Shown here: positions 1 to 64,000 of the stretch, in pieces
Position numbering within the stretch: the first letter of the stretch is position 1
Layout of the letters: every line of letters starts with the position of its first letter
NCBI GenBank assembly: GCA_009103225.1
Contig: RHPI01000810.1
Coordinates: forward strand, 1,343,962-1,407,961
Length of the DNA: 64,000 nt
Origin: Chlorokybus atmophyticus
Taxonomy: Eukaryota; Plantae; Mesostigma and Chlorokybus algae
Direction: 5' to 3'
Made by a program: the position numbers and the translations under genes
Notes under the pieces: generated by a model
The model's input: the letters and a program-made list of their open reading frames with translations, nothing else
The model's database searches: none
Told to the model about the DNA's origin: nothing

Positions 1-3000
1 GTTCCTCAGCGCCTGACCGTCTGTCCCACATGCAAGTACTTGTTTGATGCACCTTATCCCACACTCAATGAAGATGACGAAGACTCGGACACGAGCGAGA
101 CCAAGCAAAAAATGATTGATCGCCTTCGCAACACACCGTGCGGAGGGGGATGCGGCAGGGTTCGCAAAGAATGTTGCGACTTCTTGTACAATCGTGTAGG
201 TGCCTGGCTCAGCGCCAAATTAGCTGTCCCTTCAATCGCTCACGACTATTTGGAGGAATGGCGCCACAAAAATGAGTGGTTGCACGTCCCTGTGGAACAA
301 GTACCTGCTGCAAACACTGAGTACTGGCATGGTGCGAAGAAGCAGCATCACTGCAGCTTCTGGGACCCTCGCCACAAAATCAAGCTGCCTGTGTCCTGCG
401 CATTCTGCCACCACATCCCGGATGTCGATTTGGAGCATCACAACGCAGGCGATCACGTGACATTTGAATGCTCAGGGTGCCACAAAACCAACCATCAGAT
501 GGTACAGCAAGCTCTTGGCGACCCTCGCAACATAGCCCTGCTAATCCACGCCGACGGCTTCAGCTCAACAACCACTGTGAAGCACAGCTGCACCGTTGTC
601 AGTGCCTCTGTGCTCAATGGCGGGAAGCGCATTTCCTCACAAGAGTCTTCCGTCATGCCTTTGCTCTTTGTTCCCACTGATCAGCTCCCAAACGGTGTGG
701 ACAGTCTGGAGCCCTTTCTGGAACCACTGGTGCGTGACCTGGAGAACCTCTACTTGAACGGCTTCACTGTTCGTTATGGCCTCGATTCCAATCATGTCGA
801 CAGCCGCGTGCTTGATCGACGACCAGGTAATGACTGGGTTATAACATGTTTTGTCACCTATATCACCCCAAGTCTCATAGGCACTGTCCAGAGTCTACAA
901 CTTATGCAGTCCATTTTTGTGTATGCTAAAGTCTCATAGGCACTGTTCAGTGGCTGCGACTTGGTTATAGCATATCTGCCTTCTTGCGGTCTATGAGACT
1001 GTCATAGGCTGCACTGCCCAGTGCGGCCTATTACAGTCTCTATCAGACTGGTTGTGAGATACTGATGTTGACTTCATTGCAGGTCAAGAGATAACGCTGC
1101 GGGTAGTGCTGTGGGCATGGACGGGTGACCAGCCAGCGCAATGTGAGATAGGCCAGTTTAAGAATGGAGGCCTCGTCCCCTGCCGGCGTTGTCTCCTCAA
1201 AGCCACTCAGCACCAAGTGCCCCGGCGTGCTGAGCAGGGTGAAGATACTACGAGGACACGTACAGACCATTTTTATGGTGACAATCGCTATTACTGCCGC
1301 CATCCCCCAGCAGAGAGAGCAGCAAAGGATGCGTTCGACAACGCGTGCATGGTGGACTCACTCGATGGCCAAAACCGGAAAGAAAAATCAATGGAGTGCG
1401 GCATCACAGGGAAATCTCCACTCTGGCGGCTGTGGCATCTGTATGAGTTTAACCCTTGCCGTGACTTGGTCTATGACACGATGCACCTGTTGCTGGAGGG
1501 GCTTTGCAAAAGTTTCGTGCACAGTACGCTGGGTGCAGACAGTTCAAAGCATGTCGAAGACATTGCCAAGGTGGAGCGCAGGCTGTCTCAGATGCGCATA
1601 TCACGCCCCATGGACTTGAAGAGCAAACGTTTCCCAAGAGGCATCAGCAAGCACCTGGCTTGGTTCAAGGCCCAGGACTTGCAGATGTTCGTGCAGTATG
1701 CTGTGCCATACGCTGTGTCCGATCTGGTAGACGAAGCAACCAGAGACGTCAGCTTTGCGCTTCACTTGCTCATCCGCATCTTCTTCCACAACTCTCGCCT
1801 ACATGGCTGGACTGCGGAGCTGTTGGAACTTGCTGACGCTCTTTTGAAATATTGGAGGGTCTACTCGGAGGACCTGTTTGGCACCAACAAAAGGCCCAAC
1901 GAGCATGTGGCCGGTGCCGGTCACATTCTGGAGGACATCATCTGGCACGGGAGTCATGATGTGTACTGGTGTTTTGTGCAAGAGCGCACTGTGTCCAACT
2001 ATGTCAACACCTTCACCAATGGGAAGCAGTTTGAGATCAGCTACATGCGGCGTACACTAAGGAGATGGTTTCTGAGGACGCTCAACGTCATGCGAGAAGA
2101 TCAGAGGACTGGAAAGCTGTTGTGCCACCGAGCTAATGATATAATGGCGCACTCTCAGCAGGTTTACCAGCCTCTGAGTGGAGCATGTAGTGACTGTCAT
2201 TACGAAGTGCGCACTCAAAAGCACGCCATGGAGCTCTGGACCCTCGCTGAGAAATTCCCAGACTTGGAGCATGCGCGACCGATCGAGAAAAGGGCATCCT
2301 TATTGGCAGCACCAGGAAGCCTGTCCCTCTTCAGGGACCCTTGGCCTTGGAAATCAAGCGCGTTGAGAACATCACTGGCAACTTGCCCGGAGGCATACGC
2401 AAGTTTCGCGCGTATCTGCGTAACGGGGTCATCTACAGGTGTGATATAGTCTACGAATTTTGCAATCTATTGCTCTGACCTAAAGTCTCATAGGCACTGT
2501 CCAGTGTCTACGAATTATGTAATCTATTGCTCTGACCGAAAGTCTCATAGGCACTGTCCAGTGTCTACGAATTACGCATTCTATTGCTCTGCCCGAAAGT
2601 CTCATAGGCACTGTCAGGTGTCTCATAGGCAGTGTCTACTAGAGTCTCATAGGCACTGTCTACTGTCATCTCTTGATACAAAGTGAGTGAGTAAAGCCTT
2701 TGGTATTTGCAGACGCAGAGGCGTTGATAACGTGAAGATGGCGGACCCAACTGTCGCACCATGCCGGGTGGATGAGATCTACCTGTTCAATTGGCGGAAA
2801 TCCACTATCCATGTGCAAGTGCGGCCTTATACCAAGAAGCGTGATGCCATGGGCAATGACCTGATTGACAGAGACACTGGTGCACAGTGCATTGGGCGTT
2901 TGGCAGATGAGTTTACGCTCATCGGTGGAGACCAGTTGCAACGCAAGCTCTGGGTGTTGCTCAACCGTGATGTAGCAAATCATCAATTGGCGTACGACTA

Positions 3001-3619
3001 TGACAGCACAGAGTTGAGAGTCACTGCAGCCGACATCCCCTTGCCGGTGTGGCCAGAAAAGGGCGATGTCCTGGAGATGCGGCACAACAGCAAGTCCATT
3101 TTCGACTTCAGACTTCCGCATGAGCCCCCAGATGAAGATCCTGCTGACCCACCCCCTTGGGTTGTTGTGGTCAAAGAGGTGCGGTCCGACGGTCATATGG
3201 TAGTCGACTACCTGAAGAAGGCAGGGGGGAGGAGGCTAGGCGTCTGGGTGGTTAACACAGCTGCGAGCGACCAGGTGGAGGACCCTTTCTCAGCCAAAAC
3301 AAAGCTCGACTGGCCAAGGCAAGGGAGCAGCAGAAGCAGCTGCGCTTGGACTGAGAGAAGTAGAAGTGATGGACGGCGAATGAAATTCAACCAACATCGC
3401 ATGTATTGGAAGCCAGGACAGCAGGCAGCAAGTGAGTGTGTTTGCACTTGCATTCACGTGTTTGTGAAGTGCGTGTGTCTGCATCATAGACCAGTTCGGA
3501 TAACTGCGCCTTGCAGACAACTATGTGCACTGTGCGCGTGTGCATGCGACTGCATGTGTGATGGCAATATATTACTGTATACACTTATGCACATCTGTTC
3601 TGCAGGCTATGTACACTGA
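1..3619 (+). CDS. CACTA/EnSpm (CMC superfamily) transposase, 5' end outside window; exons ~1-826, 1083-2438, 2713-3431, ~3606-3619; one -1 frameshift near 2290
   Basis: Motifs CPTC, IHADGF, LEPLVRDLENLYLNGF, WTGDQPAQC..PCRRC, DTMHLLLEG, FKAQDLQMFVQY, YWCFVQER and AYLRNGVIY match CMC transposases with a D/D/E triad. GT-AG introns 827-1082 and 2439-2712 splice in frame (RPG|QEITLR; YR|RRGVDN). The last intron and exon are uncertain. Confidence 0.85.
872..2660. repeat. Intronic repeat motif GTCTCATAGGCA (7 direct copies, 1 inverted partial), including ~3 tandem 57-bp units at 2449-2620
   Basis: Direct copies start at 872, 931, 2485, 2542, 2599, 2620 and 2644; inverted CTATGAGAC at 991. All lie in transposase introns. 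Confidence 0.9.
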
Positions 3620-3707
3620 ATGGATGCCTATAAACCCAGCCTGCAGCTGGACTATAAGCAACCTGAAGTAGGTACCTGGGTGCTACTGACTCAGTCTATA
3701 GGCCATA

Positions 3708-6700
3708 CTAGGGTGGTGGTGGTGGCGGTGGTGGTGGTGAGTGTCTGCTCAAGTAGTAGCCGATCAGGTTATGATAAATGGCTTTGGTGTAGTGTGGGCC
3801 CAGGTGCATAACTTCCCGTTGTGCCGCAGTGAGGTGTGTATATGATCTGTTCGCCATGTTCTGATCAAGCAGAAGCAAAAAGTGAGTGAGGCCCGGCTGC
3901 AGAGCACTAAACGCCTCCAAAGTGTTGGCGTACAAAGGGAGCCCATTCTCCGCTCGTCGTTGATTGATGTCACGGAGGTAATGGTGCGCTGTGTTTCGGA
4001 TCAAAACACACAGTGCAGCAGGATCACTGTCCCAAGTGTCTCGTGTCGCTTGATTGTTCCTCTGCGCCCAGGCATTTCGAGCTTGTATGCAGACCGCAAG
4101 CTCTGGAGCCATCAGCTGTTGCCAACCTTGCAAGTACTGTTGTATGCGCTGGGTAGTCTGTGCTCCTCCTTCGCTCAACGAACGTGCCCGCGCGCCGGGA
4201 CTTTCAGCCAGGAAGTCCTCCACCACAACCCGCATCCACTCATCAACCAGCACGCCTTCCATTCCACGCGAATTTGCTGTTTTTCAACGAGCTCCAGGTC
4301 ATCTTCTAAGTTCGTGACCCGCCTATCAAGTTGATTGTTCTCCCTTTGCTGTTCAATGATTTTCTCTTGCAGTTCAGCTTCTGGCGGTAGTGCGGACGTG
4401 GAAGGAATGTCAGCAGCTCCACCACCTGATATTACAGTCTGCAGCATCTGAAGCGTTTTCTCGAGCCTCTGCTGGGTATCTTCGAGCAGCTTCTCTGTAT
4501 GACTGACACGCTGCATGGCTTGAGCAACGTTTTCTTCCGATTCTGCCAGGTCCGCCTGCGCCTTCAGGATTTCCGGGTCGTCCATGGTGGCTGCTCGCTT
4601 GCCGTCTTTGATAAGCTTCTTATTGGACTTCTGGAGTTTGGCATTTTCCTGACGCAGGCGTTTCACCTCCGCATTCAGGGCGTCTGCTTGCCTGCTTGCC
4701 TCTGCTTGCAGCTTGCCCCCAGTCTCTTGCGTTTGAGAGGCCAGCCGCTGGAGTTGTTTGTTGAGAGACTCCACTCTTGCTTCGAGGCGGTTCTTCTCAG
4801 CAGTCAAAGATTCAACCTCTGTTTGCAGCTTGCGCCCAGCCTCTTGCGCCTGTTGAGAGGCCTTCCCGAGTTTTTCATTGAGAGACTGCACTGCTGCACG
4901 GAGCTTCCTCCTGGCCTCCTCGCCTGTGCGCAGGCGCTCGCGCAGGCTCTCATTGTCCTGCCGTAGGCTGCTCGCCTGCAGCTTCTTCCTGGCCTCCTCG
5001 GCTTGGCGCAGGCGCTCACTCAGTTGCAAGTTCTCCTCTCGTAGGCGGTCCGCCTCTTCACGCACCTGCTGAGCGGAGGACTCCTGCTGCTGCTGCTGGC
5101 CGCTGCTCTCCTCCAGCTTCTTCCTGGCCTCCTCGCTTTGGCGCAGCCGCTCAGTCAGGCTTGCATTGTCCTGTCGTAGACGGTTCGCCTCCTCAAGCGC
5201 CTTCTGCTGAGTGGACACCTCCTGCTGCTGCTGGCCGCCGCTCTCCTGCTGCTTCTTCCTGACCTCCTCAGCTTGGCGCAGGCGCTCACTCAGTTCTGCA
5301 TTTTCCTTTTGTAGGCGGTCCGCCTCCTCACGCGCCTGCCGCTGGAGGGAGGCCATTTGCTGAAGCTGGATTTGGAGTTGAGAGGCCTCCTCGGCTTTGC
5401 GCGCAGCGTCACGCGCTTGTTGCGAGGCCTCCTCGGCTTTGCGCAGGCGCTCCTGCAGGCTCTGGATCTCCTCCAAGCGTGCTGCTGCTGATCCTTTGAA
5501 GCTGCTCCTCGCCTGCCGTAGGCTCACATTCTCTGTTTCCAAGCGTTGCCTCTCCGCATTGGTCCACCTCAACTGGTGCTGAAGCGTGTCTTCCTGCTGC
5601 TTCCGAATGGAGTCTTGGTGTGACTGCTGACGCTGAAGTCTTGCATTAAGGGCGTCAACCTCTGCTTGGAGCTTTTGTGCTTGCGCGGAGGGCTGCTGCT
5701 GAAGCTGGTCAAGAAGGTTCCGCTGCTTTTTCCTGGCCTCCTNAGTCAAGAAGGTTCCACTGCTTTTTCCTGGCCTCCTCGGCTGTCGTAGGCGGTCCCT
5801 GTCAGCAGTGGTGGCAACCAACTCTTGCGCTGCATCCTCACGCTGCAAGGCCAGCACCAACTCTTCATCCAACTCGCTGATCCTGTTAAAGGCGGCCTTG
5901 ACGTCATCTTCAATGCGCTTGCAGCGGGTGAGGTGCTCTTTCAAGGCAGGGCGTTCACCGCACAGACGTTCAGCTTCTTCCCTCGCCAGCTCTGAACGCC
6001 GAGCATTGATTTCTCCCAGCTCTTGCAAAGTTTGTTGTAGCTGTTGTACGCGCTGGCTGTCTTCCGCTCTGGCCTGATCCTGCTGTTGCAGCCTTTGTCG
6101 CTCAGCATTGGCTGCATCGAGAGCGGCCTGCAGCTGTGGTATGCGCCCCACGGCCTCCTCTCTTTCCTTCTCCTGCTTTGCAAGAGCCACCTCCAGCTTC
6201 TGTATGCGCCCCCCGGCCTCCTCTCTGGCCTTCTTCTCCTGTTGCAGCAACTCTGCATGCTGTCGGCTAGCCTTGGCTGCTGCTTCAACAGCGGCTGATA
6301 ACTCCGCTGCATGGATGCGCTTGACATCAGCGCTGGCGGATGCAACGGCGTGGGTGCTTGTAGACGCCTCTTCTAGGTGTTGCTGCATCGAAACACCAAG
6401 TTAGAGCACAAACACGAAACAGCGGGGTCATAGACCGAAATGGACAGTGCGGCCTGTGACGCACAAGTAGCCATAGACTGACTAATGCTGACTTTGGCCA
6501 AGGGTTACCTGAAGTTGGGGCACTTGCTGTTGGAGGTTCTGGACAAAGCCTTCAACCAACTTGGCTATGTTGCTGGCATTGGCGACTCCTGAACGTGCAG
6601 CAGCGATACCGTCTTCCAACTTCTTACGAGCATCGTCGTCACCGTCACCGTTGCTGTCATCATCGCTGCTTTCATGATCGCTGGGTTCATCACCACTGCC

Positions 6701-8948
6701 GTCTCCATGATGATCACCTCCAGCAGGTTCATGATGATCACCTCCAGCAGGTTCATCACGACCTCCAGCAGGTTCATCACCTCCAGCAGGTTCATTACCG
6801 CTGACATGCTGACCCTCAGCAGCACCTCCTGGAGTCCCTCCAGCAGTTTGATGGCCACGGTCTATGGCATCCTTCTCTGCGCTTCCTTGTGGTGGCCTGT
6901 CCGGAAACACTAGAGGAACTGAAGGTCGCCCCGAAACCCCTCCCAATGCTGCAAGTGCAGCAGCAGCAGCAGCAGCAGAGGCAAGAGCAGCATCAACAAC
7001 AGCTTGAGAAGGATTGCTAGAGGTAGCCGCAGCACCAGAAGCAGCACTAGAAGGAGTCGGACCGGGAGCTGCAGCAGGAATGGATGGCCAAGGATGGTTG
7101 CACTCCCACTTGTTGATGAGGTATGCGCGCAAGGACTTGTAATTCGCAGCCCATCCTGGATCCTGAAAATGGATGGTCTTCATCTGCTCTTCCAGCCAAA
7201 CTTCTCGCTTCTGTTTCCTCCGATTAGCAATGGCGTTGATGCGTAGCCGGCGTGTCTCCCACTCCGCCTTGTTGCGTTGCTGCAATTGCTTTTGCTCAGC
7301 CTGCCACTGTGCAGTCGTATCTTGGGCGTTTTGAACATTGCTGCGCACTGCAGCTATCTGCTCCTCAGTTAACCAATGTCGCCGGCTTTCATTCAGACCA
7401 TTGCGCACAATGGACAAAATGGTCTTCTCGATTCTTGACTGATAATCCTGCTCCTTCAGCCTGTGCTGATTTGCAGCCCGTGTCACCATGGCGCCCTGAG
7501 CGGCAATCTCTTGAAGGCCTTTGCGAATTGTAGTCTCTGCCTTACGGAACACTTCCTTGGTAAGTTTCTGCGAATCATAACCACCAGTTAGAACACAAAT
7601 TACACACAACTCATTTATGTTTAATAACACAAACATACCCTCTGTTCTTTCTCTTGTTCTATTCTGGAGTCTATCTGTCTTAACAGCAGGAATAGTCTAT
7701 CTAGCACGCGTGTAAGCTCAGCGCACTTGCTTTCAGCTGAGTCAAATATCCCTTTTAAAAGGCGTACAGACGCCTCTCTGACAGTGTGATTGACTGTGTC
7801 GTTCTGGTGACACAAGTGCAGTCTATGAATGCACAATGACATGTACGACCATGCACTGATGAAGCGTTCTCAACACTTACATTCTGTCTTTGATTTCGGG
7901 CGACTTGTGGTCGTTTCAGCACCCTCCATGTGTAGGCGCCTAAAGATTCACCAGCTTGACGCGGTGCAGTGCAAGCGGCGAGGTACGCGCCGTCTTCGAG
8001 CGCGACGCCATGGCGAGCTGCCATCTCTGTTGCCTCCTTGATAAACTTTTCTCTGGCCGCCTCGAAAAAGTACTCCATGACCTGAGGTAAGACGGTGATC
8101 AGCACATTGTTTGCAATGCTGAATGACAAGGTCATAGACCGCACAGCTCTCACAGATGCAGTCTATAACAGCAGGAGACAGTGTCTGGCAGAGCAAGTGA
8201 TGTCTATAGGCACGAGCCACAGGCTGCATATACTCACATGGTCTGTAGGTTGCTCGTCTGGAGGTGGAGGGAAGGGATCGTATTCCATGAGCAGCTCTTC
8301 CCCGGCGGCGATGTCACTCTGACTCCTAACCTCAGCTGCCTGCACCGCAGCCTCATCAACGGAGTCCATGATGTGGCAGTTGGGTTTGTACTGCGTATCG
8401 CGGCTGGAGTTGAGGAAGCCAGCTATGTTCCCATATCGAGGGTGGCCATCGATGACAGGGCTCTGGCGGCGTGGCACGTCCCTGATGACCTGCAGGTGGT
8501 ATCGCTGGTGGTGCAGGTGCTCCTTCTGAGGGAATGTCTTCTGCATCTCCCGGTAGGAGTACCACTTGCCGTCAAAGACCATGATGCGGTCACCCTTCTT
8601 AATAGGCTGGCAGGTGAACAAGCCGAGCCCTGCGCCAGGGATATTGGAAGGCTTGATGACGAACTCTTTGCCAGCAAAATGGAAGAGTTCGCCTATGGGA
8701 ATTGGACCATTCGTCCACAGCTGCCATGGGTCACCGGTCGCTATATGTATGCGCTTGCGGTTGGGAAGCTCTCTGTCACTCTGCAAACAACAAGTGACGG
8801 TAAGTTGGTGTGAATTGTCATAGGCTGCAACTGAGCAGTGCATGCAGCATGGCGCCCATGGCATGTGATCAGCATGCATGATACCATGCGAACAAAGACG
8901 CACCCGCAGATGTTCTTCTGATGGCGGTGGCAACTCCACAGCGTCCAT
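3708..8948 (-). CDS. Large multi-exon SET-domain + acidic/Ala-rich + coiled-coil protein (~1,560 aa); exons 8948-8904, 8780-8238, 8081-7881, 7803-7639, 7567-6509, 6382-3708 (frameshift at ~4280)
   Basis: SET motifs KPSNIPGAGLGLFT, IKKGDRI, IDGHPRYGNIAGFLNSS, NC, DIAAGEELLMEY. All five introns are GT-AG and phase 0, giving one continuous frame. Repeated LRQDNxSLxERLRQxEEARKKL coiled-coil units. The start codon is a best guess. Confidence 0.8.
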
Positions 8949-9160
8949 CCCCGTCTTAGTGAATCGATTGACCTCGGCTGCAGCATTGGTCACAGCCAGT
9001 TCACGGGCCTGCGCTGATCGGTGCACGTTTCGTGTAGGAAGCCAGCTTGTTCAATGGCTGCGAGGTGGCTTGCATTTGCACTGCACTGAATGGCAGCATG
9101 TCCTGTCGTGCTGGTTAGGCTGACCGCATGTACATGTGCTGACCTAGGAATGACTGGTTT

Positions 9161-12100
9161 ATGTTTGCAGTCAACGCTGCTGTACAAGTTGCAGCCAAGC
9201 CTGAAGGACTGACTGAGTCACTGGTTCCGCCCTCTAAGAGTACGCGCACTTCCCGGTGTGATGTCTTCCTCAGCCACAGGGGCCCAGATACAAAGTTACA
9301 CTTCGTTTACTTCCTGAACGATTGCCTGCTTAGGGCGGGTCTGACTGCCTTTGTGGACGAGCTCAATCTCAAGCCAGGTGACCCGGGCTGGGAGACTATC
9401 AAGGAGAACTGCCGTTCCGCTCGCATCCAGCTGCCAGTGCTGTCAAAAGGCTTTGGGGACTCGACCTTCTGCTTGGAAGAGCTTGACATCATGCTGCAAG
9501 CCAACTCTCAATCGGTTATGCCAGTGTTTTACAACGAGGGTGTCATGTCAATGGATGCAGTCCTGGAAGCTATCCGGACTAGCATACGAGGGTGAGTGCC
9601 ATGCTGACGTGAGCAATGCTGAGGTAAAATGTCTGATGGTACTAACAGTCATTTGCGTGGCGCTGTAGGAGAAGCAGCGACGGTGATGGTGCCTACGTCT
9701 CCAACTCAAAAAAATGGCTGCTTTGCTTGGAAAAGGTATCAAAGTGCACTGGATGGAGGCTAGACCAGACAAATGGGTACGTCAAGTACTAGCACCTACA
9801 CAACCGGTTGATGGCCAGCGTTATGTATGCCAAGGCAAGGTGATGACGGCATGGTTTTTGCAGGAATTCATTGGCTCTTGCTCGGCAAGTGGTCAAGGGC
9901 ATTCTGGACAAGCTGGGCTTACCTGCCATGTATGTAGCTGAGTATCCAGTGGACGTTGACCGCCGAGTGAACACTTTCTGCGTTGACCTACTCCGCACTG
10001 TGCGATCCAAAGGAAGCAGAGTAGGTGTGCTAGGCCTTTGGGGCGAGGATGGTGTTGGAAAAACAACGTTAGTCAAGGCCATGTACAACCAGCTGAAAAG
10101 GGATTTCGTTGACAGCTGCTGCTTTATCAGCGTTGGCCAAGACACAAGCGTTGGCCACATGCAAAGTCTACAGCAACAGGTCCTCGCAGATCTCTGTGGC
10201 GACAGAACTGAGAAGAAGCCTATTGACGCGGGGAAGGCTCTGTTGCAGACCCGTCTGCAGAACAGGCGCTGCCTGCTTGTCGTAGACGATATCTGGACAA
10301 TGGATCAGGTTGAAGCTCTTCTGGTTCCAGGTCTGACCTTGGCAGCTGGAAGTTACGTGCTGTTGATGTCACGCGACAGTCAGCTATTCAAAAGTGTAAG
10401 CTTGCCGGGGTCAGCAACATTGATGAGGAGAGCTGAACGACTAGAAGCTATACAAGCTATAGAACTCTTCTGCGGGTATGCCTTTGGTTCACCAGATGTT
10501 CCCAAGGTCATGACGCGTCTCGTTCAGGACGTTGCCATGGCGTGCAACGGCCTGCCCAGCCTCCTCAAGCGCTTCGGTCAAAGTCTGCGGGGTGAAACAG
10601 CAGAGAAAGCTTGGATGGAGGTGTTAAACAAGCTAAGAAGACCAGATCGGTTGCAGCTGAACACGCAGGATGAGAACCCAAAGCATCCCGCTGCAAGTGT
10701 TGCAGTCTGGGAACACAACACTCAATCGCTTGTGAAGCTGATGCAAGGACCTAGCGGCCCCGCGCGCTCCTGGGCAGCACGTGCCCTGAGCAGTATGTCT
10801 AAGACCGAAGTGAGCCAGAACAAGAAGAACAGTACCCACGTAACGAGATCGCTGGTTAAGCTTATGGGAGATGGTAACCCTGCAATTGCACTTGGCAAAC
10901 CGGCACGAGACCACGGAAGCAAGCACAACCTCCAAGGCCATGGGGCGTTCGCGGGAGACCTGAACAAGGACAAAGACCCAGTAGCATGCCATGCAGCCGA
11001 TACTTTGAGGCAGTTACTTGTTGCTAATCAAGACAGCATCGTGGTATGTACTTTCTCTGTGTGCTGTACAACCAGACATGGCTGTGATTTGACAACACCT
11101 TCTTTGGATGTTCTTGCCAGGCGGAAGCAAGGAAGGCTGGTGCTGTCCCTGCGCTTGTAAGGTTGCTGGTCACAAACAGATCGGAGACCTCAGCAGCGGC
11201 TGCTGGGGCTTTAGCAAACATGATGGGTGACCAGCAAAGCCAGGTACCGGTCGATATGTGTTTGCTACCACTTCTTCTAAGTGTTTGAACAACTTGGGCT
11301 GTACTTGTGCAACCGCCGCCTTCGCATTCAACACTGTCTCTTTGGTTGAGACTTGTTGCATTGGCAAGGGTCCCCAGCACATGCCATGGCAAGGTCGCAG
11401 CTGTCAGCAGTAGTTTGACAATACAACTGCCTGCAGCTCTATCATGCTGGCCTATGGGCAATGCATCTGTATGCTGTTATGTGTATCGCAGTCAGCAGGG
11501 CATCACCACAAGGTGCACACTTCTCACCCGTGTACCGGCGGCAGGATGAATTTGTGATGAACGGGGGCGTCACTCCAATGCTGAAGCAGCTGGATGTTGG
11601 AGACCGTCAAGCACGTGCAGAATCGGCCCGCCTGCTGCGCAACCTCACCAGAGACGCGGATCACAAGAGGAGCGCTGAAGCACAGGTATTGGTTGCTAAG
11701 CATTGCACGCCTGCTGCAGGAAACTATTACACTTGTGCCTGTCTCGTTCATCAAGTGCCTAATGTGCAGGCAGTTATGGAGGCGTACAAAACGGCCATAA
11801 TGAGGGCTGCGCAGCGGTTGGAGACGGGTTCAGTGGAAGAGAAGGATTTTGCAGCAGATGTGCTGGCAAACATTACGACGGACAGCAGGAAGGATTCGGT
11901 ACGACAGTGCTTGGCCAGCATCATTCACGTCTCTGTAACGCTTCCAAAGTGCTGCATATGTCACTCACCGATTTCTCTGTAGCTCTTTTGGGACAATAGC
12001 AAGCAGCCAAGAATAGCCACAATACTAACGTCTACACTTGCTTGCTGTGCCACAGAGGGCCTTGCCACAGAGGACCAAAAGACAAGCAGGAACAAAAGGA

Positions 12101-13129
12101 GAAGGAGATAACTTGTACAATCAGTCGCCTGAGCGTGTGGCTCCACTACAGACGCAGTGGGGACCAAGTTACAATCCTCGTCAGGAGCTGCCACAGCAGA
12201 GTGGTGGTGATGGTGCTGCTGATGGTGATGACGACGCCTTTAACAACATCAACGATTACACTGGCAACCAGTACAATAACGATAACTACGGGTCCGCCAA
12301 CGACGATGCCAACCCCATCACCCCATCGCAACAGTATCCGAACCCTGGTGCGGATGGTGCTGCTGATAATAATGACGACGCTTCCAAGAACATCAACGAT
12401 TACACTGGCAACCAGTACAATAACGATAACTACGGGTCCGCCAATGACGATGCCAACCCCATCACCCCATCGCTACAGTATCCGTACCCTGGTGCGGGTG
12501 ATGCTGCTGATAATAATGACGACGCTTCCAAGAACATCAACGATTACACTGGCAACCAGTACAATAACGATAACTACGGGTCCGCCAACGACGATGCCAA
12601 CCAGCCAATCACTGCATCGCAAGCATACTCTGGTGAGGACAATTACGCGCAGCAGCAAGCACAACCACAAGTGCCGCAGGAGTACCAGCAGGAGGATGTA
12701 TATGCCAACAAGCAACGGCAGCAAGTCACGCCAACGCGCGTGCAGCAAGGAGATGAAGATGACTGCTGCGGCTGCTTCGGGGATAAGGGTGCCAACACGC
12801 AACGGCAGCAAGGAAATGAAGATGAAGACTGCTGCGGCTGCGGCTACTTCGGGGATAAGGATGCAAACACGCAACGGCAGCAAGGAGGAGATGAAGACTG
12901 CTGCGGCTGCAGCTGCTTCGGGGATAAGCAGGCCAACACGCAACAGCAGCAAGGAGAAGATGAAGACTGCTGCGGCTGCAGCTGCTTCGGAGATAAGCAG
13001 GCCAACACGCAACAGCAGCCCGGAGACGATGAAGACTGCTGCGGCTGCAGCTGCTTCGGGGATAAGCAGGCCAACACGCAACGGCAGCCAGATGACGATG
13101 ACAACTGCTGCGGCTGCCGCTGCTGCTGA
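9161..13129 (+). CDS. TIR-NB-ARC-ARM repeat protein (NLR/TNP-like), ~1,061 aa; exons 9161-9591, 9669-9776, 9864-11043, 11121-11243, 11545-11685, 11770-11898, 12056-13129
   Basis: TIR: CDVFLSHRGPDTK, AFVD, STFCLEEL (catalytic Glu position), VMPVFY, KKWLLCLEKVSKCTGW. NB-ARC: P-loop GEDGVGKTT, Walker B LLVVDDIW, VLLMSRD, CNGLP. ARM-like repeats (AGAVPALVRLL..AAAAGALANM; GGVTPMLKQL..SARLLRNL). The exons sum to 3,186 nt in frame. A TTTGCAG at 9164-9170 could mean a further upstream exon. Confidence 0.88.
12220..12610 (+). repeat. Coding tandem repeat, three ~47-aa Asn/Asp-rich units (NINDYTGNQYNNDNYGSANDDANPITPS)
   Basis: Three near-identical ~141-bp units in the last exon. Confidence 0.9.
12745..13129 (+). 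repeat. Coding tandem repeat, six Cys-rich units (DEDCCGCSCFGDKQANTQQQ) ending CCGCRCC-stop
   Basis: Read directly from ORF 12038-13129. Confidence 0.9.
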
Positions 13130-15001
13130 TGCTGATGCTTATCATGTACAAACTCTTCGCGGAATTTGAAGTGCTGCCATAGTGACATGCATATACGCAC
13201 AGTAGTATATATCAGACCTATATGGAGGTCGACATATAGGCACTACAAGTATGCATGTGTTCAGACATAAGTGTATACTTCCCCGGCATAGGGAGGTGGC
13301 CACATGCATGTTGATGCAGCAACCGCTGCCATCCATTGGCTGGTACGCGGATGGACGAAAGTCCAAGACATGGTTGACTCCTCACGCAAGTAACCAACTT
13401 GTCTCAGCCATCTGCATTGTACACGACAAAGTTTGAAGCACCACGGGTGCGGACAATGCCCACAATTGTACTTACTGACACTCATGACATGTCTGCGGGG
13501 CTGTGGGTTGTTGTTGATAGTGTGCGCTATAAGGTGGTGATCCCCTGTCCGAATGCCGGTGCTGAAGAGGTGGCATACATCAACACCACGTGCCAGCGGT
13601 TGGGGGCAGCGTTGGATGACAATTGCCAACACGCCTCCGCAACAAAGCTGCCAAAACAGTGTGTGTGCAGCATTAATTCTGCATCGGGAACCTGCAGCAG
13701 CGCCAGTAAGCTCACCACCATCACCATCGCAGGGCATGCCAGGCAGGGCAACGTGCTATCATGTATAGCGCAATCATTCAGCGGGCCAGTCCTCATAAAA
13801 GCAGCATGCATACGAATAACATCGCGGTGCAAACAGCGTCATGAACACCTGTGTGACTTAACCATGCATTGTAGTTGTGCAACCAGTATGGAGTATTCAT
13901 AGGTGTCATGCCTTGAGCACTCGACACATGCAGTGTCACCGAGCCGACTGTTGAGGGACACCTGCAGCCATGTACTGGGCACACTAGGGGAACCATGCAG
14001 CTATGCATTGTGTGGCGGAAGCCTATACAAGGGTACAAACAGTGTACAAGGAGGTACTGGGCAGATTCTGCTAACAGTTTCTATTCTACCACACCCATGC
14101 CATAGATGCCTCTCCTGATGCGGGGGAAGGTGCCAGAACGCAGCCTGAATGCAGGCAGGTAGGCAGAGCAGGCAGGGAAACATCGATATCATGGGGGGCG
14201 GTTCTTAAGCATGTCACAACTTCGGACGCACCTCACACGGAAACACCTTGAACAGCGACCCTGTAAGAAGTTGGTAGCGTCAAGACTACGGCAACCCCAC
14301 CCACATGCCATAGTGTAGCCGGAGTTGGACAATTGGGGAAGGGCGTCCTACGTGAAGGGCACCACCGGTGTTCCCCACCATCCACTCAGATTGGAGGAGG
14401 ACGCAGGGAGGGGCCTAGCCAATTCAGTATACTACACGCCATGCTGTTAACGACACCATGCTGCATCCGATGTGTGACACAGCACTGTGTTCTACACATG
14501 CCTGCCCCAGTTGACCATGTAGCAGGAGGGGGGTAGCACCTCTACCGTTGGGAGACCACCGCTCGGGGACGCACCTTGAACGTCCACCCTCCCTCACAGC
14601 AAGTGTTCCGGCCAAGGCTTGCTGGCCTTGTCAATGTTGTCCACGCCAATGGAGACACCAGCGGGGCCACCCGTGCGCGAGGAGTCCAGCCCCCGCTCGC
14701 TGCTGACCGGGCCTGCGCTCAGCGCAGGGGCCTCGGGCCAAGTATATTGCCTTGACGCCGATAAGCCGGCTTCATCCGCCTCCATCATGCACAAGGCCCA
14801 TGCACATGCACAGCCTAAGGCTATGCAGCCTGAGAGACATGGGTCGATGCTGCCACCTCAACTCCTAAGATGAAGAGTCGAACCGGAGTACATTAAGATC
14901 AACTGCGGTCATCATCAACGGCTTCAAAGACTCCGAGAGCTTTTGGCGCAAATTAACAGACCGGATGGTAGAAGCCGAACAATTACCGCAAGTATAGTTG
15001 T

Positions 15002-16489
15002 TGTAACTGAACATTAGTACTTTTAATTTTGAGCTTATCTAAGTAATACCTCTCCCCGTAATGTGTATACGTCTTGCTTGAAGACTCTTCAAGCAACCCC
15101 ACTCTGAGTGCGCGTGCTGTGAGAGTGTGTTGGTGTTGAGAGTGAAGTGCTTGCCATCATCTCCTTAAAGCTGCAACCGACCCAGCGCATCCCTGCCAGA
15201 GGTCGAACCCGTTCTCCTCACACCAGCAACTTATACGGCACTGTGCATGACACTTTTGCAGTATCATTGCTGAGTGCATATGAAAAGCATTGAGAGTGAC
15301 TTGGCACCAACTCCGAGTGATCCACTTTGTGCTCATTCACGAGATCACCATATTGTGCATGAGTATGCATGAGGCTGCATTCCAACCCATGAGCTTTTAC
15401 ACCTACCAGTAGAACAACCGTTGTGCAACACATCATTATTACCTATCGCACACTTTCTGATTATCATATACAATAGGGGAGTGTCGCGCGGCCAAGTTTA
15501 ATTGTACGATAGTCTACAAATCAATGCAACTTTTATATAACTGTCCATTTCATAAATGTATCGGTGAAATATACGTGTGAGTTAATCAAATACAAATTGT
15601 TTGATCCATGTATTTAATTAATGGTTGAATGATAATGGTTTGACTCTAACTCATTGATATGGGACTGTGAAGTAGTTTAAATGAGTCGCCATACTAGGTG
15701 GTGCATGGCAAAAAAGTAAGTGTTATACCTAGCTAAACAAGTTATTGAAACTATCGACTATAGGTTGCATATTACTTAGGCCTAGTTTATGATATGGCGC
15801 CGTATATATTAAATGATGATTAGCGAATTGTATTTTGCAAATTAAAACCGATTTTAATGAATTGAGAGATATAGCGACATTCGCAAAAATGTTGCGAATT
15901 ATGTTGGATGCTAAGTGATTTGCAAATTGCATTTCGCGACTCATAAGATAGTTTAAGTGAATTGAGGTATTTAGAGTCATTCACAAAAATGTTGCGTGTT
16001 GTTCTAAGTGCAAATGTCGTAACCAAAAGTTTGCAAAAATGCCCAAGGCATTGGGTAGAAATTTTCACTATGCACGCTAAGGGTGAACTATATAGCCTCC
16101 CATCACCGCATTAGGATTTCATGGGGTTATAAAGACATCCATGTGATGAGAAGACACTTGTGAGTAGAAGATGTACCTAATAAGAATGAATAACTGATCA
16201 GCAAAGTTGGGCAATTTCGAGAATTAGACCCAACGCCACGTTTGCGAGGTTCACTAGGGTAAATTGCAAAATCGCTCAAGTCATTAAGTTCGCGTGTCGC
16301 GTTTACACGCAAGTGTGTACGACGCCGCGACATATGACAATAGGGTGATTATGCAACGACTCTTGTTAGTAGGTAGCATCCGCCACTCACTTGTAAGCAA
16401 GTGTGAGCTATTATGATGCCCATAATCCAAGCAAATAGTTGTGAACCAACTTGTTGGATTTAACCCTTAATATGCATATATCCCTTACA
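15002..16489 (-). mobile_element. Probable LTR of a decayed Ty3/gypsy element; AT-rich with an internal ~90-bp duplication
   Basis: On the minus strand a purine-rich tract (GGTAGTGGAA) precedes TGTAAG at 16489, downstream of the integrase relic. The left boundary is a guess. Segment 15294-15503 recurs at 50948-51160. Confidence 0.4.
15294..15503 (+). repeat. Dispersed repeat, copy 1 (copy 2 at 50948-51160)
   Basis: Shared GAGTGACTT(G/A)GCACCAACTCCGAGTGAT and AGT(A/T)GAACAACCGTTGTGC blocks, collinear in both copies. Confidence 0.75.
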
Positions 16490-16949
16490 TTCCACTACCG
16501 GGTTCCTCACCGCTATCTCTTAATACTTAATAATAATTATGGTGAACCAATGGTTGATGAACTATATGGTGAACTACCGTGTGAACTAATTGCAGAGTAA
16601 CAAAGTACGCGACTCTTGGCACAATAATACGTCGTAGTAGTACGCGTACAGCAAGTAGTTGTCAATAATGCGTTGAAGGTATGTGAAATCGTACGATATT
16701 GGGCTAGGACAAGTCGTTTGTCGAGAATGACCGCGGATAGCATAGAAAACGGCGCCGTGCGACCCACCTCACCTATCAGCACTGCAAGCAATAAAGCATC
16801 TTAAGAAGGGGTTGTAATTTATTTAATAACATTATGTAAAAGCATAACTATAAGAATTGACTTTAATCATTTCATATCATTGGTGGGTCAGACACTGTAC
16901 TATGATGCATTGTAATGTACAATAAGGACTCATTGTACATCACAATGTG

Positions 16950-17630
16950 GGCCAATTGCATATGGCAGGCCTCACACATCCATTTCCTTTGGGAACCTTG
17001 CTCATGGCGGAGACAGACACCATATGTGCCAACCGGCTACACATCTGCCACACAGCAGCATGTCATGCTGTCTCACAGCAACATTGCTTGTTTCTCCGTC
17101 AGCGCGTGCGCAGCCCTCGCATCTATGGATGGCATCAAGAATAGCTGCATAGGGTCCATTGCCCTATCGATGTTGGGTAGATGACGGAGGGCACAGCTTT
17201 TCATCTTTTATGTGCACGCCCTGGCATCGTTGCCCCAAATAAAAGCACGCCGTCATCTCGCACCTCGTTGACTCTCAGTATTATATTGGCACTGGTGTTC
17301 AGCGTGTCCTTGGTTTATCGGTGGAGATAAACATAATCTCCTACCTCAAACTTTGCATACGGGGCTTGTAGTCTTCGCAGCGCACTCGAGCGTATCATTG
17401 AGTGTCTCTGTGTTATGCAATGAGCATAACGTGTTTGCCAATAATTGATTAGCTTTGCCTTGATGGTAAGCTCCGTGACAAAGCTTTTCTCATCTTGCAC
17501 GCGGGCTTTTTTACAGAAGCTGGAAGCTGTGGGTAACAGCCATATAGCAAAATCTATGAGATGTATGCCCCCAAGGCAGCCTGTCGGCTGAATTTGTAGT
17601 CCATCAAAAGCCATGTCAGCTGACAATCCC
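16950..17630 (-). pseudogene. Degenerate Ty3/gypsy integrase C-terminus with a PHD finger
   Basis: AKFEVGDYVYL, ILRVNEVRDDGV and HLPNID, then CEGC...MLLCGRCVAGWHIWCLSPP..VPKG.WMCEAC across stops and frameshifts. Confidence 0.75.
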
Positions 17631-18531
17631 TGTTGCTCTTATCATGACCATGGCAATACTTACACAGTCCTTCTTCTCAGTTTGCACAAACCTCTCAGTA
17701 AGTCTATGAGCTGGAGAACGGTTGCGGTGTATGCGGCATTGATTAATGAAGCAATCATCTGGCAAGTCGTCTCAACTTGCCTCGCAACTCTGTGCCCTGA
17801 TTTGCCAGCACCTCTGCACACCCATCAAATCTGCTTCACACTTGGTTCAACCGCGTGTTGACTTAGCAGTGATGAGTTACTAACTCATCAATAACTACTA
17901 GTAGTAGTTTGTGAGTGATTTCACAAATTGCTAACTCATGTGCCTCAAGTTTGACTGAAACCAGCACCATGCAGTTCCTAACAGCACAATAATACAACAA
18001 GCTGACCGAACAGTTTTAAGCTAGGTATTAGACCAGTTTATATATATATATATATACACAAGTGCGCTTGTGTATAGATTTGTGTAAATAAGTGTATGCT
18101 CGTGCGTGTGACAAGGACGTGTAGTATACCAAGAGTGTGTGCGTAGATGTACAAGGAAAAAAGCACATAACCATAGCAGGTTATAGCGTTGCGCATGCAC
18201 GAGAAAGCAAGAGAAGTTTGGGGAAGCGAAAAGGAAATCGTGACAAGGGGGAGACTTTTCTCAATGTCTGCCGGTCCAGATACATGTACAAAATTGATCG
18301 AGCTCATCATCAGTCAGGTTATCTTTATAGGTGGCGGCAGCATTGCCGTCTTCGCCGTGAATGGATGAAGTGAAGGCGTCATCATTGCTGGTAGGCAAGT
18401 GGCTACCGCAACCTCAACCTCAATCTTACCAGCACTGCTGCAGTACAAGTTAGCCCCTACTCCGCCGCCTTCCCAATCCTGCCTCTGATTTGCTCATTCC
18501 CCTCACACTTGCACGGGTTCAGCCATTCTGT

Positions 18532-18552
18532 CACACACACACACACACACAC

Positions 18553-18628
<76 letters not shown>

Positions 18629-18750
18629 AGGTATATATGTATATATACGCATATACGTATATATACATATGTATATATGTGTATATATGTGTACACACGT
18701 ACATATACGTATATATGTCCATATACACATGTATATATATATATATGTAT
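18532..18750. repeat. Compound microsatellite, (CA)n then TA-rich
   Basis: Seen directly. Confidence 0.97.
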
Positions 18751-18926
18751 TCTTCTTGTGATTCTTGTTTATATAAAAGTGTGATTGAGGCGGACATGCA
18801 TGCTGGGTTGCAAGAATGTCAGCGATATTGCGGGGTGTGGTAGAGTGAATGCGTCACTGCGTGCAAGTTTGTGTAACATGTTAGCCAGTGAAGGTGAGAG
18901 TATATGCGCGTGCATGTGTGTGTTTG

Positions 18927-18928
<2 letters not shown>

Positions 18929-19003
<75 letters not shown>

Positions 19004-19007
19004 NGAG
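18929..19007. repeat. (GA)n microsatellite
   Basis: Seen directly; one N at 19004. Confidence 0.97.
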
Positions 19008-20128
19008 TGTGCAGTTGGAGAACAGCTTGCGCGTAAAGCTCTGTGTGGATGATGTGGGTAGCGCTTGCTGAGCTGTAAGTTTACTATTATGTCTGCAATA
19101 AGTCTGTGTGATGTTCGAGTGTGCATCATTTTCGAGCACATGCTACTACTTGTCGTGCGTGGGTGTACTGCTGTTGTCCTGTTGCCAACAGTTAGTTCCG
19201 TAAGCAATAGACAGCACCCTTACACACTTCCATGCTCTCTGCTGTGAAGTGCAGATGTGCTGTGTTTGCATTGCGCACGTATCATGTTACAACATTTAAC
19301 ATTGACATTTCACTCGCACTCATGGATGGAGCAACACGCAGTGAGCCTCCCAACCGTAGGCTATGCAACCTTTGCATAGCAGCGCTGGGGACAGGTGTAA
19401 TTATAAATTTATAATGTGCAGCTTTCATGATGAACTCCATTAGCATTCTCGCTCCTAAATTAAGTGCGCCCAGTACAGCTTTGGCTGATTACTCTCAGGT
19501 TGGTTGCCATGATTGCGAGCTGCTGTTGATGTGGCAATTGCACACGCGATATAAAAGCGAAGTAAATTTATGCCATGTGGACCATTGCTCGGTGGGGAAA
19601 GGTGTATTTACCCTGACACTTGAGTGTTGTATTCCAAGTTGGCAGAAGGAGAGCCCTGGAGCAAACACTTGCGATGAATGAAATTCAAGATAATTCCCTA
19701 CGTTTGCTTGCAGGATATTGTACTTGCGTGTTCATGGCTGAGAACTATTTTCCCTACTAGATTTCTTGCCTTCATGGAGCACATGACCAGAGCGTGGCAA
19801 CATTTCAGATAGTATCGCCAAGTTGTTAATTCCTTTAATGTTGCTACCTAGTAATCGTGCTTCCATGTGAATGGATACCAAGCATCACCTCTGCAACAAC
19901 ACAGTAGACCGCTAGTATCGGCCCACACAGTACTACCTCCTGCAAGAGTCGTACTGACTGCTGCAAATATACACTGTGCCACGTGGAGACTGGCAGAAAA
20001 GGCGTAAATCTCGCTTAATAAGGCTTGCATTGCAATAAGCTTGGATTGGAATAAGCTTCACGGGACTTGTGCCTACCAACCTTTCGCAGATGCCGCCGCC
20101 TTCTTTTTTTTTGGGGGGGGGGGGGGGG

Positions 20129-20286
20129 NNNNNNNNNNNNNNNNNNNNNNNNNNNNNNNNNNNNNNNNNNNNNNNNNNNNNNNNNNNNNNNNNNNNNNNN
20201 NNNNNNNNNNNNNNNNNNNNNNNNNNNNNNNNNNNNNNNNNNNNNNNNNNNNNNNNNNNNNNNNNNNNNNNNNNNNNNNNNNNNNN
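20129..20286. other. Assembly gap (N run) flanked by poly-G
   Basis: N characters. Confidence 0.99.
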
Positions 20287-21878
20287 GGGGGGCGGCGAGG
20301 GCTATGTACGGTCGTTCTTAACATACCCGCAGTCTGCTGCAAGCGCTGCTGCTTTGGCCTTTCTAGCAGGGGGCTTGTGCTTGCAATGCCTTGCTGTTTG
20401 CAGCGTCTCACAGCTGCTCAGTGTTGGTGCCTTTCATACCTAATATTCTCATGGGGACTCTCTTCTGTTGCCTTGGTTGCGCTCAACCAGACCTACCCAA
20501 AGCTTGTTTACTAAAACCATGGCCACCTAGGTAGGGCACTTGGTTTGTCAAGAAAGCTTGTCCATCTAAAACACCTTCACCGCTCGCGGAACAGCATGTT
20601 GGTGCCGCACAAATATAACTACGTGTCCACTTACACTAATCTGCACGTGTGCGGTGCCTGCGCTGACGCATGCACGCGCTCATATGCAAATACCTACATG
20701 CAATACCGTTGCTTCCTTTCATCATTGAGTAGTCTTGACAACTCGTCCAGACTACTCAACCGCCACATCAGATGTGGCAGACATGTTGCGCAGTGCTGAC
20801 TGTCATGACATCAAGCGCACAACGCGCAAGTCTTGAACCTCTGAGGTTGTTGCATTGGTGTTCATTGCGCATATGTACAGGCAGCATGGTATGGTGTATA
20901 ATAGCACGGAGTTGCCGGCCGCAACGACATCAACACACATGTAAGCAAGGTAAGTAATTGGTAAGAGCAGTGCGGGGAGCAGTGTTACTGCCTGCATGTA
21001 TGTCAACTAGTCAGCACCTCTCACACCGGACATTGGCAGGCATTGACTGTGCATGATGCTGATGGGACATTGACATGGCATGTGCATGCTGCATGATGGC
21101 AGCGGACCGGTGTGCATAGCACTCTTGCTACTGCGGCGCCGGCCTTTGGGACGGCCTAGATGCCAATGTGACATGACCAACGTATCGTATGAGCCAGGCC
21201 ACGCAGCATGGATGAAGCCATGTGGCCGCAGAGAGGCATATGTTCGTGCACACAGCGTGCAGCAGCGGCGGGTCCAAGTTTCAGCGTCTTTGTCGTCGTC
21301 GCCCTTGTGGTCATGGATGCCGACGCCTACATCGACAAGCAAGCCTAACCTCTGCTTCTCTCTTCTCCTCTCCTCTCCTCTACACTCTGCAGGTGGTTGA
21401 GTGCTGCCATCTGTCTGCTTGCTGCTATACACGTCCACCTGTTGCTGCTTGAGGGTCTTACTTGGGCTAGTTGAGTTGGAGGAAGCTGTGCATAGCTCTG
21501 CCTTGGCCCCCATGTAATCGCATGACTGCTTGCTTGTCTTTGCTCTATTGCTACCTACTTCGGGGTTTACCTCGTGCAACCTGTGTGTTATATTGTCATT
21601 GCTGTCATCATGCTGCACTGCAAATGTGACATGCGCCCATATGCACCTTTCATGCAGACATTGCAGCATGCTTGGTTGCACTATGACAGTAACTCGTTGA
21701 CGGCAAAATGCGGCCTGTATCAGTATATCTGTAACAAGCTGCGCAAAAGACACTATGTACATATGCTCTCGTTTCAAAACTGACATGCAATCCGCCTCAA
21801 GGCATTGAGGTGTTCAAGGACACAATGCCACAGCACTGCTATGTATCTGAATGCCTGCAAGGATGCGGGCGGTTGCAA

Positions 21879-22720
21879 TTAGACCAGAGATTTTTGCTGT
21901 TCATCTAAAGCATGAGAGGTGGAAGACACGGTGGGTTCTGTAGTCCCTCTGTACGCCTCACGATGCATATCTTCCAGATACTTATAGCGCTCAGGTCGGT
22001 TATCGCGCTCTAGGTAGTGGCCGCTGTCACCAATGTTGATGAAGCCACCGTGATAGTAGTTAGCAATGTCAACCGGCTCCAACAGTTTGCGGTAGTTGTC
22101 ACCTCGACTGAGCCAAAGGCGGCCCTTTGCGAAGACTTTTGCCGGCAGCGCCTCGTCTTTTGCAAGCTCTGTTGCCCAGTCCCAAAAGCTTGCGAGGAGG
22201 CGGCGAGCGCTGTTGACACGACTGGCGTCATCATCACCTGTGGTGCTTTCGAGTGCTTCTGAAAAAGCAGCGTAGTAGCGGGCTTGGTGCTTGCGTTTGT
22301 AGCTTGATACAGTTGACATTGCATCTATGTGCTCCTTGGTGTACCTCTCGTGCAACTCCCAAGCTGCCTGCAACTGCAATCTGCACACATACACACATAC
22401 ACAACTTGCCTGTAGCTTGCATTGTCAAAATAAATTGACAAGCGTTGTTATGCTGTGCAGCGCAATCAACATTGACACAATGGCAATGAGAGTGCGGAGT
22501 ACATATGCTGGCATGGAACCTTCAGCAACAGACACATTATATACCTGTGCGCGCACACACCTATGACGTACCTGTGCTGGTCGTCATCACGAAATGCCTG
22601 GGCCTGTCGCAAAGCTTTGGCAGCGATGTAATTGCTGACAATGCTTGCGACGGCACCGAGAATGCCTGTAACAGCACCAATGGCACCGAGCGCAATAGCC
22701 AAAACCTCTGCGCTCCCCAT
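21879..22720 (-). CDS. Hydrophobic N-terminal helix + EDS1/PAD4-type EP-domain segment, 216 aa; exons 22720-22572 and 22380-21879
   Basis: The phase-2 GT-AG intron 22571-22381 joins DQHR|LQLQ in frame. Ordered motifs YK..YYAAF..RVNSARRLLASFWD..ALP..W..YRKLLEPVDIANYY..SGHYLERDNRPERY match my recollection of the PAD4/EDS1 EP domain (YYDFF..VNMSRIRLAKFWD..ELP..EPLDIANFY..GGHYLEGNRPKRY). The N-terminus is LAIALGAIGAVTGILGAVASIVSNYIAA. No GxSxG lipase exon was found nearby. Confidence 0.85.
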
Positions 22721-25078
22721 CAAAAACTGCCGTGCAGCAACAAGTTTGGAATTGCATGTCAGGCGCACAAACAACTTGCCAATGCACAGAACACTGTTGA
22801 CATTGATTGCAATAGCGTTGCAGACTGCCTGTAACCACGCATGGGCATGTTGACAATCACAAGCATGTGCAATGGCAAGCTCGGCCGCACCAACTTAGCA
22901 CTGTACTGCATGAAAAATATGGTACTACGCCGCTGCTTGCGTGCAAAGCAATGGTGCATTTACACGGCGCTTACCAATGCAAATTGTCCGGCGGTTAAGG
23001 CTTATTTCCAACTTCAGGACAACCAAAGGCAGTACACTTGGCCTGCATTATCTCTCAAGCGTGAGCACGCAAGACAGTGCACTGGTACTGGTGAAAAATC
23101 ATCTGCCATGCTGCAGCCTCACGCATACATGACAAGCACGTACTGGCTTTCTATTGTTGCCAGATTCGCACCAAGACGCTTGACGCATGCGTACATCCAA
23201 CCGCCTTGACAACTTGCTAGAGCTTGCGGCTATGCCTGTCAAGCGCAACGCGCTTGCATCCAGGTCATTGCATATTGCCTCAACAATGAAAGTCGACGTC
23301 TGAACACACAACAACTCTGTTATACAGTTCACACATGAGCAGCAGCTGCAATTGCGTAAATGCTCAGCCAAGCGCGCCGGCGAAAGGCTGAGCTCGTTGT
23401 CAATGCTCAACGCACGACGGTGCACAGCAAACCACCACCACTAACAACAACAACGTCATCAGAAGGCGGCGACAAGCACACTGCAGTGCGCATACACACT
23501 GCTAGCAAGCAACCCGTAGTAGAAAGCACGATTATTACAGCTGCAATGTATGTGCTTCCAACCAGAGATTGCTTGCTCAGCTTTACGTAAGAGGCCGTCA
23601 CTAACGTGCCAATAGCTCAACAGCAGTGTTCCGACAAGCCTACGATGGGTTCCTTGCCTCCAGCACGACAATGTGCTACACATGCGTGCGTAGGTAGTCA
23701 CACGTCCCAGCCCTCACCCCACGCAAGCTACAGCATGGCAGCGATCTGTTGGCACATGTCCAGCATGCATGGGCATGCTCATGCAAATGACAGGCTCCGC
23801 TCACTCTTCCGCAGCACGGTAGACTGTGACAGGCCTGCACAGGCTTGCGCATTCACCCCCCTCAGCCGTCCACCATCAGCTGGGAGCGTCTTGAAGGAGG
23901 CAGCACCGCGCCGGCGCATTTTCTTGCACACAAGCATGCACCGGGAACTCAACGTCTTCCTGTAACTTACGTCGACATGCGTAGAACTGCTGTTAAGCTG
24001 CTAACTAATAGGCCTGAGCTTGTGAAGCTACAGTGATGCTCGCCGCAAGTTGTACTCATCGCCTCGATATAGAGCCTCGTTTGGGAAAGCGCCCCACATC
24101 TCATGCTCGTTATGAGACCCTTGCACTCCTCGGGAGGCTGCCTGGTGCGGGCCTATTCGCACTTGGCGACTGCGTAATTACTGTAACAAGAGTACTTGAC
24201 TCAGATTTAGACAGCTGTTATATCTTCAGCACATACACATGCTATTGTATGCAATCCTTGCAAGTTCAACACATTGTAGCAAATCAATAAAGTAATTGGT
24301 GTATCGAAAAAATGAAGCTGCTGATGATTGGATGGGGATCAGTAGATTACCCTGAGAGTGTGCACGCATGTTGCATATCTTTTGCTCTTTTGCTTTAGGG
24401 GCCGCACTATTTACCATGTGCATAGGGTATAAGTCATTCAGCACATCATGCAATGCTTAGCATGCAACACACTGTGCATTGCTAGCAGCTAGCACATGCA
24501 GCCAACATAAGCAAATAGCCAATACCACACATGTACTTAAACACACCCCGGCACCCAAGACTACTCAACTAGTGCTTCCAAGCGCTGCTATGTGCAGTGG
24601 ATAGTGAGCAGCGGGTGGTAGTTGGGACGAAGAGGTACTGTAACCAATCTGGCGAATACATAGCAGAGATGGAGGCAGACTGTCAATCGTTGGGTGCAGT
24701 GGAGGCAGAGGGAGCAAGGACGGTGCAGAGCAATGCAGTGCAGTGAAGTGGTGTGGGTGTGTTGTGGATGTTTCAGCTATGCCCCCGACCCCTCCCACTT
24801 TCATCCTCCCCGTCAGGTTGTGAGGCTTTTGCAAGTGTGACGGCCGTGTGAGTTGATGAAGCGGGTTTTGCACATTAATGCTCTATAAATAAATAAATTA
24901 AAATGTGTTATGCACATGTTTCGTCAAAATATGTCAACAGTTCAGTCTCAGGCCATTATGCCACATGCAATCATTGGTGACGAAAAGTAAAGGACACATA
25001 AATGAATAATAGCAGTAGCTGACCAGACATGCATGAGGGCAAACTAGCTGCTCCCCTCACGCGCTTACCTGAGCACAA

Positions 25079-26638
25079 CGTCGCAAAATGTTTCCGTGCC
25101 GGCCGACTAAATATTGGCAACGGCCGTGCACCTGAGGATACTCATTTAGACTGTCGACCTTCAGTCCACCGGCGATCTCGATACAGGGACCTGAGCATAA
25201 CGGCCGTCACCATTAATTGACGGCCGTTTGCATAAAGAGACTGACCCTAATTAATAGGTACCTGTCAGGTACTCAACAGTTAAGCAAAGGGGACTTGACC
25301 TAACCAACACGTAACTGACCGGTACCTATCAGTTAGGTACCGGCGACTGTACGCTAACCGAGCGAAATTGTCAGGTACCTTAAGGTACCTACCATTAATG
25401 ATGTGTACCTTCAAAGGTACTTGCTGGTACCGCTCGGTCATAATTAGGTGTCACACATGATTGTCGTCATTAGCTGTGCAAAAATACGTGGCAAATAATA
25501 AAAAACAAAAAAATAATAAATACAATGTAATATATTGAGCTACTACTACTACTGCTAGTACAACTAGACTACCACTACTGCTACCACTACCACTACTGCT
25601 ACTACTACCTTAGGTACTACTGCTAGTACTACCCTTGTACTGAGCTGCGGCTCCTGCACCGCCCGCTCCAGCTCCGCCGCCGCCGTTCCTTCTCCGCCCC
25701 CGCTGGCGCCGCCTGGCCTGTTCTGGCCTAGCCCGGCCTAGCCTGGCCTGGCCTGGCCGCCCTAAGGCAAGGAGGGTAGTTAGATGGCATGCGGTGTTGC
25801 GCGTAGTACAACGTCAGACAGCAACCAAGCTCACCTACTGTTAGTCGCCGCCGCCGCCGCCCACAACGCTCTGTTCAACTTGAAGCCGTTGAGCGTTTGA
25901 ATAACTTGGGCAGCCCAAGTTATCCAGACGTGTTGTCGAAACATGACTCGCAACGGCATTATCGTATTATACAATGGTACGAAAGCACCATTGTCGCAAT
26001 AACACTATCGTACCATATCAATGGTACGATAGTGCCATTACGACAATGGCACTGTTCGTACCATTCACATAGTACGGCGGCTGCATTGTACCAGGATCTC
26101 GACTTGCCGACCGGTACCACCGTCCCGACTTGCCGACCTTTAGGGACCGGTGGTCACTTGCTTATCATACTTGACATACAATAAGTAGGTCGCCGCCGCG
26201 CTAAGTTCACGACCGGCGATCGGCCGTCACTTCATAAACGCGGTAAGGTCACCTGATAGGGACTAACGGTGACTGGCTTGCGAAAGTAGGCAGGCCGTCG
26301 CGCATACTTTTTTGACGGTCAGGGTACGACCTACGGTCGGCCGTCACTGTGTGTGACCAAAACGTGACTTATCTGCTATACAGATTGGTCGCCATCGCGC
26401 AAATGGGACGACCGACAATCAGCCGTCACCTGAAAGTGCGGTGTTGTCGTCACAGGCAAGCCACTGTCGATTGTACTTATCGGTCGACCGCTTGCCGTTG
26501 GTATATGTTGCTTAATAGTAACGGCCGTCCTTAAAAGTCCCTTTATGGACCAATCCGTTACGTCAGGTAGGGTCAGGCAGGGTCAGGCACCCGTCAGTCC
26601 CTCAGTCCCTTGTCAGTCACCGTGTAAAATTTGCGACG
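25079..26638. mobile_element. Non-autonomous DNA transposon with short TIRs (CGTCGCAAA...TTTGCGACG), copy 1
   Basis: Collinear with 56257-58124 and has the same termini. Many GGTACC, CGGCCG and GTCAG subterminal motifs plus (CTA)n and (GCC)n tracts. Flanks AA/CA, so the TSD is imperfect here. Confidence 0.8.
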
Positions 26639-27949
26639 CACTCACATGTACTTAAGTAAGTACTTAAGTAAGCTTACCATTTGTGCACGCTCATCGTGTG
26701 TTGCTTGCATTGCTGGTCGTGGGCGTGCATGCTCTCACCACCTACATGTACAAATGCAAAGGTGTTACATCATAAATTTACGAACGCTGCTTTACCCATT
26801 CTTGCATGCAGCATGCCTAACATGTGTCTGTTGTTGTAGCCATAAAACCGGGATCGATTCGTATCGATCCGTAGCGATGAGCTGCTTCATTTCCTGCAAA
26901 GAGTGCCCTGAATGTGCACAGAATCTCACAATCTGTATTGCGCAATGTACTGCGCAACCACCACGCTCCGCTTAGTAAACGTAGCAATGGCAGAAAGTGG
27001 ATGTGATGCATGCAATACTCGTACATTGGCAAACGCAAGTTTCCTCAATTAATGACACACCGGTGTGCAAATGCTATGTTTTGTCGTCTGGAATATCAGC
27101 AAGTCTAGGAGCGACATGGCATTACCGCAAGGTGTGCGTGACAGCCTCAGCATGTGTTGAGGGTAGATACCCCCTCCTGCAGCATCCGACATATACCTGA
27201 AGTGCTGAAACTCAGGGACAGACTGTCATAGTAACCGGTTAGCAGGGCTCATCCACTATAGATGCCTACATCTGGCCCACACCTCGGCATCCGCTGACAG
27301 TAACCACTTATCAGGTCTTAGACAATCCTCGTAGGGACTGGCGTAGCTGATACATTGAAGTGCCGACCCTACAACGCCTTCCTTAGCCATCAGTTGAAAA
27401 TCACCATACCTTACAAACCCGCGTTCCGCTGGAACCTTAGATCCGGCTATTTCTAGCTGATCCATTGTGAGCGTACCACGTTGGTGCCCGTTGACGGACT
27501 CACATCTGCCCATTTGGAGCAGACGATTCAGTAGTAAGTAGTGAATAGCTAACGGATAGCCGCGATTGGACCGGTTAAGGTTGCTGAATTGATGGCTCAC
27601 ATGTGTTTGTACGATAGTATAAGTAGGCAGACTGTTTTCTTGTACACTTGGTGAAACTGTGAGCGAGTACGTACGAGTACACTTAAGAAGGTGTTTTAGT
27701 GTCACAAAGCAAGTTCTAAGCTGTATGCACTGTATACATGATGAATTAATGGGTTGATTAATGTTGATAACTGTGAAGTTACTAATTAGGTGGTTACAGT
27801 CAAGCGTGTTAAAACCCGTAAATCCATTATGGGGACTTGCAATTGCAAGTGTAAAATGAGACATCATACATGAGAAAACACACGCATGATGGCAAAAGCA
27901 TTTTTTGGGAATTAACCCAAGTGGGTAACAACCTGCTACAACTGTCACC

Positions 27950-29141
27950 CATGCTTATGGTAGTGCCAAGTGAAAACTACTAATGTAGCAGTGGTTGAAT
28001 TAACATAAGTATATGCGTAAATAATTCAGATGACAAAAAAAGGTATTATATCATATTAAGGCATTTAATCGAATATGAGTCTCGGGCGGTCCTTTACTAT
28101 GATACATAAGCTTTTCCAAATTGTAATTAGGGACAGCTCAAGGTGGACCTAGTTCGGTTGCAATCAATGTAATTCAACTCCCCTTCCGAGAATTTGGAGC
28201 ACGCAATTGCATTATTAATTTGGTTACTATAGACAGAGAAGGTCTTTCTTATGACCTCAATCTAGGTAGCTCATATGTGCAAGCCGGCCAGCACGGTTGT
28301 TGCAAGCTTTTATGGTGCGGAATTGTTAGAAAGAGCCAGCAAAGGATTCCCCGAAGGATTTAAGACCACCTCCAAGGGCGCAAGTTTAATGGCAACAAAT
28401 GTTGGTTCAAAGTGAATCAATCAATAATCAGTATTTAGGGGCCAAGTAATTAGAATTACGAAGACCCCTTGCGACCATAGGAGTCCGCCAGCCATAAGCT
28501 TCTTAAGGAAGAGCGTGCAAATAAAGCTAGTTTTACGAAGTTATGAAAATTCCCAAGTCCTTGACTCCCACTTGACACGAACGTAAAAAGCACTCAGTTA
28601 CGACCTCGAAAGAACTCGTGAGTGGCTAGTTAATTGCTACTTGCACGTAGGCCAAGGTTGCCGCCGAAACCTACGATCGCAAGTAGGAATATGTCAATTG
28701 AAAAGTCATGCGGGGTTGGCGACCAGCGTAAAACACGCCACTCGCTTAACTTGGTTCGGTGAGTTTAATCTATTGTGAGGTTGGGGGGAATTAAAAGCCA
28801 AGTTGGCCGGTTGTTCTCCTCTTCTCTCCCACTACAAGGTGCCTCACCGCCGTCCTCAGCCGGAGTGATTAGTTTACCGAGGCGAGGAATAGTTTTTTGC
28901 GAAGTCGCTAAGTTAACTACTGGGATGGGGAAATTGAAGCCGAGATAGGTCTCGGCGGGAAGATACGCAAAGTCGCGAATTGGTTCGGAATTGGCAGAGC
29001 CGCTAAAATTCAAATTTTGTGTTCGCCGAGTGAAGTCATTTAGCGTGTGAACAAAGTCGCTATTATGTGTCCAAGTGAATTAACGGACCCTTTGCCGTAC
29101 GAGTGAGTCACGAGGAGGTAAGAAAAGGGGCCCCCGTTACA
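27950..29141 (-). mobile_element. Possible solo LTR or LTR fragment
   Basis: Minus strand begins TGTAACGGG at 29141, the same terminus as other LTRs in this window. Non-coding; the far end and TSD were not found. Confidence 0.3.
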
Positions 29142-29669
29142 TATAGAGCTTGAGTTGTGAAGCTTGAAGGCTGCTATGGCATGCTGCGAGTGTTGTAATG
29201 TACGAAACTCGGAGCCAGCAAGTTGTGAAGGGTTGTAATTGCGCACAACAAGCTGCCCCGGTTGCAAAGAAGCCTTCATAGCTGCAAAAGAGTGCAGCGT
29301 TTGCAGGGTCTGCACTGCTTGTCTCTGTGTGTGATCTTGGTTGCATTGAGGGCAAAGTGTGAACAGTTGATAGAAAAAATATCACTCACGCAAGGTTTCA
29401 TAGTCATAGCACTCAGTGCTAGGCTACCTCTTGCAGTGGCTTGTTCACTCACAGTTTTACCCATGTTTGCTCAAATGAGTGCGTGCATACCAATGCTGCT
29501 TGCATCATTGTAGCAATGTTCAGTGTTGAGTGTTTGCACTGGGTGACATCATTGTTTGCTTGCACATAGTGCACCATCAATTGTTGGTGTGTGAAGTGAT
29601 GTTCGAGTGGTTTACTAGTACAGCATATACACTCTCAGCTGCATACACGCCCTCATCGTGCACCTACAT

Positions 29670-31430
29670 GAGTGAGAACCCAGTCTTCAAGAGCCCACCT
29701 ATTCGCAACTACGGTGGTCCTGTCCTCAGGGAACTATCTGAGGAGAGCCACAGCAACCTCGTTGGCTGTACACCAACGTCGGACTCATCAAAGACATTGA
29801 GCTGCGAATCTCGTCCATTATTAGCTCACCATATCTGTCAGTCCACTCCTCGTCATCGCTCTCAAGCCCATGAAGCTGTTGATTACTTTGACGACATGGA
29901 GTCCCTTGGCAACACACACGTGCTATACTTCTCTGGCCGCCCTGGCACCACCTTTCTGAATGATATCATCGTCAAGTTCGACTCCAAGATGTGCTATTAG
30001 GCATTAGGCCAAACCCGGTCAGTGGTCGAATAAAATCTCCTTCCGCGGTGCCGCCTAATATCTCGAGCACGATGCATGACAGGTGTGGAGGTCCGTGCAT
30101 GTGGCTATTCAGCATCGCATCGCTGGCTTTGGAAAAACCGCCAATGTCCCCCACACGCTGCTGCTCCCACGCCATGTTTCATGCTGGACCCCTGCTTGGA
30201 CCCCTGCTGAGTGAGCATGATGCGCCCGCAACCGCTGCAACTGAGGGGGAAGCAGCCAACCCACCCATAATCCGAGGGGCATCACTGATGCAGAGTTTGC
30301 CGAAGCTCAATAGCTACGAGCAGACGACGTGGATTGTTGCGCGCATTGAGGATTGTACGAGAGCGCAACCGCACTCCTACCGACAAGGTCATTGCCGCTG
30401 CTAATGATGCAACTGCAGCCGCCTAGGCCGCTGCTGGAGCATCGCCCAAGCCAACACAGGCCAGCACTCAAATAATGTTTCATAAGCTCGTTTTCAGTGC
30501 TACTCAGCATCTTCCTGAGCTCAGCCACTGTTGGGCATCCGGCCTTTGCTGTTAGAATGGATACATTTGGGTTACCACTCCAAAATCTGTACGTTGCCCT
30601 GCGGCGTACCTTCCCTACTCAGACCAGCCACATGGTTAAAGAGTTGCGTTGCTTTCGGCGCAAGACTAATGAAGACGCTGTTCGCATGTACACACGCCGG
30701 GCTCAGCTGTTGTAAGACACGGACTATCACACCATCAGCGACAAACCTGCTGCCGTCCTGATCAAATTGTCAATTGGAGAGCGTCCGAGTGACACCGTCA
30801 ACCTGATATTGAACAACATACGGCCACACGGCTACACCCTTGCTCAGGCTTTTAAGGTGGCATCCGATGTACATGTACATGTACGAAGGGTGTGTTTGGG
30901 AGAAGGTTGTGCTGGACATGACCAGCGTTAGTTCGCGCGCACTTGCTCCCGCGCTGGAGTCTAACAAGACCGGACTCGCAGCATCCCTAGCCATGCTAGA
31001 GGTGCTTAACAAGCAGCTCATGCTGCTCACCCTGCTCCTGACCTGTGCCATTGCTATGGGCGCCATGGACAAATGAATAATGTTATTGTAAAGAATGCAC
31101 GGCCGAGTATGACAATATAATGTGACCACTGCAAAAAGACTAATTATCTAGAGGCAGTCTGTTACGCCAAGCACCCAAATTTGAGGCCCGCCAATGGCTA
31201 CAACTACAACCACACCAGCAACAATCATAGCATTAGCCATAGCACTGGCTCCCGCAAGAAAGACGATAGCGATTGTGGGAAGAGCCGGCCCTCACAACAA
31301 AAATAAAACAGCAACGCGCGCACACGCGATGCTGTTGCACAAAAGGCACCACCCACAGAGTCACTTGGGGTGATGGCAGCTCTCACCGCACAGGTGGATG
31401 AGCTCATCGCTCTGTTAAAAAGGTAGGACG
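29670..31430 (+). pseudogene. Degenerate LTR-retrotransposon gag
   Basis: Broken frames give ELRCFRRKTNEDAVRMY (gag-like) and a decayed zinc knuckle CDHCKKTNYLEAVC followed by YAKHP. Confidence 0.5.
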
Positions 31431-32893
31431 ATAACTAGCAAGCTTGCCACTTTGCTTTCCGTCACGCTGGCATGGCAACCAAGCCTGATCGAGAGTCACC
31501 GTCGAGACGGAGATCCACCTCGTGCACACTCACCACGAGGATGGGACTCACAACGGCGCCGCTGACATAAGGCAAGCAACTGCCTCGTCCACCACCACTT
31601 CAGCTGCCGCGACGTAGGCCATGCAAGCAGGTGCGACCTCGACGGCCACACAGGTGCAACCCGCTGGGGCCTCGATCACAGGAGCACATGCAGCAGATTG
31701 GGGTTCTGCATGCATTGTCTTATTTCTGTGAGGGCGGCGATATACAATGGGCGGCGCTTTATGCTTATTATGGTCCACTGTGCATGTAGCATCCTTGAAG
31801 AGAAAGAACGCGACACTTCGGCGCGAGTATCAGCATGTCAAGAAGAGCAAGGATGCGGACATGATAGAGGTATGCACACAGTACATGCTGTTCTGCTTTG
31901 GCGGCTTTAATTATTGCATAAAGCTTGGTCGGTTGTCATAATGCAACTGTCAATAAATCAATGCTCGTTTGGTGGTTCAGATTAATGGACTCTAAGAGCA
32001 GAAGTACAATGGTCACCATAGGCGCGTGGAGCACAAGGTGGAGATAAGTAGCGAGACGTGAGGGTGTGGATTTTGACCAGACCTTCAACATCGTTAACCG
32101 CGAATCAAACAGCAACCAGAGTCAAGGTTGGTCACATCTTGTATGGCGACTTTGACGCAAAGTAGTGCAACGACTCGTGGGCGCGGTCGCTGCCCTTGTA
32201 TCCTTTAAACCTGCACATCCACATGCATGTATAGGTGGTTGTTTTGTTGCAAGTGGAGTTGCGGTGTATGTAGGCAACGCTATAAAAGCAATAGTTCACA
32301 TGTAATTGTATATATACTCAGCACACGGATATGTTAATTGGTGTACTTCATTGTCATCGTTCCAATATTGTAATAGCGCGTCAAATTCAAATGAAGTACC
32401 TGCTGCAGCAGGCAATCTTTTCACAAGCCAACTGCAACCAGCATGCAAAACGTATGCAGCCGGTGTTGCTGCTATAACATGCAAAGGTTACGAGAAGAGT
32501 CGCACTTGCAACACGTACTCACGCCTTTTAATCCCTTGGTGTTATTATTGCATTGTGCATGGTTATAGGTTTGTACACATCATGCAGCTGGTAACCCACA
32601 GACGGAGTAGAACTAGTTGCTGTTGCGCTACATGCTGAGCAGCATGCACCTCTACAAGTGTTGGTACTGTAGCAATGCTTATCCGCCAACGAATGTGCTC
32701 AATCTTGTGGTGCATAGCGCTATAGTAGTAGAAGTGCGCAACGTTCGTTGGGTTATATGCAAAAATGTCTGCCTGCTGCATGTACACATTTTGCGACAAA
32801 GGCGATACCATTGAGCAGCCAGATCCAAAAGCCTATTATACAACCAATCTGCGGCTGCTGTGTCTGCAAACTAAGCTAGCGACGCGCAATCTT

Positions 32894-33394
32894 TGTCACG
32901 AATTGAGATAAATTGTGACAGACCTCACTCATGGTAGTGTCTTTTACTACCATAGCCTAGTGGTCGGGCCCCAATTGTTACAATGGTATCGGAGCTTGAC
33001 ATCTCAGGTTCAATTCCCGTAGGGGACTGAGGCAGATCCAAGGCAAAAATATTTGGGGCGGCTTGCCCTAGGCTGGGCGCGGGATCACAACCTGCGCGCT
33101 GAGCTAATTCACCTAAGGCCGCGTGAGCGGTCGCGGCGCAATGGCAGGTCACGTGGTGAGGATGGCCGGTCAGTCGGTCAGGACCGATCGTGGGCCGGAT
33201 CCAACAGGCCGCGGGCAGACCGATTGTGCTACGGTCGCAAACACGGCGACGTGGGCTAGCGCCTCATTGGATTATAAGGAACTCATGGGTTAAATTGGGG
33301 AGGAATGTCACAAATTGGGATAAATTGTGACAAACCTCACTCATGGTAGTGTCTTTTACTACCATAGCCTAGTGGTCGGGCCCCAATTGTTACA
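32894..33394 (+). mobile_element. TRIM, 501 bp: 89-bp LTRs (32894-32982, 33306-33394), iMet-type PBS, PPT, imperfect 5-bp TSD
   Basis: TG...CA LTRs identical at 86/89 positions; PBS TGGTATCGGAGC at 32984; PPT GGGGAGGAA at 33297-33305; flanks ATCTT/ATATT. Confidence 0.93.
32953..33017 (+). promoter_or_regulatory. tRNA-type Pol III promoter split by the LTR end and PBS
   Basis: A-box-like TAGCCTAGTGG at 32953-32963 (inside the LTR) and B-box-like GGTTCAATTCC at 33007-33017 (internal region), 43 nt apart. Confidence 0.7.
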
Positions 33395-33599
33395 ATATTA
33401 GACAACAAGTAGGATGTTGGTTGCTGTCACATCTATGAAAAGCTCGCTATGACGTCGGTCTTCGCACTCATACAGCATAATTGCAGCTTAATTGCCGCAT
33501 GCATATGGTTTGCGATGGCGTGGGCTATACCACATGCACTGCCCCTGACCTGCTCAAGCACCTCACGACATTTGTAAAGAGGACAATGGTCCTCGACAT

Positions 33600-34800
33600 T
33601 CTAGTCTAGGCAACCTTCATCCAGCAAAACAGCGATAGAACCTCTTCCATGGGGATGTGCGACCGCAAGTTCACCGGCGTGCTTCAAGTTGGTGGCACGC
33701 ACCTACAACCATCGAGGTTAGCAGGCTTCAATTTGTTGTACATATCAATATGTTTGTGACTCACCTTGTGCACGTTCCACACACACGTCCCAACCATTTG
33801 AGCGGCGCACTCTCACACGATCGGCAACAACAGATCCACCGCCGTAGCTCGATGGGTCATCCTTGTCCATAAGTCCTCCTTGATCCAAAAATTAGAGGTA
33901 ACACTTGCAATACCACATGAGCTTCTCCCATATGTACTTTGACATGTGCATAATTCTCTGTGACAGCATGCTGTATTGACATACAACATACAACATACAG
34001 CGGTGCTAGACATGCTGCATAGAGCAATTATGATACAATATATAGCCTTCCCCAACACACAGCATGCAGCCACTCCTGCCATGCCGACACCAGCTGCGGC
34101 TGCAAACATAAGAACCTGGTTGTTGCGCGAGAAACATTGCTTGTAGCTACCAGGTTCAGCACCGCCTCTTGACTGGCACAGGCCAGTGTTCCCTCTGATT
34201 TGAAGTCAGCCGGATTCGCTCCAAATTGCCCAACTGTTGCACCCTGCGCTTTTAGCCATAGTGTACGGCGACCATATCGTATGGCGACTATAGCGACATC
34301 ATACAAAACGCCGCAACGGCATAATCAGTATTTGTTTACGGCATGTTAGCTTTCAAGGCTTAAAAAAATATAAGTATTCGGATGGTATTTGCATACATGT
34401 TTGTATCATACATCATGTGACTGTTGTTATCAGTTGCATAAGAGGTAATATATGACTTGTGCTCCAATACAATTTGTGGTTGCGTTAACACAAGCAATTG
34501 TTGATTGATTACGCACCCACCTCTTATTATTCATTGACACCATGCATAGTGTGCACTTGATTGTTGTGATACGAGTTGGTGCGTAGTAGACTGTATACAC
34601 ATCTCGCATGCCGTATACCATTACAATGTGGTGCATACATTTGGCCTGAAATGCATCCACTAACTGCTGGCATGCACTCATGAAACTCGTCGCGGTTACA
34701 CTGTAGCGTCGCATGTCCCATGCCACCGCCAGGAGCCGCCTCACGTGACTCGCCCGCAACAACCCGCAAAACCACGAAACGGACCGAAACCATGAAAGAA
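33600..34800 (-). CDS. Possible spliced gene of unknown function, divergent from the C2 gene
   Basis: Plausible donors and acceptors (e.g. CAAG|GTGAGT near 33765) and protein-like frames (WDMRRYSVTATSFMSACQQLVDAF; LDQGGLMDKDDPSSYGGG). No recognisable domain, and the model was not completed. Confidence 0.25.
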
Positions 34801-35066
34801 CGGGGAGGGAAGCATAACGGCAGCATGTCGAAATCTTTCTTTGGGGCGACCGAGAGTTTTTTTCCGCCCCACGCTATCGAACCGTCACGGTCAAGGGGGC
34901 CTAAACACTTTTGGGCTTCTGGTGGGAGCCCACAGTGTTCGGGCCCCAATTTGGGGCCCCGTCCTTTGGGTAGAGGGATTCGCTTAAGTACGGATTTGAG
35001 AGTTTTCTTTATCGAGTTCGATCGTGGTTTCCACGTTTTTTAGGTGGGTGGGTGGGGGGGGTGGGG

Positions 35067-35549
35067 NNNNNNNNNNNNNNNNNNNNNNNNNNNNNNNNNN
35101 NNNNNNNNNNNNNNNNNNNNNNNNNNNNNNNNNNNNNNNNNNNNNNNNNNNNNNNNNNNNNNNNNNNNNNNNNNNNNNNNNNNNNNNNNNNNNNNNNNNN
35201 NNNNNNNNNNNNNNNNNNNNNNNNNNNNNNNNNNNNNNNNNNNNNNNNNNNNNNNNNNNNNNNNNNNNNNNNNNNNNNNNNNNNNNNNNNNNNNNNNNNN
35301 NNNNNNNNNNNNNNNNNNNNNNNNNNNNNNNNNNNNNNNNNNNNNNNNNNNNNNNNNNNNNNNNNNNNNNNNNNNNNNNNNNNNNNNNNNNNNNNNNNNN
35401 NNNNNNNNNNNNNNNNNNNNNNNNNNNNNNNNNNNNNNNNNNNNNNNNNNNNNNNNNNNNNNNNNNNNNNNNNNNNNNNNNNNNNNNNNNNNNNNNNNNN
35501 NNNNNNNNNNNNNNNNNNNNNNNNNNNNNNNNNNNNNNNNNNNNNNNNN
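35067..35549. other. Assembly gap (N run) flanked by G-rich runs
   Basis: N characters. Confidence 0.99.
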
Positions 35550-35777
35550 GGGGGGGGAGGTGTGAAACCTCGATACGTTTTGCAGGTGTGCTGTTTTTAG
35601 TTCACTCATTGTCGCTCTCGCTCACAGCTTAGCAGCCAGCAACTAGGGGCTTGCCTGCCAGCAAGTAGCAGGCCTAAGGCTGTTGGGCGGCGGTGTCGCC
35701 GCCGTCGTCTTCATCGTCTTCATCGCCCGGGGGAGTGGGAGGGTAGAGTTGAAGGAGCTGTTCTCCTGCTTGCAGCC

Positions 35778-38700
35778 ATGGCTGACAATGGGGGCGGCCG
35801 TCCCCTCAGCCCCAGCACCCCCTTGAGCCCCTCAGCGGGGGCGGAGTCGCCCTCCGCCACAGGCTCAGGCATCATCATCGGCCAGCTGGACATCAATGGT
35901 GCGTATCATCGAGAGAAGAAGCAAGCAAGAAGATTCAGTCCACCGATGATGCACAAGCGCTGTTTTTCTGCAATGAGGATGTGTTCACTCCCTTGTTGTT
36001 TGATCAAGTCATAGCGTAGTCACGTTGTTGAAGTGATTCTCAGTGACTGAATCACTCAAGCAGTATTGGTTGACGTACAATGCTAGTTTGTTCAACCTCG
36101 CCCTTACATCGTTGATTCATCAAGTGGAGGTACCAATCATTCAGAAAAGTGCCTCTGTTGTTGTTATTTAGCACAGATCAGCACGCAGGATCGCCAAATT
36201 TGCTTACTGATTGGCATCATCCTTAACGGATTGTGTCTGTGTATGCTCAGTGATTGAGGCGACTGGCAAGGCCCTGATGAAGGGAGCCGCCAGCATGGGC
36301 AGCGGCGAAGTCCTGCTGGCATTCTGCAAAGGTGAGAACGCCACACTGTTGTTGCTGTTGTTGTTGCGCAACTCCATCCTCAGCACTTCCTAAACCTTGT
36401 ATGCAACCAAGCAAAGACTCACATTGCCTCAACACTTACGCGTGGAGTCAAGTGTGCGGCAACAATATTGACTGTGTCTCATTGTTGACCTGTGTGCGTG
36501 CAGTTGAGGTGCGCGGCAAGGGTGCTCCTTCGCAGCGTGCTCAGACCAAGTCCGTCGCCGTGGACGGGATGACACTCGCTTGGAACGAAGCACTCCGCGT
36601 GTGAGTGGGGCTGTTGTGTGTTGACGTGTGTTCCTCCTTCCCAACGTGTACAACTTGTGCTTGATTCTTATAGACGATCTACTCTCGTACTTGTTGGGGT
36701 CCGAGGGGTATTCTTGTATACAGCGTTGGATGTGCCCCTGTGTTGGGTCCCGATATAACGCGGAAGGCCTGAGTCACCAACTTGCTGTTATGTTTGTCAT
36801 GTAGACCCATTTTTAAAGAGGCCGAGGAGCTTCGCCTGATGATCTGCCTTGACAACGGCCCCGGAGTCCGCCCAAAGCCCTTTGCCAATGGAGGTAATGA
36901 CCTTATGCACAACGAGAAACCTCTGTATGCCACGCAAATAACCTAACCCATCTTGCATCAACAGGCATCTTTGTGAAGGACATTGTCAGGCTGCGCAACA
37001 TCAAGAAGTGGTTCGACATGTTCAGCGCGGTAAGCATGATTCCTCAAGATTATGATTACACCAGGAGAAGTATGGCTACCAGCATTGAGCTCATACATGT
37101 GTGTATGTGTGCATTGCAGGGAGGCAGCAGCGGTGGCAATGTGCAGCTGCAGCTGACTTACTGGCCGACAGGCGAGCCTCTATCGCCACGCAGCATCGCT
37201 TCATCAGCGACCCCGAGCCCTGTCTTCAGGCAGCTGCAAGGCCTCTCACCACAGTCGTCAATAGGCAAGTCAAAATGTGTGTGTGTGTGTGTGTGTGTGT
37301 GTGGTGGTGGTGGCGGGTGGGGCGGTGTGTGTGTGTNNNNNNNNNNNNNNNNNNNNNNNNNNNNNNNNNNNNNNNNNNNNNNNNNNNNNNNNNNNNNNNN
37401 NNNNNNNNNNNNNNNNNNNNNNNNNNNNNNNNNNNNNNNNNNNNNNNNNNNNNNNNNNNNNNNNNNNNNNNNNNNNNNNNNNNNNNNNNNNNNNNNNNNN
37501 NNNNNNNNNNNNNNNNNNNNNNNNNNNNNNNNNNNNNNNNNNNNNNNNNNNNNNNNNNNNNNNNNNNNNNNNNNNNNNNNNNNNNNNNNNNNNNNNNNNN
37601 NNNNNNNNNNNNNNNNNNNNNNNNNNNNNNNNNNNNNNNNNNNNNNNNNNNNNNNNNNNNNNNNNNNNNNNNNNNNNNNNNNNNNNNNNNNNNNNNNNNN
37701 NNNNNNNNNNNNNNNNNNNNNNNNNNNNNNNNNNNNNNNNNNNNNNNNNNNNNNNNNNNNNNNNNNNNNNNNNNNNNNNNNNNNNNNNNNNNNNNNNNNN
37801 NNNNNNNNNGTGTGTGTGTGTGGGTGGGGTGGGTGGGTGGGGTGGGGGGGCGGGGGGGCGTGCGTGTGTGCGTACGTGCGTGTGAATCACTACTGAGTCT
37901 CATTCTTCCCACCCTGTTTGCAGATCACAAAGACATCAAAGCCTTGTTGACCAAGTCTCCATCTATAGAGAACACTCAGTCTTTGGTCAGCACTCCACCG
38001 GTGCTTCGCCAACTCAGCAGTGCGAGGGAGTACACACCAACGACACCGCCAACACCAACAGCAGCAGCACCTGCAGCACCTCCCACGACTGAGGCTTCAA
38101 GCGTGCAACCTGTTGTTGATGTTGATACGCCGGCAGATGTGTCCTCGGCAGCTGACGCCACCAACACAACACCACCTCCTGTTGTTGTCGTGTCGAGTCC
38201 ACCCAAAGAGGAGATAGTACCTCTGTCTCCCACTCCTGCTGCACAGGCACAACCCAACATAACCTCCGTGTCGAAACAAAGCCCACATACTCCCAATGGG
38301 GTGAGCAACATGAGCCAAAAGTCCACTACTACTACCACACCTGTGACCAAAGTCCCGCCCGCCGTGCGCACATCCACAACAACTGTACCCAACAGCAACA
38401 ACAAACCCACAAGTCCCTCTGCCAGTGGCGTGAAGCTCCCATCTGCATCTGAAGTGGGCAACAATAAGGTGGGCGTTGAGTCTTCCAACAACAACAACAA
38501 CAACAACAACAGTAACAACAAGACGCCCCCGGCGTCAAAGAGTCTTCCTGTTGTGGAGACTGGACGACGCTCATTCGATGTGCCGAAACAACAACAAGCG
38601 CCTTTGGCTACGGTGGGTTGAGGCCATGTTTCATGTTTGTTGTATGGCTTGTTGTTGTCATTGTGGTGTTGTTGAAGTTGCGCGTGCGGGCGTGCGGGCA

Positions 38701-40158
38701 TGCGCGTGCATGTGTGCTCGCACGCGCACGCGTGGCCGGTGCGTGTGTGCGAGGGATTGTGAATGTGTGCGGTATTGTGTGGCATCACCTAATAAAGTTG
38801 TCTGGCATGTGTGCAGCCCGGAAGCGCCAAGTCTGCATCAGCCGGCTCTCCGCTCTCTCGCAGCACGACGTTGGCACGCGACAATATGCGTCCCTCATCG
38901 TTCACGCCCGCGCCAAAGGTACCTGCGGACGGGAGCGGGAGCACACCCTCTTCGCCAAAGTCTCCACTTCCCATCCGTGCCAACCGTACCGCAGCACACA
39001 AACCAACGACACCAACAACAGCTGCAGCACCACCTTCTCCCAACAGCAACGGTTACACGCCGACACAGCAACACAAGCCCGCTACGAGTGTTGTGGACTC
39101 GCGCGCGCACACACATACCCACACTACCCACCCTGCAATGGTGTCTATGGGCAGAACAGCAGCGCAGTACAGTCCCAACTCATCACCAGCCAAATCAACG
39201 ACAACAACAACAGCAACACCAAGTCCTGTGCACCCGTCCACGCCAAGAAACTCCCCACAAATGAAGCAACAGTCCTCAATCGCAGAGAGACCCGCTTTCA
39301 GCTTGGACTTTGCCAACAACAACAACAACGACACACACACCGTGGAGGAGACCAAGTCCAAGGCTGAGGATAAGGGTAAGAGCAGTGACACAACAACAAC
39401 ACCTGTGGTCGAGGCGCACATAAGCAGCAATAATGTTGTTGTGATGGACACGCAAGTCTCCGCAGACCAGAGCGCTGAGCTCGCGGCGTTGTACACTGCA
39501 GCTATGGCTGATAAGCCACCATCTCCTCCTGTTGTTGTTGTGTCTGCTGCACAACAGCAATATGTGGTCCCGCCATCACCCGCCTCGGTGATGCGCACGC
39601 CGTCTCTCACCCCACTCAAGACCAACTATTCACCCATAACGAGCCCAGTCATGTCTCCCGGAATCAATTGGGCCAATGGAAAGGAGGCAATGGCTCTACT
39701 GGCTCTGCTTGAGAACCAGCAGAAGGAAGAACAAGCCGCATCAGTTATCTCACAGGTGAACAGCGTGCGTGCGTGCGTGCGCGTGTGTATGTACGCGTGT
39801 GTGCATGTGTGAGTTTGGCGCGCACATGCGCGCCTTTGATGTTCATTTGCGCACATACGCGAGTGCCTGCGTGCGAGCGTGTGTGTGTACGTCATCTTTG
39901 TAAACAACATCATTTTCTTGTCTCCAGCACGCATTGAGCGCACGGGCTTTGCAGGCACACATGGAAGCCGGTGTAGCGCGGCAGAAGATCACGGAGTACA
40001 ATTCCATGTTGGAAGATATGTACCTGAAGGAACTCCTGCAGGAGGGTGGGCAGTCCATGCAGCAGCAGGGTGTCCACACCCAACGTAATGCCGCCTCGGC
40101 TGCCACGGTAGTGCTTGCTGCCGGAGCCACTGCCGCCATGTTTATGTACCTCCGATGA
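35778..40158 (+). CDS. C2-domain protein with a long Ser/Thr/Pro-rich region and a C-terminal hydrophobic tail; multi-exon
   Basis: Spliced frame GQLDIN|VIEATG..LLAFCK|VEVRG..AQTKSV..LAWNEALRV|PIFKEAEELRLMIC..|GIFVKDI..KKWFDMFSA|GGSSGGNVQLQLTYWP is C2-like and all junctions are in phase. It ends ATVVLAAGATAAMFMYLR-stop. An N-gap lies inside an intron. Confidence 0.8.
37337..37809. other. Assembly gap (N run) in a (GT)n/G-rich intron
   Basis: N characters. Confidence 0.99.
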
Positions 40159-40667
40159 GGTGGACGCGCCATCACGTGCGTGGACAGCGATGATGATGAT
40201 ATTACGATTCGATTGTATAGTATTTGGCTGCAGAATACTGCTGGTGTCAAATACAATTAGGTGTGTGATAGATTTTTGACTCCTTCGGTTACCTGGCACC
40301 TCAGTTGCCAGCACCCTACCTGTAGCATTCTATTGTTTAGCCTCTGAGTACACAGCCACTGTGTGAAACAAAAGGACAACATTTCGTTTGTGATGAGCAA
40401 AACTCTTTGCAACCAACAAGTTGTGTGCGCAGGCATTGCGCGCAAGTACACTTATGAATTTGCAATACATAATAAGCTACCACCTTCAACACATTTATAC
40501 AAGGACAGGGCATATTAGCGTTGCTCAAAGCAACCTGTAGTAGCAACAACCATCGGTAAAGCTGCACGTGCGCGAAAGCAGGTACGTTGGCAATCAACCG
40601 CGAGCATATGTGTGGACACGTGCCGAGAAAAGACCGTGTTGACACCGTGTTGTTGTTGTTGGGTGAC

Positions 40668-43600
40668 CTAAACTTCCGGTTGGGTGCGCGCCGTATTGGG
40701 TGTGCTGCTGCCATCATCGTGCGCGTAGTAAGGGTTGGGAGGGTATTGGTATGTTGGGCGGGACCATGGTTGGTCTTGGCCGGGAGAGATAAGATGCGTG
40801 GGAGGGGGTTGCAAGCCCGCAGTCGAGTGTCCCGTGTGGACGCGCATCACGTGCGAAGAATACGTTGCCGGCGCCGACACCTGCATAGACTATGCATTCG
40901 GTATATGCACAGAAGCAGGCAGCACGCGCACATGCACACGCGCGCGCGCGTGCATGAGCACGCACACACGCATGTGCGCGCGCGCGCGCACAAGCAAACC
41001 CACGCACACACCAAAAGAGGAGTAACATACCTGCATGCTAAACTGTGTGGACTGCGTGCGGAAGGTTGACAGCGCCGAGGCGCGTGAGCCTATGGGCGAC
41101 TGCGCGTACGTGGCGGTGGATATCGACGATGTTGGCGAGAGCTGCGCTGCCTTCATCTCAAACTCCTCTCTCAATATGTGCATGGCATCGCTAAGCGGCA
41201 CCGAGGCGGGTGTCTCACTATTCTCAGCATGACTCGGGTCCTCATACAGCCTGTGAAAGTGGTAATAGCTGTCGTTGAGTGTCCCTTTCGGCGTGAGGGC
41301 CTCCATGATGGCGCGCGGGGTGAGGGACCGCGTATCCAACCGCGGCGTGTACGCCATGAACTCGCTCGCGGCCTCGCTCCCACCGTCGAGGTCAGGTATT
41401 CTTACTGATAGTGGTTTGTGCCACCGCGAGAACCCGCCACGCCGCTTCGACACTGATACCGACGGGGACTCCTTCAGACCCAACGTGACCCGCACGGCAT
41501 TGCGCTGCTGGTGCGAGAGGATGTAAAACCACACGAAGAACATCAGACCCGACAGCAGAACCGCCGACCCGACGGGCAACGCTATCTCCAACAAGAGGGC
41601 CACTTCGTGATCCGGCGAGGGCACGCTGAAAGACGCTCTCACTTCATTACCCGCATAGTCTTGCAAGCGCAAGTCGTACGACATTTGCCGCGTGTTGATT
41701 TGTTTGTTCGGAGCCACGGGCAAGAAGAACGAGTACTGTCCTCCCGGCAGAGCGAGAAAGTTGCTCGACACGTTCACGTTGTCTATCTCGGCGACGGACC
41801 CGACCTTCCAACCCACTTCTTGGTTGACCGCAGAGAGGATCATCGTGATGTTGGTGATGTTGGTGGAATCGTTGCCGTTGGGGACAGGGATGATCTCGAC
41901 ATTGGGTGTGAGCGCCGGTTTGGTGTGCATGCTTCCCACCAGCATGTTGGGTTGCGTCTCGAGGATGGATAGCTGCTCCCCAACGTAATCCTGCATGGCG
42001 ATGTTGATGGCGAGGTCGCTCGCATTCCAGTCTGTGTTGCTGGCTTCAGGGACATATGTATACGTGTAGCTGCCGTTTCCAAGGTCCACGAAGGTGTTAG
42101 TCACTTCCACATCGTTCACAAACGCGTTCAGCTTGCGCAACCCCACTTCGTTAAGAGCTGCAGTCACTGTGACTGTGATGACAGCCCCGGGTCGAGCAAC
42201 CCCAACAGAAGGCGTGACGAATGCATCCACAAGGGAAGAATGCCCTGAGCACATACACATATTAGGAGCGTGTCTCACGGTATGCATACAGCGAGTGTTT
42301 GAACTCTTCACCTGTGCTGTCAATGCGGATCAAGAAGGAATCCGTGACCCCGCCAAAGGTGGGTTGTGCTGCGCCGACAGTGGTTGTGTTGGGCCATTGG
42401 CCTTGCGTCCATCCCGCAACCCACACAGCGTTTCCACCGGCCGACTGCACCGATTCAGCCGAATCGTCCAACGCGCCACCGAGATACGTGGAGTAGCGCA
42501 CAAACCCTGCATGCAAACATGCCACCGCCCAAGTGAGAACCGAACTGGACCGCTATATGCGACAACAGCAGCAGCAACAAGCGTTTCCTGCTTGAGCATA
42601 CTTACCAGTAGAATCTATGCGGGCTATGAATGCATCAAGTCCGCCGAGGGTTTGGTTGTAAGGAGGGGCAATGTATGGGAAATCTGTTGAGTTCGTCTGT
42701 CCACCAATCCAGGCACCACCATCGGCTGTGGCGAACAAACATGTGGCCTTCTCGTATCCTGTCCCGCCAAGAAAGCTCGCGTACACCAAGTTGCCTGCAA
42801 CACCCACATACATTCATACGCACGCGTGCATACATACAGACACGCTCCTGCATGCACACTCCAACACGGGACATGCACACACATGCGCATGTGCACACAC
42901 ATGCGCACACACTCACTCCCAACCCTCAGTCTCATCTCTGCCGAGCACATACCATCTTTGCTCCACTTTGCCACAAAGGCGTCGAAGGAGCCGGCGAGGC
43001 GGGTCTGCTGCGCGTGGATTGTGACGGGGAAGTTGGCTGAAGATGTGCTCCCAACCATCCAGAAGAATTGTCCATCGGCACTTGCAGCAATCGCCTGAGC
43101 AACATCCGCGCCTAAGCCGCCGAGGAAGGAGCTGTACACTATGTGTCCGCTCGAGTCCGAGTGTAGAAAAAACGTGTCCACGTCGCCCCCATGAATCGTC
43201 TGGAAGGGCCCTTGCGTCTGCGAAGACGCAGTCACAAAGTCCACTGACGAGGTCTCCCCGCACACGAACACGCCGTCCACACCATCCGCCTCCATCCCGT
43301 GTACTACATCACCTTTACTCCCACCCAAGTACGTGCTGTATACCAATGCACCTGCAGAAAGGGGAAGTTTGCAATGTCACAACGTGTCCACACAACTGAC
43401 TGCTAACACTGTGCATCATCAGAGCAGACCTGAATCGGATAATCGTGCCAGGAAACCATCCACTTGTCCTTTGTGAGTATCCTGATAAGATGTGCCTTGC
43501 AAAGGGAAGTCTGTGGTGGATGTTGTCCCGCCCCCGAGCCAAACACCTCCATCAGGCGTCCTCGCAGAGGCCTGCCAAAAAAGGCACGTGCTCACTCTCT

Positions 43601-44766
43601 ACAAGTCGGTCTGTGCAGACGTTTGTGCAATGTGCTTCTAGACGGCATTCACGTACATTACGGCCAATGATACAATTAAGTAGTAGAGACACCAAAAACA
43701 CACACACACACGAACAAACACACACACACACGAACAAACACACACAAACACGAAGTTGTGAGACTGGCTCTGATGACCAGGCCAGAAGGCGATCACATGC
43801 AACAAAATAGTACATGCGTACCAAGACAACGTCCTCCTCAGAGCCTCCAAGCATAATGCTGAATTGTAGGGTTCCTACAAGCAGCGTTGTTCAAAACACT
43901 CGCAAACCGTGCAAGGTATGCAATCCAAGTTGTTAGCAACTTATCATACAGACTGCAACACAACATGCTTGTGCAGTGCATACCATCGTGTTCCACAAGC
44001 GCTACAAAAGCGTCGCCGTTTCCTTCGTAGCTGCGGGCCGGGTGTCCATTTGGTATCTGATGCACCACCGACCTTGTGAGATGACCAGAGTGTGTGCAAG
44101 TGTGCCAATGTGTGGGTGTGAGAAAAGAAAGGAAGTGTGAATGGTTGAAAAAGCATATGAGAAGGAGTGCGTGCATAAAAGCACGTGCAACCTGTCAATG
44201 AACTGACCCATTGCAGAAAGCAACAGCGTACCATAGGGAAATCAGCGTTGCGTGTCTGGCCGGACAGCCACACTCCTCCATCGGGTGCAGACACCATTGC
44301 ATACGCAGTATGTCGGAAAACAGGCCCAATTGTGTCATTGATAGGATTATACACGAAACCTGCAGTATGAAACAATCAGCCTCACCTGTCTGTTGCAATG
44401 AGGTACGTACATGAGAGTGCACACGCACCTTCAGCATCCCAATGCCTGAGCAACACTTCTCCATACTGTATGATCGTGCCATTGGTATCGATGATCTCAT
44501 CGTGCGTGCCAGCAAAGTACACGGCGCCATTCTCAACGCTTAATGCGGCATATGCAGCGTCTGTGTTCGGCCCCCCGTAAAAGCTGCTATACGAGATTCT
44601 CCCTGCATAACACATATTGCAAAGTTCACACTCCGCAAGTGGTTTTGTGTAGTAATGGAAGACTTGGAGGGACAGAAACCCTACCATAGTATATGGCTTT
44701 CACAAGTGGCTGCTGCAGAAACCCCAACAGCAATAATGCCAGCACGAGCCTCTTGCACTCACGCAT
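40668..44766 (-). CDS. Type-I membrane protein: signal peptide, SBBP-type beta-propeller repeats, Ig-like domains, TM helix, Ser/Pro-rich cytoplasmic tail; multi-exon
   Basis: Signal MRECKRLVLALLLLGFLQQPLVKA (ATG 44766) splices in phase into GRISYSSFYGG. Repeats YSTYLGGSKGD..VFVCGETSSVDF..DTFF and YASFLGGTGYE..WIGGQTNSTDFP..DAFIARID. Ig-like TFVDLGNGSYTYTY. TM ALPVGSAVLLSGLMFFVWFYIL. Confidence 0.82.
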
Positions 44767-46384
44767 CTGCACAAAGAATCAAGTTCTTGAGCGAGTCGGT
44801 GCAAGCACCCACATAGCTTGTCAACCAAAAGCGGTGTACATTACTTTGACAACCGAAGGTGGAGGTGGTTTTGAACGGAACCAGGGCGACATTGACTACA
44901 GACATAGCATATGCTTTAAACATCTGACAATAACCATGTTGGGCAGCACGCGGACACAACAAGAGGATGCAACACTAGGTTTGATGTCAGCAATGCCTCA
45001 CGCCTCCTTGCACGGTTAGCACAGGGCGGGAAAGCCGTAACCCTAAGCCACGCCCGTGTCAAGCCCGGCAAGAGTGTCAACGACACCAGCGGAAACAGTA
45101 TACACGGCTGCGTTCAGGCCACAAGCAGGACTAGCATCAGCTTCGTGGCATGTGTAAGAACCTTGAGGATGACGACAAAGACGATGAAAGTAACGCCGCC
45201 GCCGCAGGCCTTGCGGCCGCGGGCGCCTCATCCGCCTACGGCACAGGCAACATCCCCGGCGCCAGCCGCCAGCAGTACTTTTTGTGAAGCAACCCACTCC
45301 AGCGACACTAGAATTTGCCAGCCATGTCGTCCACCAGCTCGCCTCCCTCGTCGGCCTCCAACGCACACGCGTCCGCCTCCGCCGCCGCCAACGCCCCCAA
45401 TACCGCCGCCAACTCCAACAACGTACTCAGCCGCTAGGGTGACCTCTCACTGAAGGCTTACTGTCGGGCTCGATATCGATAGTAGTTGGAGATGATGATG
45501 ATGCTCAGCTGCATGTTGTAGAGACATCTGTGATACCTATATATATATCGTCGTCGTCTTCGGGTAGGGTATCAAAACAGCTCTACGAAGCTTCATTGCC
45601 CATTGGCCCAGGAAGGAGAAGAAAAGCCTGTTGCTAAGCGTGCACGACTCATCAGTGATGAGCAATTGCAGGTGTGTTGAATTGGCACGCGGCATGATGG
45701 TCCGGATGGAATGTGGAGCCTGAATACTGGTACAGTCTTCCCTCGTGAAGAGAATCACGTTTATCCTTACCCATTCCATTCCACTAACGGGGTATTCTCT
45801 TAGTGTTTAAGAGAATATAGATTCTCTTACCACTAAGAGCATATTTACGCTCTAAATTATTGAGGTTACCACCGGAAACATGCATGTGCGTGTCAGAGAA
45901 TAACTATGCTGTTAGCGAGGTGCCTGCAAAAAACATGCTTATAGGTACGATACCATGTTGTTGTGCAAGATGTGTAAGAATATGTATGTTACCCACATGT
46001 GTGTAATATATATAGTGTTGTACTAGGGTCTGAAGGCTTACACATGGGGCACATGCTTTGCCCATATCCATATATACGCGCGTGTGCGCATGTGTGCGCT
46101 TGCATATGTGTACACAAAAGGAGTATATATATGATATCATTCTGCCTAAGCTAACACATGTGCGCACATACCACTTGCTCATTATGTGCTAGTATTCACC
46201 ATGCAGATGTGAGATCAACATCACAAGCATTATAATCACCAATCACTGGTTCATGTGATGCATGCTAGAGCTACTCTACCATGACGGGCTCGTTGGCAGT
46301 GCCACTAGTGCTAGCCTCATGCCCGGTATCTCCCGCTGGGAAGAACTCTTGTATGCGAGTTTAACGCCCAGCGTCATAGACCTA

Positions 46385-47419
46385 ATGCTTGGTGACCACA
46401 TTACGCAGCTGATGTAATGTGAGATGATGATGCTCTAAGTTGGGGCAGTCGTTAGTAGCGATGAATGCCTCCACACCATCTAGGAACTTTATGCACTCTG
46501 CCACCGTGACGCGCGGCGGCACAACTTCCTCGCAATCATCTACAACACAACTCCATATGAACACTTAGGCATAAACATGCATGCATGCACCCATGTGCGT
46601 GTGCAATCAACTACATGTCCTCACCATCAGCCTCAACAGACTCATCATCAGCAACAGGCTCGGAAAGCCAATGCCAACGCTTTCCAGAATGTCCTCATTA
46701 CTCGAACCAGCCTTGGTTTGGACGGCGTCATCCGCATGCACGAACTCATCTGGTGACAGCATTTCTGTGCTTGGAATGGAAAGACGCTGCATGATGTCCC
46801 CAATCTCCTGCACAACATGCTCCTGTGCGTCAGTGTCGGGAGTGGGCAAATGCCAGGATGCTGGGGTGATGCCACTCTTCCTTCAACAGTTTATGGTGGT
46901 GTTAGTGAGCTCGCCGTACGCCTCGCGACACCATATGATTGCCTCTCTGAGCAACACCTTCACTTTGCTCAGGTCGGCTGTGGGGTCAGCATCATATTGC
47001 TGCAACAAGTGTGCAATAAGCTTCCTTTTGTACCTGCCCCACAAGGGAGAACGCATTACAAACTCTGACGAACAAGGGGGGATTTTTTAACAAGATTTTC
47101 AGGATTGCTCAGCCAGTTGCTTCTCAGGATAATGCAAGTGCGAAAACGATGTGTACCTGGCTTTGAACGCGGCAATGATGCCCGCGTCCAGAGGCTGAAC
47201 CTTGCTGGTTGTGTTGGAAGGAAGGAACAGGCACTTCATAATTTGTCCACCTGCATCGTCTTAACTCCCTTCTCCGTACCCACCACACCGTATGTGCAGG
47301 CGTGTGTGGAGGAGTTGTCAAGCAGCAGGAGGACTTTGCGTTTTTGCAGCTTCATCTGGAAGGCGAAGTTGCACAACCAGCGGCTGAAGATCTGCACAAC
47401 ATCTAACATTCAATTGCAT

Positions 47420-47488
<69 letters not shown>

Positions 47489-48325
47489 TTGAAAGCACCT
47501 CACCTGCGCTTTCATCTAAGCAATCCTTGTTGTTCTCATACTCAACGCCAATCCGGATGGGAGTCTATGTGCTTCCGGAAGACTTTGACCTCAGGAGGCT
47601 CTTGGAAGTTCCAATGAGTAGAAGTGGCAGTTTCTCAGACCCTTCAGCATTCACACACAACGCCACTGTGAACATGTCCTTCTCTCTCTTCCCCCTCCAG
47701 CTTCCTCGCTTGCAGTGACAAGTGTTTGACGGGGACGAGCTCTATAGAATACGCCACTCTCATTCATGTTGAAGGTGTTGCGGGGACCATACTCCTCAAG
47801 AATCTCTGGCAAGTCCGCGCGGGCCTTATCAACCCCCTCTTCGTCTGCATCATTGGCTTCACCGAACAGTGCTTTAGCTGATATGGCATGACGTTGCTTG
47901 AAACGATGCACCCACCCGTGTGATGCATTGAAATCTTCTATGCCAAGTTTGCTAGCAAAGTCTAGGCTCTTTTCAATGAAGATAGTGTCCGTGATGGTGG
48001 CATTGCGAGCACGAGTTTATGTAAGCCATGTGCACAAAGCTTTCTCTAGCTTGGGATGAGCGGCAAGACGCATTCGCTTTGTAGGTGCAGCAAAGTTTCC
48101 TCCTTGAGCTAACGTTTCAACTATTTTGTCACGACTATTCGACAACTTAGACAAGGCACTCCGCTTGATAACTACTTCAACTTCATCTTAGTCCCCACGT
48201 TGGCGATGAAATCCGCTTGCTTGACGGTGGAGTTGGCGCACATCTCATCATACAACTCAAGAATGTGCTTCTTATCCTTCAATGTGATGTTGCTACATTT
48301 GAGAGGCTATGGGGATGACATGATG
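46385..48325 (-). pseudogene. Decayed pogo transposase (CENP-B-type HTH + DDE)
   Basis: AHPKLEKALCTWL, FNASHGWVHRFKQRHAI, YGPRNTFNMNESGVFYR and ALCVNA.GSEKLPLLI, with several stops and frameshifts. The first catalytic D reads as N (NES). Confidence 0.85.
47421..47482. repeat. (CA)n microsatellite inside the pogo element
   Basis: Seen directly. Confidence 0.97.
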
Positions 48326-50947
48326 CCTTAACAGAACATGAACACCCTTAGTATATGCGCACAGTCACAATACGACAATGACACGCACATGTGAGCACAC
48401 CTCACACACCTCTGTGGAAGCGCCTCACAAGCTTGATCCAACTACGCCCCCATCGGGCTTGCAACGCTACCGTTTACGTTATACACCTATTTCTCCCACT
48501 GCCGCCGCCCCACGCGCCGCAGCCGCCGTCGCCGCCTCATCGTGGGCCTCCTCTAGGGCCTGCTATGCGAGTGCGAGGCGGCTTCCAGCACGCTTGTGCG
48601 CTTTGAGACAGCTGCTACCCCGATAAGAGAATATAAGCACCGGCTTTTTACGGCTGAAAAGCTAGTCTTATTACGTTAGAGAACATTCTCTTGGCCAGAA
48701 ATATTTGCCCGTAGAACGATTGGTCTTTTAATAAATTATGGTGTTAACGGGGTTAATCTCTTAGACCGAAGTCTTAACGGGGGAAGACTATAGCCGCATG
48801 TGTTGCCGTGTCGTCCTTCATAATATGGAACCGTGTTGTGCAACGGAAGTCTAAGTTTCGGATGTCCAGCTTGGTCTGTTGGCTTAACAACAAATGGCCT
48901 TTACGGCCGTTGCACATGTATTGTGCATGTAACATGTGCACATGCAATGGCATTTAGACATACACTAATAAATTGCCAGTGATGTAAAATGAGGAGCTTT
49001 GAAAGTCTTAATAAGCGACCGTGCGTCGCGAGAAGCGCTGTGAGATTGTCGGATCAAGGGGCTGGGCGCTTGCGGTGAGCATAAATATTGCTACTCGTAG
49101 TTCGTCGCGCCATGAGCACTCGTCGCGCTGAGCACTTAACATGAGCAGCATGATAATGGATCATCTGTTGAGGCGCATAGGCAGACATACATAATTGTAA
49201 CAGACCAAATTACTCTGTATAAGTGGGGAATGCTCAACGCATGCAATGCGACATTGCATTGAGCTTGCAGCTAAGAGGGTTACAAAACCATACAGTTGTA
49301 TACAGCGAAGAGGATCATACTGTCTGCTAGCCTCTACTCCACTGGAAGCCTCTGATAGATCCCCTTCTTGATGCCAGGGATCAAGGTTGGGCAGGTGACC
49401 CTATGCATGTCGTCACACTCGCGTACACCCACTTACAAGGGCAGCTGCCTCAGTTGCCCCTGTAGAGTGCGGTGTTTACCCAAGCCCCATTGCACACGTC
49501 GCAACTTTGGAGGAGGCAGCTTGCGCGAACGGCACCATCGCGGATCGGCATCACCCATCTAGATCATAAACTCAGAAGAGAAGTATGCGCCCCAAGAGAC
49601 GACCCAACTCGGGCTATGATCGCGGACATGGTTTTGCCATCATTCACACCCGTTCTTGCAGAGGGGAGTCTAGTACATCGGGAGGGGAGGGTCATCCTTG
49701 CCTTGCCTCCGACAGCCCCACGCTGACGAGGACGTCATAGCACTGTGGGCCTACCTCCGCCACGCTGGCAATGAGGCCAGCACTCATAGCAATGGCCTCC
49801 TCGGTCATGCTTGGCCACACGTAGCGCTTCGGCATCGGCATCACCTCAACATACTTATCGCTGCCGCCATTGTGCACCACCACGTGCATGCAACTAAGGC
49901 AGCCTTGTCTCAACTGACTGCCACTTGAGCTATGGAGCTATGGAGATGTAGCATTCACACCGGGCCCACTTCTAAAACGACTGCAGTCATCAGCAACAAC
50001 TCATGAGCGTCGAGAGCTTCCTGCGTATCAATGGACCGGATGTAAACAGACAAACGATAACGGCAGTTATAATTGTTGTGACTGCACAATGGTAGAAGTA
50101 CTCAGCTAGCATTGTCAACTAGGCAATTGGTAATACAAGTCTCTGTTTTTAGTTCGTGAGCGATATGTTGGTGGCTTTTTACTTTACCTGTACCCGGCGG
50201 TTCGCTGCTTAGAGTTGAGACTTCTTGGTAGAACATTGTAGTAATAGCAGCTGTTTTTGACTTGGGGGGTGTGAGCGTTGTGAGAGTGTGTTGATGTTGT
50301 GAGCATAGTGCATGCCTTCGAACAGCCCGCCGTTATCTCGCACACATTGCAGCCATCCCGACGCAACCGCACCATCTGGAGCCGACCGTGTTCCCTCTAC
50401 ACTCGTAACCTGTACGGTAATATGCATTGCATGCTTCAAGCACAAGCAAGTTGCAATGCTATGGTTGAGCTGCATGCAGCGAGCATTAACACTAGGATGG
50501 CTATTGTACTATTTTTAAAGCTTGTAATAAAAATACCAATAATCGGACTTTTATAGCCGCGAGATATTTTGGACACCACGCCGAATCATATGGCGGTGCT
50601 TATATCAAGTTGTAGTACTCTTTGAGTAGACCGACGCATTAGTGATTTCGTGGTTTTTTTACACTTGTGCTAGCAGTTGTGAATGTTACAAGTAGCATGT
50701 TGGCTGCACATTCGCCACCAAAGCTAACCCTAAAAGGTGTGAGTCTCAAGCGGCGACTGTCCGGCGATCGCGGCCTGCCGCGGTGCACTCAGTCATTTAC
50801 CACGGTCAACTGACTGAGTAATCAACCGCGGTTATAATTCCGACTTTTGGTTTTATTGGTGGTGAACTCAAGCAAATACTGTGATGGGCCTAAAATGCAG
50901 GCTACCCGTACTGATTTGAATACGGTTACCGGCTAGGCTAGTGTTAT

Positions 50948-51160
50948 GAGTGACTTAGCACCAACTCCGAGTGATTCATTCCGTGCACCTTCACGTGATT
51001 ATCGTATTGTGAATGTATGACATGCATTAAGTGTTTCCAGTTTGTAAGCTTTGGACCTACCAGTTGAACAACCGTTGTGCCCTACTTCGTCATTGTTTAT
51101 TCGCACACCTCCTCACTATCATAGATAGTAAGGGGCAAGCTGTGCTAGGCAAAATTTATT
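50948..51160 (+). repeat. Dispersed repeat, copy 2 (copy 1 at 15294-15503)
   Basis: Shared collinear blocks. Confidence 0.75.
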
Positions 51161-52007
51161 TTTCACAACTGAGACACGACCAGGGTTGCCATATGCAGCG
51201 AGCAATAACTTTGATGCACAGAGCCCAATTTTTACAATCGCACATGTTCAATTATTGACAAGAGTTCAAGCCTGCATCCCCATCCGGCCTAGCAGGCTTT
51301 GCGTGTCATCGCGCCAAAGCGGAGCAGGATAGGGCGACTTGTGCACAACGTTATAGCTCACACCACGCACACTTGTGTATCCAACCGAGCTCACCAGACT
51401 GTCACAACCCTCTGCATATCCGGGAAGGAGGACTTTCAGGGAAGATTACTCTAATTGGGTGGCACCAGCGTTGCGTTGCTCCTTCCACCCAGTAGTAAGG
51501 TGTGGTAGAATAATTGCCAGGCTTGTCTTTCCATGTTGGCTCGTACGCACGCATGAGTATGGGTCTGCTACGGTGACGGAGAGGTGACCAGTATGCAGGC
51601 ATGTACCAGCACGGCCACTCGCCGCTTAACAGTCGGGTGAGCGGGGGCGATGGGATTGCCATTGATGTGCCGCCCCAACACGGCTTCGTTACCTCCATCT
51701 CCTCCTCTATTTGTGAGGAGGGGCCGGCGCTCCCGGGTGTAGCCTCGCTTTTGCTGGGCCATACATCTTGCCGCGTCGCCACGATGGTAGACAAGCTAGC
51801 TCACACACAAGGTTGAGGGCATGCAACCCAAGGCATTGCAAACACTTGAGATGACAAGCCGTCATCAACCGCTGAGGAGCAAGACACTGACTTTACCGTG
51901 GGGGTGGATATTGAGCACTAGCCGATACGATTGCTATCAGCACGACAAGCCGCTCAGTATGCCTCTTGCCCTTTGTTGCAGCATCGACGCCTTAACCACT
52001 AGGCTAT

Positions 52008-52612
52008 TGTAACGGGAGCAATAATAATAGGGGTATTATTGCTACCTAAATAACACATTTTGTATGAATAAGTATTTAAATATGCTTATTTATACCTCTT
52101 TTCTACGGTTCCTCGCTTATTAAAGGCTATGATGCTTTATCATAGCTTAAATAAGTCCCAATGGGTGTAGAACCGCTTATTCAAGCCTATTTGGTGTCAC
52201 ATTTGATATAATGTGATCACCAACCTTTTATATCAAGAGTATATCAACTGTATACCTCTCGATAATTAACTCACAACTAGACATCGACCCTACATAGGGT
52301 AGTTAGGCAATCTAGCGTGAGCCAATCACAGCTCAGATAAGGTACCTATCGATAAGGTACCTATCCAAAGATACCTATCGTAAGGTACCTAACGAGATAG
52401 TGATCACATTATATCAAATGTGACACCAAATAGGCTTGAATAAGCGGTTCCACACCCATTGGGACTTATTCAAGCTATGATAAAGCATCATAGCCTTTAA
52501 TAAGCGAGGAACCGTAGAAAAGAGGTATAAATAAGCATATTTAAATACTTATTCATACAAAATGTGTTATTTAGGTAGCAATAATACCCCTATTATTATT
52601 GCTCCCGTTACA
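52008..52612. repeat. 605-bp palindrome at the 3' LTR position: 213-bp arms (52008-52220, 52400-52612) and a 179-bp spacer
   Basis: The arms are reverse complements with 2 mismatches. The palindrome directly follows the PPT. The spacer has AGGTACCT repeats. Confidence 0.95.
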
Positions 52613-52759
52613 TTCCCCCCCACTTAGGTTTTCAACGTCCTCGTTGAACTCAAGTTGATCAGGCTTGATTTCGAGTAATTGTAACCAGTGAGATAGCAGG
52701 AAATGACAGGGTGGTAATGAAACTGCACTGCCAGTCTGTCATAAAACCAAGCCCACAGT

Positions 52760-55700
52760 TTATGGGACAGGACATGAATCCCAATAAGCTCGAAGCAACT
52801 CGCGGCAGTGCGTAAGATGCCTGTCGGGCTCCCAACTGTTATGTTCCGGGCCATACCCTTTCCATTTCACCAAATAGCGAGTTGCGCGTCCTCGACCATT
52901 TAGCTTATGGTTCAATATAGCTTCCACCTCGTATTCGAGCTCGCTGTCCACCTCAACAGGCGGTGGTGGAGGCTGTGTTCTACCGTCTGAGCGGTAACGT
53001 TTCAACAAGTTTACATGAAACACGTTGTGTATACGCACACTTGGGGGCAATTGCAGTCGATAAGCGTGCGTACCAACTCTATCAGTGATAGAGAAAGGAC
53101 CTAACCATCGGGGCAGCAACTTGCGAGCACCCGTACCTTTGATGGTTATGTTTTTTGCATTAAGCAAAACTTTATCGCCGACATCGAAAGTGGCCATTTT
53201 TCGATGTGTATCAGCATAAGCTTTTTGCCTGTCCTGTGCTTCTGACAGACACAGCTTGGCTCATGCCAAATTTTCTTGCATATTAGTGGCAAATTCCTTT
53301 GCCGCTGGCACAGTCACGGCATGGCGAGGTACACGCAATGACGCTGGTGTGTTTGGGCGAATCCCATAATTAAGAAAAATGGGGTTTCCTTTACACTTTC
53401 TTGCCACGCGTTGTTCACAGCGAATTCTGCCATTGGCAAGTACCTGTCCCAATCAGCATGATTGGGAGCCACATAGTGGCGAAGCATTTCTTCCAGTATT
53501 TGATTTGCTCGCTCAGTTTGACCGTCCGTTTGCGGGTGGAAAGCAGTCGACATGCTTTGTTTTACCCCCAACAATTCACAGACTTCTCGCCAAAATTTGG
53601 AGACAAAACGAGGATCACGATCTGTGACAAGTTCACGCGGTATACCGTGAACGCAAAAGATTGTGGACACAAATAAGTGTGCCAAGTCCCGTGCACTTAC
53701 AGATGTGCAACACGGGGCAAAATGCACCATTTTAGTCAAACGGTCGACAAAAACCACAATAGCAGTGTATTTAGCTGCTGTTTCAGGTAGGTCAGTAATC
53801 AAATCCATACTGACACTATCCCACTTTTGTGCTGGAATTGCCAATGGTTTAAGCAATCCCGCTTGTTTTTGTCGTAGTGGCTTATTATGTTGACACACGT
53901 CACATGTGCGAACATATTGATCCACGTCAACTGACATTGACGGCCACCAGTATAACTGTTGCGCAGATTTGAGTGTTTTGTGTTTCCCCAAATGCCCAGC
54001 ATACGGCGGGTCATGCACTGAATGTAAGCATTGCTTACGCAAGTCGCCCGAGTTGGGAATTGCCAACTGCTCCCCTTTATACCACAGATTGCTAACAGCA
54101 GTAAGCTGTTGCAAGTTGGTTTGACTGCTAAACCAATCATCTGAGTTATAACCTGTGGACACTTCTTTTAAGAAAGGATCGAGGCTGTTGTACATTACGC
54201 GTATTTCGAGAGCGCGTAAGTGCAAAAAGAGCAGGGCTGCGACTTAGTGGATCCGCCACATTGGTGCGACCCGGACGGTATTGCCAAGTAAAAGTGAAAT
54301 GAGAAATGAATTCATTCCACCTAGCTTGCCGCCTCGACAGATTTTGTTGCGTATGAAAGAATGTGAGCGGGTTGTGATCAGTAATCACTGAAAACTCCAC
54401 CCCTTCCAAGTAGCAACGCCATGTGCGCAGCGCGTGCACCACCCCGAGCAATTCCTGCTCAGTGGTTGTGTAATTACGTTCAGCAGGAATGAACTTTCTG
54501 CTTTCATATGCACATGGTCTGTCATCTTGTAGAAGGACTGCCCCACACCCAATGGTGGAAGCATCACTGATCACCACAAAAGGCTTGGTGTGGTCGGGGA
54601 AGGCTAACACAGGGGCTTGTGTTAATGCATCTTTAATGCGTGTAAAAGCAACCTCGTGTGCCTCCGTCCACACAAATTTAACATCTTTCATTAGTAAAGA
54701 TGTTAAAGAATTTGCCATGCCAGAATATGCTCGCATGAACTTGCGGAAATAATTGGCTAGCCCCAAGAAAGCACGTAACTGATGTACATCCTTGGGTGGC
54801 GGCCAATCCTTTACCGCACACACCTTTTGAGGATCTGGTTTCAATCCTTCTTTGCCAATCACATGCCCTAAAAAGGGTAGTTCATCCTTTGCAAAGTTGC
54901 ATTTGGACAGGTTGGCATAGAATTTGTGTTCGCGTAACTTAGCTAGAACCAATTCCACATGCTTGTGGTGGTCCTCCCGGGTTTTGCTGAACACAATAAT
55001 GTCGTCTAGATATACCAGTACAAACTTGTACAATTCATCAGCAAATACCGCGTTCATTGCTGTTTGAAATGTAGCTGGTGCACTTGTTAACCCAAATGGT
55101 AACACTTTATACTCAAAGTGTCCTAGTGGGGTGCGAAATGCAGTTTTTTATATATCCGACGGGTGGATTTTGATTTGATGATAACCACTGGTCAAATCCA
55201 GCGTGCTGAACACTGTTGCACCTGACAGCTTATCAAACAAATCATCAATCCGAGGCAAAGGGTATCTGTTTTTCATAGTGACCTTGTTCAACGCACGGTA
55301 ATCAATACACATGCGTAGCTTGCCATTCTTTTTGGGCACAAACAAAATTGGTGCACTAAAAGGAGATATGCTCTTTGTTATTAAACCTTTGTCCAATAAC
55401 TCTTTGAGCTGTTTTTCCATCTCCGCGTGTCCAAAGGGACTTAGCCTGTATATAGGCCGCCTAGGTGGCTTTGCCCCCTCCTCTAGCGGAATGGTATGAT
55501 GTATGTTTCGATCGGGAGGCAACTCTGGGAGTTCATCCTGAAATACATCTGCGTATTGTTCCGTAAGTGACTGCACCACAGGGTCACTGATAGCCTGTTC
55601 AGCAGGTGTTTCCACCTGTCGTAAGTGCAGTAAGTATACTTCCTCACGTTTACGCATGCAACGTTTCAATTGCATAGCAGAGAGGAGCGGAACATTATCG

Positions 55701-58355
55701 CGAGGTATACATGCGAGTACAGATGCTGTTAAAGTCATCCTACGTTTCCCTTTACGAAGGGTGCACGTATTGGCTCGAGAGTCTAATTGTAAACCTGCTT
55801 CAGTGTGCCATTGCTCCCCTAAAACAACATCCACCCCGGGGATACTAATATCCACCACGATGAAGGCTGGTCGGTTTTTATGGCCATTAATAACAAAACG
55901 CCCTTTTACCTCTCCCATTGCATTGAGAGTGGAACCAACAGCACGTACATATGACGTGACTGGTGTGAAAGGAATGTTATTACGTTTCACCCAAGCATGT
56001 TCAACAAAGTTATGGTTTGCACCAGTATCAATCAATGCTGTACATGGTGTACCCATAAGTTGCCACTCAAATCTCCATTTGAGTGGCACTGAGTGACCAT
56101 CAAATGTAGCTAATGTCGAATTGCCGTGATTGGTAGCAGACCTGATAAAGATCACTTGCAACGGTGAAGCTCCTGTATCTTTGCGTGTGAGTTGCATGAT
56201 TACTTCTCCCCCTTTTAACAATCGCGACCACGGGCCATGATATCGAGGGATAACTACGTCGCAAAATGTTTCCCCTGCCGGCCGATTGAATATTGGCAAC
56301 GGCCGTGCACCAAACGATAGTTATTTGGACTGTCGTGGCTCAGTCCACCTATAATCTCGATACAGGGACCTGATATAACGGCCGTCACCATTAGTCGGCA
56401 GCCGTTTTAATAAAGGGACTGACCTAGATTGACAGGTACCTGTCAAATACCCATCAGTCAAGCAAAAGGGACTTGACCTAATTAACCGGTACCTAACAGT
56501 TAGGTACCGGCAACCGTACCTCAAGGGTGCCTAACTATCAGGTACCTTTGGGGTACCTTATGGTAATTTTTGGTGTATCTGACGTTAATGTCCCCAGTAC
56601 CTACCGGTACCTACCGGTACCGTTCAGTCATGTGCTGCATACTGCATGCATGTGATTGTCGTCAACTGTGAGAGACGGCGAGTTATAAGCTTGACTGATG
56701 CACAAAAGTACCCATGGATTAAATTACAAACTGTTGCTACGCTACAATGTAAACTATGTTGAGCTATTACTATTACTACTACTACTACTACTCTATACTC
56801 TACCCTTATACTCAGCCACCTGCGCCGCCGCTCTTCCTCCGCCGCCGCCGCCTCGCCGCTCCTCCTCCGCTGGCCTGGTCGGCAAGGGCGCCAACACAAT
56901 GGCATCATACATCATGACACATACAATCAAACTCACCTACCATGCCATTGCAATTGCCGCCGCCGCCGCCGCCACTACCGCCGCCGCCGCCGCACAACTG
57001 TCCTCGAACTTGAAGCCGTTGAGCATTTGAACGCTGCTGCGTTTCAAACGCTCAACGGCTTCAAGTCAATGGTACGATCATACCATAAATATGGTACGAT
57101 GGCTCCATTGTGCAATCACATAATGAGTACCATCTAGGGTACTTTTGATGGAACTGTTGTACCATTGCAATGGTACTATTGTTCCCATGAGGGTGCCAAG
57201 TATACCCAACCGGACTGACAGGTACCCGCCGCCATCGCTCGTCCCTCTTAGGAGACTTCGTTGGGACTGAGTGGTCATTAGCTTACCAATGTAGGTTGGT
57301 CGCCGCCGCGGCTAATGTACGGCCGGCGGCCGGCCGCGGGTCAACTCTGACTCACCGGTATCGACCGTCGCCATTAGGGGCCTGAATGTACACTTAATTG
57401 TCATAATAGGTAGGTTGCCGTTACGGAAGCTGTATGACCGGCGGTCGGCCNGCACAACTGTCCTCGAACTTGAAGCCGTTGAGCATTTGAACGCTGCTGC
57501 GTTTCAAACGCTCAACGGCTTCAAGTCAATGGTACGATCATACCATAAATATGGTACGATGGCTCCATTGTGCAATCACATAATGAGTACCATCTAGGGT
57601 ACTTTTGATGGAACTGTTGTACCATTGCAATGGTACTATTGTTCCCATGAGGGTGCCAAGTATACCTAACCGGACTGACAGGTACCCGCCGCCATCGCTC
57701 GTCCCTCTTAGGAGACTTCGTTGGGACTGAGTGGTCATTAGCTTACCAATGTAGGTTGGTCGCCGCCGCGGCTAATGTACGGCCGGCGGCCGGCCGCGGG
57801 TCAACTCTGACTCACCGGTATCGACCGTCGCCATTAGGGGCCTGAATGTACACTTAATTGTCATAATAGGTAGGTTGCCGTTACGGAAGCTGTATGACCG
57901 GCGGTCGGCCGTCAACATATGTTGCTGTCACGTCACCACCGGTAGGCAACAATCCACTATACTGTACGATAGGCGGTCGGTAATTGAGTATAGTCCACAA
58001 AATGCACCGGCAATCCATTTCAGTCCCTTAATGGCCCAACTCGTTAGGTCAGTTAGGGTCAGATATGGTCAGGCACCCGACAGTTCCTCAGTCTCTTGTC
58101 AGTCACCGTGTAAAATTTGCGACGTATACATGCAGTGACAGCATGTTGTAATTGCAACTTGTGTAAGTGCTTAACAGCAGTTACTAATTCAGAGAATGGA
58201 ACATTGATTAAAACACAACCGTTTGCATTTCTCAACACAGGTGGTGTGCTCATATCAGTCCATACATCTGATACATCACAAAGAGAGGAAACTTTATCAA
58301 GAAGTACAGAGTTTTTAAAGTCGTTCTGCTCGACTAAGCTACCAACCACGGACAA
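52760..58355 (-). pseudogene. pol: Chromovirus pol (protease-RT-RNase H-integrase-chromodomain), disrupted
   Basis: [95 protein letters not shown]. Stops near 55148 and 53261, frameshifts near 54200 and 53370, and a DNA-element insertion. Confidence 0.95.
56257..58124. mobile_element. Non-autonomous short-TIR DNA element, copy 2, inserted in pol with a TA TSD
   Basis: TA at 56255-56256 and 58125-58126. Removing the element and one TA restores the frame (TAC-I-VIPRYHG). The internal 459-bp duplication around N57451 is probably an assembly artefact. Confidence 0.9.
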
Positions 58356-58358
58356 TTC

Positions 58359-59534
58359 CTATTTCTTGTCTCTCTGCTGCTTGGCCTTTTGTGCATTCTG
58401 TTTTACATAGCACTTAGCCTCCCCATGACCTGTCTTCTTGCAAAAACTGCAAGTGATGATGGATTTGGCCGCATTGTAGGGGCCAGCAGGATGAGATGGT
58501 TTCGCCTTTTTCACAAAAGGTTTGTTGTCAGTGGCCGGGCGCTTTGCAGCTGAAACCGGGGCTGCCTCCTTTGCCGTGGTTTGCATGTTGGCGTGAGAGC
58601 GCTTTACACTGTCCACAGCAGCAACCATTTGCATCAGCATTGGTAAATCCGTCGAGGCCCACTCTTGCAAACTCGCGGGGTTGACGGCCACATGCTGCAC
58701 GAGATCAGTGTCCAAGCCACGTCTGAACATATCCAGCTGATCAGCATCACTGATAGGTAATTTGCCAGCATTAATCTTGCTGACAAACGACTGAAAATCC
58801 TGGATATATTGCTGAATCGGACGTCCGTTCTGACGCAGGTTGTGCAGCTGGTTGCGAGCAACCTGGGCAGGATCTGCGCCACCATAGCGCTGCTCCATGA
58901 AAAAGCACAATTGATTTACTTCCCGCCCGAGGTTTGTATCACGTTGCTTACGGCGGTACCACTCTGCCAGAGCATCGTTTGGGATCAGCAACTCAGCTAC
59001 ACGCAATTTCCCCTCCTCAGAAATGCGAAGGGAGTTGACATAGTGTCGCAACTTCACAAGCCAGTCGAAGATGGCCGCTTGCTTGTTGGGAACAAACTCG
59101 GCAGGACGAGCAAGTGCTTGAACATGTGGACCACCGTCAGCACGTTGAAGACGCTCGATCATATTCAGAACACGTTTTCCTTCACCCATCTGCCCCTCCC
59201 AATCTCGCCCCATAAAGGTGGTGAGCTTTGAAACTTTTTCTGCCAATAGGAAGAGAAAGTTCACGAATGAGACAATTGCCTCACGAGGGTCCTGATCATA
59301 GGTGCTAAGGAAATGCTCCATCAAGTCCTGCTGTGTCATGCGAATAGAAAACTCAGGGAATATAGAAGGTGATCTATCATCCACTGAAGCTTCCGCAGCT
59401 TTAGCAGCTTGAGACTCATCAGGTGCATCATCCGGATTCGGAATATCTTCCATGGATGGAAATTCCTCCTCACGGGAAGGTTGCTCTTTTTCCGAGCTCT
59501 CCCCTTTTGAGGTGGGCACCGAGTTTTCTTCCAT
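58359..59534 (-). CDS. gag: Ty3/gypsy Gag with CCHC zinc knuckle
   Basis: 391-aa ORF; LHNLRQNGRPIQQYIQDF; CSFCKKTGHGEAKC. Confidence 0.92.
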   Translation of the reverse strand: MEENSVPTSKGESSEKEQPSREEEFPSMEDIPNPDDAPDESQAAKAAEASVDDRSPSIFPEFSIRMTQQDLMEHFLSTYDQDPREAIVSFVNFLFLLAEKVSKLTTFMGRDWEGQMGEGKRVLNMIERLQRADGGPHVQALARPAEFVPNKQAAIFDWLVKLRHYVNSLRISEEGKLRVAELLIPNDALAEWYRRKQRDTNLGREVNQLCFFMEQRYGGADPAQVARNQLHNLRQNGRPIQQYIQDFQSFVSKINAGKLPISDADQLDMFRRGLDTDLVQHVAVNPASLQEWASTDLPMLMQMVAAVDSVKRSHANMQTTAKEAAPVSAAKRPATDNKPFVKKAKPSHPAGPYNAAKSIITCSFCKKTGHGEAKCYVKQNAQKAKQQRDKK

Positions 59535-59929
59535 TTGTCTGCAAAACAGGCAGAATGGGATGGTGAGAACCTCACCAATGGACCAGGTTTTACGAGAAGA
59601 TCAAAATGACCCCAAGTTGTAAAAGTCCCAAACAGAGTCCAAACCAGTCCCAAATTAGGAAAGGTTGGATCTGGAGTGTCACCAAACAGAACAAGTCTGA
59701 GTGGGACCAGAATGTCCTAACCCTGTGTTGTCCTCAACCAAGTCCCAATCTCCAGGCCGAAGTCAGAGGGGGAGGGTTTCAGACTAACAGGGTTTTGGAA
59801 CAGATTGTCCTAGAACCTCCCCACCACTGTCCTAACCAAGTCCCGATCTCCAGACCGAAGCCAGAGGGGGAGGGTTTGAGAACAGTTTGGTTTGGAACTT
59901 ACGGACCTTTGCCGGGTCAAACGACCCGG

Positions 59930-60265
59930 CAAAGCCACTGGCAGGTCACAGGTATGTCACAGGCATGCAACAGGCAAGCCACAGGCATGCAACAGGCAAG
60001 CCGTACGGTGATTAACTGTGACATGCACTGGCAAGCACAATGACAAGCAATCACCGCATGCAATGACAGGCAATCACTGCAAGCAATGATAGTGCACTAA
60101 GTGTGACAAACAGTGATGGCACACTAGTAAGCCGCAATCACCGCATGCAATGACAGGCAATCACTGCAAGCAATGATAGTGCACTGGCAAGCCACTGTGT
60201 GATGTGCATGAAAGTACACACGTGCACCTGGCAAGCACCTGGCAAGCAGCTGACAAGCAGGCAAG
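59930..60265. repeat. Short tandem repeats in the retroelement 5' UTR, including a ~99-bp duplication
   Basis: CAATCACCGCATGCAATGACAGGCAATCACTGCAAGCAATGATAGTGCACT occurs twice; many GGCAAGC units. Confidence 0.85.
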
Positions 60266-60589
60266 CAGGCAAGTCACCGACGTGTGATGGTACCTTACAC
60301 GTGGAGAGGCCGCCTCTTTGATAGGTGGCTTCGACGTGGAGGTAGCGCAGGGAAGCGAACTTGAAGCTTGGGCTGCGTGGACGAATAGGAGGCCGCCGAC
60401 GACGCCTTCTGATTGGCCGAAAGCAGGTCGCCGCCCCCTATAAGTACCCACGTCACCCCTCAACTCCTGGATACCAATGTAACAGCACCACCGTCGCCGG
60501 TGATGCCCCTTCAATCCTCTACCCCAACACCCACACCGCCTATGACAAGCCTTTCAACGGCGTGGCCGCCACTGAGCAGAGAACTGAAA

Positions 60590-61120
60590 TGTCACAGCCC
60601 ACTCGACCACAAAAGACTTGATGCTTTTATGGTCGATTTGTGGTAATTTAATGTACCTTCCCGTTACATTCCCCCCCACTTAAGAACGCTGACGTCCTCG
60701 GCAGCTGGCGCTCATCAGCTGGGGAATCTTCCCAGGGGTCTGATTTAGGGTCGGTTACCGGCCCCACCACCCAAGGACCGGTCTATTTAGGCCCAAACCG
60801 ATAAACGCGCGCATAGCGCACCGCTGCCGGCCCCACAGGTCGCATCGCGACAGGCAGGTCGCGTCCTGCCGCGCCGACTGAACTGGTCAGTCCGACGCGA
60901 CTGCCATTAGGCAAGTCGCGACCTATCGATGATGGCACTTATGAAGTGACCAATTACGATTTTATTGGATCGAGAAACAACGACCGCGGAATTCGTGTGC
61001 AAGGCAGGAATCGAACCCGGGCCTCAAGCTCCGATGACCAATGTCACAGCCCACTCGACCACAAAAGACTTGATGCTTTTATGGTCGATTTGTGGTAATC
61101 TAATGTACCTTCCCGTTACA
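60590..61120 (-). mobile_element. Second TRIM family, 531 bp: 79-bp LTRs (61120-61042, 60668-60590), PBS, PPT, split A/B boxes
   Basis: LTRs identical at 78/79 positions. PBS TGGTCATCGGAGC; A-box-like TGGTCGAGTGG (61061-61051); B-box GGTTCGATTCC (61017-61007); PPT AAGTGGGGGGGAA, the same as the gypsy PPT. It has no TSD of its own. Confidence 0.9.
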
Positions 61121-62584
61121 GCTATGGCAGCAACCGTTGCTGCCATAGCCTGCCACACGAGGAGTCACATGCCATTTATACACATGTTCCACTCCAACCA
61201 TGTATATGATACTTGCAATATTAAAAACCATGCTTTATGACATATCTAATTGGTCATGACGTACTACTTTTGATAAGGTCATCAAGCCTTGCTTTGGGAG
61301 CTCAAAAACTTGGAAACTTTTATGACAAATGAATGCATACTCACTTGATGCCATTTTCAGTAAGTAAAGGCTCATAAGGCATAAAGCAAAGCAACAAGCG
61401 ATTTTACAAGTTTAAGGTCGAGGGCATAGCTCATGTGACCAACATATTGTGTATTGCGAGTTTGATTAGCTTTTATGAGATTGCACTCTCATATCTACTT
61501 GCATGCAAGTAGACATACAGCAGGGAGTTAATAATAGTTAACATGGTGGGGTGCATCCCATGGGCATAAGTGTCAAAAAGTGTATGCATAGATATCATTC
61601 AATACACCCAATTAAGTAAAACGCGATATGTACTTGGCCCGCCAAGCTTGCTTTACATTGTTTTTATTGTCATGTGCGTGGCAACCTTGATGATCGATTT
61701 GAAAAATCCTGTTTACGATGTGGTTAATATTATAATAACCATGATTATAGCGCAACACTCATAAAATATAAACAAACGTGGTTTTTATCAACCTTACAAC
61801 TTCGGGCTTAAAGATACAAATGTAGCACTCTGGAAAAATTTTGCACTATAAATGCATGGCATGATCATTACATAAATGCCATGTACGAACGTGCCCCGTA
61901 CTGAGTTTTTGCGCCATAAGTGATGCATCCGTGATCGGCATTAATTGCAAGTGGTTGAATACATTGCAACGTTGTGTGCGATTGGTCCGGTATTAAACCT
62001 CGCTCAATATTAACATGGGCATTTGTATCACAAGTTTCTTAATTCGTGTGCTGTTTGCTGCCAATGCAATGATAGCAACATGCCACAAGCTATTGCCATC
62101 GCATTCATGTGCATCCATATGGTAGCATAACAATAGTAATGCATGTTCAAGCCTTTAAATGTAAGATCATCTTTGACCATTTATCAATGACCTAACAAAT
62201 TCTATTAGTATATACGTTAATTAAATTTGAACATAGCAATAAAGTATATTGCATTTATCACTTAACATTGCGCAGATTTCCTTGATGTTGGTCTTGATGC
62301 ATTGTACATGCAACACATGACGGTGCACGTTCACAAGCTAAATGTTGCACAGTGTAACAGAGTCGCTGTCACCGTAGTGGATAGTTTTGCAAGCATGACA
62401 ATTCTCAGAGCCTGTTAGGAGATAGGTATCATGCTGTAAGATGATGACTCGTCACGCTTTGCTGCATAGCGAGTCACCACGCGTGACGCCAGATGATATG
62501 ATTATCCAACAAAACATTAAACTTGGCGTATTAGCGAAGGCGTCCTTGTCGTTGCCGGCGTCGTTGCCGGCGTCCTTGAGGCCC

Positions 62585-63629
62585 ATGGCGGCATTGTCCT
62601 CCTCCTGGTTGATTTTGTTTCCACCCCTAACGCTGCTATCTTCGTCGCCTCCGCCTGCCGCCGCCTCCCCGCAGCTGCATGCCCGCCGGCGCAGCAGCCT
62701 GGGTTGCAGCTGCAGCTTCACCTGCAGCCCAGCAGGCGGCGGCGGCGGCGGCGGCGGTGTCGTGGGCGAGGGCCTGGAGCGAGGCGTTCAATTTGATGGA
62801 GGCATCGGAGTGCATGGACGACGGCGATCAGGCGTTCGTGCTCGTGCTGGCCGTAGAGACAGGGACTGGGAGAGCGACAGGGATAGAGATAGGGATAGAG
62901 ATAGGGAGAGGGATAGGGTTAGAGACAGGGACAGGGATAGGGATAAGGATAGGCTCAGGGACATGGAGCAGGAAGAGGAGGCGGTTGAGGACGATCCCTG
63001 GGGGGCGTTCCTGGCTTATTTAGGGTTGAGGCAGCCTCCAAGGTATGGCTACACATTAGCCGCATTGATATGTCATACTTACACCGTAGCTTGCTGTTGA
63101 TTACACGCCTTCTTCTTGCTTTCTTTTCCGAAACCCCAATTGCATTGCAGCTGCGCTTTGCTGATGGCATTGCAGTTGCAGCATCTACACATGCTCACTG
63201 TTTTTCTGTTCTCCGTGTTAGCAGTATGAGCATGCATGCAAGTAAGAGGCACATCACTTTGTGTGTTACATATGCAGTACCAGACACTTACATACATACA
63301 TCTCACTCTGTCGCATATTGAGGAAGTAAGGAAAGTGCATTCGATGCATGCAATGCATTCAGTTGCAAAGCCAGTTTGGTCCAAGTTGTTACACCCGATC
63401 ACATGTGTTTGGGTTGCAGAGGAGCGAATAATAACCCGCAAGAGCGCGAGCGTGAGCGTGAGCGAGAGATGGGTTGGGGCACGCACGTGGACCCTGTCGA
63501 CGGCGTGGCTGAGTACGACGACCCGTATGCGGCGGCGGAGGAGCAGCGGCGCTTCTCGGCGGATCACATGGACCATGAGGATGAGAACGATTGGGAGGAT
63601 TGGATTGACCGATCGTACTTCACGCGAGG
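62585..63629 (+). CDS. 5' exons of a gene of unknown function with a plastid-transit-peptide-like N-terminus and Arg-Asp repeats; probably runs past the window
   Basis: MAALSSSWLILFPPLTLLSSSPPPAAASPQLHARRRSS.. then (RD)n; phase-2 intron (PR|GANNN); exon 2 ends at a GT donor. Confidence 0.6.
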
Positions 63630-64000
63630 TGTGTGTTTGTGATGCGTGTGTGTGCATGTGTGTGCGTGCGAGCAGTTTTGGTTGTGCTGTTTTGCTACTG
63701 GAAGTGGCAGCATGTGCAGCAGCTAGACTTGAAGCTTAAGTGAAGGGTTGCGATGCTTGCGAATGGGGTCCGTATGTATGGTGTAGTGTGATGCACGCTG
63801 AGTGCAATTTTTGGCAGAGCGCGCGTGTGCGTGTGCGTGTGCATGGCCCATGCGCGTGCACCTGCGCGTCCCTGTGCGAGTGCGGGTGTTATGTATTTTG
63901 AATCAAACATACCACTTGCAGCTGGAGTGAGTCTTGCAGTGCAGTGTCAAGTGTTCATCTGCACTTTCCTGAGCTTTGTGTCACTGGTGACGCTCCATAT

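Follow-up and report, generated by a model that had tools for sequence, protein, structure and literature searches.

Convergent TIR-NB-ARC-ARM and membrane-anchored EP genes in a putative island of EP/TIR immune-type genes in Chlorokybus atmophyticus

The stretch of DNA analyzed here (64,000 nt of contig RHPI01000810.1 of Chlorokybus atmophyticus; hereafter, the window) carries a TIR-NB-ARC-ARM receptor gene and a gene for a membrane-anchored EP protein (TM-EP; P0001). Our analysis suggests, with moderate probability, that this stretch is best explained as belonging to an island of EP/TIR immune-type genes in the alga, and not as a demonstrated operon-like module. At the level of the gene family the link between TIR and EP is well supported, and the pair in the window is its weakest instance; the two genes are convergent, lie 8.75 kb apart, and are separated by an assembly gap and a dead TM-EP gene. 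Both genes are real, with the domains, strands, and spacing given in the original prediction (Pfam; JGI Chlat1/627).

The receptor gene was resolved into the following features:

9161-13129, + strand: TIR-NB-ARC-ARM gene, inferred seven-exon model, 1,061 aa
9161-9591, 9669-9776, 9864-11043, 11121-11243, + strand: exons 1-4 of this model
11545-11685, 11770-11898, 12056-13129 (including the stop), + strand: exons 5-7 of this model
9161-9776, + strand: TIR domain, exons 1 and 2 (Pfam TIR_2/TIR match in 9161-9595, E 3e-13)
10012-10668, + strand: NB-ARC domain (Pfam E 7e-27, profile positions 15-232 of 248, in frame 9871-11160)
10690-11898, + strand: ARM-type repeat region, from the end of exon 3 to exon 6, limits inferred
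12056-13129, + strand: low-complexity tail, a 144-nt repeat (x2.8) followed by a 69-nt repeat (x5.2)

All six introns of the model are GT-AG, and the frame is kept without an internal stop over 3.2 kb. The expectation of a catalytic-type TIR on an NB-ARC switch was borne out; the catalytic glutamate is E107 (codon 9479-9481; CLxEL motif aligned with solved plant TIRs), the closest solved structures are those of the plant TIRs AtTIR, L6, ROQ1, and RUN1, and the P-loop GVGKTT (10051-10068) is intact. Inspection of the NB-ARC sequence by eye also showed Walker B and a GLPL-like motif. Searching with this domain returned a single match, to a CC-NLR (28% identity). For exon 3, AF2 gave a model too weak past the NBD to decide whether a winged helix is present. 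Further downstream, Arm PF00514 was matched at 11124-11222 (E 3e-7; frame 11088-11285), the remaining repeats being read by eye; no TPR match was found in the receptor, and no LRR family in any receptor exon scanned. As judged from its sequence, this is an intact TIR-NB-ARC-ARM gene with both its catalytic Glu and its P-loop. Land-plant TNP and TNL receptors likewise consist of a plant-type TIR with a catalytic Glu and then an NB-ARC with a P-loop; however, TNPs end in TPRs and TNLs in LRRs, whereas the receptor in the window carries ARM repeats, with no winged-helix or MHD part detected. It is therefore not a TNP. NLR-like receptors with alternative repeats have already been mentioned in Chlorokybus (PMC10952240).

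The 69-nt repeat of the tail encodes CCGC-type cysteine clusters, and the C-terminus is CC. The tail frame joins exon 6 in phase via an inferred GT-AG splice without RNA support; it is open but lacks a Met, and is therefore unable to start a gene of its own. This Cys-rich tail probably belongs to the receptor, where it may have a role in membrane attachment. Such attachment had been predicted for both proteins; for TM-EP, an N-terminal hydrophobic helix was confirmed, and for the receptor the prediction depends on that splice. The TM-EP gene comprises:

22720-21879, - strand: TM-EP gene (protein P0001), two exons, 216 aa
22720-22572 (exon 1), 22571-22381 (intron), 22380-21882 (exon 2), and 21881-21879 (stop), - strand: parts of the TM-EP gene
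22622-22708, - strand: N-terminal hydrophobic helix, about residues 5-33 (Kyte-Doolittle mean 2.33)
21930-22379, - strand: EP domain core, about residues 52-200 (Pfam EDS1_EP PF18117)

This two-exon model is identical to the JGI C. atmophyticus protein Chlat1/627 (Chrsp103S00004), and the gene is expressed; of the words of 20287-22900, fractions of 0.47 and 0.42 occur in two RNA-type contig sets, each from a different study. Four RNA-type runs, including those in which TM-EP was found, gave no transcript contig for the receptor; this proves neither its absence nor its silence, but there is nothing in favor of co-expression of the two genes. No annotated protein was recovered for the receptor within the length range searched. 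The TM-EP helix is Gly/Ala-rich, with small-xxx-small spacing, and is followed by Lys and Arg; AF2 predicted a single long helix across residues 3-62. From the positive-inside rule, the EP domain would face the cytosol. No recognizable output domain other than the helix was found in the protein, nor any Lipase_3 match.

The identity of the EP domain was supported by sequence and by structure prediction. The EDS1_EP profile (PF18117) matched with 62.5 bits (cut-off 23.1; E 6e-17) in frame 21879-22394, the match covering only profile positions 8-124 of 211; the protein stops about 30 residues later and lacks the second half of the EP domain known from seed plants, where EP is the domain with which the immune hub EDS1 senses signals. 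Searches of P0001 with phmmer matched OsEDS1 (E 1e-14) and PAD4 (E 4e-11). The AF2 model had a pLDDT of 94, and all of the PDB chains matched by Foldseek at E<=0.1 (24 of 24) were EDS1, PAD4, or SAG101 (TMq 0.47-0.66), the best with an rmsd of 2.3-2.9 A over about 150-173 columns. W116, E151, P152, Y172, R178, and P179 are invariant in algal, protist, and seed-plant EPs. The predicted structure is that of a true, all-helical EDS1-type EP fold, and P0001 has in common with EDS1, PAD4, and SAG101 the motifs FWD, EPxDIANYY, and RPxRY; these three proteins carry an N-terminal lipase-like alpha/beta-hydrolase domain, whereas P0001 has a single N-terminal membrane helix of about 30 residues instead. 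In a tree, P0001 was an orphan lineage outside the seed-plant clade (99/98 support).

In Arabidopsis, pRib-AMP/ADP is contacted by EDS1 K440, D469, N472, Y473, T482, and R493, and by PAD4 F375 and K379 (10.1101/2024.10.29.620780). The EDS1 residues correspond to K124, D154, N157, Y158, S169, and R181 of P0001, and those of PAD4 to F133 and R137. Eight of the ten mapped positions are kept or conservatively replaced; EDS1 K478 and T492 are without clear equivalent, and PAD4 R314, which could not be mapped, stands outside this count. The EP domain of P0001 appears to keep most of the EDS1/PAD4 ligand-contact residues. The prediction score of 0.00 for an EP homodimer counts neither for nor against the EP-EP pairing by which the EDS1 family builds its ligand pocket.

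The two genes are convergent, as had been described, with the receptor on the + strand and TM-EP on the - strand, and the distance from stop to stop is 8,749 nt, a figure that counts a gap of 158 N whose length is only an estimate. Their presumed physical linkage depends on a scaffold join across this gap, which breaks neither coding region and is crossed by no coding frame. Between the genes lie:

18532-19003, no strand: microsatellites, (CA)47 at 18532-18625, a TA-rich stretch, and (AG)37 at 18929-19003
19352-20101, + strand: remains of a second TM-EP gene (pseudogene), disrupted by in-frame stops and a frame shift
20129-20286, no strand: assembly gap, 158 N within poly-G; it follows the pseudogene and lies on the 3' side of TM-EP

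A single N also occurs at 19004. The spacer had been read as retroelement debris and microsatellites; the microsatellites are there, but no retroelement protein domain and no long repeat were found in it, and what had been taken for debris includes the dead TM-EP gene. This pseudogene, of the P0002/P0004/P0007 subfamily, aligned with Chlorokybus paralogs as collinear tblastn pieces, which correspond to the TM helix, a middle part, and the region around RPxxYY, with no visible resumption to the right of the gap. Upstream of the TM-EP gene, no remnant of a TIR or NB-ARC was found. The window is rich in transposons; among them is a Ty3/gypsy element, located at 53-60 kb.

The family-level link is seen first within Chlorokybus itself, where paralogs join a TIR-type domain and an EP in one chain, whereas the genes in the window are separate and distant. 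P0005, on scaffold 103 as is the TM-EP gene, is a SEFIR-EP, P0009 an LRR-SEFIR/TIR-EP, and P0013 a TM-EP-TIR-EP. The EP core of P0001 is about 39-43% identical to those of the fusion paralogs, with P0013 at only 29%; P0001 belongs to another EP lineage than these fusions, though with the same short EP core. Beyond Chlorokybus, an EP gene adjoins a TIR gene in five of eight other non-seed-plant loci, a comparison of few loci in which the five represent about four organisms and two come from one metagenome. All five pairs are divergent (head-to-head), at distances of 46 nt (L009), about 0.7 kb (L011), 1.4 kb (L008), 1.5 kb (L005), and 4 kb (L012), whereas the pair in the window is tail-to-tail. 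At the level of gene types, TIR and EP thus recur side by side, but always in the divergent arrangement, from which the convergent pair at 8.75 kb departs. The partner in L008 is a TIR-NB-ARC-LRR-Sel1. An N-terminal hydrophobic helix is present on the EP protein in L005, L008, L009, and L011, and was not seen in P0029 of L012; the combination of helix and EP is common to many of the EP proteins compared. Three EP loci (L001-4, L007, and L010) had no TIR within 10 kb, and the same HMM gave no TIR match in the flanks (about 170 kb) of about 10 distinct seed-plant EDS1-family loci. In the Elliptochloris locus, an EP gene is directly preceded by Lipase_3 exons of the same strand. According to a 2026 preprint, the only EDS1-independent TIRs were one from Ginkgo and two from Physcomitrium, which implies that cell death caused in N. 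benthamiana by TIR-eYFP fusions from Chlorokybus depended on EDS1.

The original prediction went further and proposed a sensor/effector pair. Under such a reading the receptor would be the specific signal generator for TM-EP and the pair would be kept by selection. The proximity of the genes within 8.75 kb, the recurrence of TIR/EP adjacency at other loci, and the presence of both the TIR catalytic Glu and the EP pocket residues would be consistent with such a dedicated module. We nevertheless consider it unlikely, given a convergent pair set against five of five divergent ones no more than 4 kb apart, the dead EP gene, microsatellites, and scaffold gap between the genes, and the absence of the receptor from the RNA-type contigs in which the EP gene was found. 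Partner TIR genes elsewhere also bear other sensor domains (LRR-Sel1, or none), and we therefore see no specific connection of EP with ARM receptors.

The same prediction saw in the pair a bridge to bacterial TIR operons. In type II Thoeris, and with the transmembrane effectors of CBASS and Pycsar, a nucleotide signal (made by a TIR in Thoeris) acts on a small membrane-anchored sensor, and by analogy with this general background the logic proposed for TM-EP would be the same. The two genes in the window do not form an operon. Scans of PADLOC, prokaryotic genomes, IMG/VR, and the ESM Atlas returned no relative of EP, either by sequence or by fold, and the bridge is therefore an analogy.

Still less likely is that the genes are neighbors by chance, with EP a helical interaction or membrane module unrelated to TIR products, and fast-evolving immune-type genes piling up in transposon-rich regions. 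The transposon content of the window and the three EP loci devoid of a nearby TIR would fit this explanation, but the same alga has physical EP-SEFIR/TIR fusions, and the residues that contact the nucleotide are conserved. Moreover, with a probability of 1/4 for each orientation class, five divergent pairs of five would be expected about once in 1,000, or about once in 250 if L005 and L008 are counted as one.

TM-EP might alternatively act as a buffer or negative regulator, soaking up TIR products at the membrane or restraining the EP fusions by EP-EP pairing. Its want of a recognizable output domain beyond the helix, and the coexistence of several EP paralogs of differing architectures that could pair, are consistent with this role; we judge it more improbable again, since pairing is unsupported, the homodimer score having given no verdict, and the conservation of the Gly-rich anchor across lineages suggests that the membrane matters for output. 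Least probable of all is a silent, decaying, or mis-modeled receptor that leaves the EP gene alone to function at the locus; the missing transcript contigs and annotated protein, the neighboring EP gene that is already dead, and the young tandem repeats of the tail point that way, but seven phase-consistent exons without a stop and intact catalytic and P-loop motifs argue against it, and NLR-type genes are often expressed at a low level.

Under the gene-island explanation that we prefer, active TIR-type enzymes of the cell would cleave NAD+ to ribosylated nucleotides; the NB-ARC receptor in the window is a possible NAD+-cleaving enzyme of this kind, though others may exist and it is not necessarily specific to TM-EP. 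The nucleotides would be bound by TM-EP through its EP domain on the cytosolic side of the membrane, probably between two paired EP domains, and binding may alter the packing of the Gly-rich membrane helices, leading to a membrane or ion-flux output or to the recruitment of a partner. We know of no helper RPW8-NLR partner for the TM-EP protein. Such a mechanism would resemble the activation of transmembrane effectors by bacterial TIR, CBASS, and Pycsar signals. More tentatively, short TM-EP proteins could be an old and widespread class of receptors or effectors for TIR-made nucleotides, found in algae of both the streptophytes and the chlorophytes as well as in at least one eukaryote with an AT-rich sequence, with EDS1 as an EP module plus a lipase-like domain, the Elliptochloris locus as a trace of that step, and the TM-EP of the window as a working member fed by the TIRs of the island. 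If so, the origin of seed-plant EDS1 would lie in an EP module joined to a lipase-like domain.

The TM-EP gene encodes a protein of 216 aa (P0001), and a two-exon structure could be read from its splice sites, the second exon carrying an EP domain of the type found in EDS1, PAD4 and SAG101:

22720 to 22572, minus strand: TM-EP exon 1, from the ATG at 22720 to AG/GTACGT at 22572 (splice-site reading)
22381/22380 (acceptor) to 21879, minus strand: TM-EP exon 2, frame kept to the stop at 21881-21879 (splice-site reading)
21879-22394, minus strand: EDS1_EP (PF18117), Pfam E 6e-17, 62.5 bits against a cut-off of 23.1

This gene model has been annotated independently, as P0001 is identical to the JGI Chlorokybus atmophyticus protein Chlat1/627 (Chrsp103S00004). 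Residues 5-33 form a strongly hydrophobic, Gly/Ala-rich helix with small-xxx-small spacing and with Lys and Arg after it; from the positive-inside rule, the EP domain is predicted to be cytosolic and the N-terminus to lie outside. Fractions of 0.47 and 0.42 of the words sampled from 20287-22900 were present in two RNA-type contig sets (2013 and 2021 studies), both far smaller than genome assemblies; this coverage fits a TM-EP mRNA of ~1.2 kb. The TM-EP gene is intact and expressed.

A phmmer search of P0001 against all solved structures matched EDS1, PAD4 and SAG101 only, with rice EDS1 (E 1e-14) and PAD4 (E 4e-11) as the best matches. The AlphaFold2 model of P0001, calculated from a 35-sequence alignment, had a mean pLDDT of 94, and its best 24 Foldseek matches in the PDB were EDS1, PAD4 or SAG101 chains (TM by query 0.47-0.66), the first match outside this family having an E-value of 0.4. 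Unlike the EDS1 family, P0001 has no lipase-like domain, and the EP profile positions present are the first ~120 of 211. In Arabidopsis EDS1-PAD4, pRib-AMP is contacted by EDS1 K440, D469, N472, Y473, K478, T482, T492 and R493, and on the PAD4 side by R314, F375 and K379 (10.1101/2024.10.29.620780). In our alignment, EDS1 K440, D469, N472 and Y473 correspond to P0001 K124, D154, N157 and Y158, and T482, T492 and R493 to S169, E180 and R181, while the P0001 loop differs at the place of K478; PAD4 F375 and K379 correspond to F133 and R137, and R314 has no mappable equivalent. The R493A substitution in EDS1 was reported to abolish the ligand-induced association of EDS1-PAD4 with ADR1-L1 (10.1101/2022.05.02.490369). 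Judged from the aligned residues, P0001 has the most seed-plant-like pocket positions among the algal EP copies. Prediction of an EP homodimer (two copies of residues 45-216) gave a score of 0.00, which counts neither way.

The neighbouring receptor gene was resolved into seven exons, and Pfam placed the named domains of both genes on the strands and at the positions given in the original prediction:

9161-9595, plus strand: TIR domain ORF, Pfam E 3e-13
9871-11160, plus strand: NB-ARC ORF, Pfam E 7e-27
within 11088-11285, plus strand: Arm repeat (PF00514), Pfam E 3e-7
9161-9591, 9669-9776, 9864-11043, 11121-11243, 11545-11685, 11770-11898 and 12056-13129, plus strand: receptor exons (splice-site reading)

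In this model every intron is GT-AG and every junction keeps the phase, giving 1,061 codons without a stop. The TIR is of the plant type, its closest solved relatives being AtTIR, L6, ROQ1, RUN1 and RPP1, with an aligned catalytic Glu (E107). In the NB-ARC the P-loop (GVGKTT) is intact, and GLPL-like and Walker B motifs are present. A winged-helix part was not detected, and the AlphaFold2 model of exon 3 (pLDDT 54) was unusable past the nucleotide-binding core. A protein search with the NB-ARC exon returned a weak plant CC-NLR as its sole match, and no annotated model. The C-terminal repeats are ARM repeats, which excludes the receptor from both the TIR-NB-ARC-TPR (TNP) and the TIR-NB-ARC-LRR (TNL) class; alternative repeats in NLR-like receptors have already been mentioned for Chlorokybus (PMC10952240). 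The last exon is a tail of tandem repeats (144 nt x2.8, 94% matches; 69 nt x5.2, 91% matches), which at 12202-13124 are open in two frames and encode Asn/Asp-rich units with six CCGC-type clusters. The high similarity of these repeats points to a recent expansion. Coding by the tail is putative; its open frame has no Met, so that it is either a spliced receptor exon or non-coding. Membrane attachment of the receptor through this tail is speculation. No transcript contig was found on 8900-14800 in four RNA-type runs, including the two with the EP gene, a result that does not prove silence, and the only RNA matches on this stretch were two scraps of 18-19 nt, useless for the receptor gene model. 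A SET-domain ORF (8163-9026, minus strand; Pfam E 1e-10) has its 5' side only ~135 nt from the receptor ATG, and hence the head-to-head neighbour of the receptor is the SET gene and not the EP gene.

The stops of the receptor and TM-EP genes are 8,749 nt apart, the 158 Ns of an assembly gap (20129-20286) included, within eukaryotic DNA of ~50% GC with short GT-AG introns. The microsatellites that had been described between the two genes were confirmed by repeat search. The 'retroelement debris' was not: ten ORFs of the intergenic stretch had no retroelement Pfam domain, no long repeat was involved, and one part of the supposed debris is a dead TM-EP gene:

~19352-20101, plus strand: decayed TM-EP gene, collinear tblastn pieces to the Chlorokybus paralogs P0002, P0004 and P0007

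This copy belongs to the P0002/P0004/P0007 subfamily; its reading frame is broken by stops and a frame shift, and 28 nt separate its end from the gap. Its alignment was checked as a proof of continuity and does not resume to the right of the gap, where only noise was obtained. The gap lies within a poly-G run (a T9 G16 stretch on its left, a G6 stretch on its right); no coding region crosses it, so no reading frame is in question. The gap separates the receptor gene from the TM-EP gene, and their linkage therefore rests on the scaffold join. Other Ns or gaps in the window were at 5743, 19004, 35067-35549, 37337-37809 and 57451, the single N at 19004 being inside the gene-pair stretch, directly after an (AG)n microsatellite. 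At 53314-59534 (minus strand) lies a retrotransposon of the Ty3/gypsy type, whose ORFs encode gag, protease, RT, RNase H and integrase.

A HMMER search with the EP part of P0001 against 1.84 billion representatives gave 135 matches. Four Chlorokybus paralogs (P0002, P0004, P0007 and P0012) are likewise helix plus EP proteins, and others are fusions: SEFIR-EP (P0005, Chrsp103S01043, on the same scaffold as the P0001 gene), LRR-SEFIR/TIR-EP (P0009) and helix-EP-TIR-EP (P0013, Chrsp5S06985), in which EP-like regions at ~67-204 and ~526-630 flank the TIR, with an N-terminal hydrophobic helix. Fusions of this kind are classically taken to indicate that the joined domains are functionally linked. 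The PADLOC bSEFIR model matched residues 63-367 of P0005 (E 4e-21), extending beyond SEFIR into the first EP half, a hint of a possible EP-like helical segment in the SEFIR defence proteins of bacteria.

Short helix plus EP proteins were also found in other eukaryotes, and their contigs were checked for TIR neighbours, which were present at five loci:

L009: TIR_2 gene 8496-9485 (minus strand) and helix plus EP gene 9532-10092 (plus strand), head-to-head, starts 46 nt apart
L011, ENA assembly contig: multi-exon TIR-NB-ARC gene, start ~0.7 kb upstream of EP, divergent
L008, JGI metagenome 3300060284: TIR-NB-ARC-LRR-Sel1 gene, start 1.4 kb upstream of EP, divergent
L005, JGI metagenome 3300060284: TIR-NB-ARC-LRR gene, start 1.5 kb upstream of EP, divergent; plus a TIR-only gene
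L012, NCBI assembly contig: TIR 4 kb upstream of EP, divergent, 43% identical to the TIR of the receptor; no N-terminal helix seen in this EP protein

The L009 pair, on a gene-dense contig of 22% GC, is the tightest TIR/EP pair seen. A giant-virus origin was considered for this contig and for L001, and was rejected for L009, since its MYG1 gene is ordinary eukaryotic (~40% identical to diverse eukaryotes). L008 has two further TIR-NB-ARC genes within 8 kb. The TIR neighbour was divergent at all five loci, for which the chance is ~1 in 1,000, or 1 in 250 with L005 and L008, from the same metagenome, counted once, by rough arithmetic over four orientation classes. No TIR was found within 10 kb of EP at three other loci (L001-4, L007 and L010). 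A metagenome scan gave 49 EP loci, nearly all of them host DNA carrying seed-plant genes of the EDS1 family, preceded by lipase exons, and served as a negative control only; the TIR HMM used for the other loci had no match over ~170 kb of flanks of such genes. At L007 (Elliptochloris bilobata, JALJOU010000074.1; 6801-7331, 7595-7813 and 10001-10628, plus strand), the EP gene is immediately preceded, on its own strand, by two ORFs with Lipase_3 matches (E 6e-6 and 1e-3; GHSLGG elbow). The annotation treats these ORFs as distinct genes of 213 and 142 aa; they may form one gene with EP, in which case a chlorophyte would have the architecture of EDS1. A further, divergent Lipase_3 gene lies at 1-6185. 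EP-domain ORFs also occurred on JAABUN and JAABUM contigs (L045 and L046; ~57-60% GC) from Antarctic cryptoendolithic (rock-dwelling, lichen-type) metagenomes, probably from a green-algal photobiont, with no TIR found in the 12.5 kb covered.

The original prediction had also seen in the pair a bridge to bacterial TIR-effector operons. No EP relatives were found in prokaryotic genomes or IMG/VR with two different alignments, no PADLOC model matched P0001, and an ESM Atlas structure search gave nothing above TM 0.5. The ESM Atlas feature search returned bacterial hypothetical proteins and DUF4760 at 0.91-0.93; with fewer than 170 features shared, these matches are no more than a lead. Given these searches, the tie to bacterial operons stays an analogy.

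The case for an EP-TIR link is strong at the level of the family. The proposed co-occurrence of TIR and EP genes was seen elsewhere, in the fusions and the five adjacent loci, but the window pair, being tail-to-tail and separated by twice the distance of the loosest other TIR/EP pair, lacks the conserved divergent layout and is a weaker case of coupling than the EP-SEFIR/TIR fusions elsewhere in the Chlorokybus genome. No TIR, NB-ARC or SEFIR remnant was found upstream of the TM-EP gene (22.7-31 kb). In the EP tree, seed plants formed a single clade (99/98) and P0001 was an orphan lineage, akin neither to the SEFIR-EP gene of the same scaffold (P0005) nor to the dead TM-EP neighbour, which implies an island built from old, diverged EP genes and not from recent local duplication. 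From the layout, the missing upstream remnant and the orphan position of P0001, we interpret the locus as belonging to an EP/TIR island. It is unlikely that the adjoining receptor is the dedicated partner of the TM-EP protein, which is probably a general responder to TIR products.

In such a response, TIR enzymes would produce ribosylated nucleotides, which the cytosolic EP domain would bind, the site probably being shared between two EP domains as it is in EDS1-PAD4. The bound ligand could then re-pack the Gly-rich helices, leading to a membrane or ion-flux output, or to partner recruitment. According to a 2026 preprint, TIRs of lineages without EDS1, Chlorokybus by implication, use EDS1 once in Nicotiana; among the TIRs tested, only one from Ginkgo and two from Physcomitrium killed N. 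benthamiana independently of EDS1. As these exceptions exclude Chlorokybus, its TIRs are by implication EDS1-dependent and would make EDS1-activating molecules, which fits an algal EP receptor.

EP proteins have been stated to occur in seed plants only (PMC10834447), and our literature search found no published description of helix plus EP proteins or of their coupling to TIR genes. The locus contributes a TM-EP gene that is both intact and expressed, together with a decayed sister copy and a neighbouring TIR-NB-ARC-ARM gene. An EP protein of this kind, anchored in the membrane and without a lipase domain, that retains the pocket residues and recurs beside TIR genes is a candidate reader of TIR signals outside seed plants, and a candidate for the ancestral form of the EP part of EDS1.

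Follow-up and report, generated by a model that had tools for sequence, protein, structure and literature searches.

Until now the EP domain has been considered peculiar to EDS1, the immune hub of seed plants, whose family (EDS1, PAD4 and SAG101) combines it with a lipase-like domain and is tied to TIR-domain proteins. In bacteria, type II Thoeris ThsA (TM + Macro), Cap15 and the Pycsar TM effectors are transmembrane sensor-effectors of nucleotide-signalling defence. TIR and TIR-NLR signalling in algae, bryophytes and ferns, all of which lack EDS1, is a standing question, and for green algae a 2026 preprint allowed only 'short EP-like sequences'. Here we analysed a 64-kb stretch of the genome of Chlorokybus atmophyticus, an early-branching green alga (hereafter the window), for which a first-pass annotation had proposed a stand-alone, lipase-less EP domain fused to a hydrophobic Gly/Ala helix, and we describe a robust EP-core homologue in this streptophyte alga together with the family to which it belongs.

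RESULTS

Structure and expression of the P0001 gene

Positions 21879-22720 of the window, on the minus strand, carry an intact, spliced and expressed gene with two coding exons, the spliced product of which (P0001, 216 aa) is identical to the public model jgi/Chlat1/627. The clean two-exon gene read from the DNA by the first-pass annotation was thus borne out in its coordinates, strand and RNA joints.

21701-21878, minus strand: 3′UTR, to the end of the longest RNA contig (record 3 of study X1 spans 21701-22380)
21879-22380, minus strand: CDS exon 2, from the last nucleotide of the Arg50 codon to Val216 and the stop, encoding the EP-domain core (translation; Pfam EDS1_EP; structural Z 16-19)
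22381-22571, minus strand: coding-region intron, 191 nt, GT..AG, phase 2 (contigs of both X1 and X2 have a joint that leaves out these 191 nt, CT..AC when read on the plus strand)
22572-22720, minus strand: CDS exon 1, Met1 to His49 and the first two nucleotides of the Arg50 codon, encoding the N-terminal hydrophobic helix and a charged linker (translation; splice joint 22380/22572 in RNA contigs of X1 and X2; P0001 identity)
22619-22705, minus strand: region encoding residues 6-34, the predicted membrane helix, which is rich in Gly and Ala and has seven small-xxx-small motifs (Kyte-Doolittle, flank charges, AF2 model)
22721-23299, minus strand: 5′UTR region with exons 22721-22726, 22975-23041 and 23143-23299 and introns 22727-22974 and 23042-23142 (RNA contig joints)

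The spliced form is present in transcriptome contigs of two studies (X1 and X2), one RNA contig carrying an extra 5′UTR exon at 23805-23911. Outside the coding region the RNA contigs place introns in the 5′UTR only, and this region is non-coding and contains uATGs, as seen in assembled cDNA variants translated in all frames. The first-pass annotation had pointed to a possible acceptor just before the ATG, through which an upstream lipase exon might be joined. The acceptor is real (that of intron 22727-22974, 6 nt upstream of the ATG), but it connects non-coding 5′UTR exons only, and in all three 5′ variants observed in translated cDNA the frame is closed by a stop 12 codons upstream of the ATG, so that P0001 has no lipase exon. 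An upstream lipase exon is ruled out by these RNA contigs and translated variants. Within the 64-kb window nothing matched a lipase HMM made from 17 proteins of the EDS1 family, and a Pfam scan of P0001 matched EDS1_EP alone and no lipase-like domain, consistent with the lipase-less architecture first proposed. P0001 is almost certainly a real, expressed protein consisting of a helix and an EP core.

P0001 compared with EDS1-family structures

The Pfam profile EDS1_EP (PF18117) matched P0001 with 62.6 bits (E 5.3e-17, gathering cut-off 23.1) over profile positions 8-124 of 211, and a phmmer search against PDB sequences returned only EDS1, PAD4 and SAG101 at E <= 0.001 (best E 1.2e-14). The sequence match between P0001 and the EDS1 family is far beyond chance, and the motifs first noticed in the translation, EPVDIANYY and GHYL followed by NRPERY, are both found in P0001. 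When the AF2 model of P0001 (pLDDT 95.3) was compared with the PDB by Foldseek, the top 24 matches were all EDS1, PAD4 or SAG101; in VIA-align, the EP domains of these three proteins gave Z values of 16-19, the next unrelated match having Z 7. Residues 50-216 of the model superposed on AtPAD4 294-462 with an rmsd of 1.6 Å over 149 residues, and a model for which all seed-plant sequences were left out of the alignment led to the same structural outcome.

Residues ~50-216 are predicted to form a compact helical bundle, homologous to the EP domain of EDS1, PAD4 and SAG101 over approximately the N-terminal 70% of that domain. In the structural superposition P0001 ends at the equivalent of AtPAD4 462 of 541 and AtEDS1 559 of 623, and the C-terminal part of the seed-plant domain is absent (the last 64-79 residues by structure, ~70-90 residues by alignment). 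The EP domain claimed in the first-pass annotation is therefore a genuine homologue by sequence and predicted fold but not a full domain, because its C-terminal quarter to third is missing.

The fusion to an N-terminal hydrophobic Gly/Ala helix, likewise claimed from the translation, was also found: residues 6-34 are an uncharged hydrophobic Gly/Ala stretch that contains the peak 19-residue window of the whole protein (Kyte-Doolittle 2.33). In the AF2 model a continuous helix spans residues 3-94 (pLDDT 84-97), the hydrophobic segment running directly into the EP bundle. From hydropathy and this monomer model, we infer that the helix is a signal-anchor that would hold the protein in a membrane. 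Its N-terminal side is acidic (E5) and the 15 residues on its C-terminal side are net neutral, and because of this neutral flank the positive-inside rule leaves the topology of P0001 unfixed. Flank charges in most relatives agree with a cytosolic EP core. The Gly/Ala zipper is strong in P0001, absent or weak in many relatives (no small-xxx-small motif in P0006 and P0032, one or two in several others), so that across the family only the membrane anchor is conserved.

Conservation of the pocket-lining residues

Residues reported to contact the ligand or line the cavity were taken from Jia et al. (preprint) and Bhandari et al. 2019 (EDS1 K440/441, H476, K478 and R493; PAD4 R314 and F387; SAG101 M304, K371, N380, M384 and L438), and by structural superposition all of them map within the EP part retained in P0001. 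EDS1 R493 and K440 are kept, as R181 and K124; cavity or function-critical EDS1 residues that are changed are H476 (F163), K478 (N165), F419 (S103) and K441 (D125). The equivalent of R493 is kept in P0001 and its closest paralogues and is variable across the lipase-less clade (Y, H, W, Q and others). The conserved residues of the EP core, in P0001 numbering, are W116, W139, E151, Y172, R178 and P179, which may have a purely structural role. P0001 might bind a TIR-made nucleotide, a proposal that we hold only tentatively; the pocket-lining residues are conserved only in part.

P0001 belongs to an old and diverse lipase-less clade

In the phylogenetic tree, P0001 falls in a lipase-less clade of 42 sequences that is split from 59 seed-plant EDS1-type sequences with SH 0.993. 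The clade is hosted by Chlorokybus (at least eight paralogues), a chlorophyte, Ginkgo, Cryptomeria and metagenomic eukaryotes, and EDS1_EP matched in all 41 members scanned. In most members a membrane helix stands at the N terminus, and its distance to the EP core varies little: measured in 22 of the 25 helix-bearing members checked, the spacing from helix to EPxDIA was 94-136 aa in 20 and 104-129 aa in 18, most commonly 104-105 aa, and in P0001 EPVDIA lies 117 residues past the helix end. We accordingly define the lipase-less TM-EP family by an N-terminal hydrophobic helix followed by EPxDIA at typically 104-119 aa and by a short EP core that stops shortly beyond RPxxY, with one further helix, a definition that P0001 fits. 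This family is old and diverse, and the gymnosperm orthologues in it are 59-61% identical. The description of P0001 as a 'stand-alone' EP module thus held as far as the missing lipase is concerned, but understated the case, since P0001 is one of a sizeable family. Seed-plant contamination, the other concern raised at first sight, is ruled out by the tree and by the Chlorokybus paralogues, with which P0001 groups across the SH 0.993 split from seed plants.

Among the 8000 candidates listed by an alignment-based word search, the additions to the family were the Cryptomeria protein and one Logan protein. A metagenome scan yielded 58 loci, all seed-plant-type and most with lipase-like exons on the same contig, so that the statistics on gene neighbourhoods gained no TM-EP locus from it. 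The core motif [VL]EP[IL]DIA[ND]Y had no confirmed relative in 185,579 prokaryotic species (one genome each) or in IMG/VR, and PADLOC and NCBIfam scans of eight family members gave nothing meaningful. From these sequence searches the TM-EP family appears to be eukaryotic only. Bacterial DUF4760 (PF15956) was considered as a relative and rejected: a single member of the 41 reaches the Pfam model (E 0.043), none of 10 did so on rescanning, and there is no common motif. DUF4760 proteins have an N-terminal helix and a small helical bundle, are similar in size to P0001, give weak matches in Foldseek against AFDB (E 4e-3 to 5e-2, TM ~0.5) and make up 48 of the 100 nearest ESM-Atlas clusters; they are a weak lead and are not counted as relatives.

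TIR genes fused to and beside EP cores

Three Chlorokybus paralogues are fusions according to Pfam: P0005 (Chlat1/626, on the scaffold of P0001) is SEFIR/TIR_2 + EP, P0009 is LRR + TIR_2/SEFIR + EP, and P0013 is helix-EP-TIR-EP. A TIR or TIR-NB-ARC gene lies within ~11 kb at six of nine independent loci, a count that covers these nine loci, in a group (the algae) whose TIR and NB-ARC families can be large. Four of these pairs are head-to-head (at 47 bp in L011, ~0.7 kb in L007, 1.5 kb in L001 and 4 kb in L008) and fall in distinct subclades. The metagenomic locus L009 contains an EP-TIR fusion gene and, head-to-head with it, a gene that joins, in collinear order, an EDS1-like lipase domain and a short EP core of the algal type. 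No TIR was found at the other three loci (L006, L010 and L003-5), and no gene is called within 10 kb of the Cryptomeria TM-EP gene. The catalytic-Glu motif is kept in the TIR domains that adjoin or are fused to EP cores.

Two further features of the window bear on this linkage.

9143-11157, plus strand: neighbouring TIR-NB-ARC gene (Pfam TIR/TIR_2 E 3e-13, NB-ARC E 7e-27; HMM scan, translation)
19352-20101, plus strand: degenerate remnant of a second, P0002-like TM-EP gene (tblastn with P0002, residues 44-122 E 3e-4, residues 222-285 E 1e-4)

The TIR-NB-ARC gene, with its TIR at 9161-9595, is a candidate signalling partner of P0001, and its TIR motifs are of plant type: DVFLSHRG, and FCLEEL with the putative catalytic Glu. 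The linkage in this window is weak because the gene is ~10 kb away, convergent and separated by an assembly gap. In the remnant, which adjoins an assembly gap, the helix region is disrupted or decayed (ORF translation). The connection with TIR signalling that had been proposed for P0001 thus gained independent support from the TIR/SEFIR-EP fusions and from the TIR and TIR-NB-ARC neighbours at unrelated loci, and P0001 probably acts in TIR signalling. In a 2026 preprint the TIRs described as EDS1-independent are those of Ginkgo and moss only; by elimination, those of Chlorokybus tested there cause EDS1-dependent, catalytic-Glu-dependent cell death in Nicotiana, which would mean that their products are readable by an EP pocket.

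DISCUSSION

Taken as a whole, the reading that we favour, with modest confidence, is that P0001 resides in a membrane and serves TIR signalling as an EP-type receptor or adaptor. The helix would serve as a signal-anchor that fixes the protein in the membrane, and the EP core would face the cytosol, where we place it because TIR proteins are cytosolic. P0001 probably pairs with a second EP core, either one of its own kind via the small-residue helix or that of the TIR/SEFIR-EP fusions, and the paired cores would sense what activated TIR enzymes make, for which an NAD-derived nucleotide, the kind of ligand read by EDS1 heterodimers, is the most likely candidate. The perceived signal would lead to a membrane-proximal response, which might be recruitment of another protein or direct membrane damage. 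The membrane helix would in this way take the position of the EDS1 lipase-like domain, providing localisation and dimerisation.

Alternatively, the EP core might be a protein-protein module without small-molecule binding, which tethers TIR/SEFIR-EP fusions or NB-ARC receptors to the membrane via EP-EP or EP-receptor contacts. The poor conservation of pocket-lining residues across the clade would suit such a scaffold, seed-plant EP domains also contact proteins (partner EP domains and helper NLRs; 2026 preprint), and the paralogues with an EP core beside TIR/SEFIR would be natural partners. We nevertheless regard it as unlikely: the whole known ligand-contact region is retained, including the R493 equivalent in P0001 and its closest paralogues, and the preserved catalytic-Glu motif in the associated TIRs points to an enzymatic signal.

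It is less probable still that P0001 is itself the executioner, in which case a TIR signal would cause the EP cores to oligomerise and the Gly/Ala zipper helices to form a pore or otherwise disrupt the membrane, by analogy with the TM effectors of bacterial TIR, CBASS and Pycsar systems. The seven small-xxx-small motifs in the 29-residue helix and the single rigid helix that connects the membrane segment to the EP bundle in the AF2 model are in line with this idea, and the head-to-head cassettes of TIR and TM-EP genes, L011 above all, resemble bacterial sensor-effector pairs. However, the zipper is missing or weak in many relatives, in which the helix is conserved in hydrophobicity and position alone, high-order assembly would be required with just one helix per subunit, and PADLOC gave no defence-effector match.

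A function unrelated to TIR, that of a membrane-associated helical-bundle protein with another role for which the proximity of TIR genes is coincidental, seems very unlikely. The three TIR-free loci of the nine, the Cryptomeria gene and the weak fold and language-model resemblance to DUF4760 membrane proteins would allow for it, but three separate architectures fuse TIR or SEFIR to an EP core, four head-to-head TIR pairs occur in distinct subclades, and the only well-studied homologues are dedicated TIR-signal receptors. That P0001 is an artefact (a mis-modelled lipase-EP fragment, a pseudogene or seed-plant contamination) can practically be dismissed, since apart from the acceptor before the ATG nothing was found in its favour, and against it stand the spliced RNA contigs from two studies, the upstream in-frame stop in every 5′ variant, the lack of a lipase HMM match in the window, the intact reading frame, the high-confidence model and the grouping with Chlorokybus paralogues rather than seed plants.

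The favoured reading, a membrane-resident receptor or adaptor, can be extended to a broader scenario that is speculative and, in our judgement, on the unlikely side. TIR (or TIR-NB-ARC) and TM-EP would constitute an ancient eukaryotic two-component immune module, with the anchored EP core as the original TIR-nucleotide receptor in the green lineage and some other microbial eukaryotes, from which the seed-plant EDS1 family would be derived once a lipase-like dimerisation domain had replaced the helix and C-terminal helices that recruit helper NLRs had been added. L009 may be a record of an intermediate between TM-EP and the EDS1 family. The TM-EP family offers a plausible ancestor of the EDS1 EP domain, and its members are concrete candidates, ready for cloning, for the receptor of TIR signals that is still missing outside seed plants. 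Because P0001 has relatives that are fused to TIR immune genes or lie next to them, the reading of TIR signals outside seed plants becomes testable.

Comparison with known systems

The closest described proteins are EDS1, PAD4 and SAG101 (PF18117; 4NFU, 7XEY, 7XJP and 8ZF0), to whose EP domain the P0001 bundle is homologous (rmsd 1.6-2.6 Å over ~150-160 residues, 24-30% identity) and with which it has in common the signature FWD..LP..W..YR.LVEP.DIANYY..G.Y...RP.RY as well as the tie to TIR-domain proteins. In contrast to them, P0001 carries an N-terminal membrane helix in place of the lipase-like domain and therefore also lacks the LLIF dimer interface, and all seed-plant sequences of this type lie across a long, well-supported branch. 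Gymnosperm TM-EP proteins (Ginkgo Gb_28202 and Cryptomeria SUGI_0443670; 228-232 aa) are in the same clade as P0001 and share its architecture of N-terminal helix and short EP core, with ~31-32% identity over the part aligned by BLASTP (41-44% of the protein). They co-occur with canonical EDS1 and PAD4 in both species, and this persistence suggests that seed plants have a second EP branch, so far unstudied. The Chlorokybus fusions P0005, P0009 and P0013 have the same short EP core (38-43% identity) in the same genome and clade; they differ in that the putative signal generator is part of the same chain, whereas P0001 consists of helix and EP core only.

The transmembrane sensor-effectors of bacterial defence offer an analogy to P0001 in their manner of working. 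They are likewise small, with an N-terminal membrane helix or helices and a sensing domain, for which the candidate counterpart in P0001 is predicted to be cytosolic, and they are encoded next to a TIR gene, as the TM-EP family is at its head-to-head loci and in its fusions, and P0001 itself only weakly (~10 kb, convergent). They have no sequence or profile similarity to P0001 in PADLOC, and their sensor is a Macro, SAVED or CARF domain, whereas in P0001 this place would be taken by the EP bundle.

Gene structure and transcription

Translation of the minus strand gave two coding exons, which were joined in frame across an intron with donor CAG/GTACGT at 22572/22571 and acceptor at 22381/22380.

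22720–22572, minus strand, coding exon 1 (49 codons, ATG at 22720)
22380–21879, minus strand, coding exon 2 (167 codons, stop codon at 21881–21879)

The spliced product, P0001, was an exact match to the public 216-aa model jgi/Chlat1/627 (Chrsp103S00004) of Chlorokybus atmophyticus, an early-diverging streptophyte alga; the two-exon, 216-aa gene proposed in the first-pass annotation is thus the same as this annotated model. Logan contigs from RNA runs of two studies (X1 and X2) were mapped onto positions 20700–26600 of the window, giving the following transcripts.

21701–22380, 22572–22726, 22975–23041 and 23143–23299, minus strand, X1 Logan RNA contig of 1068 nt
21867–22380 and 22572–22720, minus strand, X2 Logan RNA contig of 664 nt

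Every gap skipped by the X1 and X2 contigs had CT..AC ends on the plus strand, indicating GT..AG introns of a minus-strand transcript. These joints showed that the acceptor suspected before the ATG is real and lies 6 nt upstream of it; only 5′UTR exons were joined there, and no coding exon. All three observed 5′ variants were assembled and translated: in each of them the ATG is preceded in frame by a stop at a distance of 12 codons, and the remaining frames contained many stops. A lipase HMM made from 17 canonical EDS1-family proteins also had no match within the 64-kb window, and the claim that the gene is lipase-less was upheld at the RNA level. The 5′UTR (22721–23911, minus strand) is long, with 2–3 introns and alternative forms (unspliced at 23143–23833 in one contig, spliced from 23299 to 23805 in another), and contains between 5 and 15 upstream ATGs, the number varying with the form; these may exert translational control.

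Other features of the window were as follows.

20873–21420, plus strand, separate spliced transcript immediately past the EP gene on its 3′ side (joints 20947 to 21038 and 20947 to 21196, GT..AG on the plus strand; 5′ part outside the mapped stretch)
19352–20101, plus strand, putative decayed gene copy about 1.8 kb downstream of the intact gene, adjoining an N run at about 20100–20350
18490–19050, long microsatellites of the (CA)n/(TG)n and (GA)n types and one N at about 19010

The ORF overlapping the 20873–21420 transcript had no Pfam match. In tblastn, the 19352–20101 stretch weakly matched the helix region (E = 3e-4) and C-terminal part (E = 1e-4) of the paralogue P0002; its own helix region is broken up (SISIL followed by P, K and D residues), and it looks like a decayed second copy of a TM-EP gene, i.e. 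one encoding an N-terminal membrane helix and a short EP core.

EP core, helix and candidate pocket of P0001

P0001 matched the Pfam EDS1_EP profile at positions 8–124 of 211 with 62.6 bits (E = 5.3e-17; curated cut-off 23.1), bearing out the EP domain claimed in the first-pass annotation. A phmmer search of all PDB chain sequences at E ≤ 0.001 returned EDS1, PAD4 and SAG101 only (best match rice EDS1, 8zf0_B, E = 1.2e-14; Arabidopsis PAD4, 3.8e-11). In the AlphaFold2 monomer model (50-sequence alignment, pLDDT 95.3, pTM 0.81), a first helix of 92 residues (3–94) is followed by helices at 100–124, 138–160, 180–192 and 205–215. The top 24 Foldseek matches in the PDB belonged without exception to the EDS1 family (best E = 2e-7, TM 0.67 by query), with no chain from outside the family below E 0.9, and VIA-align scored the monomer at Z 16–19 to EDS1, PAD4 and SAG101 versus Z 7 for the top unrelated chain. 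By VIA-align, residues 50–216 superposed on AtPAD4 294–462 (rmsd 1.6 Å, 149 residues, 30% identity) and 47–216 on AtEDS1 363–559. Because seed-plant sequences might have steered the first model, the prediction was rerun with 36 lipase-less-clade sequences only, and fold, confidence and PDB ranking were unchanged. P0001 is a true EP-domain homologue, shortened by the last 64 residues relative to the EDS1 EP domain and by the last 79 relative to that of PAD4. Bacterial DUF4760 (PF15956), in which an N-terminal helix precedes a small helical bundle, was among the nearest non-plant neighbours (AFDB-cluster Foldseek, ESM-Atlas features), with negligible sequence support.

The hydrophobic Gly/Ala helix noted earlier is present at residues 6–34, an uncharged segment that is the most hydrophobic of the protein (Kyte–Doolittle 2.33), carries seven small-xxx-small motifs and is longer than a signal-peptide core would be. 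Its membrane insertion is predicted from hydropathy, and in the monomer model it belongs to one unbroken helix reaching the EP bundle. E5 flanks it on the N-terminal side and the 15 residues 35–49 on the C-terminal side are net neutral; these flanks do not by themselves fix the topology. Most relatives carry a net positive charge on the C-terminal side of the helix and a net negative charge or none on the N-terminal side; under the positive-inside rule, this would place the EP core in the cytosol.

In the superposition, all cavity or ligand-contact residues named in the accessible sources fell within the EP part retained by P0001, namely EDS1 K440/441, K478 and R493 (PMC6377607), and EDS1 H476, PAD4 R314 and F387, and SAG101 M304, K371, N380, M384 and L438 (bioRxiv 10.1101/2022.05.02.490369).

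Residue equivalences from HMMER alignments (P0001 numbering)
EDS1 R493: R181
EDS1 R490: R178
EDS1 K440: K124
EDS1 K441: D125
EDS1 H476: F163
EDS1 K478: N165
EDS1 F419: S103
PAD4 K379: R137
PAD4 F387: N145

W116, W139, E151, Y172, R178 and P179 were invariant or nearly so across the lipase-less clade, and the position equivalent to EDS1 R493 varied. Conservation of the ligand site is thus partial, and P0001 might bind a ligand. In a 2026 preprint, Chlorokybus TIR domains were tried in Nicotiana, the EDS1-independent TIRs named were one from Ginkgo and two from Physcomitrium only, and the catalytic glutamate was required by all EDS1-dependent TIRs; by exclusion from that text, the Chlorokybus TIR signal would be readable by an angiosperm EP pocket.

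A family of lipase-less EP proteins

Searching 1.84 billion representative proteins with P0001 by phmmer gave 138 matches, and a maximum-likelihood tree was built on the shared EP core after adding four sequences. It separated 59 seed-plant sequences, including all bearing the lipase GHSxG motif, from 42 sequences with GHSxG in none (SH-like support 0.993, branch 0.97 substitutions per site); mean patristic distances of 3.63 versus 2.42 indicate that the lipase-less group is more diverse than the seed-plant group. All 41 lipase-less members scanned matched EDS1_EP, only over the first 110–125 profile positions, and lipase-less proteins are already tagged PF18117 in public databases.

Besides P0001, the group includes eight Chlorokybus paralogues (P0002, P0003, P0004, P0005, P0009, P0012, P0013 and probably P0007), the chlorophyte Elliptochloris bilobata KAK9825429.1, and the gymnosperm proteins Ginkgo Gb_28202 (P0109), Cryptomeria SUGI_0443670 (P0163) and P0164. 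The rest came from metagenomes or Logan assemblies; apart from one gene-dense set that is very AT-rich, their contigs look like eukaryotic DNA, with about 50% GC and fragmented ORFs. No core-motif relatives were found in IMG/VR or in 185,579 prokaryotic species (one genome each). The gymnosperm members are TM-EP proteins of 227–232 aa coexisting with canonical EDS1 and PAD4, and their mutual identity of 59–61% suggests that the architecture has been kept since the Ginkgo/conifer divergence; in Cryptomeria, the gene consists of one 699-bp ORF (781-Mb chromosome record).

The distance from helix end to the EPxDIA motif was measurable in 22 of 25 helix-bearing members checked, being 104–105 residues in 8, 104–129 in 18 and 94–136 in 20 of them, and this near-constant spacing shows that the helix and its rigid link to the EP core are conserved. 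The Gly/Ala zipper is not conserved (0–2 small-xxx-small motifs in several members).

Association with TIR domains

In three Chlorokybus paralogues the short EP core is fused to TIR-type domains.

P0005: SEFIR/TIR_2 + EP (gene model 626, same scaffold as P0001)
P0009: LRR + TIR_2/SEFIR + EP
P0013: helix-EP-TIR-EP

Neighbourhoods were surveyed for every family member on a long contig, picked by length alone, a small sample of nine loci; metagenomic loci were analyzed with prokaryote-style ORF calls, and their exon structures are approximate.

TIR features near lipase-less EP genes
L001 (P0011): TIR-NB-ARC(-LRR) gene 1.5 kb away, head-to-head
L007 (P0037): TIR-NB-ARC gene about 0.7 kb away, head-to-head
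L011 (P0023): TIR_2 gene 47 bp away, divergent; 22% GC, gene-dense contig
L008 (P0029): TIR gene 4 kb away, divergent
L009 (P0082): EP ORF within an EP-TIR gene collinear with P0013, fusion
Window (P0001): TIR-NB-ARC gene at 9143–11157, about 10 kb away, convergent
L006 (P0042), L010 (P0153), L003–5 (P0016): no TIR/NB-ARC feature found

The four head-to-head pairs are independent observations, since their EP proteins belong to different tree subclades. We infer that TIR features at 6 of 9 loci are far above expectation, taking the family as at most a few percent of a genome. The TIR-signalling link drawn in the first-pass annotation gained support from the three TIR/SEFIR-EP fusions and these neighbours; the linkage of P0001 to its own TIR neighbour, about 10 kb away and convergent, is weak. 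That TIR carries the motifs DVFLSHRG and FCLEEL, and its putative catalytic Glu lies in FCLEEL.

Several loci had further features. At L011:8496–10092 (Logan SRR14803103, apparently intron-free), the TIR_2 gene and its divergent partner, a 186-aa TM-EP gene, resemble a two-gene cassette; an AT-rich protist and a giant virus are both possible sources. On L009, a metagenomic contig (ENA ERZ22854972, 51% GC), lipase and EP are laid out much as in EDS1, although the contig is apparently not from a seed plant, and this arrangement stands head-to-head with the EP-TIR gene (5091–8414, minus strand; 9753–11374, plus strand). The ORFs of the EDS1-like arrangement are collinear with residues 15–147, 153–205, 239–334 and 449–525 of the canonical seed-plant EDS1 P0024 and carry the lipase-like motifs GHSLGG, DIVPR and FGTY; after them comes a short EP core of the algal type, which groups beside the Elliptochloris sequence. 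On a second Chlorokybus scaffold, P0009 (Chrsp114S01646, LRR-TIR/SEFIR-EP) and P0012 (Chrsp114S01653, TM-EP) are seven gene models apart, paralleling models 626 and 627 on the P0001 scaffold.

Proposed mechanism and comparison with known systems

P0001 is an expressed protein composed of a predicted membrane helix and an EP core, an architecture that is conserved and is coupled to TIR domains both physically and in its genomic setting. In order of falling confidence, P0001 would be anchored in the membrane with its EP core in the cytosol; it would act in TIR signalling; paired EP cores might form the working unit, the helix and membrane replacing the lipase-like domains, which hold EDS1 heterodimers together; the EP core may bind a TIR-made nucleotide; and direct membrane damage is a possible output. 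Confidence is lowest for this last step, since the zipper motif does not extend to the whole family and defence-effector profiles had no match among the family members scanned.

According to the accessible literature, only the seed-plant EDS1 family has the EP domain; one 2026 preprint refers, without further detail, to 'short EP-like sequences' in green algae. The TM-EP architecture, the gymnosperm members and the TIR neighbourhoods were not found described in that literature. P0001 shares its sensor fold and TIR association with EDS1-family receptors, whereas it has neither a lipase-like domain nor a complete EP domain and lies on the opposite side of the deepest tree split, and it therefore falls outside the EDS1 family as defined. 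In gene layout, it also resembles the transmembrane sensor-effectors of bacterial TIR systems.
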